A stretch of DNA of 64,000 bases from Crassostrea angulata. Taxonomy: Eukaryota. Both the position numbers and the translations under genes were made by a program. The DNA lies in NCBI RefSeq assembly GCF_025612915.1, contig NC_069115.1, positions 25,727,757 to 25,791,756 on the forward strand, read 5' to 3'. Shown piece after piece: positions 1 to 64,000 of the stretch; position 1 is the stretch's first letter; each line of letters starts with the position of its first letter. Below the pieces are notes generated by a model, which saw only the letters and a program-made list of their open reading frames with translations, searched no databases and had not been told where the DNA came from.

Positions 1-115
1 TGATATGACCATAAAAATGGATTTTATTTATACCGGATCTTCATGTATTATTGTACATTGTCCAGATAGTTTGTATTGTGACTCCATTAGGCTGATTTTA
101 TCATACCTATTGTTC

Positions 116-153
<38 letters not shown>

Positions 154-155
154 CA
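1..155. repeat. Dispersed host repeat copy; uninterrupted paralogue of the sequence that flanks the piggyBac insertion
   Basis: nt 40-150 align with 46600-46667 plus 49263-49325; TTAG at 87-90 sits where the duplicated TTAA occurs in the occupied copy. Confidence 0.6.
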
Positions 156-245
156 ATTCTAGAATTTTTTTATTTGTATCTTCGAAACCTTAATTATTCA
201 ATTCAATTTTTTGTCCCCTTTTGAAATTAGCCTTGTGGAGGTATT

Positions 246-420
246 AGTCCCATTAGGACAGTTCTAGCTATTACTGGTCCTAACTTCACCAAACTTGAAT
301 GGATGGTGTGTCTTATGATACTGATGCACCTGACAAGCATGGATGCTGAACCTGAGCCATAGGTTTTGGATGCCGGAGGAGGTTAAAGCCTCAGTCACAA
401 CTGGTCATACGTGTTTGGTG
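246..420. repeat. Single unit of a ~190-bp repeat family (also at 2021-2165 and tandem at 15240-15660)
   Basis: shared string ...ttactggtcctaacttcaccaaacttgaatggatggtgtgtcttatgatactgatgcacctgaca... recurs at the listed sites. Confidence 0.6.
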
Positions 421-614
421 AATGTGCATGTGCTATGGGTTTTTCCAGTCGTGGCTCCCGTGGCTGATCGTAGCATGAAAAATTGTGTTGAAGTGATTGA
501 AAGTGCAGTTTAAGACAAACGGATGCTTGATGTGCCAGTTGAAGGTGTCATGTACAATTTTGTTTGGAGACGGGCAACGACCGTAGGAACTGTACTTGTG
601 TCGTACTATAAGGA

Positions 615-1530
615 TTTTTTGTCCCCCACCGCAACGCGGAGCGGGGACATAGAAATGCCGGGCGTCCGTCCGTGCGTCCGTGTGTCCATGCGTCTCTGCA
701 TCCGTGTGTCCGTCCGTCACACTTTTTTGTAAGCGCTCTCATGCCTACAAATTTTGACGCATTTTCATTAAATTTATACCAAATGTTTTTACAATTAATA
801 CTTTGGTCAAGTTCGAAAATCAGCATTGGTGGATACTTTTTGTTTGAATTATTGGACTTTAATCACAATAATGACTCCGTTTTATCAAAAAATTGACCTT
901 GTAAGCGCTCTCATGCCTACAAATTTTGACGCATTTTCATTAAATTTATACCAAATGTTTATACCACTAATACTTTGGTCAAGTTCGAAAATCAACATTG
1001 GTCGATACTTTTTATTGGAGTTATGGGACTTTGATCACAATAATGACTCCGCTTTATCCAAAAATTGACCTTGTAAGCGCTCTCATGCCTACAAATTTTG
1101 GTGGATTTTCATTAAATTTATACCAAATGTCTATACCACTAATACTTTGGTCGAGTTCGAAAATTAGCATTGGTCGATACTTTTTGTTTGAGTTATGGGA
1201 CTTTGACCACAATAATGACTCCGTTTTATCCAAAAATTGACCTTGTAAGCGCTCTCATACCTACAAATTTTGACGGATTTTCATTAAATTTATACCAAAT
1301 GTTTATACCACTAATACTTTGGTCAAGTTCTTTTAGATTGTAGTATTTTGGATATATTTGCGACAGGAAAAATAGAAAAAAAAATGGGTGGTGGGGGTAA
1401 AAAAATGTTCCTCCCAACCTCCCCACACATTTAATTCTGGAACAGCCCTGAATGTTTGAAAATATTCCAATATACAGTATACTAGTATACTGCTTGACCG
1501 GCGGGGGACCCAGGAATTCTATTCTTGTTT
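615..1530. mobile_element. Non-autonomous satellite-carrying element, copy A (Helentron/HINE-like: 28-nt palindrome 621-648, (GTCY)n 655-720, tandem array, conserved tail 1470-1530)
   Basis: gtcccccaccgcaacgcggagcggggac is a perfect 8-bp-stem hairpin; followed by a gtccgtc-type microsatellite and then 172-bp units; whole structure recurs at 19150-19950. Confidence 0.6.
729..1330. repeat. 172-bp tandem repeat, 3.5 units (unit starts 729, 901, 1073, 1245)
   Basis: unit gtaagcgctctcatgcctacaaattttgacg...ccaaaaattgacctt repeats head-to-tail; six-frame ORFs here are repeat artefacts. Confidence 0.9.
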
Positions 1531-2160
1531 AATGAACATTTTTTATATCTATCTTGTGTATGGGCAATTCGCACGCACCACGAGCAGAATGGTGTATGCA
1601 TGATGTAAGTATGATGTACGTCTACTGTACGTTTCATTTATATGTTGATGGTGAGCAGAGGTAACTTGCAGTTAACGTACGTGTAACGCAAGGGACAAGT
1701 GAGATCCCCTTACGTCATTTGTGCAAGTCAAATCATACGGTTATTTTACAGGTTCCTTGAGTGAGGTGCAAGTGTGTTTTCAGATCTCGCAAGGAAACCG
1801 TGGTGATTGTTGTGCATGTCCAACAGCCACCGTGCATGCTTACGGGAAGCGTATGTCCTTCCAAAATTGTAAGATGCACTTGCGTGTCTTGCAAGATTTT
1901 TTATTAAAATCCGCCTGTAGACTACCTGTAGAAGCACGTGCGACCAGTTGTGACTAATGCTTATGGTTTTAATAGCTGGTTAAAGTTTTTGAAACAGGTG
2001 CCCTCTGATGATAATATCTTAGTTATTACTTGTCCTAACTTCACCAAACTTGCATGGATGATGTGTCTTATGATACTGATGCACCAGATAGGCTTGAATG
2101 CTGAACTTGAGCTATAGGTTTTGAATGCTAGATAAGCTTTAGTTTTTTGGAACAGGTCAC

Positions 2161-2900
2161 ATGTGTTAAAGATAGATATATGATACAATATAATATCAAA
2201 TGTTATGTTGTACAAGTTGTATGATACAATATGATATTGTATCAAATTTTTTGTTATTTTATGATATGATATTGTATCATGATATTGTTATGTATAGTAT
2301 TTTATATTATGATACGGTATAATATTGTATTATGCTTTTGTATTATTAATTAATTATTTTTTTCACATGATATTGCTATATATAATATTGTATTGTATGA
2401 TACATATTGTATATAACATAATATTGTATCATACAAAATTTTATAGTATGATATAGGTTTCTATTATATATTATATTACATGAAATTGTATTTATTATAT
2501 GATATTGTATAATTACATAATAGTGTATTATATGATATTGAAAATAAAATATGAATTTGGTTTATATAATATATTTCATATCACATGAAATTGAATTATA
2601 TAATATTGTAATTATATTGTATCTTATAATTCAATATGTATAATATGATACTGTATTATATAATATTTTCTATATTATTTGATATTGTATCATATGATGT
2701 GATACAATGTTGTATCAAATTGTATTGTATCATAAGATACAATATCATATTAAGTATCAAATATGATACAGTATCATGCAATATTATACTACATTAATTT
2801 ATACAAAATCATATCAAATGTTACAATATTGTGATGTTTTATGTGATATGATATTGTATCATATAATAATATATTGTTTCATTCATATATATAATTATAT
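2161..2900. repeat. AT-rich palindromic minisatellite-like block (gatattgtatcat / atgatacaatatc motif)
   Basis: dense reiteration of the self-complementary motif atacaatatcat and variants; same family at 7306-7570, 17035-17600, 18050-18135. Confidence 0.8.
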
Positions 2901-3539
2901 ATATAAAACTTTGACCCGTGCATACACTGGTTAACATTGCATATGATATGGGACATTTACGAAATAGATACATCAAAACACCATATATTGTTGATATTTG
3001 CATAACCAAGCTTGAAGCCTACAATAATGCTATTAATTTCACTACACCCTGCTAAGTTGGAATAATTTAACCGTGTCTTTGGAAAGGCCTTTACCACAGT
3101 TAAAATGCCTTGCATATACACTGTACCTGTAATGTAGCAGAAGATTGCAGATTCGCTCCAAAAATAATCGATTTTGGAGAAAATAAAGTTGCATTGAAAC
3201 TAACAGTCAAATTGTTCATAACAAACCATTTTGAAGCTGTAAATATCTTTCTTCAAAAAGGTTAATTTTGTAATTGCAGATTTCAACATTTTTTTCAACA
3301 ACGTTTTTTACACACCATGTTTACATTCGAATCTCTCTGGACTTTTTATAGTTACTGTAAATGCACTGTGTTAGAGTTATCTCCCGTATTTTCTTTAATG
3401 AACAGAATAAAAAATTCCAATGAAAATTTACACGAATTTGTTTTATTCTTTCTAAGTTTATCAGTGCAAATGTGATATTGTGGAAACATGCCCAAGAGTG
3501 TAAAAAATTTTGAGGAATTTTCGTTGATTTTTAATTAGC

Positions 3540-3684
3540 GAAGCTTGATTGAGAGAAAATAAAAAACAAATTGGCAATCTTCAAGTACCAATGATGTTTG
3601 AAATATATAAAACAAATGACAGTACTCTTCTGATTTATCGGTATTAAAGCCCAAAAATTTGAGTCTATTATTTTAATATGGTAG

Positions 3685-3690
<6 letters not shown>
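3540..3690 (-). repeat. Tail segment of the 165-bp-satellite carrier family (reverse complement of 42990-43150)
   Basis: revcomp of ctcgaatttttgggctttaataccgagaaattggaagaattctgtcttctg matches 3600-3670. Confidence 0.6.

Positions 3691-3780
<90 letters not shown>
3688..3780. repeat. (TA)n followed by (CA)n microsatellite
   Basis: direct reading; the YIYIYI ORF in the track is an artefact. Confidence 0.95.
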
Positions 3781-3783
<3 letters not shown>

Positions 3784-3958
3784 GTGAAACACGCTTATAA
3801 CGAAGTCCCAGGGACGGCCAATTTAACTTCGTTATAAGCGTAATTCGTTATATCTGTCAAGTTTACAACATGAAATAGAGACTTGGGGAATGAAATTCAC
3901 TTCGCTGTATGCGTCAATTCATTATAAGCGTGTTCGCTATAACCGTGTTTTACTGTGT
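3781..3958. mobile_element. Small foldback/MITE-like element with ~25-bp inverted termini, bracketed by (TA)n(CA)n on both sides
   Basis: cacagtgaaacacgcttataacga at left vs revcomp of cgctataaccgtgttttactgtg at right; internal palindrome gcttataacgaagt...acttcgttataagcg. Confidence 0.4.
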
Positions 3959-3995
3959 GTATATATATATACACACACAGAACAGGCAACGCTAA

Positions 3996-4163
<168 letters not shown>

Positions 4164-4188
4164 TAACAAATAACTTGCATGTTTTTTT

Positions 4189-4297
4189 ATCCCCTCGCGC
4201 AACTTGTTGCGAAGGGGATATAGCATTGCTATTGTGCGTGTGTGTGTGTTCGTATGTATGTATGTATGTATGTATGTATGTATGTATGTATGTATGT
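4189..4297. repeat. Hairpin-plus-microsatellite module: 31-nt palindrome then (TGTA)n
   Basis: atcccctcgcgcaacttgttgcgaaggggat is self-complementary; near-identical module at 53986-54051. Confidence 0.7.
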
Positions 4298-5249
4298 GTG
4301 CTCTCTATCTCAATTTTCTAGTAAATTAAAAAAAAAACTTCCAATGGAATTTCCTTAACCTTTGCACAAGTATGCCTCATTGTAAAAGATTAAAACAAAT
4401 GCAATATCATATTAATTGGTCAATTTTTAATGCAAAAACTTTAATGATAAAATTACACAAAATTCGTTCAAAACTAAAAATATTTATCATAGATTGCACA
4501 CTTCTGTAAAATAATAAATAAAAAATGCATGTGCCATTCAAAACCATTAAATTATACTATTACAAATTATTATTTCATTAAATCAATGTCATAACCAACT
4601 TTATATACGAGTAATCAATCGAACTTTCTGAGTAAGTTATCAATCTTCCACTTCACTTCTTTGAAACCAAAGTGAAAGTAAGCAGTTCAAATCAACAACT
4701 TGATATTTTTTGGATTTAGATCGAGTACAGGTAAAGAAAATGTAGTTTTTGCAGTAATGTAGGGATAGTAGAATGTGGTCTTACTATATATTCCTAAGTA
4801 ATACATCCCTATACACAATAACTCATGTCGCGAGGGGATGCTCCGCTTAGCGGTGCCCTTGTTTATATTTAATGACGATATTTAACCAGATTTTGACAGA
4901 GATTATAATCGAAATACTTGGAGTCTTTTTTACTATTTTTTTTTTATTTCATAGCTATTAAATAAATTATTAAAGTATTTAATACTTATGAAGCAATTGC
5001 AAATAAAATAATTTTCAAATCCATTATCATATTTTAAGAAGGCCGTTAAAATAAAAATTATCATGAAATGATTTTAATTGCCAATTAAATTATAAATGTG
5101 TACGCAGTGTGATTATGTTTTCTTAACAATTAATTGGACTGCCTACATTTGTATTGTTTGTTGTTGAAGTCCATGCGTGTCAACTAATGATGAGCAAGTG
5201 ATTAAAAATTAGGGCTTCCTATAGAGGTTAGCATTCGCTCGCGATTGAG

Positions 5250-5251
<2 letters not shown>

Positions 5252-5302
<51 letters not shown>
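5252..5302. repeat. (CT)n microsatellite
   Basis: direct reading. Confidence 0.95.
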
Positions 5303-5529
5303 TAACAGAATAACTAGATAATTTTTTTTGAGAACGAAATGTTGTTAAACAGTTCTTATGTTCTTACACATTTTAAAGAAATTAAGAACACGTTTAAAAA
5401 GTTTTGCTGTTGATATAAAACATTTTAGTAAATGTATTGATATCATTTTATGTGTGCATGTACATGTAATCTTATTGAATATATAGCTACTACACATAGG
5501 TAAAGCCGTTTTCCGTTTTCGTAACCTTA

Positions 5530-5563
5530 CCCCCCCCCCCCCCCCCACCCCCCCCCCCCCCCC
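5530..5563. repeat. Poly-C tract (~34 nt, one A interruption)
   Basis: direct reading. Confidence 0.95.
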
Positions 5564-7075
5564 AAAACAGTTAACTTTATTTGACTTTAGTCCCAATTGT
5601 TTTACACAAAGGTGTGAAACCATCGCACTGACAGGATATCACTCTACGCTTGAATGCACAGAATACACAGGAATGAGGCAGGAAGATAATCTGTGTAACG
5701 ATTGACCAAGAATAGTTCTACATGCCAAACAATTTTACTAATAGTTATATCAAATAATTGATTCATTTTACTGTGTTCTTTAACCGCTAAACGTATAAGA
5801 TGTTCCTTCCTGTAAAAAACATCCATTTTAAACTAAACGAGAGATATAGAAAAAACACAACAAATTAAACTTTCCAAACACAGTATATCATGCATCACGA
5901 ACATTGTAAAAAACTTAACTGTTAGACATACTTCTTATTTTCTTTATTAAAAATAAAACTAATAGAACGAAACTTTATCATGGAAGGAACACGTGGTAGA
6001 GCTAGCGGACTGATTTCATTGACAGGTGCAGTACGTGGACTCAAATCTGAAATTGCATGATTGATTCAATCACCGTACCATATTCTTTTATGAATACTAA
6101 TTTTATGAATATTTAGTATTGGATATTAGTATATTTCACATAAATGTACGTTAAATTAAATCTCTCTCTCTCTCTCTCTCCTGTGTTGTGCGATTAGACG
6201 AAGCTGTACGCGATATAGACTTTTTCTTTTGTCGTAAATAGGTGTGAAAACCCTCAAGGGCATATCGTTTTCTACCTAACTGAGTTTGTTAATCACTACA
6301 TGTATACACAGAAAATGATCGTGTCTGACTTAAACTTTATATGTATACACAGGAAATGCATACTGACATAACACGTTATGATTCCATGTGCTTTAACGCA
6401 GCACCAACTTTATAAATGAATGATGATTTTATTATTGAATGGAAAAATGGATTCGTTAGTTGATTCCCGACATTTGTTCATTTCTCAATTTAAAACATAC
6501 ACATGTATTAATTGACAGTTTACGGCGTTATGCGTGTCAACTTATAAAATGAGGAGATGAAATTGCTCTGCATTGATACAAGTTCATCTAATGAAAATAT
6601 TTAATTTTAAGATTGTTATAAAAACAGGATTAACAACTAATAGAAATAATAACTGAAATAAGCACGTCAAATACAAAGATATGTGTTATTTACACATCAC
6701 AAAATTTAACAGCGTAATAATCATGTAATGTTGTAATTCGAATGTAGTTTCCAATTTCATAAAATTCTATTTCATAAATGTAATTTATTAATTTTATAAT
6801 AATAATTTGGACCACAATTCATTTACAATGCAGCTGTTATGCTTAAACCTGAAGTTGCATATTTGACATGGATTTACGCGACCTGCATTGCCTGTAATGT
6901 ACAGTACAGGTAAAGTAACAACAACAAGCAGCAGCAGGAATAACGGTAAATCACACCGTCGCTGTGTCATCACGGTCGCAATCCATACTGCGATCAAAAA
7001 CCGCGATGGTGTATCGCGGGAACGATAAAAAATACCGTGACAGTAATTCGGGCCAATACAGGATCCGCGTTGCCT

Positions 7076-7077
<2 letters not shown>

Positions 7078-7106
<29 letters not shown>
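7078..7106. repeat. (TA)n microsatellite
   Basis: direct reading. Confidence 0.9.
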
Positions 7107-7246
7107 TAGGGATGTCAATCGAACGTCCGAGTATTGAATACTAAAATTGGTACTCGGTTACTCGGATGTATATATTTTTAAATATTCAGGAGCCTGAAGA
7201 TTATAATGAAACCGGTAGAGTTTTGAATCGGCTTTCTGTTATTTTT

Positions 7247-7250
<4 letters not shown>

Positions 7251-7300
<50 letters not shown>
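7251..7300. repeat. (AT)n microsatellite
   Basis: direct reading. Confidence 0.95.
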
Positions 7301-7304
<4 letters not shown>

Positions 7305-7305
7305 A

Positions 7306-7680
7306 ATTATTATGTTATGATATTGTATTATGTGATCAAATACCATAATGTATTACATGATTCAATGTCATATCATATTTTACAGTTACTGTATCATATT
7401 GCATAATTATTTTTATGGTAATGTATTGTATTATATGATAAATATTGTTAATATGATAGGATGCAATAATGTATTTTATATTATTGTATTAATAAGCATT
7501 TATTTATATCTTATAATACTGTATGAAATGAACATATGATTATCATTAAATTTTTTAACATGATATACGATATTGTGTCAAAACAGTATCCATAAGTATC
7601 CAAGATCATAAGGTATTATTTTCATATAATATGATAAAGTTGGTCTCATAAAGGTGATACCTCGTTAAAACGATACCTCG
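7306..7680. repeat. AT-rich palindromic family block plus a conserved tail also found at 20160-20345
   Basis: 7485-7680 aligns with 20160-20345 (…atactgtatgaaat…catatgatatacga…gtatccaagatcat…ctcataaaggtgat…). Confidence 0.7.
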
Positions 7681-8020
7681 TTTGGTAAGCTTTGTAATCT
7701 GTGATTACCTGTGTTTTGCTATGGTAATCAGGTGACTGTCAATGCCTCTGGTGAGCAATGTGGGCCATGGGCCTCTTGTTATCAGAGAGTTTAGAGTTTT
7801 GGGAAGGAATTGGTTTACTTACATCTATCCTTTAACCTACCGGTATTTATTATGATCACTACCACTTTAACTGAATATCTGAAGTTGTTAGTTAGTTAAG
7901 TAAGTCAAAGTAATTTATTGCTGTTTAGGTGAGAGATATGACTTTTGGGCCTCTTGATTGTTCTATTTTTATACATTTAAAGGTATGATTATTAAATGTT
8001 ATATTATTTTTGTCTTCTAG

Positions 8021-8112
8021 GAGATTGAGGGTATCATCAGTCCATTGGTCATTAACCAAGGAGAATCCTTACGATTAAAAGCAATTCAAGAATTTAAAGA
8101 TCGATTTGGAAA
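8021..8112 (+). CDS. MVP: Major vault protein homologue, internal exon (MVP repeat domain); translation EIEGIISPLVINQGESLRLKAIQEFKDRFG(N)
   Basis: acceptor tgtcttctag| and donor |gtaaat; aligns with vertebrate MVP ...[28 protein letters not shown]...; ends in phase 2 and joins exon 14509 in frame. Confidence 0.85.
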
Positions 8113-8880
8113 GTAAATATTTCTTTTTTCTTCTGATACTTGCTTGTTAACTCGAGTGCAGGTTTTGTGAAAATTTTTGTGAGTATTTAGTGTTTTTGTG
8201 AATTTTGCAAATTTTGCACTTTAACAGAGAACTCTTTTGATGTAAGAAACAATGGATATAATATGATATAATTTTGGCTGTGAAAACTGCATTCTATACT
8301 CAAGACTTTTTGGTATATGTGTTAATGTTTTGTATGCAGTATTTATACCCACAAAACACTTTATTGTATGTGTTACTTTATATGCCATATTTTTACCCCA
8401 CCCAATGAAGTTTTGAGGGATATAATATGTTTTGACCCGTCAGTCAATCCGTCAGTCTTTGTTTTCTTGTAATCTACAGAAAATTTTATGAAACTTCATT
8501 TGTAGGTATTTAGGACACAATGTACATATCTTATATTACCAGGAAAATCAATTTTCATTCATTTTGCTTGGAATTTCAGCATTTTGCAACTTAAAATTAT
8601 AGTATTTAACAGTTTGTAAGCATAGCATCTTTTAACGATTTCCAATCCTCAGCAAAGCAAGATAACTCGTTCTCATATTCGGAAATAGTTATTCGTACCG
8701 TGAAGTCCAGCATTTATATTTTTCGGAAATCTTTTGTCAAAAAAGGAGAATATGTTACTAGTAAACAATCCAACATGGAGGGAAACAATAAAGGTCGGTT
8801 CAAAATAGGGTTTCACTGACTGTGACATAAATAACAGCATTGATGAAACTCAGACATACGCAGATTATGTAAATTCTGGT

Positions 8881-9680
8881 TTGGAGTTGGATCACTGTAA
8901 AAATGATAGCGAAGAACTTTCTCGATCGACATATTCCAATATTTTTGATAGGCGAAGGATGGTAGAGTTTTCAGTTTTGGTTGATCATCTAGAGCGAGGA
9001 TGTGTTGTGTGCCATAAACCACTAAATTTAACAAAGTGTGTAAAAGAAAAACAGTATGGTCTTGTGAGCTTGTTGTACATAGAGTGTACCTGCTGCAAAG
9101 AGTTGACTATTGTACCAACAGGGAAGAGACACAACATTGGTGCAAATGGCCAAGGTCCTTTTGATGTGAATACTAAACTTGGCTAAATAATACACTGGGT
9201 ATCCATAGACCAATACTATTTGCTCATAACAGCAGAAAATTTGATGTGTTGTTTTATCCAGAGCAATGAGAAAATGCTCTGACTAATATACCATTGCAAG
9301 ACTGCATTATTAGATTCTGTGATACTCTGCCTATGTTGAAGAATCATGCATCTTGTAATACCACAAATTCAACTCTGGAGACCCTTGTGCTAGAAACTCT
9401 AGGCTGTACATTCGAGGCACATGATGCACTTGAAGATTGTACATATCTACAGAAACTTGTCGAACATCACAGTACAGATTCATATTATTTGAACTATACT
9501 TTCAGTATGGATTATATGATGCAAGTTGTACTACAGATGGAAGACTCTAAATCTAACTTGCAAACTTTGATGTCCTTGCTAACAAATAAAACAGTGCCTG
9601 AGAGCATGGTGAATAGGATGTCTCTCTCTGGCCTTTCAATACATCATCTGCAGTTAAACGTACCAAAGAGGAGGCTTTGA
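8881..9680 (+). pseudogene. Decayed DEDDh (DnaQ-like) 3'-5' exonuclease-domain relic with Cys-rich segment; motifs scattered over three frames
   Basis: frame a: ...CVVCHKPLNLTKC...ECTCCKE...GPFDVNTKLG (Exo I-like FDxxT); frame b (9180-9270): ILFAHNSRKFDVLF (Exo II-like AHNxxFD); frame c: TLETLGCTFEAHDALEDCTYLQKL (Exo III-like HxAxxD). Stops and frameshifts separate them. Confidence 0.4.
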
Positions 9681-10137
9681 TGGTGTACTGAGTGAATGTT
9701 TTCATGGAAAACCAAGAGTAACAAAGCGCAGGAACATTACTACATCTGTCGTTGACTTTTTGAAAGAAAGATAACTCTTTCTCATACATGATGAAAAGAT
9801 ATTTTCGTTTATTTCCATGATTATAATACTGGATACAGCACATTTTTATTTATTTATTTTACATCTACATATCTACTTAATGTTTTTATGTGCAGCAGTC
9901 AAGTGTAATCATGTGACATTTCTTTCTAGACTGATTTTTATAATTTTTTTGCTAAAATTAAACAACAATATCAGATTCATATTTATGTCCGTGGAATGAA
10001 CATATGCTTTGATACTCTACTGAATACAAATTAGCAAAACTTTGAAGTCACTTCTTTTTCCTTATATAAATCTATATGGGTGATAATGCATTATCTTTGA
10101 AAAACGCATGGAAACAATACATAGAAATGCTTCATTA

Positions 10138-11391
10138 GGGCCCCGCAAGGATTTGCAGGTGCCCTATAGTAATTACTCTGTCCGTCCTTCTGTCTGTCCG
10201 TCTGTCGCTCTTCCGTCCACAAATTTTCTGTTTTTTTTCTAATAATTTTTTTCATGGTTGCCCAATCAAGTTCAAATTTGGTATGGTAGTACAGTAGGCA
10301 GAAATACATATTTTGATGCTAAGTTTGGTTCTCTATGTCTTCCGGTTTGGAGCTGGGGTGGTGGGGTAGATTCCTTAACTATACATAATAATGAATGGGC
10401 AAAGAGAGATAACTGCTGAGAATGTTACCATTGTATACTTGGAAGACTGTGCAATATTTGTCCTTTGGGATTAATTAACTTTCCACAGGAAGAAAATCCT
10501 AAGCTTTACCTTTATCTGTCACACTGAGATTAATTACTGCACTGCCTGTGTCTGCAAATGAACTTTGTTTTGAAGTTAAGGTCAATTTTGAATGATGTGT
10601 AGTATTGTGTACATTCTTTGAAATATGGATTTAAAATATATAATATTCATACTTTATTTTGGTTAAAATACCGTACACAATGATTTATAATAATTTTATT
10701 GAATTCTAAAATCAAGATATATATTAAGATATCCTTGTTCACTATTTTATTTTTTAATTATTAATTTTATTTTTTTCTGCCTTTATGCTGTTAGTTTTAA
10801 CAGGTAATCAGATAATAACCCCATTCTGTCATTTCTGAAAAAAAAGTCTTATTGTAAATTTAGAAGAAAAGGATGAGAGAGCAGAACAATTAATCCCCTG
10901 GGATTAATTATCTTGCCTGCTGCAGAAAATTTAGAGGCTTATCTCTATCTGTCATATGAAGATTAATGAACACCTTTGTCTGCAACTGATGTTTGTTTTG
11001 AAGTTGAGGTCAACCCTTGGTGATACAATGTATTTGCATTCACTGAAGGCTTGCATTTTATAAAACACCTGTTTAAATCTTTTGTAAATACACAGTTAAT
11101 TTAGTTTTTTTTATAAGACATGAGGTTATCCCTGTTTTATGCAGATACAAGGTTACTATTTAGAGTTTTTGGACATTCAGGAATTATCTTGAAATTTTAA
11201 AAATACAGTTGTTACTTATAATTTTCATATATTTTTTTTACCACCTTATATATATTGCAGTTCTTTACATCTTATGCCGGGCATTTATTTTTCATCATTG
11301 TTAATATAATGAGGATGGAATTCAAAGTTTTTTTCACTTCTCTATATTAATTGTCATAGCGGGGCCCTTCCTGACTGGTCAGTTTTCTAGT
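10138..11391. repeat. ~1.25-kb dispersed repeat (family X), copy 1, uninterrupted; short inverted termini GGGCCCCGC / GCGGGGCCC
   Basis: near-identical to 36467-37416 + 38715-39115; contains (GTCY)n at 10180-10205. Confidence 0.8.
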
Positions 11392-12260
11392 TTATTATTA
11401 TAATCATTAGTATATGAGACTGTAAAATGTCATTTGCTTTAAAATTTACACTTTCAATTTTTGGTACCTGAGGATCGGAGAACCTTAAACCACTGCACAG
11501 CATTTTGAAAAACCTTTTTAGGACACAATATGTAAATCTTCATATTACCAGAAAATTCCTATTCCATTGTTTTTCTTGGAATTTTGGCATGTTTGAATTT
11601 AGAATTTGTTTTTGTTCAAGACAAAGGAATAGATTACATATTTGCAAGAAGTTTTGATCTGATGAATTTTTGCAACTAATGCCCTTTTTCAAATTATTTT
11701 GTGTACCGGTAGTTAATGCATACCCTGCCATTAATTATGTGTATTTGCATTGTCAAGAAATGGGGGGGTTGTTGTTACTTGTTTTGCTTTAATCATGGTT
11801 TTTCAGTCATTTTGTCCCCACTTCATTTTCCAGACTATACTGTTTGAAAAACAGCAAGTATAACCACAAGGCCTATTCAATATGTAAACTTAATTGAATA
11901 TAGAGATCTGATGTGGTAAAGTGCTGAAACAAATTATAAATAATTTATGAATACACGGTATAATAAGCAAACTGACATTTAAACAATTCACACAATAATT
12001 CCTATATATCATATATATCGATCATAGTTGTCCTAAGAAATAAATTGACAATAATCAAAGTACACAAATTCCAAAATGTACACCCATTATTAAAACAGAA
12101 GCCTTAGGAAAATTATGGAATGTAGGTAAAAAGTGGAAAATTTTATTGAAAAATATAAACATAGAATTTACACGTATAGGTGTGATGTGTACTTAATTTC
12201 TTTTATAAGAATCTTTAACTAAATTTTCTCTTCACTTTTTTAGTTAAAAAACAATTATTA

Positions 12261-13336
12261 CCGTATTTTTCGGAAATTAGGTCGATACTTTTTTTTCCTG
12301 GCACGTGGATATCTCCCTATTCATCGCTTCGACCAATTTAAGTTTTTTTTTGGTTGGAAAATTTGATATGAAATTTTGCAAAAATTTATGCAACCCTCCA
12401 ATAAAATCATGAGTGTTAACTATAATACTGCTTGAATATCTGTGTAAAAATCATATGAATTTTAATCAATATACTGTAGTAATTTATCATTTAAAAATGT
12501 AAGTAGATTTATTTCTTCTTACATTTCTTACTTAGATCACTGACTGAATCATCTTTCGATCATTGTTATATGCTGTCATGCATTTTCATGATTTTGATCG
12601 TGTGCTTACGATAAACAGGAAATCGATTTCGCGCGGTAAAAGTAAAATGAGAACCGTACAAAGGGTAATTATGGAGGAAAATTATATATCGTCTGGTAGA
12701 AATAAAAAAAACCAATTTGTTTTCATAATAGAATACATGAACAAGTTTTTTTCTGTATATTCAACATAAAACTTTCGATGAAATTTTAGCCAGGTGTCTC
12801 TGAAATCAGTCTGGGTAGCGCTTACTTTGTTTATACACAGTTGAACTCTCGGCACGTGCTACTCATGCCCGCAGACTTCGATAAGATCAGAGGTTGACTC
12901 GTGTGTATATACACAGTAAAAAGTCACACAGAGACACAGGGTGGCATGTGCTACCGTAATCATGCCTCCAGGCTAGGTTACTATCCGTCGGTTAACACCA
13001 GTTTGTACACATGGTAGGGAAGTAATAAAAAACGATCTTAAATTAAAACCGGCCGTACTGAATTAATTGGTTTGAAAATTTTGATGCAATTTCAGACATT
13101 TTCTTACGATGTTTTCAAGAAATACATTTTATTTCCCTTTTGTTTAAAACTGTGAAATAAGATTAAAGGCTACTATATGATAACGTTATTGGTTTAAACC
13201 ATTTATTCATTAGAAGTAGCGGTAATTTTTCGACCAATTCTTCGAAGTCGACCTATTTATACTTTTTTAAATTTTTTGGCTAAAATGGCCTCCTTCGCCC
13301 AATAAACCGTATCGACCTAATTTTCGAAAAATACGG
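12261..13336. mobile_element. Non-autonomous DNA transposon (MITE-like, 1,076 bp) with 28-bp TIRs and TA/TA flanks (Tc1/mariner-type)
   Basis: left ccgtatttttcggaaattaggtcgatac vs revcomp of right gtatcgacctaattttcgaaaaatacgg (27/28); TA at 12259-12260 and 13337-13338; no long ORF. Confidence 0.65.
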
Positions 13337-13398
13337 TAATTGTTTCTAAATGAAGAAAGCCAGCTGGGGCATATATTGCTTACTGTGGAATCATTTTA

Positions 13399-14226
13399 GG
13401 AGTTGATTTTAATCAACTCTCCTATGCAGTTACTCGAAAACCGAAAGTGAAAAAGTGTTTGGACCTAATCACAAATCAACACTGCTGACAAGACTTACTT
13501 CTTGAAAATGATAGAAAAATTCGATGTTATGTACTGTAGTTTCATTAATATTCAAGGGTATCAATTTTTGTGGATAAAGTGAAAATCACAGTTTCAAGGA
13601 TACGTAAATTCATGGCCAATGACACTTTCAATACAAAATGTTAATAGAAATTGCGTTTCAATGAACATTTAATTTCATGGATCAACTTAACAACGAAATC
13701 CACGAAAATTCGTATTCAACGAATATTGATGAAACCACAGTATGCTGAAGCATTGTTTTTCAAGGAAACTTATCTATAAACACTCTGAAAATAGTAAGAT
13801 TTTATATAATACGAACAATTTAGATATTTTTATAGTCTCATGTATTCCTACGCCAGAATTTAATAAAGTCTCCTTAAACCAAACGCTTGGCTGCCTCCGT
13901 AAATCTCTGACAAGCAGAGAGGCTCTCTTGCTTGTCGGAGATTAACGGAGACAGCCGAGTGTCTGTTTGCACGAGACTAGAGTTCGATGTCAATAGTGTT
14001 TGGATGCATACAAATTTTAGAATTGTTTCAATTACTAATACATAGTTTGCAATCTATCTTTAAATATTACACAACACGAGTCATATGGGGTTTCATGAAA
14101 TTCTTGCTGGAAAAGTATAAAAATTCATATTATAAAAAAGTGCGTAATTCAAATACAGACTAGAAACTAATTGCCATGCAAGATAAGTTGATTTTAAAAT
14201 AAATGATAATCGATAAAATCAACTCC
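13399..14226 (+). mobile_element. Non-autonomous element family Y, copy 1 (termini GGAGTTGATTT...AAATCAACTCCC; internal perfect palindrome around 13905-13960)
   Basis: other copies at 43225-43825 (+) and 53024-53681 (-); internal palindrome ggctg(c/t)ctccgtaaatctc(t/c)gacaagca...tgcttgtcggagatt(a/t)acggag. Confidence 0.6.
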
Positions 14227-14508
14227 CATCAGTACTTAGGTACTTTGATTATTTGTGGGAGTCAATGTTTGTAGGTAGCTAAAAATTTCCTGGCTCTTGG
14301 GGGTGTATTTCGTTAGTAGTTGGTAGTTCTATTTTGTAATTAAATATTTAACAAATACTTGTATATATAAGTTCGTGGGGATGAAAATTCATTGGCAAGG
14401 GTTACCCATGACAATGATGATACCACAGTATTCAATACTCTCAGAGTGCTTGTTTTAGTGTAATTTTGTTTCACATTATCTTTTTTCTTTTTTAATAGCA
14501 AGCATGTT

Positions 14509-14578
14509 ACAGGTGAAGAATGGATGATCAATCAACCAGGGGCTTACCTGCCAGATGTATATGAGGAGGTTAGAAATA
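14509..14578 (+). CDS. MVP: MVP exon; translation (N)KHVTGEEWMINQPGAYLPDVYEE
   Basis: acceptor ttttaatag|, donor GAG|gttaga; matches vertebrate [23 protein letters not shown]. Confidence 0.85.
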
Positions 14579-14694
14579 ATGCATTCTCTATAGAACATGT
14601 ACCTACATTTACCAAAAAGATATGAGTTTAGTAAGACATTTCTACCTATAATGCTGCGTTTTTAGCTCACTGAGACGAAATGTTGGCACCCAGA

Positions 14695-15228
14695 ACTGGT
14701 TATAGCTGCAGAACTGTAGCTCTCCGGGGAAAAAAATATTGTATATTTATTGCGCTAGTTTTCGACTAATTTACCTTATTTATACGCAAATTCTGTAAAA
14801 ACAATTAGTACCATTGAATTCTTCATGCAATTTACTACTGATATCGTCTCTTCACTTGCCTCAGATAGTCTTTTAAACACCATCACCAGTCCCGTAAATT
14901 CATATGGTGCACTTTGTTTACATGTAAAAATGGCGACTCTCGTTGTCGATGTAAATTCAACATACTTGATTTTCCGAGGTCGGTAGCGTGTTTCGGAGAA
15001 AGTCTGAGGCAAATAAAGAGGCGGTATCAGTAGTAAATTGCATGAAGAATTTAATGGTACTAATTGTTTTCACAGAATTTGCGTATAAATAAGGTAAATT
15101 AGTCGAAAACTAGCGCACGTTTTTCTGCGCAATAAATATACAAATTTTTCAATGGGTGGCCGTGTAGCTCTCCGGTCTGTCAATATTTTTTTCCTGGAGA
15201 GCTACAGTTCTGCAGCTAAACTGGTTAA
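14695..15228. mobile_element. Foldback element with ~35-bp terminal inverted repeats and ~95-bp internal inverted arms
   Basis: ggttatagctgcagaactgtagctctccgg (14698-) vs ccaggagagctacagttctgcagctaaactgg (15193-); 14752-14845 is the reverse complement of 15022-15120. Confidence 0.7.
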
Positions 15229-15239
15229 TGTTTTTGATG

Positions 15240-15660
15240 CATGTCCTGTATCTAAGTTAATATTTGTCCTATCTTCACTAAACTTGCATGGATAATGCAT
15301 CTGGACCTACTTATGGACTTTACAAGACTTGGATGCTGAATTTTGGCCATGAATTTCAGATGCTGGAGGAAGCAAAGGTTTTTGGAGCAGGTTAAAGATT
15401 TTGGAGCAGGTGCCCTTTATTAGCCATTTCTAAGTTACCATTGGTCTTAACTTCACCAACTTGCATGGATGATGCGTCTTATGCTACTGATGCACCTGAC
15501 AGGCTGAAATGCTAAATCTGAGTCAAAGGTTTCAGATGCTGGAGGAGGTTAAGGTTTTTGAAGCTGGTGAAAGCTTATGGAGCAGGTGCCTTTTGATGAT
15601 TATAGTTATGACTGGTCATAACTTACCAAACTTGCAAGGATAGTGCATCTTTTGAATTTA
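15240..15660. repeat. ~190-bp tandem repeat, ~2.2 units (family of 246-420)
   Basis: ttcaccaa(a)cttgcatggat(g/a)atgc(g/a)tct...gatgctggagga(g/a)g... reiterated. Confidence 0.8.
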
Positions 15661-15699
15661 TTATGCAAAATATTCTTCAATCATAATTATAGTGTCCCG

Positions 15700-16430
15700 C
15701 TCTGCAGGCGCCCTATAGGGATCAGTCTATCCATCCATTCTTCCGTCTTTTGGTCCTTCCATCCATCTGTCCATCCAAGATTGCTTGTCTGAAGGATATC
15801 TTCTCTCTCCTTGCCAAATCTGGCTCATACTTCACCTACAGAGTGCCTTTGGGTAATACGTGTGTAATGATCTTGAACCATATTTCTAGAATTAAGGTTA
15901 CGGTCATAGCAGAATTATAAATACAATTCTTTTGCGGGTCATATCTTCTCTCCTTTTTGTCCAGTCTAGGTAATACTTCATTCACAGAGTGTCTACGGTT
16001 GAAGGGTTTGCAGTGACCTTGAATGAAGTTTGTACATGTAGGTCAAAGGCCATGGTCATATAGGACTATGCAAAAATCCTTTTTTCAAAGTATATATTTA
16101 CTTTCTACTTAGCCCTATTTGGCTAATACTTCACATAAACAAAGCTTATGAAGAATGGGTGTGTAGTGACTATGAACCAATTTCAAGGTCAAATGTGAAG
16201 GTCATTGGAGAATTTATTAAAAATCTTTGTCTGGAGCACATCTTTTCTCCCTATGATCCAATCTGGCTCATACTACATGGTGCCTTTAATCAAAGGGTAT
16301 GCAGTGACTTTGAAGTTAGTAGATCAAATGTCAAGGTCATTTGAGATCCAACAAAGTTATATGTCAAGGTCAAACAAAATTCTCAAAAATTCTTTTCATC
16401 CTTATGTCCACTATTTAAGTGGGGCCCTTT
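15700..16430. repeat. Palindrome/CY-rich head followed by ~4 diverged ~150-bp tandem units (ctggctcatacttcac...motif)
   Basis: head ccatccattcttccgtcttttggtccttccatccatctgtccatcc then units starting ~15793, 15941, 16090, 16240. Confidence 0.55.
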
Positions 16431-16861
16431 GAGATGGTCACCATCTCAATGTTGTCTAGTTTGTTTAGCTATACTGCAGTAATCTCTAATTTTCGTTGAT
16501 TAAAACTGTTCTTAATAGCTTTTTATCTGTTCACTTTGTGCGTCATCAAGAGGCAGATGACGTTGTAGTAAGCTGTGCAGCGAGACTGGCCTTTCGCTTT
16601 TATTCTGAGAGTGTAGGATTTTTTTTAATTGATGACAGCGCTGTAAATAATGAATTATGCTGGTAGTTATTATTAGAATAAGGATATTTTAACAGCTAAT
16701 TGATGCATATTTAAATTATTTTAAAGGATTGCATGTCATTTTGATGTCATAATGTGCAATTTTCTATCTTTTTTTTCTATAAATGAATTTCATTGCAGGC
16801 ATAACAGTGCTGCGATTGATTATATAATATAACTGTTATGGACTTTATTATAGGTTGATAT

Positions 16862-17005
16862 GTGGTTATATGGGCCCATGTTTAGTGATATCAACCTCAG
16901 ACACAGAAAGAGATACTGACTCGCAAGCTGGGTTGATATCACTTTCTGTGTCTTTAGTCGATATCACTTGACAGTTAATTGGGTCCATATAACCACATAT
17001 CGACC
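16862..17005. repeat. Long imperfect hairpin (~65-bp arms)
   Basis: atgtggttatatgggcccatg...gatatcaacc...cagacacagaaag mirrors ctttctgtgtct...ggttgatatc...tgggtccatataaccacat. Confidence 0.8.
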
Positions 17006-17034
17006 TATAATGAAGTCCAGAATTGTATAATGTG

Positions 17035-17600
17035 ATATTGTATGATATAATATACATGTATAATTGAATCACATAATATTATATCATATGATAATGAAAT
17101 GAATAATATTTTATCATACGATAATGAAATACATAATATTTTATTATATGATACCATATTGTATAATTATATAATCTTACCTCTTGCTAAACTTTAAGGA
17201 AATTATTTGTTAACAGCAGTCACGTGGGGACGATGTATATCCCGTACATATATATAACTTATAATATAATATTGTTTCATGTGAAATGATATCGTATAAT
17301 ATGATATTGTATTATATATTATTGCATCACATGAAATTGTATCATATGATATTGTGAAATATAATATTGTAACATACAAGATTGTATTATATAATAGAAT
17401 ATTTTATCACATGATTGTATCATATATTACAATTTCATATTACGTATCATATAATTATTATATGATACAATATCATACACTAGAATATTGTATGATGTCA
17501 TATCATTTGTATAGCATGATAAAATACCATATCATTTTATATGAAACAATATCACTTTTTGATATAATGTTAAATGTAGCAATATCATATTGAATCATTA
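17035..17600. repeat. AT-rich palindromic minisatellite-like block (same family as 2161-2900)
   Basis: atgatattgtat / atacaatatcat motif reiterated. Confidence 0.8.
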
Positions 17601-17625
17601 TGTATTACAGTATTATTATGTCCAC

Positions 17626-18033
17626 CTTCGAAGAAAGGAGGGAATATTGCTTTGCTGCTGCTTGTCTGTCCGTCTGTCTGTCGGTCGGTTGACCAACAAT
17701 TTCCGTTCATTTTCATTTTCAGGGATATTGTAATGATATTTGGTATACAGCTTTATCATGATGATATCTAGAGCAAGTTCGATACTGGGTATGATCGAGC
17801 AATTTTTGACAGAGTTATGCCCCTTGGACATAGAAAAATTCCAAATTATTTGCAGTTTCCACTCATTTTTTTTGCATTTGCAGAGGATGATTATATTGAA
17901 ATGAAATTTAATATGCAGATTTACCTAATAATATATAGGTCAAGGTTGATTTTTGGCAGAGTTATGCACTTAGGTATTGAAAAATTTCAATTATTTGCAG
18001 TTAACATTCATTTTACCAAAGGAGGGGGCATAA
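17626..18033. mobile_element. MITE with TIRs TTATG(T/C)CC...GGGGGCATAA, (GTCY)n and an internal ~155-bp tandem duplication
   Basis: ttatgtccaccttcgaag...gctgcttgtctgtccgtctgtctgtcggtc... ends ...ggagggggcataag; homologous copy 38267-38694; fragment 29898-30140. Confidence 0.65.
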
Positions 18034-18469
18034 GTGTTTCACAAACATCTGTTGTATTGTATCATATGATATATCTTATGACTCAACATTGTATGGTATT
18101 ATAGGATGCAATATCAAACTTTATATTATTGTATTGGTTAACATTATATAAATAGTGCCTGTTTGGGAGGGTAACAGTTGAAATTGACATCCCGAGAAAA
18201 CCATTGTCAACCGACGCGAATTTATTTTGTTATACTGAATGTCTTAATTTTAAAGAAAAGGACTAAGTGCGGTTTTATACAATTTTTGCCCCCAAAATCA
18301 AAGTTTCAGAAAGAGCTTTAAAATAAGGTGAAAGATAGTTAAAATCATATTGGAAATAACGGTGTAAAAGGTTATCACCACAGTGACATCATAATGTAGA
18401 AATGATGTCATGATTATTGCATTATTTTGATAAATTGATGTTTTGTAACAAAATATGGGTGTTTTCCGA

Positions 18470-18850
18470 TGGTTTTTCGACTGGGAAACATCGAGCGCAG
18501 GCTTGCTCAAGTACCATTTTTTAGTATAATATGTATAACTATCTGAAGAAAGACATATGTTAAAATCGCACTTGAGCAGACCTGCGCTCTATACTTCCGA
18601 ATGCAAAATATAGAGCAAAAATGAGAATATCTTCATTTGTTTGCAAATTTGCGGGAATTAGGTCATTTAAGTGACGTCATAGATAAACAGCGAGTGAGCA
18701 ATGATGACTAAAATCAAGATTAAAGTTAAAGGCATCCTCTTTACAATGATTTGTGAAGATTTCATTTTTATACGATACTATTTAAAAATTGGTTGAAATC
18801 GGGGGCAGATATTTGACCATACCGCACATAGTCCTTTTACTGCTTTTATT
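18470..18850. repeat. Dispersed repeat family Z, uninterrupted copy (the empty-site counterpart of 59740-61080)
   Basis: ...aaattggttgaaatcgggggcagatatttgaccataccgcacatagtcc... is contiguous here but split at 59971/61031. Confidence 0.75.
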
Positions 18851-19012
18851 ATAGGAATAACGTGAATTCTACAGCGCATAATTTTTGCGCATGTAACAAT
18901 TTGTATTGTTACCCGTTGCTAAGTGCGTTGCTAACGCTGAGGGTAATAGATCGGATTATGAACTGCGTCTTAACCAATCAGATTTCAGTATTTTACATGA
19001 AAGTATAACAAT

Positions 19013-19150
19013 ATATAAATAGTGCCTGTTTAGGAGGGTAACAGTTGAAATTGACACCCCAAGGAAACCATTGTTTGACAATGTTTGACAATGGTTATCG
19101 AGGGGTGTCAATTTCAACTGTTATCCTCCCAAACAGGCACTATTTATTTT
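19013..19150. repeat. Long near-perfect hairpin (~60-bp arms) immediately upstream of a HINE-like head
   Basis: aaatagtgcctgtttaggagggtaacagttgaaattgacacccc ... ggggtgtcaatttcaactgttatcctcccaaacaggcactattt; a single arm occurs at 18150-18195. Confidence 0.85.
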
Positions 19151-19950
19151 ATTGTCCCCCGCCGCAACGCGGAGCGGGGACATAGAAATGCCGGGCGTCC
19201 GTCTGTGGGTCCGTGTGTCTGTGGGTCTGTGTGTCCGTGCGTCCGTGTGTCCGTCCGTCACACTTTTTTGTAAGCGCTCTCATGCCTACAAATTTTGACG
19301 GATTTTCATCAAATTTATACCAAATGTTTATACAACTCTTACCTTGGTCAAGTTCGAAAATCAGCATTGGAGGATACTTTTTGTTGGAGTTATGGGACTT
19401 TGACCACAATAATGACTCCCTTTTATCCAAAAATTGACCTTGTAAGCACTCTCATGCCTTCAAATTTTGACGGATTTTCATTAAATTTATACCAAATGTT
19501 TATACCACTAATACTTTGGTCAAGTTCGAAAATCAGCGTTGGTCGATACTTTTTGTTGGAGTTATGGGACTTTGACCACAATTATGACTCCGTTTTATCC
19601 AAAATTTGACCTTGTAAGCGCTCTCATGCCTACAAATTTTGACGGATTTTCATTAAATTTATACCAAATGTTTATACCACTAATACTTTGGTCAAGTTCG
19701 AAAATCAGCATTGGTCGATACTTTTTGTTGGAGTTATGGGACTTTGACCACAATAATGACTCCGTTTTATCCAAAATTTGACCTTGTAAGCGCTCTCATG
19801 CCTACAAATTTTGACGGATTTTCATTAAATTTATACCAAATGTTTATACCACTAATACCTTGGTCAAGTTCCTAAATCAGCCTTGGTCGATAGACTCGAT
19901 ACTAGTATACTGCTTGACCGGCGGGGGACCCAGGAATTCTATTCTTGTTA
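19150..19950. mobile_element. Satellite-carrying element, copy B (palindrome 19154-19181, (GTCY)n, array, tail 19890-19950)
   Basis: same head, same 3.5-unit array and same tail (tactagtatactgcttgaccggcgggggacccaggaattctattcttgtt) as copy A at 615-1530. Confidence 0.65.
19270..19870. repeat. 172-bp tandem repeat, 3.5 units (unit starts 19270, 19442, 19614, 19786)
   Basis: same monomer as 729-1330. Confidence 0.9.
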
Positions 19951-20159
19951 TACTGAATGTCTTTAAAAAATTTTAGAGAATTGTTTACTGCTTTTATATA
20001 GAAATGACATGAATTCTACGGCGAACCGTATGCGCATGATTTACGCGCATGTAACAATTCGTTGTGTTACCTGTTGCTAAGTGTGTATCTAACGCTGAGG
20101 GTAATAGAACGGATTATCAACTGTGTGTAAACCTATCAGATTTCAGTATTTAGCATGAA

Positions 20160-20345
20160 AGTATAATAATGTATTTTATAATACTGTATGAAATTCACAT
20201 TTTTCCATTTTCTAACATATGATATACGACATAGTGTCAAACCACACTACAGTATCCATTAATATCCAAGATCATTTACTATGATTTTCATATAATATGA
20301 ATAAAGTAGTCTCATAAAGGTGATGCTCCGTCTTGATGACTGTCA
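20160..20345. repeat. Copy of the tail repeat seen at 7485-7680, followed by hairpin gtcccctaccggttttcaccggaggggac and (GTCY)n (20371-20432)
   Basis: direct alignment; palindrome and microsatellite read directly. Confidence 0.6.
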
Positions 20346-23300
20346 TTATCTGTGATTACCTATGTTTTTAGTCCCCTACCGGTTTTCACCGGAGGGGACT
20401 ATAGCTTTCCTCTGCGTCCGTCTGTCTGTCCCACTTCAGTTTTCCACACTTTTTTCTTTATGCGTTTGAGGAATAATATTTTTGCTGAACAGCTTCAAAA
20501 TGTCAAACTACAGATCAAGTTTACACTTTTGTAGCGTCTGGTTGACATATTTTCCAGAAAATTAATGTTTTATATTCCAATTTTTTAATGTTCGGGTTCG
20601 ATATTCTGCATAAGAATGCATTGTTTTCACAATTTTCATAAACCGGTAGGGGACGTGTATTGCTTATGAAATACTCTCAGAATGCTTGTTTTTATTGTTT
20701 AGGCTATAGTTTGCAAGTGTTTTTCAGCAAGAAAAATCAAAATGCAGGGATCAGTTAAATTATGATAAGGATATTACAGTCCTTGAAATGTTCTACTTTC
20801 CCATTTTTCTGTGCTTTTACCATGTGCTCACCATGCCTTCACTTGTGCTTTCCACCCAGCTTGCGCTCACCGTTCATTGTGCGTTTACTGTGCATTCACA
20901 AAGCATACATATTGTGCTTACCGTTCGTTCAGCGTTCACTTATCGTTCAGTCTGTTTTAATTTATTTTGATTTGGAACACCAAAGTATGAATTGGAAGGA
21001 AACTGAAACATTACTTTAATCAAAATTTAATCCATATATTTAAAGTTCACATTATTGAGCAGGTCCTTAACTACAAGAATAGTGTTGATGTCTGATCAGA
21101 AATATATACAATATTTCTGAAAGTTTAAGTAAAATTATATTTCACATAAATACATCGCAACGTATTCGGGGTTCAGCCTTCTATACTATTACAGATGCGT
21201 ATTTACCGTAAACAAAACACATGCAGGGCTCGCGAAGAATCTCCTGGACAGGTTTGTTGATAAAAATATGTCTTTTCTACTTCTCATAGGTAATAAATGT
21301 TCAAAGTTTTTAAAATCACCACAATTATTATTTTGTTAGCATGTATTTTTCGTGTTTAGTATAGGAGTTGCTACAACCTAAATTTATTTTTATAAATGAG
21401 GCCCCTTGAGGGGTTATTTGACATATATATGTCTATTCATTTTAAAATGAACCTGAATTGGTAAACCATTTATAAATTATCAAGTAAGAAAGGATGTGTT
21501 TCATTTAGAGAATCGCTTTAACCTCGTTTTCCATGATGACAGTAGTGGGACAAAGATCTTGTAGTTTTCAGCACGTGTCAATTACTGTCAATCAAAGTCC
21601 ACATGGTACAAATAAACGATTTAAGATAATTCCGGTTTGTACGACCCTTGAATTTCCGGAAGCTCATAATTACGTTAATTAAGTATGTGAAAGGGATTTT
21701 CATGTATTTCAACTATTACAATAAACGTTATTTCTTATTTCCTAACTATACAATAGATAAATCTAAAGTTATTCACACATGTGTTTTCAGCTGTACTGTC
21801 TCTTTAAACAATAAATAAAAGTTCTTTATCTGCTTAATTCATTATGATACACTATGGCCAACGCGGTTTGCGTATTTACCGCAAGTCCTCGTGGTGTGAA
21901 AAAATTGATTGCGGTTTAGCACAGGTAACTCAGGTAAAACCAGGCATCCTCGTGGTACAGCTTCTCACCTTGTCCACACCTTCGCGGTACCGTGGAACCT
22001 GAGTCTCAGGTGAAAACTGTTCTTGTTTTTAACGCGAGTTACCTCCCCCAATTTCTTCTCATATGGGAAATGTGACTGTTGGTATTAATGAATATTAGTT
22101 CATATTCATTTATTTCATAAATGGAGTTGATTGTTACAAATAATTATTATTAAAAAAAAATAGAGAAATAAAAGGAACATATGTAATTATGTTTATTCAA
22201 AATATTTTATACTGTTTTGTATGCTCGATAGCATTATTACATATAATTTAATTTTTGTACATTCAACGCTGATAATTATCGGTTATCAATTAATTCAATT
22301 AGTAACCATTTCACCAAAATATCCTATTTAGCCTCGGGAAAGGGGATACTAAATGGTGTTCCATTTACAATCTTTCATAATTAGTTCTTACCATCAAACA
22401 TTCCTTACATTTGGTAATTTCTCTTAAATACGTTTATAGAATTATTGAATAGCAAAATACATGTAGGGTAAATAGAGGTAAAATGTTTTAAAATGCATTT
22501 GCTTATCAACGCTACAACCCGAGTTTCGATCCCTGCAATCGACAGCGGTTTTATGTGAATGGGTATGGTGGTCGCCCGCTTGGACTCATGGTTTTTTTCG
22601 GGTACTCCGGCTTCTTCCTACATCAATGACCCCCTCGCGCTAACATCCACGACATCAAAAGATATATGAATATAAGCTGTACACTAGAACCTGTTTATCA
22701 ATCGTTGTAAAATAGATAAGGTTCAGTCTGTATAAGAAAATGTTAATGTTAACGTCGTTTGTATTTAAAAACTGACTTATTCCTCTCCGATTTGGCAAAA
22801 GTATGATGTTCAATGGGTCACCCAATACTTATGTTGGTCGTTCAAAACCCGGGATTTAAAAATACAAATGATTATATATTCTGGGGAATCCATCACATGT
22901 TAAAATTTCGCAGTGATAGTTGACCAACCGAGGATGGGGAGTTGTGTAACATTACGTGTACAGTATGTGTATACAAAATTTGTGTGGCTGTCGTCGGGGT
23001 GGGTGCCCTGCAGCAATTGGTGTGACTTGGGTTATGCTAAATAGAAGTATATAGTCTGTTTTTACAAACAGCGAAATTTTCTTGATAGAATAATTTAATT
23101 TTAACCAAATGAAAATTTTGTTTTTTAAATTTAAATTAAAAAAAAAAATTCTTCTGCGTATTTATAACACAATGTCTACAAAATACATCTATGAAATAAC
23201 CTCTTAATGATATACTTAACACTCGATTAAAATACAATTAACAGACTATAATCAGGACTGGAGATAGTAATCGAGAACACAGTTACAGTAATTTTTTATA

Positions 23301-23522
23301 CAAACATCTAGTATTTGTACTTTCCAAAATGGTAAAAATGTGATTGTTTGAATGAATGTAAACTTTGAATCACTATAGGAATCATTATATGAACATACGA
23401 TTTGTGTGTTTGTGTGCATAAGTAAAAAATTTTTTTTAAAGATATGTGATACATTATCTATTCCTCTAGCCATGTTAAAAATTAAGAAAGTTTTAATTTT
23501 CAAATTTCTTGGAATTTTATAT

Positions 23523-24378
23523 CAGGGCTCTACATTAACTTTTTTTCCTACTTGTCCATTCGGACAAGTGACCAAGATATTTACTTGTCCGAACTTCAAC
23601 TTCACTTGTCCAAAAACTTTTCAATATTAAAGATCAAATATTGTCAACTTGAAAACTACAGTTCTGTATTACTAAAATAAAGTCATTTATTGATTATTCT
23701 TGCCATAATTAATAACCTGACTTCTTAAATGGAAACTTAATTTTCCATTTAAGAAGTCAGGTTATTAATTATGGCAAGAATAAAACTTACATTTAGGAAA
23801 GACACTTTAATTAAAGTGTCTTTCCTAAATGTATTGGTTCCATATAGCATTAAACATGATTTGTCAGCTGTAGCTTTGTCATGGCAAATTACAAGCCATT
23901 TTAAATTTAGCATCAGGTTTTAAGATACATGTAACTCGTATATTGATTTCTCATCTGTTTTTTAAACTAAACATGGAAAGTCATCATAGTCTATCAATGA
24001 TGAATGAAACCTAATATAAATTACATTTCTTTCCATAATCCTGAAGTTTATCTTTGCTACCTGTTCTTCCTTTCATGTTGATAACGTGTGTTTGGTACTG
24101 TGTAAGAACTAAGATCCACACCTTTACAGTTTAATATTGAAAGTTGTTTGTAATTAGTGAACTTCAATCCCGATCAAGTTGAAGTCGGGATCGAAAATCA
24201 AAATAACTAATCGATAAACTTATAACGGGACTATCACAACACTTTCTTTACTCTTTATGTTGGAGACTTCTTTACATAAAAATGCACTTGACTGGACAAG
24301 GGGCAAGCAATATTCACTTGTCCGTATATTTTTTTAACTGGTACCGGACAAGCGGACAAGCGTTAATGTCGAGCCCTG
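23523..24378. mobile_element. Non-autonomous DNA transposon (856 bp) with 17-bp TIRs CAGGGCTC(T/G)ACATTAAC, subterminal TTGTCCG/CGGACAAG repeats, two internal perfect hairpins
   Basis: left cagggctctacattaac vs revcomp of right gttaatgtcgagccctg; flanks tat/tat; superfamily uncertain (hAT-like terminus CAGGG). Confidence 0.55.
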
Positions 24379-24798
24379 TATGTATTTTGATTTAGGGGGA
24401 AAGAGAGAAAGAAAGTGAGTGAGAGAGAAGGTGTCTCAACATTTGATAAGATTTCTCACGGCACGTGGACAGAGCACGGATGCTGTCATAGGCAGGAAGA
24501 GTTATGTAATAGTTATACACAACCAAAAACACGTGGATATCTTTTCTAAAATTTTTGCTGTACTTGTGATTTTCTATATACATGTCTGAATCGTGCATTA
24601 TATTATCTTCATGCTGTAAAGATAGAAGCGTATATATGTTCAGGGACTTAAATATACGTCCATGGTATGATATATTTCCAAAAACGCCCGTTACAACATC
24701 ATATGTGCTTATGTAGAGATCTGCGTTTCAACCAGAATGCCGTTACGGCTACATGTACTATTTTACCAGATTACATAAAATATTAGTTATTTGATATG

Positions 24799-24801
<3 letters not shown>

Positions 24802-24858
<57 letters not shown>
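24802..24858. repeat. (GA)n microsatellite
   Basis: direct reading. Confidence 0.95.
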
Positions 24859-24862
<4 letters not shown>

Positions 24863-25084
24863 GTCTCACGGCATGTGGTCAGAGCTCGAGTGCAGTCACA
24901 GACAGAAAGTATTATGTAATAGTTACACACCTGTAAACACAGGAATTTTTCAATGTACCTGTCTGAATTATGCATTGTTTGTGTTCGAATATAGACGGTC
25001 TACCTAAAGTGCGTACGATATTTATTGTCAACCTTATATAGTAACGCGTTATTGCATAAATCAAACTCCTTTAATGTTTTACTT

Positions 25085-25205
25085 TTTAGCTCACCTGAGC
25101 TAAAAGCTCAATGTGAGCTATTCTGATCACATTTTGTCTGTCGTCCGTCTGTCTGTCCGTCTGTCTGTAAACTTTTCACATTTTCAACATCTTCTCAAGA
25201 ACCAT

Positions 25206-25243
<38 letters not shown>

Positions 25244-26640
25244 AGCTTAAGGGGATTCAAAGCTGTAAAAAATTAAGAACCATGCCCTTTTGCAAAGGGA
25301 GATAATTAGGAATTTATGAAAATTTTCGAGAAATTTTCAAAAATCTTCTTCCCACGAACCATAAGACCAGGAAAGCTGAAACTTGTGTGAAAGCATCCTC
25401 AGGTAGTGTAGATTCAAACTTGTGAAAATCATGACCCCCGGGGGAAGGGTGGGGCCACAATGGGGGGTCGAAGTTTTACATATGAATATACAGAGTAAAT
25501 CTTTAAAAATCTTCTTCTCAGAAACTAATCAGCCAGGAAAGCTGACACTTGTGTGGAAGCATCCTCAGGTAGTGTAGATTCAAAGTTGTGAAAATCATGA
25601 CCCCCGGGGGTAGGGTGGGGCCACAATGGGGGGTCAAAGTTTAACAAAGGAATATATAGAATAAATCTTTAAAAATCTTCTTCTCAGAAACTAATCAGCC
25701 AGGAAAGCTGAAACTTGTATGGAAGTATCTCAGGTAGTGTAGATTCAAAGTTGTGAAAATCATGACCCCTGGGGGAAGGGAGGAGCCACAATGAGGGGGG
25801 GGGGGGGTCGAAGTTTAAAAAAGGAATATATAGAGTAAATTGTTAAAAAATCTTCTTCTCAGAAACTAATCAGCCAGGAAAGCTGAAACTTGTGTGGAAG
25901 CATCCTCAGGTAGTGTACTAGATTCAAAGTTGTGAAAATCATGACCCCTGGGGGTAGGGAGGAGCCACAATGAGGGGGGGGGGGTCGAAGTTTAAAAAAG
26001 GAATATATAGAGTAAATTGTTAAAAAATCTTCTTCTCAGAAACTAATCAGCCAGGAAAGCTGAAACTTGTGTGGAAGCATCCTCAGGTAGTGTACTAGAT
26101 TCAAAGTTGTGAAAATCATGACCTCCGGGGGTAGGGTAGGGTAGGGCACAATGGGGGGGGGGGTTGAAGTTTAACATAGGAATATATAGAGTAAACCTTT
26201 AAAAATCTTCTTCTCAGAAACTAATCAGCCAGGAAAGCTGAAACTAGTGTGGAAGCACCCTCAGGTAGTGTAGATTCAAAATTGTGAAAATCATAACCCC
26301 CCGGAGGTAGGGTTGGGCCACAATGGGGGGGGGGGGGGGGGTCAAAGTTTAACATGGGAATATATAAAGTAAATCTTTAAAAATCTTCTTCTCAGAAACT
26401 AATCAGCCAGGAAAGCTGAAACTTGTGTGGAAGCATCCTCAGGTAGTGTAGATTCATCAAAGTTGTGAAAATCATGACCCCTCTCAAAGTGAGTCTCCGG
26501 TCCTGAATTTTTTCCCAAAATAACTTAGCAGGTTACAATTTTGATCTCTCAAAACCTTTGATCCCTTGAAGTCAAACTGCAGTCCGGTTATTTATAATCT
26601 ATTGTTTTTTACTCTCGATACCTAGAAGTGGCTGTGTATA
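25085..26640. mobile_element. Satellite-carrying element with double-hairpin head (agctcacctgagct, agctcaatgtgagct), (GTCY)n and a 165-bp array
   Basis: head 25087-25250 recurs at 41864, 44381, 62190, 62380; tail 26490-26640. Confidence 0.6.
25335..26483. repeat. ~165-bp satellite, ~7 units
   Basis: monomer ...aaatcttcttctcagaaactaatcagccaggaaagctgaaacttgtgtggaagcatcctcaggtagtgtagattcaaagttgtgaaaatcatgacccccgggggtagggtggggccacaatggggggtcgaagttt... Confidence 0.9.
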
Positions 26641-27384
26641 TGCAAGCGTTACCTAATTTTAACACCTACTTCATCATTTAAATGGCTCAAGGCATTAGAC
26701 GGGTGACCCGTGAACGGGATGTTCATTCAGGTGACGCTTGTCCTGCAAGGTGGCAATTGTTCAATGATTGACCATAACCGTTGCATAAACAATAATTAAC
26801 ACCGACTGTCTTAAATGTAGATAAAATCTTATTTATTAAAAACAAGAGAGAGAGAGAGAGGGGGGGGGGGGGCAGAAATTAGTTAATGAGTTAAATAAGA
26901 GTCAGATTGAGGGGGAAACAGACAAGTTGAGTTTATGCATACGGTAGTGACCTCATAATAGTACATTGCGTAATATTGTCTTCATAAAATCAGTGGCATA
27001 TTTTCAACTCACCATATGCCAAAAAATAATACTTAACTAATTTTCAAGTACATGTTTATGCATGATTTGCGTAATACAATGTTGCTCTGCTTTGAATTTG
27101 TATTTCGTCTTTTGGATTTTTGAGATGGTTGACGGTTTGTTATTGTCATTTTTTAGGCGTCGAGCTAATGGTCGACAGCCTTCTAGTAATCGTCTGGATT
27201 GGCAATCGTCCAAATTCATGCTCTGCATCGCCTTTTAAATGCGCATAAGAAATAAGTTTGTGTACAAAAAAACCAGCTTTGCCTACCTGGTTATTGACAA
27301 CTCATTGCATAAGTATAAATTTGCTTAATCTAGAAATGGCGGATGAATACAATCAGGTGTAAAAATTCACTAAATATTATTTTA

Positions 27385-27495
27385 GTTTATCGCTTACATT
27401 TTAATTGGAGAGCGTGCCCGATAGAAATAAAATTTGCGACGTAAATTTATTTGTTATCGGGCACGGTCTCCAAAATAAATGTAAGCGATAAACGT
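27385..27495. repeat. Imperfect hairpin (~45-bp arms)
   Basis: tttatcgcttacattttaattggagagcgtgcccgatagaaataaa vs downstream tttatttgttatcgggcacggtctccaaaataaatgtaagcgataaa. Confidence 0.8.
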
Positions 27496-28976
27496 ATCTA
27501 GTGATTTTGTTGCTAAAAATAAACACGATTATGTAGTTGGTTTGGTCTAGCATTTTAAATAGCATGTGTTGTGGATTTGTTTGTAAACAACCGTACCATA
27601 GGGAATCTTGTTACAAACGGGAATTGAAATTAATAAAAGTATGTTTTATTATTATAATTAGGGACATATGCTGTTAATGTATTCAAATCATGAACCTGTG
27701 AAAATTGTTTAAAGAAAATAATTTATTTTTGAACTTTGAAATTTCTTCAAATTTTGTAACCATAATGAGTTATTGAATTATAAAAGCACCAATACCTATT
27801 TTAAAAGAAAATAAACTTATTCTTGTTTTTAAAGCAGCACAAAACATAATTCATATACTTCTCTATTCTATGTCTAAAATTATTTGATATACGACTATTA
27901 AATTAACAGAAATTCAAATTATTGATATCATTCTATATAAAAGAAAATGTCAGTTTGACGCCTTTGTGGCCGTTCCGGCCTTTGATTTCATTATTTTGTT
28001 TGGAGCTCTTGTACAATATGTACAAAATGCATGTAGCAATAGTTTTCTAGAAGTTTTTGTTAAAAACATTTCAAAAAAAATAATGATTTTTTCTTCTAAT
28101 AATACCTATATCTAAATTCTAACAATGATTAAAACAGCACTTTTTTCTTCTTTGTGGTTTAATCACAGATACAAAACACACACCTGTTACGGTGTCTTAC
28201 ACCATCGCGGTAAAATCGTGGCTCCGCGATCACCGCAAAGATAACACCGCAACGGTGTATCGCGGAAAAGATTAAAACACCATCACGGTGTCGCGGGAAA
28301 ATACGGGATCCGCGTTGGCCGTAGTGTACACATATATAATGAAAACAAAATGTAATCGCTTATCTGTTTGTTTACGTACATATGTACACTTCGCGTACGA
28401 TTTTAATATTTCTGATGCACAGGTAATTAAGTAACCTCGTTCTAAAGATGTTTGGTTTTTTGTATTAATTAGACATTTTCATTATTACATCATTTAATGA
28501 TTTGTTGATAAAATCATTGTAATGTCTTAAATTTTAAATTTTTTTTACTATAATTCCTGAACATAAATGGTATATGGTATAGGATAGAATAGAATAGGAT
28601 AGAGATTATTTGCAGGATACAGAATATAGGACACAATTGTTTTTTCAACTTTTATGATAGCAGCACTGTACATGAAGTTAATTTGTTATTTTTTCCTGAT
28701 TAGTACAAATTACAATGTAAGGATAACTCCCGAGGCACTTCAAATAAATCATTCATCTTGCGTTCACAAAGCATTCACATATCGTTCATCGTGCGTTCAC
28801 CATTCACCTTGTGCTCCCTTTGCTCTCTGCGTTAGCTCACCAAATTCCGTTCAGCATGCACTCAATGTTCGCTCACCGTTTGCTCAGCGTGCGCTTACCG
28901 TTCATTCACTGTTCAAGTGGGAAAGTAGAACGTTTCAGGGACTGTATGCAAGATGTGGTTAATGTTGTTTTTGTAG

Positions 28977-29071
28977 GTAGTTTCTCTGGAAAAGTGTGTT
29001 ACCTTAACACCAAATAATGGAATTGTCCTAAAAGCCTCTCAGACAATGCTCGACAGCCAGGGAGTGAAGAG
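28977..29071 (+). CDS. MVP: MVP exon; translation VVSLEKCVTLTPNNGIVLKASQTMLDSQGVK(R)
   Basis: acceptor ttgtttttgtag|, donor AG|gtattt; matches vertebrate ...VILTEKTALHLRARRNFRDFRGVSR. Confidence 0.85.
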
Positions 29072-29157
29072 GTATTTTTAGTGTACTTTTGAGGGGGGAA
29101 AAAATTCATTCAGAAAAAATGACATAATTGAATTTTCTGGGTTGTGTTGTGGTTTAG

Positions 29158-29224
29158 GATAGCTGGGGAGCAGTGGCTGCTGACTGGAGTGGAGACAGAT
29201 CATTATTTTCCAGAGATTGGTGTG
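29158..29224 (+). CDS. MVP: MVP exon; translation (R)IAGEQWLLTGVETDHYFPEIGV
   Basis: 86-bp intron; acceptor ggtttag|, donor GTG|gtgggt (the alternative |gtaatg gives an in-frame stop in the next exon); matches [24 protein letters not shown]. Confidence 0.8.
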
Positions 29225-29392
29225 GTGGGTAATGTAGTGAGCATGTGAAAGTCATATTATCATATTATCAAAAATTATGAACTTATTGTTTATTTTCATG
29301 TAAAGTGCTTTAATATGTACATAGTTTTGTGATGTTTGTGCATTATAACTGAAAGTAACAACAAGATTTTTTAAAGAGTTTTTGGCACACAG

Positions 29393-29534
29393 GAGGTGGT
29401 ATCAGAGGAGACTATTAAGGTCCTATGGAAAGGACAATACTGTGTAATTAAAGATGTAGTGGACAGGCATGGAAAACCACAGCTGGGAAAAAGAGAACTG
29501 AGAGTTGGGCCATGCAGTTTCTTCCTTCATCCAG
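29393..29534 (+). CDS. MVP: MVP exon; translation EVVSEETIKVLWKGQYCVIKDVVDRHGKPQLGKRELRVGPCSFFLHP(G)
   Basis: acceptor cacacag|, donor CCAG|gtaaga; matches [45 protein letters not shown]. Confidence 0.85.
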
Positions 29535-30179
29535 GTAAGAACACATCTTTGCCGGTGTGTGAATCTTATAGCTATATACTTTAAAAAGCAAATCTGTCTA
29601 ACATCTATTGTCATCATTAAAAAACCCAAGTCAGTGGCAAAAAAAGTAAATATTAGAACTTTTTTGATATATCTTTAATTTGTATACTCTCATAGAATAC
29701 CCTTTTCATCTCACATTTGCATTTATTTATAGAGATCGATGCTGTAAAAAACGCAAAAAAGTATCTTAGAGTCCAAAATCTGGTATCTGTCCTACAGAAG
29801 AATTCTAAATATAATAAAGAAAAAATTAAATTTTAGAAAAATATGTTTAATCGCCTTCAAAAGTTCTACAATTGTCCATAATAAGATGTGATTCTTTTTA
29901 TACCCCTCTTCAAAAAAGGGAGGGCATGTTGCTTTGATGCTGTCTGTCTCTCTGTCGGTTGGTCCACCAATGGTTTACATTCATTTTCTTCTTTGCAAAG
30001 ATTGCACATATTGAGATTTTGTATGCAGATTTTTTATAATAATATCTAGGTCAAGTTTGATTTTGGGTATGATTAAGCAATTTTCGACAGAGTTACAGTA
30101 CCGATCAGATCCAACCTAATAGAAAGTAAACCGGTGGTCACTCCCTAGGAACATTTTTCACAACATTTCCTTAACTTGT

Positions 30180-30237
30180 AGAATTATGTCTCCCCTTTCA
30201 AAGGGGAGACATATTGTTTTTGTCGACTTTCTTATTC

Positions 30238-30279
<42 letters not shown>

Positions 30280-32821
30280 CGTTCTGTTTCTTTTTCTTCG
30301 CTATTTTTCTTTTTTTTCCAACAAATTTTGTGCACGCGATTTCTCAAAAATGACTCAACCGATTTTCATCAAACTTTCAGATATGATAGATACGGATCTA
30401 AACTTTATACGTAATTTTTTATTTTGATGACGTCATTTCCGTTTTTGATATATTGACGTTTTAGCGATTTTCAGAGGGTCGGCTTGTCCTGGGATCTTCT
30501 CCTTAACGATTGAAGATATTGAGTTCAAACTTTCAGGGATTGTAGTCGAAAGATTGTAGATGTGTCTTTAGGTATTCATTTTTGTCTGACTCAAAAGGCG
30601 CTGAAGCTCGCCTGGACCCGAAAATTGAGATTAAAAAAACGTCGTTATTTTTTCTGGTTTTCTTTGTTTATCTCTTTTCTGAAAAATATTTTGTTAAGAC
30701 ATGTAATGTAAAAAACGTTTGTATTTACATGACCTTTTCTTTGAAATCAAGAAAAAGGGGCTGGCTCCTCAAATAAGGGGTCAAAAGGGCTCTAAAGTCT
30801 TTAATCTGTAGCTCTTTACTGAGAGATATTTTGTTAAATGTTATAGAAGCAGATATGTTTATCTCACAGTTATGTATCCATGCAATGTAATGATTTTGTC
30901 ATGTATTACATAACTAGGGGTTTTTAGGGGCCAAAAGTATAAAATTTTGATCACCCATATCTCAGAAAGGAAAAATATTTTGTAATGCAATACAGAAGAA
31001 AAGTTGTTCAAAATGATGTTCTTAACGATATGCAACCTTCAAAATTTCGTCGAACGGCCACTATAAGGGAATAAGGGATCGGCCCCTAAAACCTTCTTTC
31101 TCATATATCTCCAGAATGCTAACGAATTTCTAAACACTTGTTGAACAAAATATGTATAGAATTAGATGACCTTTCATATGATATCAAGAAAAAGGGGCTG
31201 GCCCCTTAAATAAGGGAACCAAAGGGCTCTAAAGTCTTTTACATATATCCTTTTACTCAGGGATATTTTGTGAAATGTTTTAGAAGCAAATATGTTTATC
31301 TTACATTTATGTATCTAAGTAATGTAAGGATTTTATCATGTGTTATGTAATTAGGGGTTTTTAGGGGCCAAAAGTCCGAAAATTTGATCACCCATATCTC
31401 AGAAAGGAAAAATATTTTGAAATGCAGTATAGAAGAAAAGTTGTTCAAAAATAATGTTCTTAACGAAATGCAACCTTCAAAATTTCGTCAAACGGCCCCT
31501 ATAAGGGGATAAGGGATCGGCCCCTAAAACCTTCTTTCTCATATATCTCCAGAATGCTAACGAATTTCTAAACACTTGTTGAACAAAATATGTATAGAAT
31601 TAGATGACCTTTCATATGATATCAAGAAAAAGGGGCTGGCCCCTTAAATAAGGGAACCAAAGGGCTCTAAAGTCTTTTACATATATCCTTTTACTCAGGG
31701 ATATTTTGTGAAATGTTATAGAAGCAAATATGTTTATCTTACATGTATGTATCTAAGTAATGTAAGGATTTTATCATGTGTTATGTAATTAGGGGTTTTT
31801 AGGGCCAAAAGTCCGAAAATTTGATCACCCATATCTCAGAAAGGAAAAATATTTTGAAATGCAGTATAGAAGAAAAGTTGTTCAAAAATAATGTTCTTAA
31901 CGAAATGCAACCTTCAAAATTTCGTCAAACGGCCCCTATAAGGGGATAAGGGATTGGCCCCTAAAACCTTCTTTCTCATATATCTCCAGAACATTAACGA
32001 ATTTCTAAACACTTGTTGAATAAAATTGTTTAGAATAAAATGACCTTTCAAATGATATCAAGAAAAAGGGGCTGGCCCCTTAAATAAGGAGACCAAAGGG
32101 CTCTAAAGTCTTTTATCTGTAGCCATTTACTGAGAGATATTTTGTGAAATGTTTTAGAAGCAAATATGATTACCTTACAGTTATGTATCCAAGAAATGTA
32201 AGGATTTTATCATGTGTTATGAAATTAGGGGTTTTTAGGGGCCAAAGGTCCCAAAATTTGATCAACCAGACCTCAGAAAGGAATTTTTTTTTAAAATGCA
32301 GTATAGAAGAAAAGTTGTTCAAAATAATGTTCTTAACGAAATGCAACCTTCAAAATTTCGTCAAACGGCCCCTATAAGGGGATAAAAGGATCGGCCCCTA
32401 AAACCTTCTTTCTCATATATCTCTAGAACGATACCGAATTTCTAAACACTTGTTGAACAAAATGTGTTTAGAATTAGATGACCTTTCAAATGATATCAAG
32501 AAAAAGGGGCTGGCCTCTTAAATTAGGGAACCAAAGGGCTCTAAAGTATTTTACCTATATCCTTTTACTCCGAGCCATTTTGTTAAAGGTTATTAAAGCT
32601 AGATTAGGTATAATACGTTAATATATCCTAACAACATAATGATTTTCTCATCTTTTCTATCTTAATTGGAAGAGTGCAAGTATTTAAAAAAGCAATGTCA
32701 GAGAACTTATAAAAAGAGATACCAAAAAAAAAAAAACATTAGTACTCCACTCCTTTTTTCATATCATGTTTTCTTGTCGAAAATCAAAGTCAATGACGTC
32801 ACATATCCTTATAATAATCGT

Positions 32822-32864
<43 letters not shown>

Positions 32865-32900
32865 CTTCTTCTTCTTCTTCTTCATCCAAATTTGTCCAGG
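30180..32900. mobile_element. Palindrome-terminated non-autonomous element carrying a 430-bp tandem array
   Basis: head hairpins tctcccctttcaaaggggaga and ggtcttccgtttccaacggaagacc (30185-30262); tail cggaagacctcctcgttgctcgcaacgag + (TCT)n (32815-32883). Confidence 0.5.
30700..32560. repeat. ~430-bp tandem repeat, ~4.3 units
   Basis: ...aaaaggggctggccccttaaataagggaaccaaagggctctaaagtctttt... recurs at ~30757, 31186, 31627, 32057, 32497. Confidence 0.9.
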
Positions 32901-32904
32901 CCGT

Positions 32905-33790
32905 AACTTAAATACCCTTTGACATTAAGACTTCAAACTTGGAACATAGGTAGATGGTATTGAGAAGGAGTGCACGCCACCAAACGTTTTAACCTTGACC
33001 TATTTTGTTCTTCAAGGTCAAGCTTTTCATAAAAAATATTGTTCGGACCATAACAAAAGACTCCTTTAACATACATACTTTTAACTTGTATCATAGATAG
33101 ATGGTATATAACCTAGTTGAACCTTACCAAAATTTTTGACCTTGACCTAGAATTTTTATTTCAAGGTCATATTAGAAAAAACTTCATTGTTCAACTCCTG
33201 AATATACTTTGACAGAAGGACTTCAAACTATAAACAAAGAACAATAATAATACACTTAGGTGTACTATTGAAAAATATATTTGACCTTGACCTTGTTTTA
33301 CTCAAGGTCAAATTAAGAAAAAATAATAAAATTTTGTATGGATCATAACTTTAATACCCTTTGACATTAAGACTTCAGACTTGGAACATAGGTAGATGGT
33401 AAAGAGAAAGAGTGCACCTCACCAAAAGTTTTGATCTTGACCTATTTGCTTTTAAAGGTCAGGCTTTTCACAAAAAATATTGTCCATACCATAACACAAG
33501 ACTCCTTTAACATAAAGACTTTTACCTTGTATCAAGGATAGATGGTATATAATCTAGTTGAACCTTACCAAAAATTTTGACCTTGACCTTAAATTTTTAT
33601 TTCAAGGTCAAATTAGAAAAAACTTCATTGTTCAACTCCTGAATATACTTTGACAGAAGGACTTCAAACTTTAAACAAAGAACAATAATAATACACTTAG
33701 GTGTACTATTGATTTATATATGACCTTGACCATATTTTACTCAAGGTCAAATTAAGAAAAAGATAATAAAATTTTGTCTGGGTCTGGGTA
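32905..33790. repeat. ~430-bp tandem repeat x2, rich in TGACCTTGACCT / AAGGTCA inverted half-sites
   Basis: 32905-33330 aligns with 33335-33770. Confidence 0.85.
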
Positions 33791-33990
33791 ACATATAGTT
33801 GACATCATTCTTTTTCAATTGTTAAATTTGCCCCATATAACAATCCTTGGGGAGAAGGGGAGACATGTGTTTTTTTGTAAAAAAAAACAATACCCACTAG
33901 TTCTACTCGTAAATTCGAGGACGAATTTCTATCAAGAGGGGGAGTATGTTAACGGGTTCACAGGTGTATGACTTTCAGTCAATATATCGG

Positions 33991-34063
33991 GTCTCAAAAG
34001 CTCAGTGGTTAGAGCGCTGGCACGGTACGTCAGAGGCCCTGGGTTCGAGTCCCTGTTGAGACT
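33991..34063 (+). tRNA. tRNA-like sequence (cloverleaf with anticodon GGU, C33); probable tRNA pseudogene or tRNA-derived SINE head
   Basis: acceptor GTCTCAA/TTGAGAC 7/7 bp; A box AGCTCAGTGG and B box GGTTCGAGTCC intact; anticodon stem CTGGC/GTCAG with one G-T; loop ACGGTAC has C where U33 is expected; T stem has one mismatch. Confidence 0.45.
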
Positions 34064-34221
34064 TGACTTTTCACCACCTATGACATATATATATATATAA
34101 AATATCATTTGATATTCAAGTACATGTATGCTTTCTCAATCTCAATTTGTATCACTTATTTTTCAATTATTTCATACTATGTACTTGTATTAGACATACT
34201 CATTTTATCCTTTTATTGAAG

Positions 34222-34326
34222 GAGAGACATTAGAGAATGGAGCTGTCCAGAAAGTTCACATTCTAGGAGAAGATGATGCCATTGTACTACAGGCAGAGGA
34301 AGAGTATAAGGACACCATGTTCAAAG
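34222..34326 (+). CDS. MVP: MVP exon; translation (G)ETLENGAVQKVHILGEDDAIVLQAEEEYKDTMFK(G)
   Basis: acceptor tattgaag|, donor AAAG|gtaata; matches [37 protein letters not shown]. Confidence 0.85.
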
Positions 34327-36466
34327 GTAATAAAATATTGATTTGCATTGGTACGGTCTTCAGGCAAAGAGAGCAATGTGCAACAAATGTTGTGCCGAAA
34401 TTTCAGATCTGCCACTGTTATGTGCAACTATTGACGTTTTTTGAGAACAAGTCATACAATGTTTCCCCTAGCATCGCTGTGAACAAAAAATGATGGCTAT
34501 TGTTTGGAATGAAATATGATAAGACAGTCGATGATTTTCAAAAAGTTTCTAGAGTTTAAAATAAAGGCAAAAGAGTGGTAAACTTCTGAGAGGTAAATTT
34601 TAGCCAAAATGGTGAATGTAGACAGTGAAGCGACGAGGCAAAAGTTTTGAACTCTTTGCATGGTGATTGTGAAGATGAAAATGATTTTGATGGATTTAAT
34701 TCTGCAGTACATATACTGTGGAATCATTAGATTTCGTGGTGGCTCAATTTTCGTGGAATTCGTGGGTACCTGTCATCCACGAATTAACATCCTCCACGAA
34801 TTATATATTAGGGTTATAAAGTCATATTTCGTTTTGTAGGTATAAGAAAATACACGAAATTACGTCCCCACGAACCTGTAAAATTTCAGCAATCTACGAA
34901 AATTGGCCCCCACGAAATCTGATGATTCCACAGTAACTTCAGAGATGTTAATTTATTGATTGATGTGCCTAAGATGGACTTTATGCCAAAAAATATTTTA
35001 TTTAAGTTTTGGTTTTAGGCAAGGACTCCATTGGTCTTATATATGTAGTTGTAAGAGGTGCTGAAAATCAAGTCTCAACCAAGACTCATTGGCATAGCCT
35101 TTGGCATACACTGCCAACCCTCTAACCAATGAGGTATAATTGAGGCATGATATGTTGACTGACATTTGTACCCGTTAACCTGGTGCCATATTCTTCGTTT
35201 TTACAGATATTTATACCCCTGCAAACGAAATTTAGGGGGGAACATTGGAATTGCCCTGTTCGTCTGTCTGTAGACACAATTTTTACCCCCCTCCCTTTAT
35301 AAACTATTAAACTTCTTCATGGAATTGTCTCAACATTTGTACATATGTTAACACTATCTGAAAATGTGCTCCTGCAAGTATTGTTCAGAAATCACACAAG
35401 ATTCAATGATTTTATGACAGTTTTCATTTTTCTTGTCCAATATATTGTACGCTAATGTTGAAAAGCAACCGAAGGGAGGTAATCCTATTCCTTAATAGCA
35501 AACACACTAAAAATGTTAGATCTGAAATAAATATATTTATAGAGGGTTTTTTTGTCCTTGCTTCATAACCAGATATATGTTTTATAAGTACCTGTATTTT
35601 ATTAACTTTCAATGCCAAATATTTGTTTGTCAACGATAAATTCTTAGGAGCTAATAAGAACATGAAAGACAAGTGTGGCTGAATTTATTTGTCCCAAGGG
35701 GGGCATTATTTGAGCCATAGTTTAGATGGAACATGTGTTTAGGGAAAATTAATAATTTGTCAAATCAGTAGTGTAGATTCAAAGTTCAAGTGGGGCCACA
35801 ATGGGGGAGTCGAAGTTTTACATAGGAATATATAGACTAAATCTTTGTTTTAGTGCATGTTTCTTCTGTTTAATTGTTTACAATTTCTATTTGCTAACCA
35901 TATTTGGGTGTTACATTTCAAATTATAAGCAAGATACAAAGCTTTATACACAGTTATGAGACCATTTTTTGGTTTACATTTTAAATGCTGAATAGGAAAT
36001 ACCAAGTTAAAAATCTAGCAAAATTGTGAGCTCTAGCTGTATCTTGCTTATAATTCTACGATTGACGTTAATTAAAAGATTTTGGTTGTCAATGATCATT
36101 AGAAATGTCTCGCTAAATGTTAAATACTTCTACAAAAAAAGTAAAAGATGATATGCTGTAACAACTCTCTTTACAGGATGAATTATATGTATTCCACATT
36201 AATTTTCATAGTTTTTCAGACACAAGTAAATAAAAACAACACCGTAAGAACAGTTTCCATAGTTTTGTTACGGGGATAAAGGCATAAGACTGTTCCTGAG
36301 AAAATATTACAGTGTAAATGTAGTAGTATTTTCTTTGTATGATAGCAAGGAAAACGCCACGTCTTAGGTTCTTTATATTTATTATAATTATTTCATTATG
36401 AACCCTGTAAAAAGGTTAACAATAGCAATTTTAGCATACATTATAACAACAAACATATTATATTTA

Positions 36467-39115
36467 GGGCCCTGCAAGGATTTGCGGGTGCCCTATAGTA
36501 ATCACTCTGTCCGTCCATCCTTCTGTCCGTCCGTCTGTCACTCTTCCGTCCACAAATTTTTTGTTTTTTTCTAATAACTTTTTTATGGTTGCCCAATCAA
36601 GTCCAAATTTGGTATGGTAGTTCAGTAGGCAGAAATGCATATTTTGATGCTAAGTTTGGTTCTCTATGTCTTCTGGTTTGGAGCTGGGGTGGTGGGGTAG
36701 ATTCCTTAACTATACATAAGAATGAATGGGCAAGAGAGATAACTGCTGATAATGTTACCATTGTATACTAGGAAGGTTGTGCAATATTTGTCCTTTGGGA
36801 TTAATGAACCTTCCACAGGAAGAAAATCCTAAGCTTTATCTTTATCTGTCACATTGAGATTAATTACTGCACTGCCTGTGTCTGCAAATGAACTTTGTTT
36901 TGAAGTTAAGGTCAATTTTGAATGATGTGTAGTATTGTGTACATTCTTTGAAATATGGATTTAAAATATAATATTCATACTTTATTTTGGTTAAAATACC
37001 GTACACAATGATTTATGATAATTTTATTGAATTCTAAAATCAAGATATATATTAAGATATCCTTTTTCACTATTTTATTTTTAATTATAATTTATTTCAT
37101 TTTTTTCTGCCTTAATGCTGTTAATTTTAACAGGTAATCAGATAATAACCCCATTCTGTCATTTCTGAAAAAACAAATCTTATTGTAAATTTAGAAGAAA
37201 AGGATGAGAGAGCAGAACAATTAACCCCCTGAGATTAATTATCTTGCCTGCTGCAGAAAATTTAGAGGCTTATCTCTATCTGTCATATGAAGATTAATGA
37301 ACACCTTTGTCTGCAACTGATGTTTGTTTTGAAGTTGAGGTCAACCCTGGGTGATACAATGTATTTGCATTCACTGAAGGCTTGCATTTTGTAAAACATC
37401 TGTTTAAATCTTTTTTAACGAGGCCGAGTACAGAACGAGTACGCACGCTTTCGCGCAGCGTTTCATTTGTATTGTGACGTCATCTTTTTGCTTTGTTGAC
37501 GCCATGGCGTGATGGTTTCAACTGCAGATATTCAGCGAAATTTATTGAAAATAGCTCGTTTGATGCGTAAAATTGATATTATATTGTGGAATAAACATAA
37601 ATGTCTCAAAGTATAAGCTATATTTGGGCTCGGGTCGAAAAACGTGAAGAGGGTTCAGCAAGCCTAGCCCTCTGTCACGTTTTCTTAACCCACCTAAATA
37701 TAGCTTAAATCATATATTTCAAGACAGTAGCCATGTATTTTATATTAATGACCTTTAATGTGTGATGTTATATATTTATTTATTACTAAAATATGTCTGA
37801 ATGTTTTAATAATATTTTAAAGATCACCATTTTCATCTTTGTCAAATAAAAAATAGCCATTATCTGAAAAACTGGTAAATTGGGCATACAAAAAACAACT
37901 TTGATAAGACCCCTGGAACAAACCAGGAGGTAAAAGGATTTTTTTATTTCACCATTTGATGCCTTTTAGCAATGACTTTAATATGTAGAATAGAAAAAGA
38001 AATCCCTAGGGCAGAAGTTTAAGAAAATTGTTAAAAATGTGCAAAATTGATACATTTCAAGCAAAATCCCATATGGTCCTATGTTAAAAGTTAACAAACT
38101 TTGAGATGACCCCTTAAACAAACAGTGTGGTAAATGTCTTATTTTTTTATCTGAAAATAATAATTATAACAGTAGAAATTCATGTAAAAATTTTCGTTAA
38201 AAAAATCTAGGGCAGAAAAAATTAGACCCAGCCTCAGCCTCATTAAATACACATTTAATTTAGTTTTTATGCCCCCTTCGAAGCTTTGCTGCTGTCTGTC
38301 GGTCAGTCTGTCGGTCCACCAACAGTTTCCGCTCATTTTCTTTGCAGAGGATGAACATATTGATATCAAATTTGGTATATAGGTTTATCATGATAATATC
38401 TAAGTCAAGTTCGATATTGGGTACAATCGAGCAATTTTCGACAGAGTTATAGCCCTTGGACTTAGAAAAATTCTAGTTTTTTGCAGTTTCCGCTCATTTT
38501 CTTCGCAGAGGATGAACATATTTAAATGAAATTTGGTATATAGGTTTATCATGATAATATCTAGATCAAGTTCGATATTGGGTACCATCGAGCAATTTTC
38601 GACAGAGTTATGGCCGTTGGACGTAGAAAAATAACAGTTATTTGCAGTTTACGTTCATTTTCTTTGTGGATGTTTCCAAGGGAGGGGGGCATAAATGTTT
38701 CACAAACATCTCTTGTTTTTATAAGACATGAGGTTATCTCTGTTTTATGCAGATACATGGTGACTATTTAGAGTTTTTGGACATTCAGGAATTTTCTTGA
38801 AATTTTAAAAATACAGTTGTTACTTATAATTTTCATATTTTTTTTCAAATGTAATCAAATTAAACTTTCATTCCATGAGCTGCACCCTGTTATTTTTACC
38901 CCTCAGTTTAACACTTTAATTGTTTGATGAAAATCATATCCTGACTACAAATCATGAGATCCTATATATTGCAGTTCTTTACATCTTATGCCGGGCATTT
39001 ATTTTTCATCATTGTTAATGTAAAGAGGATGGAATTCAAATTGTTTTTCACTTCGGTATATTAATTGTCATAGCGGGGCTCTTCCTGATTGGTCAGTTTT
39101 CTAGTAATACAATGA
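36467..39115. repeat. Family X copy 2, interrupted (36467-37416 and 38715-39115) by a 1.3-kb composite insertion
   Basis: collinear with 10138-11391 except for 37417-38714. Confidence 0.8.
37417..38714. mobile_element. Composite insertion inside family X copy 2; its 3' part (38267-38694) is a TTATGCCCCC-TIR MITE with two ~155-bp tandem units
   Basis: absent from copy 1 between tgtttaaatctttt and tataagacatgaggttatc; MITE homologous to 17626-18033. Confidence 0.65.
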
Positions 39116-40204
39116 TATTTTCAAAGAAGTATACATGAATTAATTTCATTTAAAAGTTTACAATAAATACTGAGTAAATGCAAAAGAACTATAAGTTATT
39201 TCCCTTATATCAAAGTTTATACCAGAACTTGAGCATTAATGAGTTCACATACACATTTATAAATAATAATTATATGAGATATACAACTGATATAGAAACC
39301 TTCATATACATGTACTTTGATTCAATCAAAGCTTAATTTGATCATTAATTAATTGAAACTCAGTATATTGCTTTAAAATTACATTAAAAGTAAGAAACAG
39401 ATTAATTAATGGAAATTAAGGAATTAGTAAGAAAACCAAGGTCAACTTACAGACGATGTCCTGAAGTCTTTCGTGATTAATTAATGAAAATAGTCAGGAG
39501 GTCAAAATATCTCAACTGGCTTAAAAAACTATTGATCTATTACTGACCAGCACAAAGAACTTCGCTGGAAAACCCTCTCAACCAATGAAAAACAAGGATC
39601 TATATCCTACCCTCAGGACTTATATAAATAAGTAAAATAAAAACCAAAAGTATTGTATGCTTTTATTAATTACGGAAAGTCAAAACATCACGGATATTCA
39701 AAAACGCAAATTGTAGAAATTATAAGTTGCATTTGATATTTAATCATTTAAATAAAAACAAATTAAAAATAGCACTCTACCACATAAAAACATCCTGGTT
39801 TGTTGCCATTTGTTGTTTTTGAATAAAGATGAAAATAATGGATGGGTCTTAATAAATTACAGTGATATGCCTGTCAATACACTGACTATAATAACTCCCT
39901 AACATATGTTACTAACAACATTTTTCATTCGAGTGTATTCATCAATCAAGTGAGTAAGGTTAAAAAGTCATGGGAGTTTACGCCAGGTAAACAACAGCCG
40001 TTTATGATTTGGAAGACCAAGACAAAATATAAAGAATTGAAAGTGTTTTATATCTTGCATAGGATTTTCTTATTTTTGGTAAAAATGGTACTCCATAAAG
40101 GTCAAAGATTAAGTGTATACAAAAATAAGTGTAAAAATCGAATACTTTCCAATATTTATTTTTTGTTATTCTACCGAGGGGCCATATGGTACAATTTCTT
40201 TTAA

Positions 40205-41160
40205 AGGGGCATGGTCACGATTTTGGTCAGAAATTATATTTTCGATTTAAATGTTTACAATGCTTCAGTAAGGCATTTTAAAAAGGCAACTAAAATTAGA
40301 GTGTCATTTGTTGAGTTATAAGCGAGTTACAGAGCTTACAATTCTTTTGTTTACATTTTGAAAGTTGAAGTGAAAATTCTAGTTTTAAACACAATATAAT
40401 GAATGTGTTAATCGTTAGGAACTGTTAATTCATGCTTAAAATGAATAAGAGGATAGACAAATCAGTTTAAAAAAGATTTTTACTGGTATATTGAACCTAT
40501 GTAAACAAAAACAGCCTGCCACGAGCCTTATTTACATGACGAAGAATTGCGAGCCCTGTATCTTGCCTAAAACTCAACGACTGGCACCCAAATTTCATTT
40601 GATCATTAGAAATGCATTCATAAAGCATTGTAAATAATAAAAACAGAAAAATAAAATTGTGACCATGCCCCTTTCAAGGGGCATGGTCACGATTTTGGTC
40701 AAAAATTATTTTTCCGATTTTAACATTTACAATGCTTCAGAAAGGCATTTTAAATAGGCAACCGGAATTTGAGTCTCATTTGTTGAGTTATAAGCAAGTT
40801 ACAGAGCTTGAAATTATTCGCTATGTAAACAAAGCGTTTGTTTACATTTTGAACGTTGAAGTAAAAATTTCAGTTTTAAGCCTAAAATGAATGTGTTAAA
40901 CGTTAGGAACTGTATATCTATGCTTAAAATAAATAAAAAGATGGACAAATACGCTGGAAAAAGATTTTTTACTGGTATATGGAATCTATGTAAACAAAAA
41001 CAGGGCACGAGCCTTGTTTACATGACAAAGAATTGTGAGCCCTGTATCTTGCTTATAACTCTACTAATGACTCTCAAATTTAATTTTATCATTAGAAATG
41101 CATTTCTAAAGCACTGTAAATAATCTAAATAAAATTTGACCAAAATCATGACCATGCCCC
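40205..41160. repeat. Two tandem ~477-bp MITE-like units, each with TIRs AGGGGCATGGTCACGATTTTGGTCA / TGACCAAAATCATGACCATGCCCCT
   Basis: 40205-40675 and 40676-41160 align throughout. Confidence 0.8.
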
Positions 41161-41599
41161 TATAAACGCCCATATAAAGTCATTGTTGCTCAGGTGAGTG
41201 ATGTGGCCCCATGGGCCTCTTGTTTTGATATTATCCACAATTTAACCACTTCCTGAATATTCTAATATGACAAGCGGCTAGCGCCAAGTTTTCCAGACTG
41301 CATATTACATGTACATGTATATCACTTGACGTACAGAAAACCTTGCCCATCAACAAGTAGAATAAGAACTTAAAATACATGCAAAATACAAATATGATTA
41401 ATAAAAGACAAGTAAATTCATACTTTCAGTCTTTTTTCTATAATACAATGGCAAATTGGCTGAAAGTTTGTTGAAACTCGGATGCACAGTAATAGATCGG
41501 CAAAAGCATTTCATTAATTTGATTTACCCAGTATGCAGTTTGTATATTGATTGAATAGAAACTTTTCAATACTTTTTAACTGGGTTTTCTGAAGAAAAA

Positions 41600-41858
41600 A
41601 ATCTGGTAATTAATTGAAATAGTGAAAATGGTGGAGGGCGGCTGCCAAAAGGGTACCCTTATTGTACAGATAAATCCTCCTACAATTTTAAAGATTAAAA
41701 AAAAAATCTTTTCAATTGTACTTAAATCAGAGGTGTGCATATTGCTAAGATTTTGTTTTCTGATCATTTATTTACAAAATACCAGCTGTTGAATGAGTCA
41801 ATTTTTGACAAAATATTGCATATAGGGTACCCCTATTGTACGGATAACTCCTCTTACA

Positions 41859-41860
<2 letters not shown>
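41600..41860. repeat. ~190-bp repeat family W (ggcggctgccaaaagggtaccct...gtacagataactcctcctacag...), also 58440-58870 and 59290-59580
   Basis: direct alignment among the three sites. Confidence 0.7.
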
Positions 41861-41863
<3 letters not shown>

Positions 41864-41906
<43 letters not shown>

Positions 41907-43150
41907 ATTTTGTCTGTCGTCCATCTGTCTGTCCGTCCGTCAGTCCATATGTCCATCTGTAAACTTTTCACATTTTCAGCATCTTCTCAAGAAATACTGG
42001 GCCAATTTCAACCAAACTTAGCACAGATCATCATTAGACAAAGGTGATTCAAAGTTATGAAAATTAAGGGCTAAGGGAAGACAATTAGAAATTAATAAAA
42101 ATTTTTGAGAAATATTCAAAAATCACCTTCTCAAGAACTATTAGTCCAGGAGAGCTGAAACTTGTGTGGGAGCATCCTCAGGTAGTGTAAATTAAAAGTT
42201 GTAAAAATCATGATCCCTGGGGGTAGGGTGTGGCCACAATGGGGGGGGGGGGGTCGACATTTTTCATAAGAATATATAGAGTAAATCTTTTAAAAATCTT
42301 TTTCTCAGAAACTAATCAGCAAGGAAAGCTAAAACTTGTGTGGAAGCATCCTCAGGTAGTATAGATTCGAAATTGTGAAAATCATGATCCCCAGGGGAAG
42401 GGTTGGGCCACAATTGGGGATCAGAAGTTTAACATAGGAATTATTGAAAGCCTATGTAAATGTCAACAATACGGTGTGTTGATGTATCTATTTCGTAAAT
42501 GTCTGTTACATATCCAATACCGTCCCCTGATCACCCATCATGATCCCATGATCCATGATCATGATCCATGATCCCATGAAAATCATGACTCCCATGGGTA
42601 GGGTTGGGATGGGAAGTTTAACATAGGAATATATAGAGTAGATCTTTCAAAATCTTCTTTTCAGAAACTAATTAGACTGGAAAGCTTAAACTTGTCTGGA
42701 GGCATCCTTAGGTAGTGTAGATTCAAAGTTGTGAAAAACATTACCTTTGGGGTAAGGATGGGGCCAAAATAGGTGGGAGGGTTAAAAATTTTACATGTGT
42801 AAATATGTAGGGTTAATCTTTAAAAATCTTCTTTTCAGAACCTAATCAGCCAGGAAAGCTTAAACTTGTGTGGAAGCATCCTTAGGTAGTGTAGATTCAA
42901 AGTTGTGAAAAACATGACCCCCTGGGGGAAGGGTGGGGCCACAATGGAGGGAGGGGGGAGAGGGGCAACAATAGGGGAGTTGAAGTTTTACATCTATACT
43001 ACTATTTTAAAATTAATAGACTCGAATTTTTGGGCTTTAATACCGAGAAATTGGAAGAATTCTGTCTTCTGTTTTATATATTTTATTAATAATATATTTT
43101 AAACATCATTGGTACTTGAAGATTACCAATTAGTTTTTATTTTTTCTCAA
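41864..43150. mobile_element. Satellite-carrying element (double-hairpin head, (GTCY)n, 165-bp array, tail 42960-43150)
   Basis: head identical in design to 25087-25250; tail reverse-matches 3540-3690. Confidence 0.6.
42100..42960. repeat. 165-bp satellite, ~5 units (one unit carries a catgatcc-rich variant at 42520-42590)
   Basis: same monomer as 25335-26483. Confidence 0.85.
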
Positions 43151-43224
43151 TCAATTCTGTAATTAATAGTCAATGAAAATTCCTTTAAAAAAGTCCGGAA
43201 ATCAGCTGGATTATTTGGATTTTT

Positions 43225-43825
43225 GGGAGTTAATTTTTATCAACTCTCCTATGCAGTCACTTGGACAAACCGAAAGTGAAACAGTGTTTGGACCTCAGCA
43301 CAAATCATTGCTCCTGACAAGACTTAGTTCTTGAAAATGATTGATGAATTCGATGTAATGTATGCTAAAGCATTGTTTTTCAAGGAAACTTATTTACAAA
43401 TACCTTAAAAATAGTCAGATTTTAAATGGTACGAACAATTTAAATATTTTTTGTAGTCGTATGTATTCCTACGCCAGAGTTCAATATAGTCTAATTTAAC
43501 TCGACGCTCGGCTGTCTCCGTAAACCCTTGTCGGAGATTTACGGTGTCAGCCGAGCGTTTGATTGAACGAGACTAGAGTTCAATATTGCTTGGATCCATA
43601 CAATTTTCGAGAAATATTTTTACCAGTGAAACATAGTTTGATTGAATTAATTTTATCTTTAAATATTATTTAACATGATTCATGTGGAGGTTTCTCGACA
43701 TTCTAGTCGAAAAAGTTCAAAAATTCATATTATAAAAATATGCGTAATTCAAATTAGAAACTACGTATACATGTACTTGTCATGCAAAATAACTTATCAA
43801 ATAAACATCGACAAAATCAACTCCC
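43225..43825 (+). mobile_element. Family Y element, copy 2
   Basis: gggagttaatttttatcaactctcctatgcag ... gacaaaatcaactccc. Confidence 0.6.
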
Positions 43826-44365
43826 GTCAGTTCTTCAGTACTTTGATTTACAATTTTGCGCATGCGCATCACATTCATGCTAATCACAGGGCCAGCCATT
43901 TTGATGTCTTCGAGAAAGACTGATTCTGGTTGGACCATCAGGAATATTAACTAATGAAATTGAGTTAAACATTTAATTCTATCACAATGGCTGGTCTGGT
44001 CAGAAGTTGATGTGGCTGCAGAATAAAAGTTCAGTTTGGAGAGTATTTAAGGAATTTTATTGGAATTTAAGGATGTAAGTAGCGTGTGTTTAATGTGAGA
44101 TTAGTGCGAATGTTTCTCGACTTGTTGCAATACTGCTGTTGTCATAGGCAATATCCCATCGTTAGCCCTGGACCGGTAAATGTTCGAGTAAAAATAAACT
44201 GGCGACTTCGAGAGAATAATGATGTGTATCTCCGCAATTTTAAGACCCATCAATTTGAAATTTGGCATAAGTGTATCTTAGACATTACTTTTCTGAAAAA
44301 TACATGCATATTGCAAGTGTTGTAAAAAATAATTGATTTATTAGGCTTTTGAAGCGAGCTGGTAG

Positions 44366-44380
<15 letters not shown>

Positions 44381-44402
<22 letters not shown>

Positions 44403-44510
44403 ATTCTGATCACATTTTGTCTGTCGTCCCTCTGTCCGTCTGTCTGTCTGTACGTCCGTCCGTCTGTCCGTCCGTAAACTTTTCACATTTTCTACATCTT
44501 CTTAAGAACT

Positions 44511-44542
<32 letters not shown>

Positions 44543-45190
44543 TCATATTTAGGCAAAGGGGATTCAAAGTTGTGAAAATTAAGGGCCACACCCGTTTTCA
44601 AGGGGAGATAATTAGAAATTAATGAAAAATTTCGAGAAATTTTCAAAAATCTTCTTCTCAAGAACCAGAAAGCCAGGAAAGCTGAAACTTGTGTGGAAGC
44701 ATCCTCAGGTAGTGTAGATTCAGAGTTGTGAAATTCATGACCCCCAGGGGTAGGGTGGGGCCACAATGGGGGGGGGGGTCGAAGTTTAACATAGGAATAT
44801 ATATATTAAATCTTTAAAATCTTCTTCTCAGAAACTAAACAGCCAGGAAAGCTGAAACTTGTGTGGAAGCATCCTCAGGTAGTGTAGATTCAAAGTTGTG
44901 AAAATCATGACCCCTGGGGGTAGGGTGGGGACACAATGGGGGGGGTCGAAGTTTTACATAGGAAAATATAGTTTAAATCTTTAGAAATCTTCTTCTCAGA
45001 AACTAATCAGCCAGGAAAGCTGAAACTTGTGTGGAAGCATCCTCAGGTAGTGTAGATTCAAAGATGTGAAAATCATGATCCCCGGGGGTAGGGTGAGGCC
45101 ACATTGGGGTGGGGTGTTAAAGTTTTACATAGGAATATAAAGAGTAAATCTTTAAAAATCTTCTTCTCAGAAACTAATCAGCAAGATGAT
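44381..45190. mobile_element. Satellite-carrying element: head 44381-44560 and 165-bp array (~3.5 units, 44600-45190)
   Basis: same head and monomer as 25085-26640. Confidence 0.6.
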
Positions 45191-47204
45191 TCTTTATAAT
45201 TGTTAAGACTTTGGCTCCAGGACAATTCTTCGGCCTCACAAGAAGATTCTGAGTTTGATGTAGCTAAATATCCCATATATAAACATTTGTAAAGGATCTT
45301 TTTGAGAACTGCAATACTCAACATGTGATATGACTATAAAATTGAAGCAGGCAGCTATTTTTTCAGTATTACTGTATTGAGTTATTGCCCTTGATTTATT
45401 GATTCTTGATTATTTTTAATTAATGCATCCACTGTTAACCAATTATTGTGATGATTATTTCTATACAATAATAAATATTCAATGTATAATATAAGTTGTT
45501 CTGCATAAGTAGTTTTGGGTTAGGCCGGATATGTTTGTTTATCTTTGATTTCCAATTTATAGATACTATGAATTATTTTAGGCCTGCACATAAATAGGGA
45601 CAATGTCTATTGCATTTCGTTGAGCGACTGTTTGGGTTTAACCTTGAACAGGTATGGATAGATTGAGTGTGTGGACATCCTTGCTCTATCTAATCCTCGT
45701 GTTTTCTAACCTATGATACAGAGTGTGCAGTCATTCCTGCCCTGTCTCGCATTAATGTAGTCCATCCATAACTATTATATTTCATATCTAATAGATTGCA
45801 AGTTTGATCACTAAAATCTTAGTGTGATTATAAGGGGTTTATTAAAAAATAAAGTTTCACCTTTGAAATCTTTAAAAAAATTAATTTTAATAAATTTATC
45901 ATATGTTGAAGTTAACATTGAAGTCTATGGGAAAAATGCATTTTTAAATATATTTCTTTAGTACAAGTAATTTTCTCACATTTCTCTTGGTAAAAAGTTG
46001 CAAAAGCTTTCTCCGTATTCAAATATGCGAAAATGATTCATAGTTTACCATACATATTTTCAGAAAATGATTTTATCAATTTTCCTAAAGGGCAGACAAC
46101 TCTGTAAAAAAGTTTTAAGTGCACAAAGTTCATTTAATTGACTACATACATACACCCAAGTTTGGTCTATGTCAGACTTATAATAGCTTTAAAATATGTA
46201 TTTGATGTAGTATAGGTCAATCAAAATTGTTAAATTCACCTTAGTTATGGATGGACTACTTAATACAAGTGTGCGGTCATACCTGCTTGTATTGGTGGTG
46301 GTTGCGGCGGAGCACTAGTGTATGGTCATCCCTGCTGGTGTTCTGGCCTCTCTAGCGCAAGTGTGCGGTACTCCCTGCTTGCATTAGGTTGAGCTGTTGG
46401 CGCAAGTGTGTGGTCATCCCTGCTTGCGTTATCCCTGCTTGCGTTAACGTTGGTACCTGTTCAGTTGCGTAGGTGTGCGGTCATTCCTGCCTGCGTAACG
46501 TTGAGTCCCTATATATGTGCAGGAGCAGTGATTAAAGTCTGCTCTTGTAAATAATGGCAGCAATTAGGGCTATCCGAGTTCCAAGGGGGAAAAGTGGATT
46601 TTATTTATACAGGATCTACATGTATTATTGTACATTGTCCAGATTGCTTGTATTATGACTCCATTAACCCTTAGGCTGCTGCATTAATTTTCGCCAAGAT
46701 GGCCGCCACTGCTGAATTAATTATTGATAATTAATGATAATTGACCATTGATTTTTAAAATAATGTATCTCAGTAACTATTAATGCTACAGGTACCAAAC
46801 TTATATTAAAATGTAAGAGAAAATGTTGAAGATTTCAATTCAATGCTCCTTTTCCTCATAATATTTGTAATTATCAATCCAGGTAAGTTCAAAGGTGAAA
46901 ATTAATTAAAATTTTATGCAATCTATAATTCCATTCATATAATCTCTTTTACTTTCATATTTCAGTCCCCAAATGACTGTGAAAGCTTCTCCTTATATTA
47001 ATAAGTCATACATTGTTGGATTTTTTTTATTCAGATCATTTTTGAACGACAGGTAAACAATACAATTCACAGGTAAAATAACAAAAAATAAAGAAATTAT
47101 CCATACATTTTGCCATTGTTTATCATTGATTGTCCATGAAAAGTTTGTCACATGTAACAAAGTTTTACAGATAGTTTTGCACAGAGTTTCACACACAGTT
47201 TTCA

Positions 47205-47384
47205 ATCACTATCGGAGTCACTACCTGCGCCAGGTAATAACACGGCTCGGTAATTCTGCATGGAATGATACACACGGAAACAGTCAGGAACACAGAGCAC
47301 TTTTTCACAGTCAGGACACCAGAAAGAAGTCTGCTTTCTCTTGAAGCCCTGTCTGGCAGTTTTCTTTGGATTACAGGCATAACA
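47205..47384 (-). other. Cysteine-rich C-terminal domain of the transposase, encoded in a different frame (…RQCYACNPKKTARQGFKRKQTSFWCPDCEKVLCVPDCFRVYHSMQNY…)
   Basis: C-x2-C…C-x2-C…C-x3-C…YH pattern typical of piggyBac CRDs; in frame only if ~10 nt are removed at the tandem duplication 47383-47409. Confidence 0.7.
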
Positions 47385-48996
47385 TTGCCTGGCTTTGCAT
47401 TGGCTTTGCTGGTATGTTCTCTGGGAAATGACGTTCCATTAGACGGGCAGCTTTGTCACCGGTGTGTTTTCGTCCTCTGGATTTGTTTGGTTTTGGAGCG
47501 TCAGGGGCTTCTTCAATCAGTGACCTAGCTAAGGCAATCTTAAAGTCATGGCTGTTGAGTTTCTTCTCACTAAACTTCTTGTACAAGAGGTACGAGTTCA
47601 CAATGCACAGGTTGAACAGGTGAAAAAACAGTTTCTTGTACCATTTGGTGGTCTTCCGAAGGCAGGAATCATACTGGTTGATCTGGTCAGATAAGTCAAC
47701 ACCTCCCATCTTTGAAACATAGTCCACAATACAGGCTGGTTTTGCAACAAACTCGTTGTTTCTGTCCCTCTTGCTCAAAACTGCCATGGTGGCCTCATGA
47801 ATGGTGGATAGCATGTGGACATCCCGCTTGTCGTGGTACTTCACTGCTAACAGCTGGGACTCCTCGTTCCTCCTGAAGATTACTTGAGATGTTTGTAGTT
47901 TCTGTTTCATCTTTATGGCTTCTGGGACACCCTTCCTGTTTTTCCTCAATGTTCCACAGGCATAGGTGTTGTGGACTCTCAACTCCTCGAATAACTCCGG
48001 AGATGTATAGTAATTGTCCATATACACATGATGTCCCTTGTCCAGTAGTCCACATCTGGTAAGAAGTCCAACCACAGTCCTTGTTGTGACAGTTTTCTCT
48101 TCTCCAATTCCAATAGCTTCAGCATACTGGGTACAGGGGGTGCTTCCCGTGTAGATGTCGAATCCAAGACAGTAGCCGGACTTGGCCTCACAAACTTGGT
48201 ACAGCTTGATTCCGAATTTGGTGGGCTTTGCTGGGTTGTACACACGAAATCTCAAACGTCCTTTCCATGCACAAGTGGCTTCATCAAAACTCAAGTCTTT
48301 ATCAGGGGAATAAACATCACTAAAGGCTGTCATAACGTTGTTTATGAAGGGCCTGACCTTGTATAAGGCATCAAAACCATCTTGTCCTCTGGGAATTTGC
48401 TGCTCGTTGTCCGTGATGTGGAAATTACTCATGATTGACAAGAATCGGTCCCTGGACATCGTGTTCCGAAAGAATGGGGTGTCCTGCACTTCATCTGTTG
48501 ACCAATAGTCTTGAACATCACTTTTCTGCACAAGTCCCATGCTAATAATGATGGCGAGAAACACTTTCATCTCTGCGAGGTTCACGGGACGCCATTGTTT
48601 CAAGCGACTGTTCCTGCTAACATTCTCGGACTGCGAGCGTCTTTCGGCGTAGATGTTGGTTTGCTGAACGAGAATTTCCATGAACTCATCACTTACAAAC
48701 AGTTTGAGAAACGATAGAGGTTCGTCATTCTCCATTTCAACGTTTAGTTTTTCTTCTCTGGTGAATGGGGCAATCAATGGCGCAGAGTCTGTACGCGACC
48801 AGCCTTCCTCGAGATCGGCGTCATTATCCCGGTCATTCCCAGGCACAAAGTCCGACATAGGAACATAAGTCAACACATTAATGTCTCCAAAGTCAAGCAC
48901 TGCGGGATTAAATCCATCAAAATCATCTTCGTCCTCACTATCACAGTTAAAAAAGTTCAAAACTTCTTCCTCATCGCTCCAGTCAACATTCGCCAT
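47371..48996 (-). CDS. piggyBac-family (DDE_Tnp_1_7-type) transposase, 541 codons; catalytic core complete, C-terminal CRD out of frame
   Basis: family hallmarks KPTKFGIKLYQVCEAKSGYCLGFDIYTG, GTLRKNRKG, HHVYMDNYYTS, SKMGGVDLSDQ, KWYKKLFFHLFNLCIVNSY, RHFPENIP; acidic N-terminus. Confidence 0.85.
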   Translation of the reverse strand: MANVDWSDEEEVLNFFNCDSEDEDDFDGFNPAVLDFGDINVLTYVPMSDFVPGNDRDNDADLEEGWSRTDSAPLIAPFTREEKLNVEMENDEPLSFLKLFVSDEFMEILVQQTNIYAERRSQSENVSRNSRLKQWRPVNLAEMKVFLAIIISMGLVQKSDVQDYWSTDEVQDTPFFRNTMSRDRFLSIMSNFHITDNEQQIPRGQDGFDALYKVRPFINNVMTAFSDVYSPDKDLSFDEATCAWKGRLRFRVYNPAKPTKFGIKLYQVCEAKSGYCLGFDIYTGSTPCTQYAEAIGIGEEKTVTTRTVVGLLTRCGLLDKGHHVYMDNYYTSPELFEELRVHNTYACGTLRKNRKGVPEAIKMKQKLQTSQVIFRRNEESQLLAVKYHDKRDVHMLSTIHEATMAVLSKRDRNNEFVAKPACIVDYVSKMGGVDLSDQINQYDSCLRKTTKWYKKLFFHLFNLCIVNSYLLYKKFSEKKLNSHDFKIALARSLIEEAPDAPKPNKSRGRKHTGDKAARLMERHFPENIPAKPMQSQAMLCL

Positions 48997-49287
48997 TTTG
49001 TCTCAAATTCAAAACATTTCTCGGAAGTTTACCGCTCTCTAGTCTTTATCTAAAACTCTGGAAAACTCTAGAAACTTTCCGAAAACATCGATTGACCAAT
49101 CATATTTCATTCCTAACAATAGCCATCGTGATTTCTTTTCAAAACGAGGCTTGAGGAGGTCTTAGATAACACGTACATGAAAAACGACAATAGTCGCGCG
49201 CAGCAGTGGTGGACCAGAAGTATCGGCGCGACAATTGTCGCGCGTAGCAGTCTAAGGGTTAAGCTGACTTTATCATACCTATTGTTC

Positions 49288-49325
<38 letters not shown>

Positions 49326-49869
49326 TTTGGGTCAGAGTTCGACCCCTTTCTTTATTTATGGTTACATTGAAATTTAAATGTTAAAACGGGCACGGCCCCT
49401 GTGCTCAGTGCATTTAATATGAACAAATCCTGAGAGATCCAAATGTCAACATGGTGTGTAAATTTGAAGTGAGTACAAAACATTGGTGAAAAAGTTTTGA
49501 ATTCTTCATTTATATGAATTAAATTTTTAGATGAAAGGTATTTACAGCCTCAAATGGTTTGTAATGAATAATTTAACTGTTATTTTCAATGCAGCTTCAT
49601 TGGTTTTCTCCAAAATCGTTTTGGGAGTTTCTGAGTTTTTTTGCTACATTACGGGTATTTTGGAGGTCTTTTAACTGTGGCAAAGGCCTGTACCGAGACA
49701 CGGTTAGATTCCTCAAACGAAGCAGAGTGTAGTAAAATTAATTGCATTATTGTAGGATTAAAGCTTGGTTAAGTAAATGTCAACAATACGGTGTGTTGAT
49801 GTATCTATTTCGTAAATGTCCGATATCATTATATCCAAAACCAACCCGTGCACGCACAGGTCAAAGTCT

Positions 49870-51250
49870 AGTAGGAAAATAAAGAGTAAATCTTTAAAAA
49901 TCTTCTTCTCAGAAACTCATCAGCCAGGAACGCTGAAACTTGTGTGGAATCATCCTCAGGTAGTGTAGATTCAAAGTTGTAAAAATCATGATCCCCCCAA
50001 GGGTAGGTTGGGGCCTTAATGGGGGGGGGGGGGGGGGTCGAAGTTTTACAAAGGAATATATTGAGTAAATCTTTAAAAATCTTCTTCTCAGAAACTAATC
50101 AGCCAGGAAAGCTTAAACTTGTGTGGAAGCATCTTCAGGTAGTGTAGATTCAAAGTTGTGAAAATCATGATCCCTGGGGGTAAGGTGTGGCCACAATTGG
50201 GGGTCGAAGTTTAACATAGGAATATATAGAGTAAATCTTTTAAAATCTTCTTCTAAGAAACTAATCAGCTAGGAAAGCTGAAACTTGTGTGGAAGCATCC
50301 TCAGGTAGTGTAGATTCAAAGTTGTGAAAATCAAGATCCCCTGGTTAGGGTTGGGCCACAATGGGGGTGTTGATGTTTTACGAAGTAACATATAGAGTAA
50401 ATCTTTAAAAATCTTATTCTTAGAAACTAATCAGCCAGGAAAGCTGAAACTTGTGTGGAGGCATTTTCAGGTAGTGTAGATTCAAAGTTGTAAAAATTAG
50501 ATCCCCGGAGGTAGGTTGGGCTACAAAGAGGGAGGGGGGGGGGTCAAAGTTTAACATAGGAATATATAGAGTAAATCTTTAAAAATCTTCTTCTCAGAAA
50601 CTAATCAGCCAGGAAAGCTTAAACTTGTGTGGAAGCATCTTCAGGTAGTGTAGATTCAAAGTTGTGAAAATCATGATCCCTGGGGGTAAGGTGGGGCCAC
50701 AATTGGGGGTCGAAGTTTAACATAGGAATATATAGAGTAAATCTTTTAAAATCTTCTTCTAAGAAACTAATCAGCTAGGAAAGCTGAAACTTGTGTGGAA
50801 GCATCCTCAGGTAGTGTAGATTGAAAGTTGTGAAAATCAAGATCCCCTGGTTAGGGTTGGGCCACAATGGGGGTGTTGATGTTTTACGAAGTAACATATA
50901 GAGTAAATCTTTAAAAATCTTATTCTTAGAAACTAATCAGCCAGGAAAGCTGAAACTTGTGTGGAGGCATTTTCAGGTAGTGTAGATTCAAAGTTGTAAA
51001 AATCAGATCCCCGGAGGTAGGTTGGGCTACAAAGAGGTGGGGGGGGGGTCAAAGTTTAACATAGGAATATATAGAGTAAATCTTTAAAAATCTTTTCCTC
51101 AGTTACTAATCAGCCTGGAAAGCTTAAACTTGTGTGGAAGCATCCTTAGGTAGTGTAGATTCAAAGTTGTGAAGATCATGACTATTCGGGGTAGGGTGGG
51201 GCCAAAATGGGGGAGGGTTTAAAGTTTTACATAGGAATATATTAAGTTTT
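49870..51250. repeat. 165-bp satellite, ~8 units
   Basis: same monomer as 25335-26483; begins ~610 bp from the piggyBac right end. Confidence 0.9.
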
Positions 51251-52330
51251 AAATTTTTACACAGTATTTTTATAGGCATGCCATATCGTGGGATATATTT
51301 TTGTACCAATCAGACATCAACTTTCTGTTAAATGACGACTTTGTTTTTTTTAACAAAAATTTTCAAACAAATTTTTGTCAAAGAATTCTCAACAACTGTT
51401 TATCGCAGTTGCTTGAAATTTTTACACAGTATTTGTATAGGCATGCTATATTGTGGGATGTATTTTTGTACCAATCGGACATCAAATTCCTGTTTAATGA
51501 GTACTTTGTTTATTTTAAGCCAAAATTTTCAAACAAATTTCCATCAAAGATTTTTCAGCAACTATTTATTACAGTTGCTTGAAATTTAAACACTTTGTTT
51601 TGGCATGCCATATTGTGGGATACATTTTTGTATCAATCGGACCTCAACTTCCTGTTAAATAATGACTTTGTTTATTTTTAGCCAAAATTTTCAAACAAAT
51701 TTTCGTCAAAGATTTCTCAGCAGCTATTTCTCGCAGATGCTGTAAATTTTAACACAGTGTTTGTTAAGGCATGCCATATCGTGGGATGTATTTTTGTACC
51801 AATCGGACATCAAATTCCTGTTTAATGAGTACTTTGTTTATTTTAAGCCAAAATTTTCAAACAAATTTCCATCAAAGATTTTTCAGCAACTATTTATTAC
51901 AGTTGCTTGAAATTTAAACACTTTGTTTTGGCATGCCATATTGTGGGATACATTTTTGTATCAATCGGACCTCAACTTCCTGTTAAATAATGACTTTGTT
52001 TATTTTTAGCCAAAATTTTCAAACAAATTTTCGTCAAAGATTTCTCAGCAGCTATTTCTCGCAGATGCTGTAAATTTTAACACAGTGTTTGTTAAGGCAT
52101 GCCATATCGTGGGATATATTTTTGTACCAATCGGACGTCAGCTTCCTGTTAAATGAGTCCTTTTTTTATTTTAGCCAAAATTTTGAAACAAATTTTCCTC
52201 AAAGATTTCTCAGCAGCTATTGATTGCAGATGCTTGAAATTTTAACACACTATTTGTTTAGGCATGCCATATTTTGGAATATATTTCTGTACCAATTGGA
52301 TGCCAACTATCTGTTAAATGTCGACTTTGC
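51250..52330. repeat. Different ~163-bp satellite, ~6.5 units, directly abutting the 165-bp array
   Basis: monomer ...gcatgccatatcgtgggatatatttttgtaccaatcggacatcaa(c/a)ttcctgttaaatga...caaaattttcaaacaaatttt(c/t)...; ORFs here are artefacts. Confidence 0.9.
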
Positions 52331-53023
52331 TGATTTTGCATATTCACATCAGAGCGGGGGTATCACTAGTGAGCATTGGCTCTCAGATATCTTGTTTTGT
52401 TAAATTTAGAGTTGCTGTACTTTAAGGGTTAATACGCAGTGTTGCTAAAATTCATGAAATGCCTTTTAATGATTATCACTAGCTGGAGGGATGTCTTTTG
52501 TTGAAATTGATATGCAGTATGTAGGCCCCTTATGATTAGAGTATACATGAGAATCAGGGGAATTAAGTAAAATGCGAAACTTGCTGCTATGACTGTTGTT
52601 TTGACTTCACACTGTGAAATTGGAAGTTACAGATGGGAGGTAAAATAACACAAAAGGAGGTGGGTGGGACATTGTAAACTATACATCGGTAAGTTTCTGA
52701 CATGTGATGGTACAACATGCACATGGTACAGAAGGTCAACCCTTTGCAGGAAATATTAGCTTGTGGAGGTCTAAAAAGCTGAAATGTAATGAAAAAAGGG
52801 TGAAATGAAATTGTCAAAATCTCAGAAAAACCACTGCGTAGAAAATTTAACACATCCAGACTAGAAATTTTCCACAGAAATTGGTGACTGGCCTAATGAG
52901 GAGAGAATTAAAGGTATAAGACTTAGTGCTGAGCTGAATGTGAACTGAGGAAGTTCTAGTTACAGAGTTTCAAAGACATTAATTCCTAGCTACAGTGAGT
53001 TGTATTAAAAAATCAAAGTACTG

Positions 53024-53681
53024 AAGAACTGACGGGACTTGATTTTGTCGATGTTTATTTATCTTAAAATCAATGATATGTTATTTTGCATGACAAGAAC
53101 ATGTAGTTTCTAATTTGTATTTGAATTACGCACATTTCTATAATATGAATTTTCGAATTATAATATTTTCGACAACAATGTCGAGAAACCCCCATATGAA
53201 ACATGTTAAATAAAATTTAAAGATAAAAATTAATTCAATCAAACTATGTATCAGTAAAAAAAAATATTTCTCGAAAATTGTATGGATCCAAGCAATCTTG
53301 AACTCAAGTCTCGTTCAACCAAACGCTCGGCTGACACCGTAAATCTCCGACAAGCAAGAGAGACTCTCTGCTTGTCGGAGATTTACGGAGACAGCCGAGT
53401 GTCGAGTTGAACAAGACTATATTGAACTCTGGCGTAGGAATACATACGACTACAAGAAATATCTAAATTGTTCGTACCATTTAAAATCTGACTATTTTCA
53501 AGGTATCTATAAATAAGTTTCCTTAAAAAACAATGCTTTAGCATACATTACATCGAATTCATCAATCATTTTCAAGAACTAAGTCTTGTCAGGAGCAATG
53601 ATTTGTGCTGAGGTCCAAACACTGTTTCACTTTCGGTTTGTCCGAGTGGCTGCATAGGAGAGTTGATTAAAATCAACTCCC
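53024..53681 (-). mobile_element. Family Y element, copy 3 (reverse orientation)
   Basis: reverse complement aligns with 43225-43825; perfect internal palindrome 53325-53395. Confidence 0.6.
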
Positions 53682-53865
53682 AAAAACTGTCGCATGCGAC
53701 CAAATTTAGGCCAGCCGGCCTCTTGTTTCAAATTTTGTAATCCCCCTTTCCATTCCAAAGTTTTCTTTGAGTAAATTTAATAAGGTGATACAAATATTTA
53801 CTTTAGAGCTGTGGAAATCAGTTGAGTAATCTGACCTTTGGCGTATTGTTATTTTATTTCGCTAG

Positions 53866-53953
53866 GTAAAAGAAGACGACCTGGTGATGTGTGGATGTTG
53901 AGGGGCCCTCAGGAGTATGTACCTCCCATTGAGGTCAACGTCATCAAAACAAG
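53866..53953 (+). CDS. MVP: MVP exon; translation (G)[28 protein letters not shown](R)
   Basis: acceptor ttcgctag|, donor AG|gtaaca; matches [29 protein letters not shown]. Confidence 0.85.
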
Positions 53954-53985
53954 GTAACAATGCATAAGCAATTTATATTTTTATG

Positions 53986-54051
53986 ATCCCCTTGCGCAAC
54001 TTGTTGCGAAGGGGAGATAGCATCGCTGCTATGCGTGTGTGTATGTATGTC
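53986..54051. repeat. Hairpin-plus-microsatellite module (atccccttgcgcaacttgttgcgaaggggagat then (TGTG/TATG)n)
   Basis: near copy of 4189-4297. Confidence 0.7.
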
Positions 54052-57000
54052 TATTTCAGCCTTTTTAGCAAGATTCAAAGAAAACCCTCAAATGCATGTT
54101 TATCAAACTTCGTACACTTCATAAGCATGGTTAATGACAAACCATATTCATTTACAAGGAATTTTGTAATATATTTTTTTAAATATCGTTAAAATTACAA
54201 CACTTAGAAATTTTATGTACGACTTCCAGTTTGTGTAAGTAAACATTTCAATTTAGCAACTTAAAGGACAGGTGACACAATCACAAAAACATTGACCAAC
54301 AAGTTGAATTGTGAGTGGGATACAATTTCTGCAAAATTTTCCTTACTACTCCCCTCTGGTTCACAGCTATTGCTGAATTACTGAGCTGATAAGACGCGTG
54401 ACCTCAATATGCATATCTGAAGCCTCTGAGATCGGAAACCTTCGGTGCGACGTAATAGCCGACACACTGCCCATTCGCTGTATCTTTCAACCATAGGGAT
54501 TTCTGAATTGCTCTTATCTAAAATCTGAAGTCATTAACTTTTGCTCATTGCTATTAAAAGTTTGAGAACCCAGTACATAAACAGAGTTATTCTAAGCTTA
54601 GAAACCCGTTTCTGTTTCCTCAGCAATTATGAATAGGAGTAAAAATTATGACCTGTACTGTTAACTTTTCATTGATCTATATACTTCATGCTGGAAAAAA
54701 TATGTCAGATGTTGGATTTGTAAAAGATTAAAATCATCAAAACCAAGAAACGATTTTGTTTAGTCAACACATAGTAAGTGATGATGTATAGAGACTTTTC
54801 GTTACCAGGAATTTCACTGGATCTTAAACCCTAAATAAACCCTAATTAAGTTAATTGGACTTAATAAAGGATTTTTTTTATTTAAGAAGTATTACCAGAA
54901 ATCCTGGTGCCTGTAAGCAAATATGTTTGTAAATTTCTTTAGTTCCACAAAATCAGGGGTCTACCTTAATCTCAATACTAATAACCGAAACATCTTTTAA
55001 TTTCATTTTTTAGTATGGTATTTGATCATGTTTGTTTATTGAAATTTAATTAAAAGAACTATATTTATACCAATTTTCATAATCAGTAAAGACTGAAACA
55101 GTAGTTTTTTAACATAGTATTCAGGTTTTAAAAACGTATTAATCTCAGACTCCTTGAATTTTATCCAAATGTAATTTGATTTTTCTTTTAATAGATTATG
55201 AAGATCATTTTTTGGTAGTACTTCTGAGTTGTGTATAATTTATTCTCTATTGATCAAACCTAAAAAAAAATGCCCAAAAACGAGCTGTTATGCACACTGA
55301 TTACTTCTTATATACTGACATTAGATTCAGATGGACAATGAATTATTATTTTTACAGCAACACCAATTGTTACAAATAGTACACAAAAAGGATTTATATG
55401 TGATATAATAAAAATCTAACTCATCGTGCTCCCAGGAGTTCAGTTTTTTTAAAGAAAAAAATATTTAGATTAATATCAACCTATTCAAATAAATGTTTTG
55501 GATCTGCAAGATTGGATTAATATGCATATTCAAACAATATATTTCAAACTTTACTGAATACTGACAATCTGAACAAGTGGTGGCCTGTCTGGCTGACAGG
55601 ATGATAATCTGCAATATCACAGAATCTTCAGATTCATTCTCATTTAATTACTTTTTTTCAATTCCTATCACCACCATTTATGTACACAACATTTCTCAAA
55701 AACTCCATTAACCAATAATACAACATGTAATCTTGTACATTCTATAATCTTACTACTTTGTTTTCAGGAGAGGGTTCATACACTAAACTTTTCAACAAAA
55801 TATGCTTTTAATAAATTCACTTTAATCTGATAGTGCTTTATTTCAAAATCATCATTTGCAACACAAATACACTATCCTGTACGTGTAAAAAAATCATCGT
55901 CCATTGCTCTGTTTACTATGTAGCCGATAGCTGACTATGTCATCTTTGACGAATAACGCACACGGGTTTCTTATCTCATTAAAGATCGGCAAAACTTGGA
56001 GATCTGCTGCAGCTGGGATTTTAGCACACTTAATTAAGCTGTGTGTTCTTATCTGATGCTAGTCAAATGGAAAAATTGTTATAAACTGATTTATATTTAT
56101 CAAAGAAAATGTTTTTAGAAGAAAATGATTTTGTGTCACCTGTCCTTTAATATTTTGTTGGATGTAGGTCCTGTAAAGGTAAGAAACAAACATTTTTAAG
56201 AAATGGGGAGTTGGAAGGATGTCCAAAGTGAATTTCCAGCTATATTTAACAAATTACTTAGAGAAGAACAGATTCATAAGTCAGAAGAGACTTTGAAGAA
56301 TACCATTAACAGGATTAACCGGAAAATCATTTCATGTATACTGCTGTAGATACATTATTCTTTTTAAAATATTGGGGTTAAAATTATGACATTAACTCGA
56401 ATTTTCCCATAAAGCAGACAATAAATCACCAGATCTTAGTTACGTTCTATTTTCAAGATGAAACTTACATTTGCCAACACTAATTGTCTAAATGCGTAAT
56501 GTATGTCACTATATATAGAAAATCTATAAAACTATAAAACTAAAGTTTAACACGTTTTGGATGTGTTTTCGCTAGTAATGGGAGGAATTGTACAACCAAG
56601 TGAATACACCCATCCCCTAGGATACACCCCAAAGCATGCAAGGGGATAGGAATAAACAAAATATTTTAATTCAAAGTGGTTTTTAACAAGCTAAATATTT
56701 AGTCTCTTTAATTACATGTTTATTCCAAAATAATACATTTCCCTGCACAATATTTTCATTTTGCGAGGGAATGCTAATTAGCTTTGCGGTGCCCTTGTTG
56801 ACACTAAAATAATAAATCAATAAACCTGTACATGTCCACCATTCAACAATAAGACATTTTTATGCCAATTAAATTACTAGTATTGATATAATATAGTTTG
56901 TTGGGTTTTTAGTTAAATATTAAAGTCTTGTTTTGACCAGATTATAGTGAAGGTAAAGTATGAGGTTGGTTTTTGTATTGTAATAACACACAATCTTTCA

Positions 57001-58088
57001 TCCAAAATAAGATCAAGAGTTGGGTGGGTTGAGGTATCATACATAGGAGCAAAATTTTGCCCCATAAATGAAAGAAAGATAGCGTGTCTCTAGAGACTGC
57101 TATAGAGTGAGATAGCAGTCTCTATAGAGTGAGATAGCAATATGATTTTGAGTGAAATGCAGGTTGTATGGAGATACACTTTAACATGTAGCTAATTCAA
57201 TTATGAATATTTGATTCTTACTGTTTTTGCATCTTTGGCCAATTATTACTTGCATTAAATTGTTCTTATTGCCAGTGTATTCGCCGTTACGTAATCAGCA
57301 ACCTGCTGACTCATTGCATGGTTAATGTTTGTTTAACAATTTAAGGTGACACATGCACTTGTGTTAAACTTCTGAATCACAGTTTAATCAAGTGAGAGGA
57401 TTTATCATACAAAGGTTACTTTTTTACAACAGCTGCTGGACAAATTGGCACAAAATACTTATCAAATTTAAAAGGTTGCTTTTTTCAAATTTGATTAAAA
57501 GTGAATTGCATGTTTCCTGAAACTTAAAAATTGGTCTAGCATAGCAGTAAGAAAGGGGTTGATCAGTAATATATGCTGCTTAAAGAATTTAATAGGCAAT
57601 AATTAGTCAACATCACAGGATGTACATATTCATGGTTTTCTACAATTGGCCTGACAGTTTTGAATTTAATGCAAAGCATACAAGAAATGTTTCTGTGAAG
57701 TAACGTGACACAGTCCGAAGTTTTCTCTTGATAGTTTTAAATTTTGGAATATATAAGGATCATCTACAAACCCACTTCATGACAAATATGAACAAAGTCC
57801 TACACTTCTTACAGTGTCAAACATATTAGTATACTGGAATAAGAAGGAAAGGAGACGAATAAGTGGGTATATCCAGAAAAAAAACCAAGAATAGAGTTGG
57901 CATGAATATGAATATTGTTTTAGGTGGATGACTTCAACAAAACACTTGACTTTTGACTTCTTCTAGGCCCATCTAGTGGACCTGCAGCCTTTCAGGGCTA
58001 TCCCAGGTCCAAGAACAAATTTAAAATGTGATTTTCTTTGTGTATTATACTCTTAATGAACGATAATACTTAACTTTTGTTTTTGTAG

Positions 58089-58149
58089 AAGTAAGATTCC
58101 TTTGAGCAAGAATGAGGGTATTTACATCCAAGATTTTCAGACTGGAAAG
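58089..58149 (+). CDS. MVP: MVP exon; translation (R)SKIPLSKNEGIYIQDFQTGK
   Basis: acceptor ttttgtag|, donor AAG|gtattg; matches [21 protein letters not shown]. Confidence 0.85.
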
Positions 58150-58439
58150 GTATTGCTTTGAAATGCATATTGAATATGAAAAATATGATTATGATATCAA
58201 TATAAATATGTATTAAAATGGTTATAAACTCATTTAATTCATTAATAATGACTCAGTGTGTTTATTAATCTGTAATAATGCCATGTCATAAAAACATTTT
58301 CAATAAACATCAAATGAGTCGGGATATCAATACTTTGAGTACTTTGATTAAGGATATATAAATAAAATTATAAAAGCTGTTTTTAGAGAGACTATGCAAT
58401 CTTGATATTTAAGCGTTGAATCATTATTAACCGGGTTTT

Positions 58440-59580
58440 CTGACGTAAAAATGGCAAGTGGGCGGGCGGCTGCCAAAAGGGTACCCTCAGTGTACAGATA
58501 ACTCCTCCTACAGTTTTTGAGATAGGAAGTTCTTCTTCTGCAGATCAATTGAGCATATATCAGAGGTGTGCATATTGCTAGGATATTGATTTCTGATAAT
58601 TTATGAAAAAAATGCCTCCTTTTGAACATAGTCATTTTGGGCAAAATATTGCATATAGAGTACCCTCATGGTACGGATAACTCCTCCTACAGTTTTCGAG
58701 ATAGGAAGTTGTTCTTTTGCAGATCAATTGCACATATATCAGAGGTGTGCATATTGCTAGGATTTAGATTTCTGATAATTTATGAAAAAGCTACAAGCTC
58801 ATTTTTTGGCAAAATATTGCATATAGGGTACTCCATTTCTCCATTTCACTGGAAACGGTAGGTATTTTTTATCAATTCAGGGTTGACATGGATTATGGAT
58901 ACAGTTCACATAAAAGAAAACCTGGTTTGCTGTCACATTGACAGCTTTTCACTAGTTTTTTGAAAGATGTGGTCTTATAACTGTAATGGTGTGTGCATAC
59001 AAATTGAATAATGCAATCTAGCGCGTTATGAAAATTTGTTTGCACACACCGTTGCAGTTATGAGACCACATCTTTGAAAAAATCATAATTCAATGCTTTT
59101 ACGTTTTTTAACATTTATTCTCTTTCCGAAAATATGATTTATTTTTTAAAATCTCTGCTTGATTCAACAAGTAATGTGCAAATGGAGGAGCCATTGGAAC
59201 AGCCGAATCATGCTGACAAAAAATGTGCACAGAGATTTGATAGCTTATAAGAGAATTTTATTTTTTTAACCGGGCATTCCAACAAATCCGGTTATTAAAA
59301 TGGCGGGCGGGCGGGTGGGTGGGCGGCTGCCAAAAGAGTACCCTCATGGTACGGATAACTCCTCCTACAGTTTTCAAGATAAGAAGTTGTTCTTTTGCAG
59401 ATCAATTGCACATATATCAGAGGTGTGCATATTGCTAGGATTTAGATTTCTAATAATTAATGAAAAAAATACCAGCTTTTGAACTTTGTCATTGTTTGGC
59501 AAAATATTGCATATAGGGTACTCCATTTCACTGGATACGAGTTGACATGGATTATGGATACAGTTCACATAAATGATGAA
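58440..59580. repeat. Family W repeat blocks (58440-58870, 59290-59580) flanking a unique segment with a 33-bp inverted repeat (58963-58995 / 59044-59082)
   Basis: gttgacatggattatggatacagttcacataaa occurs at both 58883 and 59543. Confidence 0.6.
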
Positions 59581-59739
59581 TTTACTTTTGGAATCCTAAG
59601 AAATTAATTTATTGAAATCATTTTATTGTTAAGATATGTTTACATCAATGAAATATTAATCAGGATATTAAGTATAATATCAGGTCGTGATCTGGCTTGA
59701 AGTCCCGAGAAGAGTAAGTCATGTTCTTCGAGAAATACT

Positions 59740-61080
59740 ACAGGAAGACTATTCATACTTCTGAATGCAAAATATAGAGCAAATATGAGAATAATTTCAT
59801 TTGTTTGCTTTGGGGAATTGGGTTATTTGGATGACGTCATAGATAAACAGCAAATGAGCAATGATGACTTAAATCAAGATTCAAGTGATAGGCATCCTCT
59901 GTACAATGATTTATGAAGATTTGATTGTTATGCAATACTATTTAAAAATTGGTTGAAATCGGGGGCAGATACGAGGGTTGTCCCAAAATAGTGTAGACAA
60001 GTGGTGTTATTCAGTTAATCGAAGACAAAAGAAGATGAAATTTGTGCCACAAAGGGTTCAAGAAATTTGCATTCAAATAATGTTTTAAAATCGAATATTG
60101 TTTGAGATTAAATTAGTGAAATGAAAGCATGTTAGATCAGAAATTCTACATGCGGCGCAATGTCAAAAACAAAAAGTTAAAATCAACATAATGAATTGAA
60201 AATTGGGCGGAAAAGTACTTTTCGAATGAAAAAATTCAAATAAAACATACACCGATATTTGATAATAATTCTATTATTTACTCGGAAAATGTTTTGGCTA
60301 TAACAAAACTTTTAAATATTTTATAGCGCGTTTTGTGACAAGTTGAAAAGTTAAGTGGTAATAAAATGACGTTTTCAGCGTTTAAGGCGGCGCAGCAGTA
60401 ACTGATACAATTTTGTAAAGACCATGAAATAAATCCTAAGCGGCTTTGGAAGTAAACGAAATTAACAAAATCGATGAGAAATGCGTTTTGTGAATAAGTA
60501 GTTAAACAACATTGAAAATATTTGAACAAGTATGAAGACAATAAGTGGAAAAAAGAAACCCCGAACGATATCAATGGACGTCAAAATGTTGAACGACACA
60601 TTTCGGTAGGACGGACGTTAGACAACAAGTAATACAGGGCAAGTTTGGAGCCGACAGATCGTTTGTACTTAGAAAATATTTAAAAACAAAAAACTAGAAA
60701 TATATATTGAATGTGCATGCAGAGTACATGTTCAAAGATAATATTTTTCTAAGACATTTTCGGAAATAAAACGTAAATGTTATCGTGAACGATGTGGAGG
60801 GTTTAGCAACAACGCAAAACTGGAAATTTTTGACGTCGTACATTGCGCCGCCTGACAAAACTTGTTGTTACTAATTATTCATTTTCTCGAGAAATAAATA
60901 AAGTACAGATTTGAACTTTTCAGCATTGTTTGCCAAAGGGTCATTGAAGAAAACATAGAAGTCTAATGAAATTCCAGTGAACAGATTATAAATTATGTGT
61001 CCTGTCTACATTATTTTGGGACAGCCCTCATATTTGACCACACCGCACATAGTCCTTTATCCTATGAGTTAAATCCACCG
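59740..61080. repeat. Family Z repeat copy, split at 59971/61031 by a nested MITE
   Basis: 59745-59971 and 61033-61075 are collinear with 18590-18850. Confidence 0.75.
59972..61030. mobile_element. Tc1/mariner-type MITE (1,059 bp), 27-bp TIRs, TA/TA flanks, nested in family Z
   Basis: left cgagggttgtcccaaaatagtgtagaca vs revcomp of right tgagggctgtcccaaaataatgtagaca; TA at 59970-59971 and 61031-61032; empty site cagaTAtttgacc at ~18800; subterminal inverted repeat 60150 / 60826. Confidence 0.75.
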
Positions 61081-61094
61081 TATATTGAGATAAA

Positions 61095-61250
<156 letters not shown>

Positions 61251-61528
61251 ACCATTTCTATTAACAAGCTAAAATATAGGGTGGAATTTGAATGCCGTTA
61301 ATAATCAATGCACCTTATATTGAAAGATTTACAAATGTTGATAACATCAGATTCTATAAAGAGAGGTGGAGAATAAACAAATCAGACCCATGTCAAGTGA
61401 AGTTTCCTTTCAGATTGAATTTTCATTCCTAATTATTTCTCCTTGGATTTTCTTTATTTGATGAAAATTAAACTTTCATAATTTTAGAAGTTTAAGGATG
61501 AAGAAAAAAATGTATATTTTTTTTGCAG

Positions 61529-61623
61529 GTAAGAGCAGAAATGGGACCACAGTCTTACATGCTGTCGGAAGTTGAAGAATTGTGGGAAAAAAGTCTGCCA
61601 GATATCACTGAAGAGCTGCTTAA
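61529..61623 (+). CDS. MVP: MVP exon; translation VRAEMGPQSYMLSEVEELWEKSLPDITEELL(K)
   Basis: acceptor ttttttttgcag|, donor AA|gtaatt; matches [32 protein letters not shown]. Confidence 0.85.
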
Positions 61624-62189
61624 GTAATTTTAAAAGATTTTCTATATACATGGATGCAGTATTATATTATATGTTCAGAATGAATGATTGTTGAAAATAA
61701 TAGAGAAAACCAGTGAATTCACTTTAAAAATTTAAATTTAAGAAGTAAAATTTTCATTTAAAATTATATTTTTTCTACTTTCAAAGTCATTTCTGAACAT
61801 GAAACATATTTATCAAACAAAAATGTTAACTTTGTAACTAGTTATTATATTTGAAATATCTCTATATGGAAAAATAACAAGAACATTTTGCGGACTTGTT
61901 ATATATAAGAAATCTGAACTCTCACTGAATCTTACTTGTTACTCAAAATTTGTTTAAACATTAAAAATACTGTACCATAGTTTACCACATATCAGAGTAA
62001 ACATTAATCGAGAAAAAATAAAATCTGAAAAATGAAAATGTTTGTGCCCTTTCAAGATGGCTAGACACATATTTATATATATGTCTAATTCTTATTTTGG
62101 ATCTGTACAGTAATATTTTTTAAAATATAATTTTATAAAGAAGAGATTGATATTTGCTCTCACCTATTAATTATATTTTTTGGCTCAAA

Positions 62190-62369
62190 GTTCAAGTGAG
62201 CGTTTCTGATCACCTGTTGTGTGTCGTCCATCTGTCTGTCCCTCTGTCTGTAAACTTTTCAAACTTTTGACTTCTGCTCTATAACCACTGGGCCAAATTT
62301 AACCAAACTTATTACAAAGCAGCCTTATGGATTAGGAATTTTAAATTGTTTAAAATAAAGAGCTAAACC

Positions 62370-62419
<50 letters not shown>

Positions 62420-62496
62420 TTTGTCCGTCGTCTGTCTGTCCATCTGTCCGTCTGTAAACTTTTTACATTTTGAACTTCTTCTCTAAAACCGCTTAT

Positions 62497-62520
<24 letters not shown>
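62190..62520. repeat. Two satellite-carrier heads in tandem (62190-62335 and 62385-62520), each with double hairpin + (GTCY)n, no 165-bp array behind them
   Basis: agctcaagtgagc...tgatcacct(g/t)ttgt...gtcgtcc(a/g)tctgtctgtcc...taaactttt(c/t)a(a/c)a(c/t)ttt(t)gaacttct(g/t)ctct(a)taa(c/a)c. Confidence 0.7.
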
Positions 62521-62528
<8 letters not shown>

Positions 62529-64000
62529 TTATGGGAGGGCAAATATAAATTGCAGAAATAAAAGTCCGTTCTGCATTCAAAGCGGAGAAAACCTATAAAC
62601 TGTAGAAAAAGGGGGGTGCATTTTTAAAAATCTTCTTCTCAAGAACTACTCACAGAGTCCAATTCAAAGTAGTTTAGCATAAATTATCCTTATGGGAAGG
62701 AAAATATAAATTGCAAAAATTAAGAGCTAATTCTGTTTCAAATCTGAGTTATTACGAAAATAATAATAAAGGAAAGGCGTATTTCAATCAGTTTAATAGC
62801 TTTGGGTGTGGCATCCGGTAAAATGGATAGGCAAGACTTGGCCTGGGCAAAACAAAAGATTGGCAGTTATTAATCTGCCAATCTCATTAAATTTTAGAAT
62901 ATTTGATGGACCAGTATATTTGTATTTGCTGTAAATATTGCTACAAAATAATGCGTATTTGGAATTGACGATTGTCGATCTGCCCCGGCTTTTATTTTGC
63001 CACGGCTCGGGTTTGCATACCCATTTTACCAAGACTCGGTATTCCATACTTCTAAAACGAGGTTCTTTGTTTAAAGCAGCCATGACATTATATGAAAAAG
63101 GGTCGATCTGACTATGATGAATTTGCTTGTTGTGCAACAATTCGCGTATGAAGGGAAATTTTTGAAACATGCAAAATATATTGGTGCCGATTTTGTGAAG
63201 TAAATTGAAGCTAAATATTTCAATGCGTTGACAGTTTTCACACATGACATTGGTGTTAGCTTGTTCTGATTTTCATTTCATTTTCATTATTTATGCTTTG
63301 TAACCTGGGAACTATCGTTTGTATTTCGTGATTTTTACATATCAAATCAAACAGAGACTTCGGTAAATCAAACAGTTAACTGTTTACCTGCATAAATTAA
63401 GCAAAATCTGATGTATCAAAAAAGTACTGAAATACAATTCATTCTATCGGTAATTCGGCATTATCTTTTGCGTAATGGTAGATTAATGCAATAGGTTTTG
63501 TTGAGATGCTCGGTATTTTCTCGAGTTTATTCAGTTTAAATAGAGTTTGATATTGCTGACGGAAATATGTAGGTATATACATAGATATATATGATTCATT
63601 TCGAAAAAATAAATTGTGTTCTTTATTTGTTATAGTGCATGTTTCTTGTGTTTAATTGTTTACAATTTCTATTTACTAACCATATTTGAGTGTTAAGCTT
63701 TGAATTATAAGCAAGATACAGAGGTTTGCTCACGATTCTATGTTTGTACACAGATCTTTAAAACTAAAGATTAAAAAAGTAAAAAATTTGTCAATATTTA
63801 TTAAGAAAATTTTCAAAGTCTGTTCGTTCAGAAACCAACTTTAACAACTTATTGTATTGTAAACTTAACATTTTTTCGTCATTATTACTCCTACTGTACA
63901 TGTGATCCTTGACTGTTTTTGAACCTAATTTGTAGCATCCTCAGATAGTGTAGAGTTAAAGTTTTGAAAATCATGACCCCCAGGGGTAGGATGGGGCCGA

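Follow-up and report, generated by a model that had tools for sequence, protein, structure and literature searches.

The KolobokD lineage in the DNA transposon superfamily Kolobok was described in 2022 (Kojima & Bao 2022, Mob DNA 13:24; PMC9587614). Its elements duplicate TTAA and have GG..CC (RR..YY) termini; the encoded hallmarks are a DxxH motif and a CCHC finger, together with a DEDDh exonuclease at the C-terminus, and the position of the CCHC finger just after the first catalytic D is common to KolobokD, KolobokP, KolobokE and Kolobok5 (PMC9587614). The hosts given there are molluscs, arthropods and cnidarians, the first two of which are also found here, and the similarity of the exonuclease to Exuperantia and TREX that was reported for the lineage is reproduced in the present analysis (PMC9587614).

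Cut-and-paste movement and TTAA duplication are also found in piggyBac elements, and Mutator/MuDR elements (MULEs) have a related DDE fold with the C/DxxH signature common to hAT, P and MuDR as well as to Kolobok and Dada. The ends of piggyBac elements read CCC..GGG and their transposase is of the DDD type (Pfam PF13843), while MULEs generate duplications of ~8-11 bp and usually carry long terminal inverted repeats (TIRs).

Among host genes, the closest systems are those in which an exonuclease is followed by a SAM-like PML_C domain, i.e. the EXO+SAM layout of PML-1 PXL and Exuperantia (Exu) (PMC10123124; PMC12934764; PDB 9MRC/9MRD). The Plex9/PML host genes lack a transposase, and the human PML module is catalytically dead.

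Results

The window analysed here is a 64,000-nucleotide stretch of Crassostrea angulata DNA, to which all coordinates refer unless another sequence is named. One Vault repeat is encoded in two halves by its exons at 8021-8113 and 14494-14571, and the relic noticed between these exons by a first-pass annotation thus does lie inside an MVP intron. We are highly confident that positions 8636-11484 of this intron represent a DNA transposon of KolobokD type (Kolobok superfamily). The copy is dead and non-autonomous, has the same orientation as the gene (sense) and went into a TTAA. The coding remnant spans 8700-9774 of the element, and the originally proposed extent of 8881-9680 was accordingly too small.

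The remnant is collinear with residues 1-176 and 705-903 of an intact C. angulata protein of 903 aa (XP_052706958.1, here P0008), in which PF20700 covers residues 98-433, RNase_T 629-795 and PML_C 829-901. With the intact oyster homologues (P0001/P0008) as queries, tblastn returned E values of 3e-90 for 9180-9768 and ~1e-75 for 8700-9183. These values are far beyond chance, and the three peptide strings originally read in shifted frames are present where they had been placed. Residues 1-43 are encoded by 8700-8810 (plus strand, frame 0; 72% identity by tblastn with P0008, 6-codon gap). Residues ~47-176, the N-terminal zinc-finger region of the Kolobok transposase, follow at 8821-9183 (plus strand, frame 1), as delimited by PF20700 and by tblastn with P0008. 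This segment matches the PF20700 profile ("Mutator-like"; positions 2-76 of 357) with E 4.3e-8 and 32.9 bits (cut-off 26.5), and is 63-70% identical to the N-terminus of a Saccostrea transposase (P0005). In frame 1 it contains the strings GCVVCHKPL (8998-9024), CTCCKEL (9085-9105) and GPFDVNTKLG (9154-9183). The Cys cluster and GPFDVNTKLG had been taken for Exo I, a reading that does not hold: PF20700 and the homologue alignment place them in the N-terminal zinc finger of the transposase, at residues ~134-176 of the intact protein, and the true Exo I, YFDLETTGL (D632/E634), is found 450 residues further on.

Residues 705-862, which take in the C-terminal half of the DEDDh exonuclease as well as the beginning of the PML_C/SAM-like domain, are encoded by 9180-9656 (plus strand; 83% identity, E 5e-90 by tblastn with P0008), in frame 0 save for 9248-9283, which is in frame 2. 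Exo II is ILFAHNSRKFD (frame 0, 9213-9245) and Exo III is HDALED (9420-9437), the latter inside the frame-0 string LETLGCTFEAHDALEDCTYLQKL at 9390-9458. Both align to invariant family columns (H720/N721/D726 and H784/D789), and their suspected resemblance to exonuclease motifs proved to be genuine. Of the homology checks suggested beforehand, tblastn with an intact homologue was strongly positive, whereas PF00929 (RNase_T) applied directly to the frameshifted relic remained sub-threshold (E 0.064, 14.2 bits, cut-off 24; profile 86-162 of 164); it is thus through the intact homologues that the exonuclease is assigned. The PML_C (SAM-like) remnant at 9552-9768 (plus strand; coordinates mapped from P0008 residues 829-901) is split by a frameshift at ~9657, and its frameshift-corrected translation matches PF25244 with E 7.7e-9 and 36.1 bits (cut-off 27.1; profile 1-74 of 75). 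Residues 864-903 are encoded by 9661-9774 (plus strand, frame 1; 90% identity by tblastn with P0008 864-902), up to the native stop at 9772-9774.

The stops and frameshifts mentioned in the first-pass annotation are real. The start codon at 8700 has changed from ATG to GTG, a frameshift occurs near 8812, two compensating shifts are located at ~9246 and ~9285, a further shift is found at ~9657, and a TAA stop occupies 9184-9186. This stop results from an internal deletion of ~528 codons that joins residue 176 to residue 705 (junction at 9180-9183; junction plus stop 9180-9186, plus strand). The two homology blocks overlap by TGGC, the frame-1 reading ...AAA CTT GGC TAA overlapping the frame-0 reading TGG CTA AAT (W L N); we infer both the breakpoints and this microhomology from the protein alignment. 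Exo I (DxE) is absent from the window copy, as the corresponding FDLETTG (residues 631-637) falls inside the deleted residues 177-704. In the Saccostrea and Mytilus relatives the exon-1 donor is conserved, and the left breakpoint lies 4-7 nt upstream of it. Because of this offset, 9180-9186 is not a splice junction, and a splice-mediated deletion, which would also call for an acceptor that is missing here, was rejected.

The left end is defined by a TTAA target-site duplication at 8632-8635 (plus strand), directly outside the terminal repeat and exactly where homology to a Saccostrea copy (L001) begins. The adjoining left TIR (8636-8652, plus strand), CGATTTCCAATCCTCAG, is degenerate, agreeing with the reverse complement of the right end at 13/17 positions, and is homologous to the Saccostrea left end, TTAA|GGGACTCCAATCCTCAG. 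A TIR search limited to 8100-10400 gave nothing convincing. The right end was located with a terminal motif derived from the comparison of Saccostrea and Mytilus: TTAAGG[GT]ACTCC..CCTCAG, allowing ≤3 mismatches, has a single match in the window, where by our estimate ~0.01 would be expected by chance. This match is the right TIR at 11468-11484 (minus strand), which reads GGTTCTCCGATCCTCAG on that strand and is followed by the right TTAA duplication at 11485-11488 (plus strand). Terminal repeats had been anticipated around 8600-9800; they do exist, with the right one situated well away from 9800. Compared with the 5'-RR..YY-3' pattern, the window copy ends in ...CC-3' on the right (GG on the complement) and begins with CG on the left, with a TIR match of 13/17. 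The relatives L001, L007, L008, L005, L002 and L009 have GG at both ends, and the CG of the window copy is taken to be a mutated terminus in place of the canonical RR; both this CG and the imperfect TIR weigh against the KolobokD reading.

Between the left TIR and the GTG lies the 5' untranslated leader (8653-8699, plus strand), with 77-78% identity to L001 6948-7058, which spans leader and start codon. The 3' non-coding part is in two pieces. The first, 9775-10134 (plus strand), can be aligned to a further copy (L003) to at least 9912, the final 16 bases of L003 matching the window again at ~10014-10030, and stops where an unrelated repeat starts. This nested 1.26-kb repeat (10135-11391, plus strand) has sharp ends and is no part of the Kolobok element; a second copy of it, 95% identical and with other flanks, is found at 36464-37418 / 38713-38845 / 38963-39105. 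The second piece, 11392-11467 (plus strand), leads into the right end, and 11447-11488 aligns to the right end of the Saccostrea copy (L001 20116-20158; 79%, E 2.6e-5), 360 nt past the stop codon of that copy. A 24-nt direct repeat in the leader (8654-8677) recurs at 9763-9786. A tandem second copy upstream was considered on this basis and dropped, as no wider similarity surrounds the repeats. The flanks outside both TTAAs are alike in direct orientation (~8475-8598 vs 11497-11606, 78%), an observation that counts against the KolobokD reading. No Rfam families, tRNAs or tandem repeats were detected in the intron.

The protein of the intact element has ~900 aa. It opens with a zinc finger, followed by a DDE transposase core that carries the CCHC finger and the DxxH motif; after a linker come the DEDDh 3'-5' exonuclease and, at the C-terminus, the SAM-like PML_C domain. 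This architecture was matched by 41 homologues from bivalves and insects, while the exonuclease module matches 2,273 cluster representatives. In an alignment of 15 homologues (P0008 numbering), D245, D338/D340, D360-K-N-H363 and E486 are invariant or nearly so. The CCHC finger (C284-x2-C287...H300-x-C302) and the zinc finger formed by H420, H425, C428 and C433 are invariant across these 15 proteins, and all of these regions are deleted in the window copy; the exonuclease residues D632/E634, D726 and H784/D789 are invariant as well. TTAA flanks are present at both ends of the Saccostrea copy L001 and of the Mytilus copies L007 and L008. These two copies come from different chromosomes of Mytilus trossulus, agree at 99.9% of positions over 7.5 kb and have sharp ends, TTAA|GGTGAGAGGTACGTAAATG / TTAA|GGTAACAGGTACGTAAATGG. 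The family TIR motif moreover precedes Kolobok ORFs at close distance in L005 and L002, and in L009 it delimits a MITE-like element of 619 bp. Apparent insertions in the Saccostrea copy turned out to be introns, at positions common to Mytilus. The deleted locus itself is real, since an independent read set (L004) also contains it, with 99.5% identity, and L003, an 87-88% identical paralogous or orthologous copy, has almost the same deletion along with indels. A metagenome scan with the junction 19-mer yielded chance seeds only.

For classification, the transposase core of P0008 (residues 242-489) was compared with curated Kolobok transposases taken from Data S5 of PMC9587614. It aligns end to end with Repbase Kolobok-7/-1/-9_CGi from the Pacific oyster at 49-51% identity (E 5e-75 to 2e-82), and is 38% identical to Kolobok-1_ADi and 28% identical to KolobokE-1_LGig (E 4e-19). 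At ~50% identity over the core, Kolobok-7/-1/-9_CGi therefore represent a different family within the Kolobok superfamily. As the DDE core is absent from the window copy, its superfamily assignment runs via the 176 residues left at the N-terminus, via the ends of the element and via intact homologues, and its membership in the KolobokD lineage is by architecture, not by tree placement. The features in common with KolobokD are TTAA, short TIRs and, in the relatives, GG..CC at both termini. The DDE transposase of the intact relative has DxxH, its catalytic E is preceded by a zinc finger and its first D is followed by a CCHC finger, and downstream of the transposase a DEDDh exonuclease is encoded. 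The window copy differs from such elements in being internally deleted and frameshifted, without DDE core or Exo I. Membership in piggyBac was rejected: the ends of this family are GG..CC, the Pfam scans list no piggyBac-transposase family and the transposase matches PF20700/Kolobok. The same holds for MULEs, as the duplication here is TTAA (4 bp) and the TIRs have 17-24 nt; the "Mutator-like" label of PF20700 is generic, the family being Kolobok. Thus, the earlier description as a pseudogene or a relic of an unclassified mobile element was right as to the mobile element and wrong as to its being unclassified. The combination of nuclease and zinc finger, previously regarded as unassignable, belongs to the published KolobokD lineage (PMC9587614), as seen from TTAA, TIRs, motifs and the 49-51% Kolobok identity.

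Three other origins of the relic were weighed. The relic lacks introns, and its left breakpoint (residue 176) is no more than 4-7 nt away from the exon-1 donor that is conserved in the Saccostrea and Mytilus relatives. Both points would suit a processed retrocopy whose KolobokD template transcript had been spliced aberrantly, from exon 1 to a cryptic site within the last exon. However, the junction is off the donor, no AG precedes the right breakpoint, which falls mid-exon, and both non-transcribed TIRs are kept within TTAA flanks, with neither variable duplication nor poly(A) tail; we consider a retrocopy very improbable. The two halves could also be unrelated, namely a pseudogene of a host DEDDh exonuclease (TREX/Plex9/Exu-like) beside a zinc-finger fragment, given that stand-alone exonuclease + PML_C proteins of ~270-370 aa are known (e.g. 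K1PJH7, 355 aa) and that the exonuclease half of the relic is similar to them. Yet K1PJH7 is identical to the C-terminus of 874/903-aa fusions in the same 90% cluster, one Mytilus exon encodes the transposase C-terminus together with Exo I, and both halves lie within one TTAA-flanked TIR pair that is conserved in Saccostrea, which leaves this origin with hardly any probability.

It is also highly unlikely that the relic has been exonised or domesticated as a functional alternative MVP exon or peptide. Its sense orientation would permit this, and in a RefSeq model (XP_011441619.2, P0009) the MVP exon upstream (100% identity with 8021-8113) is indeed joined with a Kolobok ORF, which begins with RRMVEF and corresponds to the window sequence from 8955 onward. 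Every frame of the window copy is nevertheless interrupted, and the conservation signal is that of a decaying repeat only, L003 being 12-13% diverged with indels. A chimeric gene model, or else another copy, is the likelier explanation of the RefSeq model, which continues into a full-length transposase and exonuclease that are missing from the window.

The exonuclease module of the intact element was further compared with host proteins. Its best match among solved structures is zebrafish Plex9.1 (phmmer E 5e-26 to 6e-30), with a Foldseek target-normalised TM of 0.92, 36% identity and all DEDDh residues present. Plex9/PML host genes are stand-alone or TRIM-fused and have no transposon ends, whereas the KolobokD module forms one protein with a transposase and lies within TIRs. 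Fish Plex9-type proteins are 33-45% identical to the bivalve KolobokD exonucleases, as close as KolobokD copies are among themselves, and a crude NJ tree nests them among the exonucleases of KolobokD. Out of 1.84 billion representatives, the 7th rank goes to a teleost "exodeoxyribonuclease III", and a newt protein combines Kolobok transposase remnants with exonuclease and PML_C. These vertebrate matches stem from an exhaustive search of representatives; a word-indexed protein search with the module gave none.

Discussion

In its present state the window copy is the product of a DNA-level internal deletion, which removed residues 177-704 and with them the whole catalytic DDE core, the linker, Exo I and any introns there. 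The microhomology of 3-4 nt (TGGC) at the junction points to an abortive-gap-repair type of product of cut-and-paste transposons. After the deletion, the start codon was lost, at least five frameshifts as well as premature stops accumulated, the left terminal dinucleotide mutated, and another repeat became nested inside the copy. Neither transposase nor exonuclease can any longer be produced from it, and splicing removes it along with the intron. The KolobokD kind being already known, the locus is ordinary genomic debris. The region should be masked as Kolobok/KolobokD rather than annotated as an exonuclease pseudogene or a "Mutator-like" gene, and the analysis in addition draws attention to a RefSeq model, probably chimeric, in which an MVP exon is combined with the ORF of a transposon.

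In the living family, the KolobokD transposase would, by analogy with what is known of the family, bind the short TIRs, excise the element and reinsert it at TTAA. According to those who described the lineage, the fused exonuclease may trim the 3' ends of DNA intermediates during transposition (PMC9587614). Alternatively, a putative TREX1/Plex9-like role can be envisaged, in which it would degrade cytosolic or competing retroelement DNA. The KolobokD module offers a tractable system for studying the use of an exonuclease to a cut-and-paste transposon.

The main text of PMC9587614 mentions neither a SAM-like PML_C behind the exonuclease nor the particular closeness to Plex9 of fish, and no paper linking Kolobok with PML or Plex9 was found in the literature searched. 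We tentatively suggest, as a proposition somewhat short of an even chance, that the KolobokD exonuclease + PML_C module belongs to the same family as the PML C-terminal exonuclease and Plex9, possibly also Exuperantia, and that these host genes were domesticated from KolobokD. The reverse, in which the transposon captured a host gene, is also compatible with the data. The DEDDh-SAM exonuclease carried by the transposon, apparently active, is the nearest relative of Plex9 and the PML C-terminus, and could explain the origin of the vertebrate anti-retroelement module. The window relic itself adds nothing to this question beyond leading to it. As for Drosophila Exuperantia (PDB 5L80), the likeness lies in the EXO-like and SAM-like parts (Foldseek 316 columns, E 1e-11), and matches to Pfam Exu_RNase_H_like were found, with SAM_Exu and PML_C overlapping on an insect homologue. 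Exuperantia is, however, a pseudo-nuclease RNA-binding protein of 17-20% identity, whereas KolobokD retains the DEDDh residues.

Domain architecture of the coding remnant

The first-pass annotation had read three strings in this intron as Exo I, Exo II and Exo III of a DnaQ-like exonuclease, an observation that is real, yet partly misread. All three exist, in shifted frames: a Cys cluster (8998-9105) with GPFDVNTKLG (9154-9183) in frame 1, followed by ILFAHNSRKFD (9213-9245) and LETLGCTFEAHDALEDCTYLQKL (9390-9458), both in frame 0. However, a Pfam scan of the frameshift-corrected translation of the relic assigned the Cys cluster and GPFDVNTKLG to PF20700 "Mutator-like transposase" (positions 2-76/357, E 4e-8, above the curated cut-off), and the C-terminal part to PF25244 "PML_C" (E 8e-9). 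The match of the relic itself to RNase_T (PF00929) was weak (E 0.064) and confined to the latter half of that domain (positions 86-162/164), whereas the intact C. angulata homologue P0008 carries RNase_T at residues 629-795, between PF20700 (98-433) and PML_C (829-901). In protein searches the exonuclease half was 81-83% identical to K1PJH7_MAGGI, whose 90% cluster holds the full-length proteins P0008 (903 aa) and P0009 from C. gigas (874 aa), and the N-terminal half shared 63-70% identity with a transposase fragment from Saccostrea. The relic runs collinear with residues 1-43, ~47-176, 705-862 and 864-903 of P0008; absent are residues 177-704, i.e. the whole DDE core and the real Exo I (YFDLETTGL, D632/E634). 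Consequently, the PF20700 match and the collinearity rule out GPFDVNTKLG as Exo I.

The decay by stops and frameshifts was borne out. The start codon is lost (ATG to GTG at 8700), frameshifts occur near 8812 and 9657, and a TAA stop at 9184-9186 is the product of the deletion junction. A compensating frameshift pair lies around 9246 and 9285, between which frame 2 reads VVLSRAMRKCSD in agreement with the intact protein, and there are also small in-frame deletions.

Assignment to KolobokD

Despite the Pfam name, Mutator identity was set aside in favour of Kolobok because of the TTAA duplications and GG..CC termini, Kolobok elements being characterized by TTAA duplications and 5'-RR..YY-3' termini (Kojima & Bao 2022, PMC9587614). 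In the KolobokP, KolobokE and KolobokD lineages the first D is followed by a CCHC finger, and a DEDDh exonuclease is encoded by KolobokD, with hosts among molluscs, arthropods and cnidarians (PMC9587614). Aligning 15 homologues showed no or almost no variation at D245, C284/C287/H300/C302, D338/D340, D360..H363, H420/H425/C428/C433, E486 and the DEDDh residues. P0008 residues 242-489 are 49-51% identical (E 5e-75 to 2e-82) to Kolobok-7, Kolobok-1 and Kolobok-9_CGi (Data S5 of PMC9587614), and 41 proteins were found to share the architecture (Saccostrea, Pinctada, Mytilus, C. virginica and several insects). Our conclusion is that the relic is a KolobokD copy with an internal deletion, the lineage being set by architecture and signatures rather than tree placement. 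The nuclease plus zinc-finger combination, previously deemed unassignable, thus fits a described lineage (PMC9587614), of which this is an ordinary dead copy.

The window copy does nothing, since it has no intact frame, DDE core or Exo I and its left terminus is damaged; it is taken out together with the MVP intron. Intact family members, judging from superfamily membership, would undergo cut-and-paste transposition at TTAA, and the describers of KolobokD proposed 3'-end degradation of DNA intermediates as the role of the fused exonuclease (PMC9587614).

Element ends

Inverted repeats sought close to the coding remnant gave nothing convincing, and the TTAA-flanked terminal repeats emerged via relatives. 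In Mytilus trossulus, two loci on separate chromosomes code for the same 872-aa protein and have exactly 7,541 bp in common at 99.9% identity; the termini of this shared block read TTAA|GGTGAGAGGTACGTAAATG and, with the far end taken as its complement, TTAA|GGTAACAGGTACGTAAATGG. Likewise, alignability with the closest Saccostrea cucullata copy, L001, begins exactly after TTAA (window CGATTTCCAATCCTCAG, L001 GGGACTCCAATCCTCAG). A motif search located the inverted partner of the left-end motif at 11468-11484, followed by TTAA; this stretch aligns with the right end of L001, CCTGAGGGACGGAGTACC before TTAA, 360 nt past the L001 stop codon. The terminal motif also occurs just upstream of the Kolobok ORFs at two further loci (L005 and L002). 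The left-end motif after TTAA and its inverted partner before TTAA, matched by the L001 ends, thus place the element at 8636-11484, with TTAA on both sides and TIR identity at 13/17 positions. The extra length is due to an unrelated 1.26-kb repeat nested at 10135-11391 in the 3' part.

Within the element, a 24-nt direct repeat (22/24) is present at 8654-8677 in the 5' leader and at 9763-9786 across the stop codon. Its core GATAACTC recurs imperfectly in L001, reading GGTAACTC in the 5' leader and GATAACTC at the stop codon; chance or a role as a subterminal binding motif could account for the repeat. Outside both TTAAs, ~8475-8598 and ~11497-11606 resemble one another as direct repeats (78% over some 90-120 nt), and the insertion target may be a local duplication or a tandem repeat with a period of ~160 bp. 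The Mytilus copy L008 has a perfect 15-nt inverted repeat outside its TTAAs (~9880-9894, ACTGTATCGTATGCC; ~17433-17447, GGCATACGATACAGT); its insertion site may have been palindromic or part of another element. A 619-bp TTAA-flanked element in Saccostrea cucullata contig L009 (2765-3383) has the same terminal repeats (TTAAGGTATTTTGATCCTCAG, complement TTAAGGTACGCCGATCCTCAG) and is probably a MITE from the same Kolobok family.

Origin of the deletion

Introns occupy conserved positions in the Saccostrea and Mytilus relatives. A retrocopy was considered as the source of the shortened form. On the left the break falls 4-7 nt before the conserved exon-1 donor, and on the right within the last exon, with no acceptor; the relic element also keeps both TIRs and its TTAA flanks, features at odds with a retrocopy. 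Because the breakpoints are off the splice sites, the two homology blocks overlap by TGGC, and TIRs and TTAA are kept, the sequence fits a DNA-level deletion with microhomology. Interrupted gap repair is a source of such deletions in class II elements, and following excision it would have left an internal deletion of this kind. Contig L003, 87-88% identical, has nearly the same deletion with ~60 further bases missing across the junction; this could mean either that the deleted form was itself amplified or that L003 is the orthologue in a different species.

The MVP locus

The MVP intron setting holds, because the flanking exons at 8021-8113 and 14494-14571 together encode one 42-position Vault repeat (profile positions 2-22 and 24-42). 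The relic lies in sense orientation. The DNA of the window is that of an oyster, and the nearest proteins to it were from Magallana/Crassostrea gigas and C. angulata, and the independent-read Logan contig L004 matched 8083-9933 at 99.5% identity. The flanking exons also came up in a tblastn search with a human MVP sequence; two more MVP exons (~29156-29245 and ~29400-29569, with a short intron between) surfaced as one low-identity match with stops, at 29156-29569. In the RefSeq C. gigas model XP_011441619.2 (P0009), exon 8021-8113 (31/31 aa identical) is fused to a full-length KolobokD ORF starting RRMVEF, the window counterpart of which is 8955-9183. This is either a chimeric gene model or a sign of a full-length copy at the MVP site in some haplotype.

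Relationship to Plex9 and PML

The PDB entries touching the intact relatives P0001 (oyster) and P0008 are 9MRC, 9MRD, 9L8B and 5L80. By sequence, the P0001 exonuclease module matched "exodeoxyribonuclease III" entries including zebrafish Plex9.1 (9MRC/9MRD; E 3e-22 to 6e-30) and Exuperantia only at 0.03, and neither TREX1 nor ERI1 was matched in this solved-structure search. An AlphaFold model of the intact module (mean pLDDT 85) superposed on Plex9.1 with a target-normalised TM of 0.92, followed by Exuperantia (both EXO-like and SAM-like domains), TREX2 and TREX1. The exonuclease plus PML_C module is the nearest relative of Plex9.1, and the EXO+SAM layout is in common with Exuperantia and PML-1. 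Bivalve KolobokD exonucleases share 33-45% identity with Plex9-type sequences from fish; the C. angulata KolobokD exonuclease shares only 29-39% with the remaining KolobokD copies. A midpoint-rooted NJ tree, which carries no support values, places the fish sequences among the KolobokD exonucleases. An exhaustive search of 1.84 billion representatives returned 2,273 cluster representatives at E <= 0.001, with a teleost protein ranked 7th (E 2e-55) and teleost "exodeoxyribonuclease III" proteins among the top matches. The newt protein XP_078534085.1 combines Kolobok transposase remnants, exonuclease and PML_C. Given the nearness to Plex9.1, the layout, and the teleost and newt matches, it is a reasonable hypothesis on these comparisons that the exonuclease module of PML and Plex9 may have come from a transposon, and one that reaches beyond the window locus. 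The PML/Plex9 papers trace PML back to an origin in jawed vertebrates and make no reference to transposons, a 2026 preprint describes the SAM subdomain as unknown in other nucleases except Exu, and no Kolobok-PML link was found in the literature searched.

Other repeats

The nested 1.26-kb interspersed repeat is unclassified (start TTAGGGCCCCGCAAGG, end GCGGGGCCCTTCCTGACTGGTCAGTTTTCTAGT). Its second copy (36464-37418 / 38713-38845 / 38963-39105) is 95% identical, with other flanks and extra insertions. In L001, ~2.9 kb between the 5' leader and the first coding exon (~7060-9995) holds several short TTAA-flanked elements whose ends are TTAAGGTCTTCCGTCTTCAG; with their Kolobok-like termini, they seem to form a separate MITE family. 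The MVP introns also contain three copies of another repeat family (13394-14254, 43221-43848 and 53007-53685), which are 74-88% identical, one of them inverted.

Follow-up and report, generated by a model that had tools for sequence, protein, structure and literature searches.

A probable Helentron-derived repeat of Crassostrea angulata interrupted by two separate insertions

HINEs are Helentron-associated non-autonomous elements with a left flank containing a 5' subTIR, an IR, and a microsatellite (GTCY, GTCC, or GTCK), a central region of tandem repeats, and a right flank with a 3' subTIR and a palindrome, and they insert at T-rich or TT sites without a target-site duplication (TSD) (PMC7492417; PMC4067079). 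They have often been misannotated as MITEs, as noted by Thomas et al. 2014 (PMC4067079), and the lepidopteran "MITEs" that carry (GTCY)n (Coates et al. 2011) have since been reclassified as derived from Helentrons (PMC4067079). Repbase lists the Cg_HINE elements of Crassostrea gigas (Vojvoda Zeljko et al. 2020, PMC7492417) as Helitron-N*_CGi.

The locus described here lies in a window (the whole 64-kb stretch of Crassostrea angulata DNA that was analyzed) and comprises two copies of a 1.25-kb host element, the second of which is interrupted by inserts A and B (Table 1). The Cg_HINEs come from the same organism group and have the same module order as the host element and insert B, with a 5' subTIR, (IR), microsatellite, array (in insert B), 3' subTIR, and palindrome; their arrays are short, of 140-180-bp tandem repeats, and their T-rich targets show no TSD, as here. 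Their commonest array class has 2-3 monomers, into which insert B fits with 2.1 x 161 bp (PMC7492417). The differences are that the 161-bp monomer of insert B is not Cg170-like and that the host element exceeds the Cg_HINEs in length, with only a degenerate ~433-bp internal duplication in place of a clear array. The bivalve "pearl" and DTC84 elements are tandem-repeat MITE-like elements, and these and the lepidopteran (GTCY)n elements are alike by description in being short and non-autonomous, with inverted ends, a GTCY-type microsatellite, and ~160-bp internal repeats. The DINE-1/HINE elements of Drosophila, mites, and mosquitoes likewise have subTIRs, an IR close to the 5' subTIR, a microsatellite, and optional central repeats, followed by a 3' stem-loop, with a TT target and boundary T strings; the likeness is one of structure, no similarity in sequence being expected, and an autonomous Helentron partner has been demonstrated there (PMC4067079), whereas there is none in this window. 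Insert A resembles non-autonomous piggyBac and Kolobok derivatives in its TTAA flanks, short TIRs, and lack of coding capacity.

The 1.25-kb host element

The 1.25-kb repeat is very probably a non-autonomous Helentron-derived element (HINE) of a kind known from oysters. Its presence in two copies, first proposed in a sequence-only reading of the window, is borne out by BLAST and global alignment, which place the pair at 10135-11391 and 36464-39105 with 95.1% identity over the first 960 bp and 94-96% identity in the distal blocks. Homology breaks off exactly at 10135/36464 and 11391/39105, and the flanks are unrelated and show no target duplication. The sequence TAGGGCCCCGC at 10136-10146 has its complement at 11359-11369 (10/11), forming the subTIRs, and the 11-nt end motif is confined to element ends within the 64 kb (3 matches versus 0.11 expected). 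The 5' subTIR and IR form a hairpin (TAGGGCCCC ... GGTGCCCTA; -9.4 kcal/mol, z = -3.5) that is equaled in none of 200 shuffles, and a (GTCY)n microsatellite is present in the left flank of both copies. The interior contains a single degenerate duplication, 120 bp at 74% identity and 433 bp apart, and TRF detects no tandem array in the host element. The 3' palindrome is present by sequence, but its fold is no better than those of shuffles. Judged from the two filled copies, a T lies 5' of both copies and the 3' end finishes in or abuts T, without a duplicated flank.

Neither the HINE layout of this repeat nor a third difference between the copies (indel C) is described in the sequence-only reading; the 118-bp segment of indel C has no further copy within the 64-kb window.

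Table 1. Positions of the host element copies, the inserts, and related elements in the window
Feature	Position	Strand	Description
Host copy 1	10135-11391	+	Uninterrupted HINE-like element, 1.25 kb
Host copy 1 5' subTIR	10136-10146		TAGGGCCCCGC
Host copy 1 5' IR	10157-10166		AGGTGCCCTA
Host copy 1 (GTCY)n	about 10177-10217		
Host copy 1 degenerate internal repeat	10466-10585 / 10899-11013		
Empty site for A in copy 1	11084-11087		GTAA, versus TTAA on each side of A in copy 2
Empty site for B in copy 1	11105-11112		Unbroken run of 8 T
Host copy 1 3' subTIR	11359-11368		GCGGGGCCCT
Host copy 1 palindrome	11371-11382		CTGACtgGTCAG; 9 nt before element end
Host copy 1 tail			TTTTCTAGT
Full-length relative of B	17617-18058	+	73% identity over 453 bp
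3'-truncated relative of B	29899-30098	+	
Host copy 2	36464-39105	+	Interrupted
Host copy 2 5' subTIR	36465-36475		TAGGGCCCTGC
Host copy 2 IR	36486-36495		
Host copy 2 (GTCY)n	about 36509-36540		
Left TTAA of insert A	37415-37418		Putative target-site duplication
Insert A	37419-38242	+	824-bp non-coding mobile element
Host segment between inserts	38243-38266	+	24 bp; 22/24 match to 11084-11107
Insert B	38269-38715	+	~447 bp, most likely a HINE, within T-run
Insert B 5' subTIR	38268-38276		TATGCCCCC
Insert B (GTCN)6	38294-38317		
Insert B tandem repeats	38323-38664		TRF: 161-bp period, 2.1 copies, 91% matches
Insert B 3' subTIR	38684-38693		GGGGGGCATA
Insert B palindrome	38695-38709		ATGTTTcacAAACAT; then tail CTCTTG and T's
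Indel C	38845-38962		118 bp in copy 2 versus 12 bp (11237-11248) in copy 1
Host copy 2 3' subTIR	39073-39082		GCGGGGCTCT
Host copy 2 palindrome	39085-39096		CTGATtgGTCAG
Host copy 2 terminus	last base 39105		TTTTCTAGT
Window piggyBac	46668-49258		TTAA-CCCTTAGGCTGCTGC...GCAGTCTAAGGG-TTAA; DDE_Tnp_1_7 E = 1e-88

Inserts A and B in copy 2

Copy 2 carries ~1.3 kb that is absent from copy 1, as had been claimed, and this is split into inserts A and B. In the global alignment the extra DNA falls into two blocks, 37415-38242 and 38267-38715; the 24 bp that separate them are collinear host sequence and begin with the 4-bp TTAA on the right of insert A. The copy 2 junctions read directly as TTAA-A-TTAA against GTAA in copy 1, and as T5-B-T5 against T8. 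Inserts A and B are two separate insertion events, 24 bp apart, since host repeat lies between them and their signatures differ (TTAA versus a T-run). The sequence-only reading had instead placed a single composite insertion between tgtttaaatctttt and ttataagacatgaggttatc; this does not hold, as copy 1 has 28 bp between these strings, 24 of which (11084-11107) align with 22/24 matches to 38243-38266, and there are two insertions, 37419-38242 and 38269-38715, on either side of this collinear segment. The empty sites of copy 1 are clean (GTAA and T8) and without the deletion scars that the same reading had proposed looking for, and the assignment of copy 2 as the interrupted and copy 1 as the uninterrupted state is supported.

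Insert A is a mobile element distinct from and unrelated to insert B; whether 37417-38266 is part of the proposed MITE family had been left as a question, and 37419-38242 proves to be an element of its own. Its ends, CGAGGCCGAG and CTCAGCCTCA, are inverted at 8/10 positions, and TGACGTCA and the palindrome ACGCCATGGCGT lie within its conserved 5' ~300 bp. Insert A also has an internal hairpin of 95 nt (37614-37707) and two degenerate ~200-bp units (37890-38029 and 38086-38223). A second copy spans 640 bp at 93.9% identity in a metagenome contig (L001), where the match starts precisely at TTAA-CGAGG, preceded by a flank that differs from that of copy 2; this upstream flank is similar to another window repeat (16082-16445), and the contig is therefore probably oyster DNA. 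The putative TTAA target duplication is judged from one filled/empty pair and one additional 5' end (that of L001); the duplication could instead be TA or TAA, or the TTAA could belong to the element. There are no further copies in the viral contigs scanned, and the 3' end of insert A used as a query gave no match in the genome contigs scanned.

Several other identities for insert A were considered and set aside. The canonical Helitron arrangement (A|T target, 5'-TC...CTRR-3') fits no junction placement on either strand by inspection, and a retroposon with a TTTT/AA target is not in keeping with ends of which neither has an A-rich or simple-repeat tail. A tRNA-derived SINE has no support, as Rfam on the whole window reported only a tRNA at 33991-34063, with nothing inside insert A, insert B, or the host element. 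The internal palindrome of insert A has one genome-contig match, in an Anaerolineae MAG; the similarity does not extend beyond it, and the match is attributed to chance. Four spurious open reading frames that span or lie inside insert A, insert B, and the host element returned no record in an exact look-up in public assemblies.

Insert B is most likely a HINE of a different family from the host element, judging from its layout. It is flanked by T5 at 38264-38268 and T5 at 38716-38720, leaving its boundaries ambiguous by a few T's, and it entered a T-rich or TT target without a recognizable TSD, a TT duplication being indistinguishable from T's carried by the element. Both subTIRs are present and recur as the ends of the relative at 17617-18058; a microsatellite is followed by tandem repeats, as in HINEs. 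By reference to the empty site in copy 1, the inserted DNA reaches 38715-38720, 22-27 bp beyond the 3' subTIR, and includes the palindrome. Much of what the sequence-only reading had said of this 3' part stands: it is a discrete mobile element with inverted ends (TATGCCCCC and GGGGGGCATA), its GTCY-type tract is the (GTCN)6 at 38294-38317, and it is of the same family as the element near 17.6 kb (73% over 453 bp, with identical ends). The two tandem units are also real, but their TRF period is 161 bp and not ~155 bp, and the MITE label is to be dropped, as the inserted segment passes the 3' inverted repeat by 22-27 bp with a palindrome and T-rich tail and has no recognizable TSD.

The 5' IR is lacking in insert B, for which the alignment opens a gap of 17 columns opposite the AAGGAGGGAATA and AAGGGAGGGCAT of the 17.6-kb and 29.9-kb relatives, respectively; judging from this alignment, the loss is a copy-specific deletion and not a family trait. 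The relative at 17617-18058 keeps the 5' IR (TATGTCCACCTT cgaaga AAGGAGGGAATA), the microsatellite, two tandem units, and the 3' subTIR and palindrome TGTTTcacAAACA, and that at 29899-30098 has, besides the 5' subTIR and IR (TATACCCCTCTT caaaa AAGGGAGGGCAT), the microsatellite and a portion of a single tandem unit. At 5-6 bp, the 3' palindromes are short and thermodynamically no different from shuffles. Insert B may correspond to Cg_HINE_8, which has a 162-bp monomer and a GTCY-type microsatellite, and six conserved k-mers of the 161-bp monomer do not occur in the available portions of the supplements of two oyster repeat papers. An additional match to the end motif of insert B at 35697 is not followed by a palindrome and is ascribed to chance.

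History of the locus and its alternatives

The history that we consider very probable is that of a HINE host in two transposed copies, followed by two unrelated insertions into copy 2. Copy 2 would have reached its own site first, with A and B entering later, 24 bp apart, in an AT-rich stretch. Insert A would most likely have arrived by cut-and-paste through a DDE transposase acting in trans, and insert B would most likely have been mobilized in trans by a Helentron Rep/helicase, with a rolling-circle-type single-strand mechanism that does not duplicate the target; the 64-kb window has no Helentron Rep/helicase open reading frame, and its only long one is the piggyBac transposase. The 118/12-bp indel C would have arisen later, as a deletion in copy 1 or a small insertion in copy 2.

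A single composite element (A, the 24 bp, and B) that arrived in one event would explain why A and B are adjacent and jointly make up nearly the whole length difference between the copies, but it is extremely improbable in light of the collinearity of 38243-38266 with 11084-11107 (22/24), the differing junction signatures (TTAA and T-run), the relatives of B at 17.6 kb and 29.9 kb, which are not accompanied by A, and the occurrence of A in contig L001 with another flank. TTAA-type cut-and-paste transposons, piggyBac among them, can leave no footprint on excision, and the copy 1 site is intact and GTAA/TTAA-like, as it could be if copy 2 were ancestral and A and B had each been precisely excised or deleted from copy 1. 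Such a double loss is nonetheless very unlikely, as it calls for two precise events, independent of each other and separated by 24 bp, one being the loss of a rolling-circle-type element, and, the copies being paralogous and transposed with unrelated flanks, A and B would have to have been in the master copy; insertion after transposition takes fewer events. The window shows only two copies of the 1.25-kb repeat, lying on one and the same strand, which is compatible with segmental duplication of ordinary sequence, but the sharp ends of homology, unrelated flanks, end-specific motif, and 5' hairpin argue for a transposed element, and duplication is a highly improbable origin for a repeat whose ends bear the full HINE set of end-specific subTIRs, 5' IR hairpin, microsatellite, 3' palindrome, and T/T flanks.

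For insert A itself, descent from a classical TTAA superfamily, as a piggyBac- or Kolobok-derived MITE, is a tentative possibility and somewhat doubtful. TTAA flanks insert A at either end in copy 2 and marks the start of the homology in L001, an intact-looking piggyBac lies at 46668-49258 within the same window, and Kolobok elements, which have a TTAA TSD and 5'-RR ... YY-3' termini, are abundant in bivalves (PMC9587614). However, assuming a TTAA TSD, the terminal dinucleotides of insert A are 5'-CG ... CA-3', matching neither the 5'-CCC ... GGG-3' of piggyBac nor the RR ... YY of Kolobok, and a TA or TAA duplication would instead suggest Tc1/mariner or PIF/Harbinger. A derivative of the window's own piggyBac was rejected, as there is no sequence similarity between the two and the piggyBac terminus, CCCTTAGG..., is unlike the ends of insert A.

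Orientation of HINEs and significance of the locus

The window is dense with HINEs. Its 166-bp arrays reach 97.8% identity with the CL1/Cg170 arrays of C. gigas (PMC7492417 supplement), which marks it as DNA of an oyster, Crassostrea/Magallana gigas or a close relative. All HINE-type 5' ends with microsatellites in the 64-kb window (11/11, nested insert B included) share one orientation, whereas other repeat families in the window are found in both, and the oyster survey reports HINEs in both orientations genome-wide (PMC7492417). Helentron-type single-strand integration, or retention thereafter, could be strand-specific relative to replication or transcription in the region; the pattern may also simply come from chance, or from selection within a single long transcription unit. 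A joint reading, in which HINE integration or retention is strand-specific and insert A represents an undescribed TTAA-targeting lineage, as its termini fitting neither piggyBac nor Kolobok would suggest, is unlikely.

The locus is a nested transposon insertion of a known kind, ordinary for this genome, and it matters little beyond annotation, in which the "MITE" label of insert B is corrected to HINE. It leaves two small leads, the unusual ends of insert A and the one-way orientation of HINEs in the window. Mobile elements here carry short satellite-like 161-bp arrays, as already published for C. gigas. The locus provides a worked example of oyster HINE insertion, with a paralogous empty site showing entry into a T-run, and it shows that HINEs are themselves targets for further insertions.

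Junctions of two copies of a 1.25-kb repeat

The AT-rich window (33.7% G+C) contains an ~1.25-kb repeat twice, as the sequence-only reading had proposed and as BLAST against the window and then global alignment bear out. Copies 1 and 2 are 95.1% identical over the first 960 bp and 94 to 96% identical in the distal blocks, and their homology breaks off sharply at either end, with unrelated flanking DNA. The extra DNA of copy 2 had been taken for a single 1.3-kb composite insertion, but the global alignment yields three differences, of which the first two are parted by 24 bp (38243-38266) that match copy 1 (11084-11107) collinearly at 22 of 24 positions. Nor does copy 1 run straight from tgtttaaatctttt to ttataagacatg, as had been stated: 28 bp separate these strings, most of which recur in copy 2 between the inserts.

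The copy 1 junction reads CTTTT-GTAA-ATACACAGTTAATTTAG-TTTTTTTT-ATAAGACATG, and that of copy 2 reads CTTTT-TTAA-[CGAGGCCGAG ... CTCAGCCTCA]-TTAA-ATACACATTTAATTTAG-TTTTT-[ATGCCCCC ... GGGGGGCATAA ATGTTTcacAAACAT CTCTTG]-TTTTT-ATAAGACATG, so that the first insert (insert A) is bracketed by TTAA. Both insert A and the second insert (insert B) fall in one AT-rich 45-bp stretch of copy 2. Neither empty site of copy 1 is scarred, so the deletion scar that the earlier reading had named as evidence against an insertion is absent.

The third difference, indel C, was overlooked in that reading. A portion of the 12 bp in copy 1 is similar to an inner piece of the 118 bp in copy 2, which suggests that copy 1 underwent one or two deletions, although indel C could be either a copy 1 deletion or a copy 2 insertion.

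Features of the window, by window position
Feature	Position	Strand	Details
Copy 1	10135-11391
Copy 2	36464-39105
First gap	37415-38242		828 bp, one TTAA counted in; global alignment
Insert A	37419-38242		824 bp; TTAA either side; empty site in copy 1, GTAA
Second gap	38267-38715		449 bp; global alignment
Insert B	38269-38715		within T-run; T5 + T5 filled, T8 empty (copy 1)
Indel C	38845-38962 vs 11237-11248		118 bp in copy 2, 12 bp in copy 1; alignment
Insert B 5' subTIR	38268-38276		TATGCCCCC
Insert B microsatellite	38294-38317		(GTCN)6
Insert B tandem units	38323-38664		161 bp x 2.1 copies, 91% matches
Insert B 3' subTIR	38684-38693		GGGGGGCATA
Insert B palindrome	38695-38709		ATGTTTcacAAACAT, then tail CTCTTG + T
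Insert B relative, full length	about 17617-18058
Insert B relative, truncated	29899-30098
Host element 5' subTIR	10136-10146		TAGGGCCCCGC
Host element 5' IR	10157-10166		AGGTGCCCTA
Host element 3' subTIR	11359-11368		GCGGGGCCCT
Host element palindrome	11371-11382		CTGACtgGTCAG; tail TTTTCTAGT
HINE 5' ends	640, 10136, 17617, 19180, 20380, 25090, 36465, 38268, 41890, 44395, 62390	+
Cg170-type arrays	25331-26481, 42110-42955, 44637-45185, 49872-51242		166-170 bp
172-bp arrays	727-1330, 19268-19892		x 3.5, 93-95% matches
piggyBac element	46668-49258		TTAA at 46664-46667 and 49259-49262
tRNA gene or tRNA-like sequence	33991-34063	+	Rfam RF00005, 54.6 bits; sole Rfam match in the whole window
ORF fragments closely upstream of copy 1	8881-9186, 9294-9680	+

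HINE layout of insert B and its host

Helentron non-autonomous elements (HINEs) have been defined for oyster (PMC7492417) and, with DINE-1, more generally (PMC4067079). Their 5' end carries a subterminal inverted repeat (subTIR) with a complementary inverted repeat (IR) close by, the left flank a microsatellite (GTCY, GTCC, or GTCK in several Cg_HINEs), the center a short array of satellite-like repeats, and the right flank a 3' subTIR and then a palindrome; targets are T-rich or TT sites, with T strings at the boundaries and no target-site duplication (PMC7492417, PMC4067079). Insert B had been called a MITE, but its DNA, read from the empty site, runs 22 to 27 bp past the 3' inverted repeat, a pattern that fits a HINE rather than a classical TIR-bounded MITE. 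It is without the 5' IR, and alignment places a 17-column gap where both window relatives have one. A HINE-like 5' end, TATGTCTCCCCTTTcaAAGGGGAGACATA (30185-30215), adjoins the truncated relative; a 437-bp x 4.3 tandem array (30725-32599, 91% matches) lies ~500 bp downstream of it and may be the central repeat of the same element.

The 1.25-kb repeat (host element) appears from its sequence to have the same layout as insert B. Its subTIR/IR hairpin folds at -9.4 kcal/mol (z = -3.5), and it has a (GTCY)n tract, a degenerate inner duplication (120 bp, 74% identity, spaced 433 bp), and a T at either flank with no duplication. Its end motif is confined to element ends within the window (3 matches versus 0.11 expected). 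On their own, the short 3' palindromes do not fold better than shuffled sequence; what gives them weight is their position and their recurrence across families.

The window contains 11 HINE-type 5' ends with a GTCN microsatellite behind them, from at least five families. All are on the plus strand and none on the minus (two-sided binomial p ~0.001, if the 11 ends are independent), whereas other repeat families of the window occur in both orientations; genome-wide, oyster HINEs are found in both (PMC7492417). Several 166- to 170-bp arrays are detected by TRF, and the Cg170-type arrays are up to 97.8% identical to the C. gigas CL1/Cg170 arrays of Vojvoda Zeljko et al. 2020 (PMC7492417). This identity marks the window as oyster DNA, belonging to C. 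gigas or a near relative. Three of the Cg170-type arrays (25331, 42110, 44637) follow one and the same HINE left flank, TTTTTAGCTCACCTGAGCT...AGCTCAAGTGAGCT plus a GTCY microsatellite. Both 172-bp arrays sit behind a HINE left end, TGTCCCCC(A/G)CCGCaacgcGGAGCGGGGACA plus a GTCC/GTGY microsatellite, and the elements containing them share 93% identity. Nested insertion into HINEs is already known from published work, as are oyster Helentron derivatives with GTCY microsatellites and 160-bp central repeats.

Insert A and other mobile elements

BLAST finds no further copy of insert A within the window, and insert A has no Rfam match. Its first 20 nt led to a second copy in JGI metagenome contig Ga0209555_10141484 (L001), which holds 640 bp of it at 93.9% identity. 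The similarity opens precisely at TTAA-CGAGG with different DNA upstream, marking insert A, on sequence grounds, as an independent multi-copy mobile element outside insert B's family, which answers the question, raised in the earlier reading, of whether the 5' portion of the extra DNA is separate or belongs to the MITE family. The upstream flank of L001 (6-324) is similar to a window repeat (16082-16445) in three blocks of 73 to 92%, so the contig, from an environmental sample, is probably oyster in origin.

The ends of insert A are inverted at 8 of 10 positions (CGAGGCCGAG / CTCAGCCTCA), its best-conserved stretch is the first ~300 bp, containing TGACGTCA and the palindrome ACGCCATGGCGT, and its 3' half comprises two degenerate ~200-bp units. 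An imperfect 95-nt internal hairpin (37614-37707; DNA fold -25.3 kcal/mol, z = -7.3) has arms TAAGCTATATTTGGG / CCTAAATATAGCTTA with TA on either side. The L001 copy retains this hairpin, differing by one indel and one substitution; it may represent a nested foldback or mini-MITE of some age, or else a structure that serves a function in the element. Given a TTAA duplication, the termini are 5'-CG...CA-3', fitting neither the CCC...GGG ends of piggyBac, including that in the window, nor the RR...YY termini of Kolobok (PMC9587614); judged from one filled/empty pair and one additional 5' end, a TA or TAA duplication instead is possible. Readings as a canonical Helitron, SINE, or retroposon have no support, as the termini do not fit, the tail is absent, and there is no tRNA-like part.

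The window piggyBac is apparently intact, with inverted ends CCCTTAGGCTGCTGC / GCAGTCTAAGGG, duplicated TTAA, and an uninterrupted 541-aa ORF (47371-48996, minus strand; Pfam DDE_Tnp_1_7, E = 1e-88); insert A and this element have no sequence relation. One ORF fragment upstream of copy 1 matches a Mutator-like transposase (PF20700, E = 2.5e-8) and the other PML_C below threshold, and they are probably a decayed MULE-type element.

Order of events

The collinear 24-bp spacer refutes a joint arrival of inserts A and B as one composite, and losing both precisely from copy 1 would take more events than gaining both in copy 2. A segmental duplication as the origin of the two 1.25-kb copies is contradicted by their sharp ends, unrelated flanks, and complete set of HINE hallmarks. 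The sequence comparison shows what appear to be two paralogous HINE copies, the second of which afterwards gained inserts A and B independently. By analogy with the literature, a TTAA-duplicating DDE transposase would have moved insert A, and insert B and the host element would have been moved in trans by Helentron Rep/helicase proteins, by a single-strand, rolling-circle-type route without target duplication.
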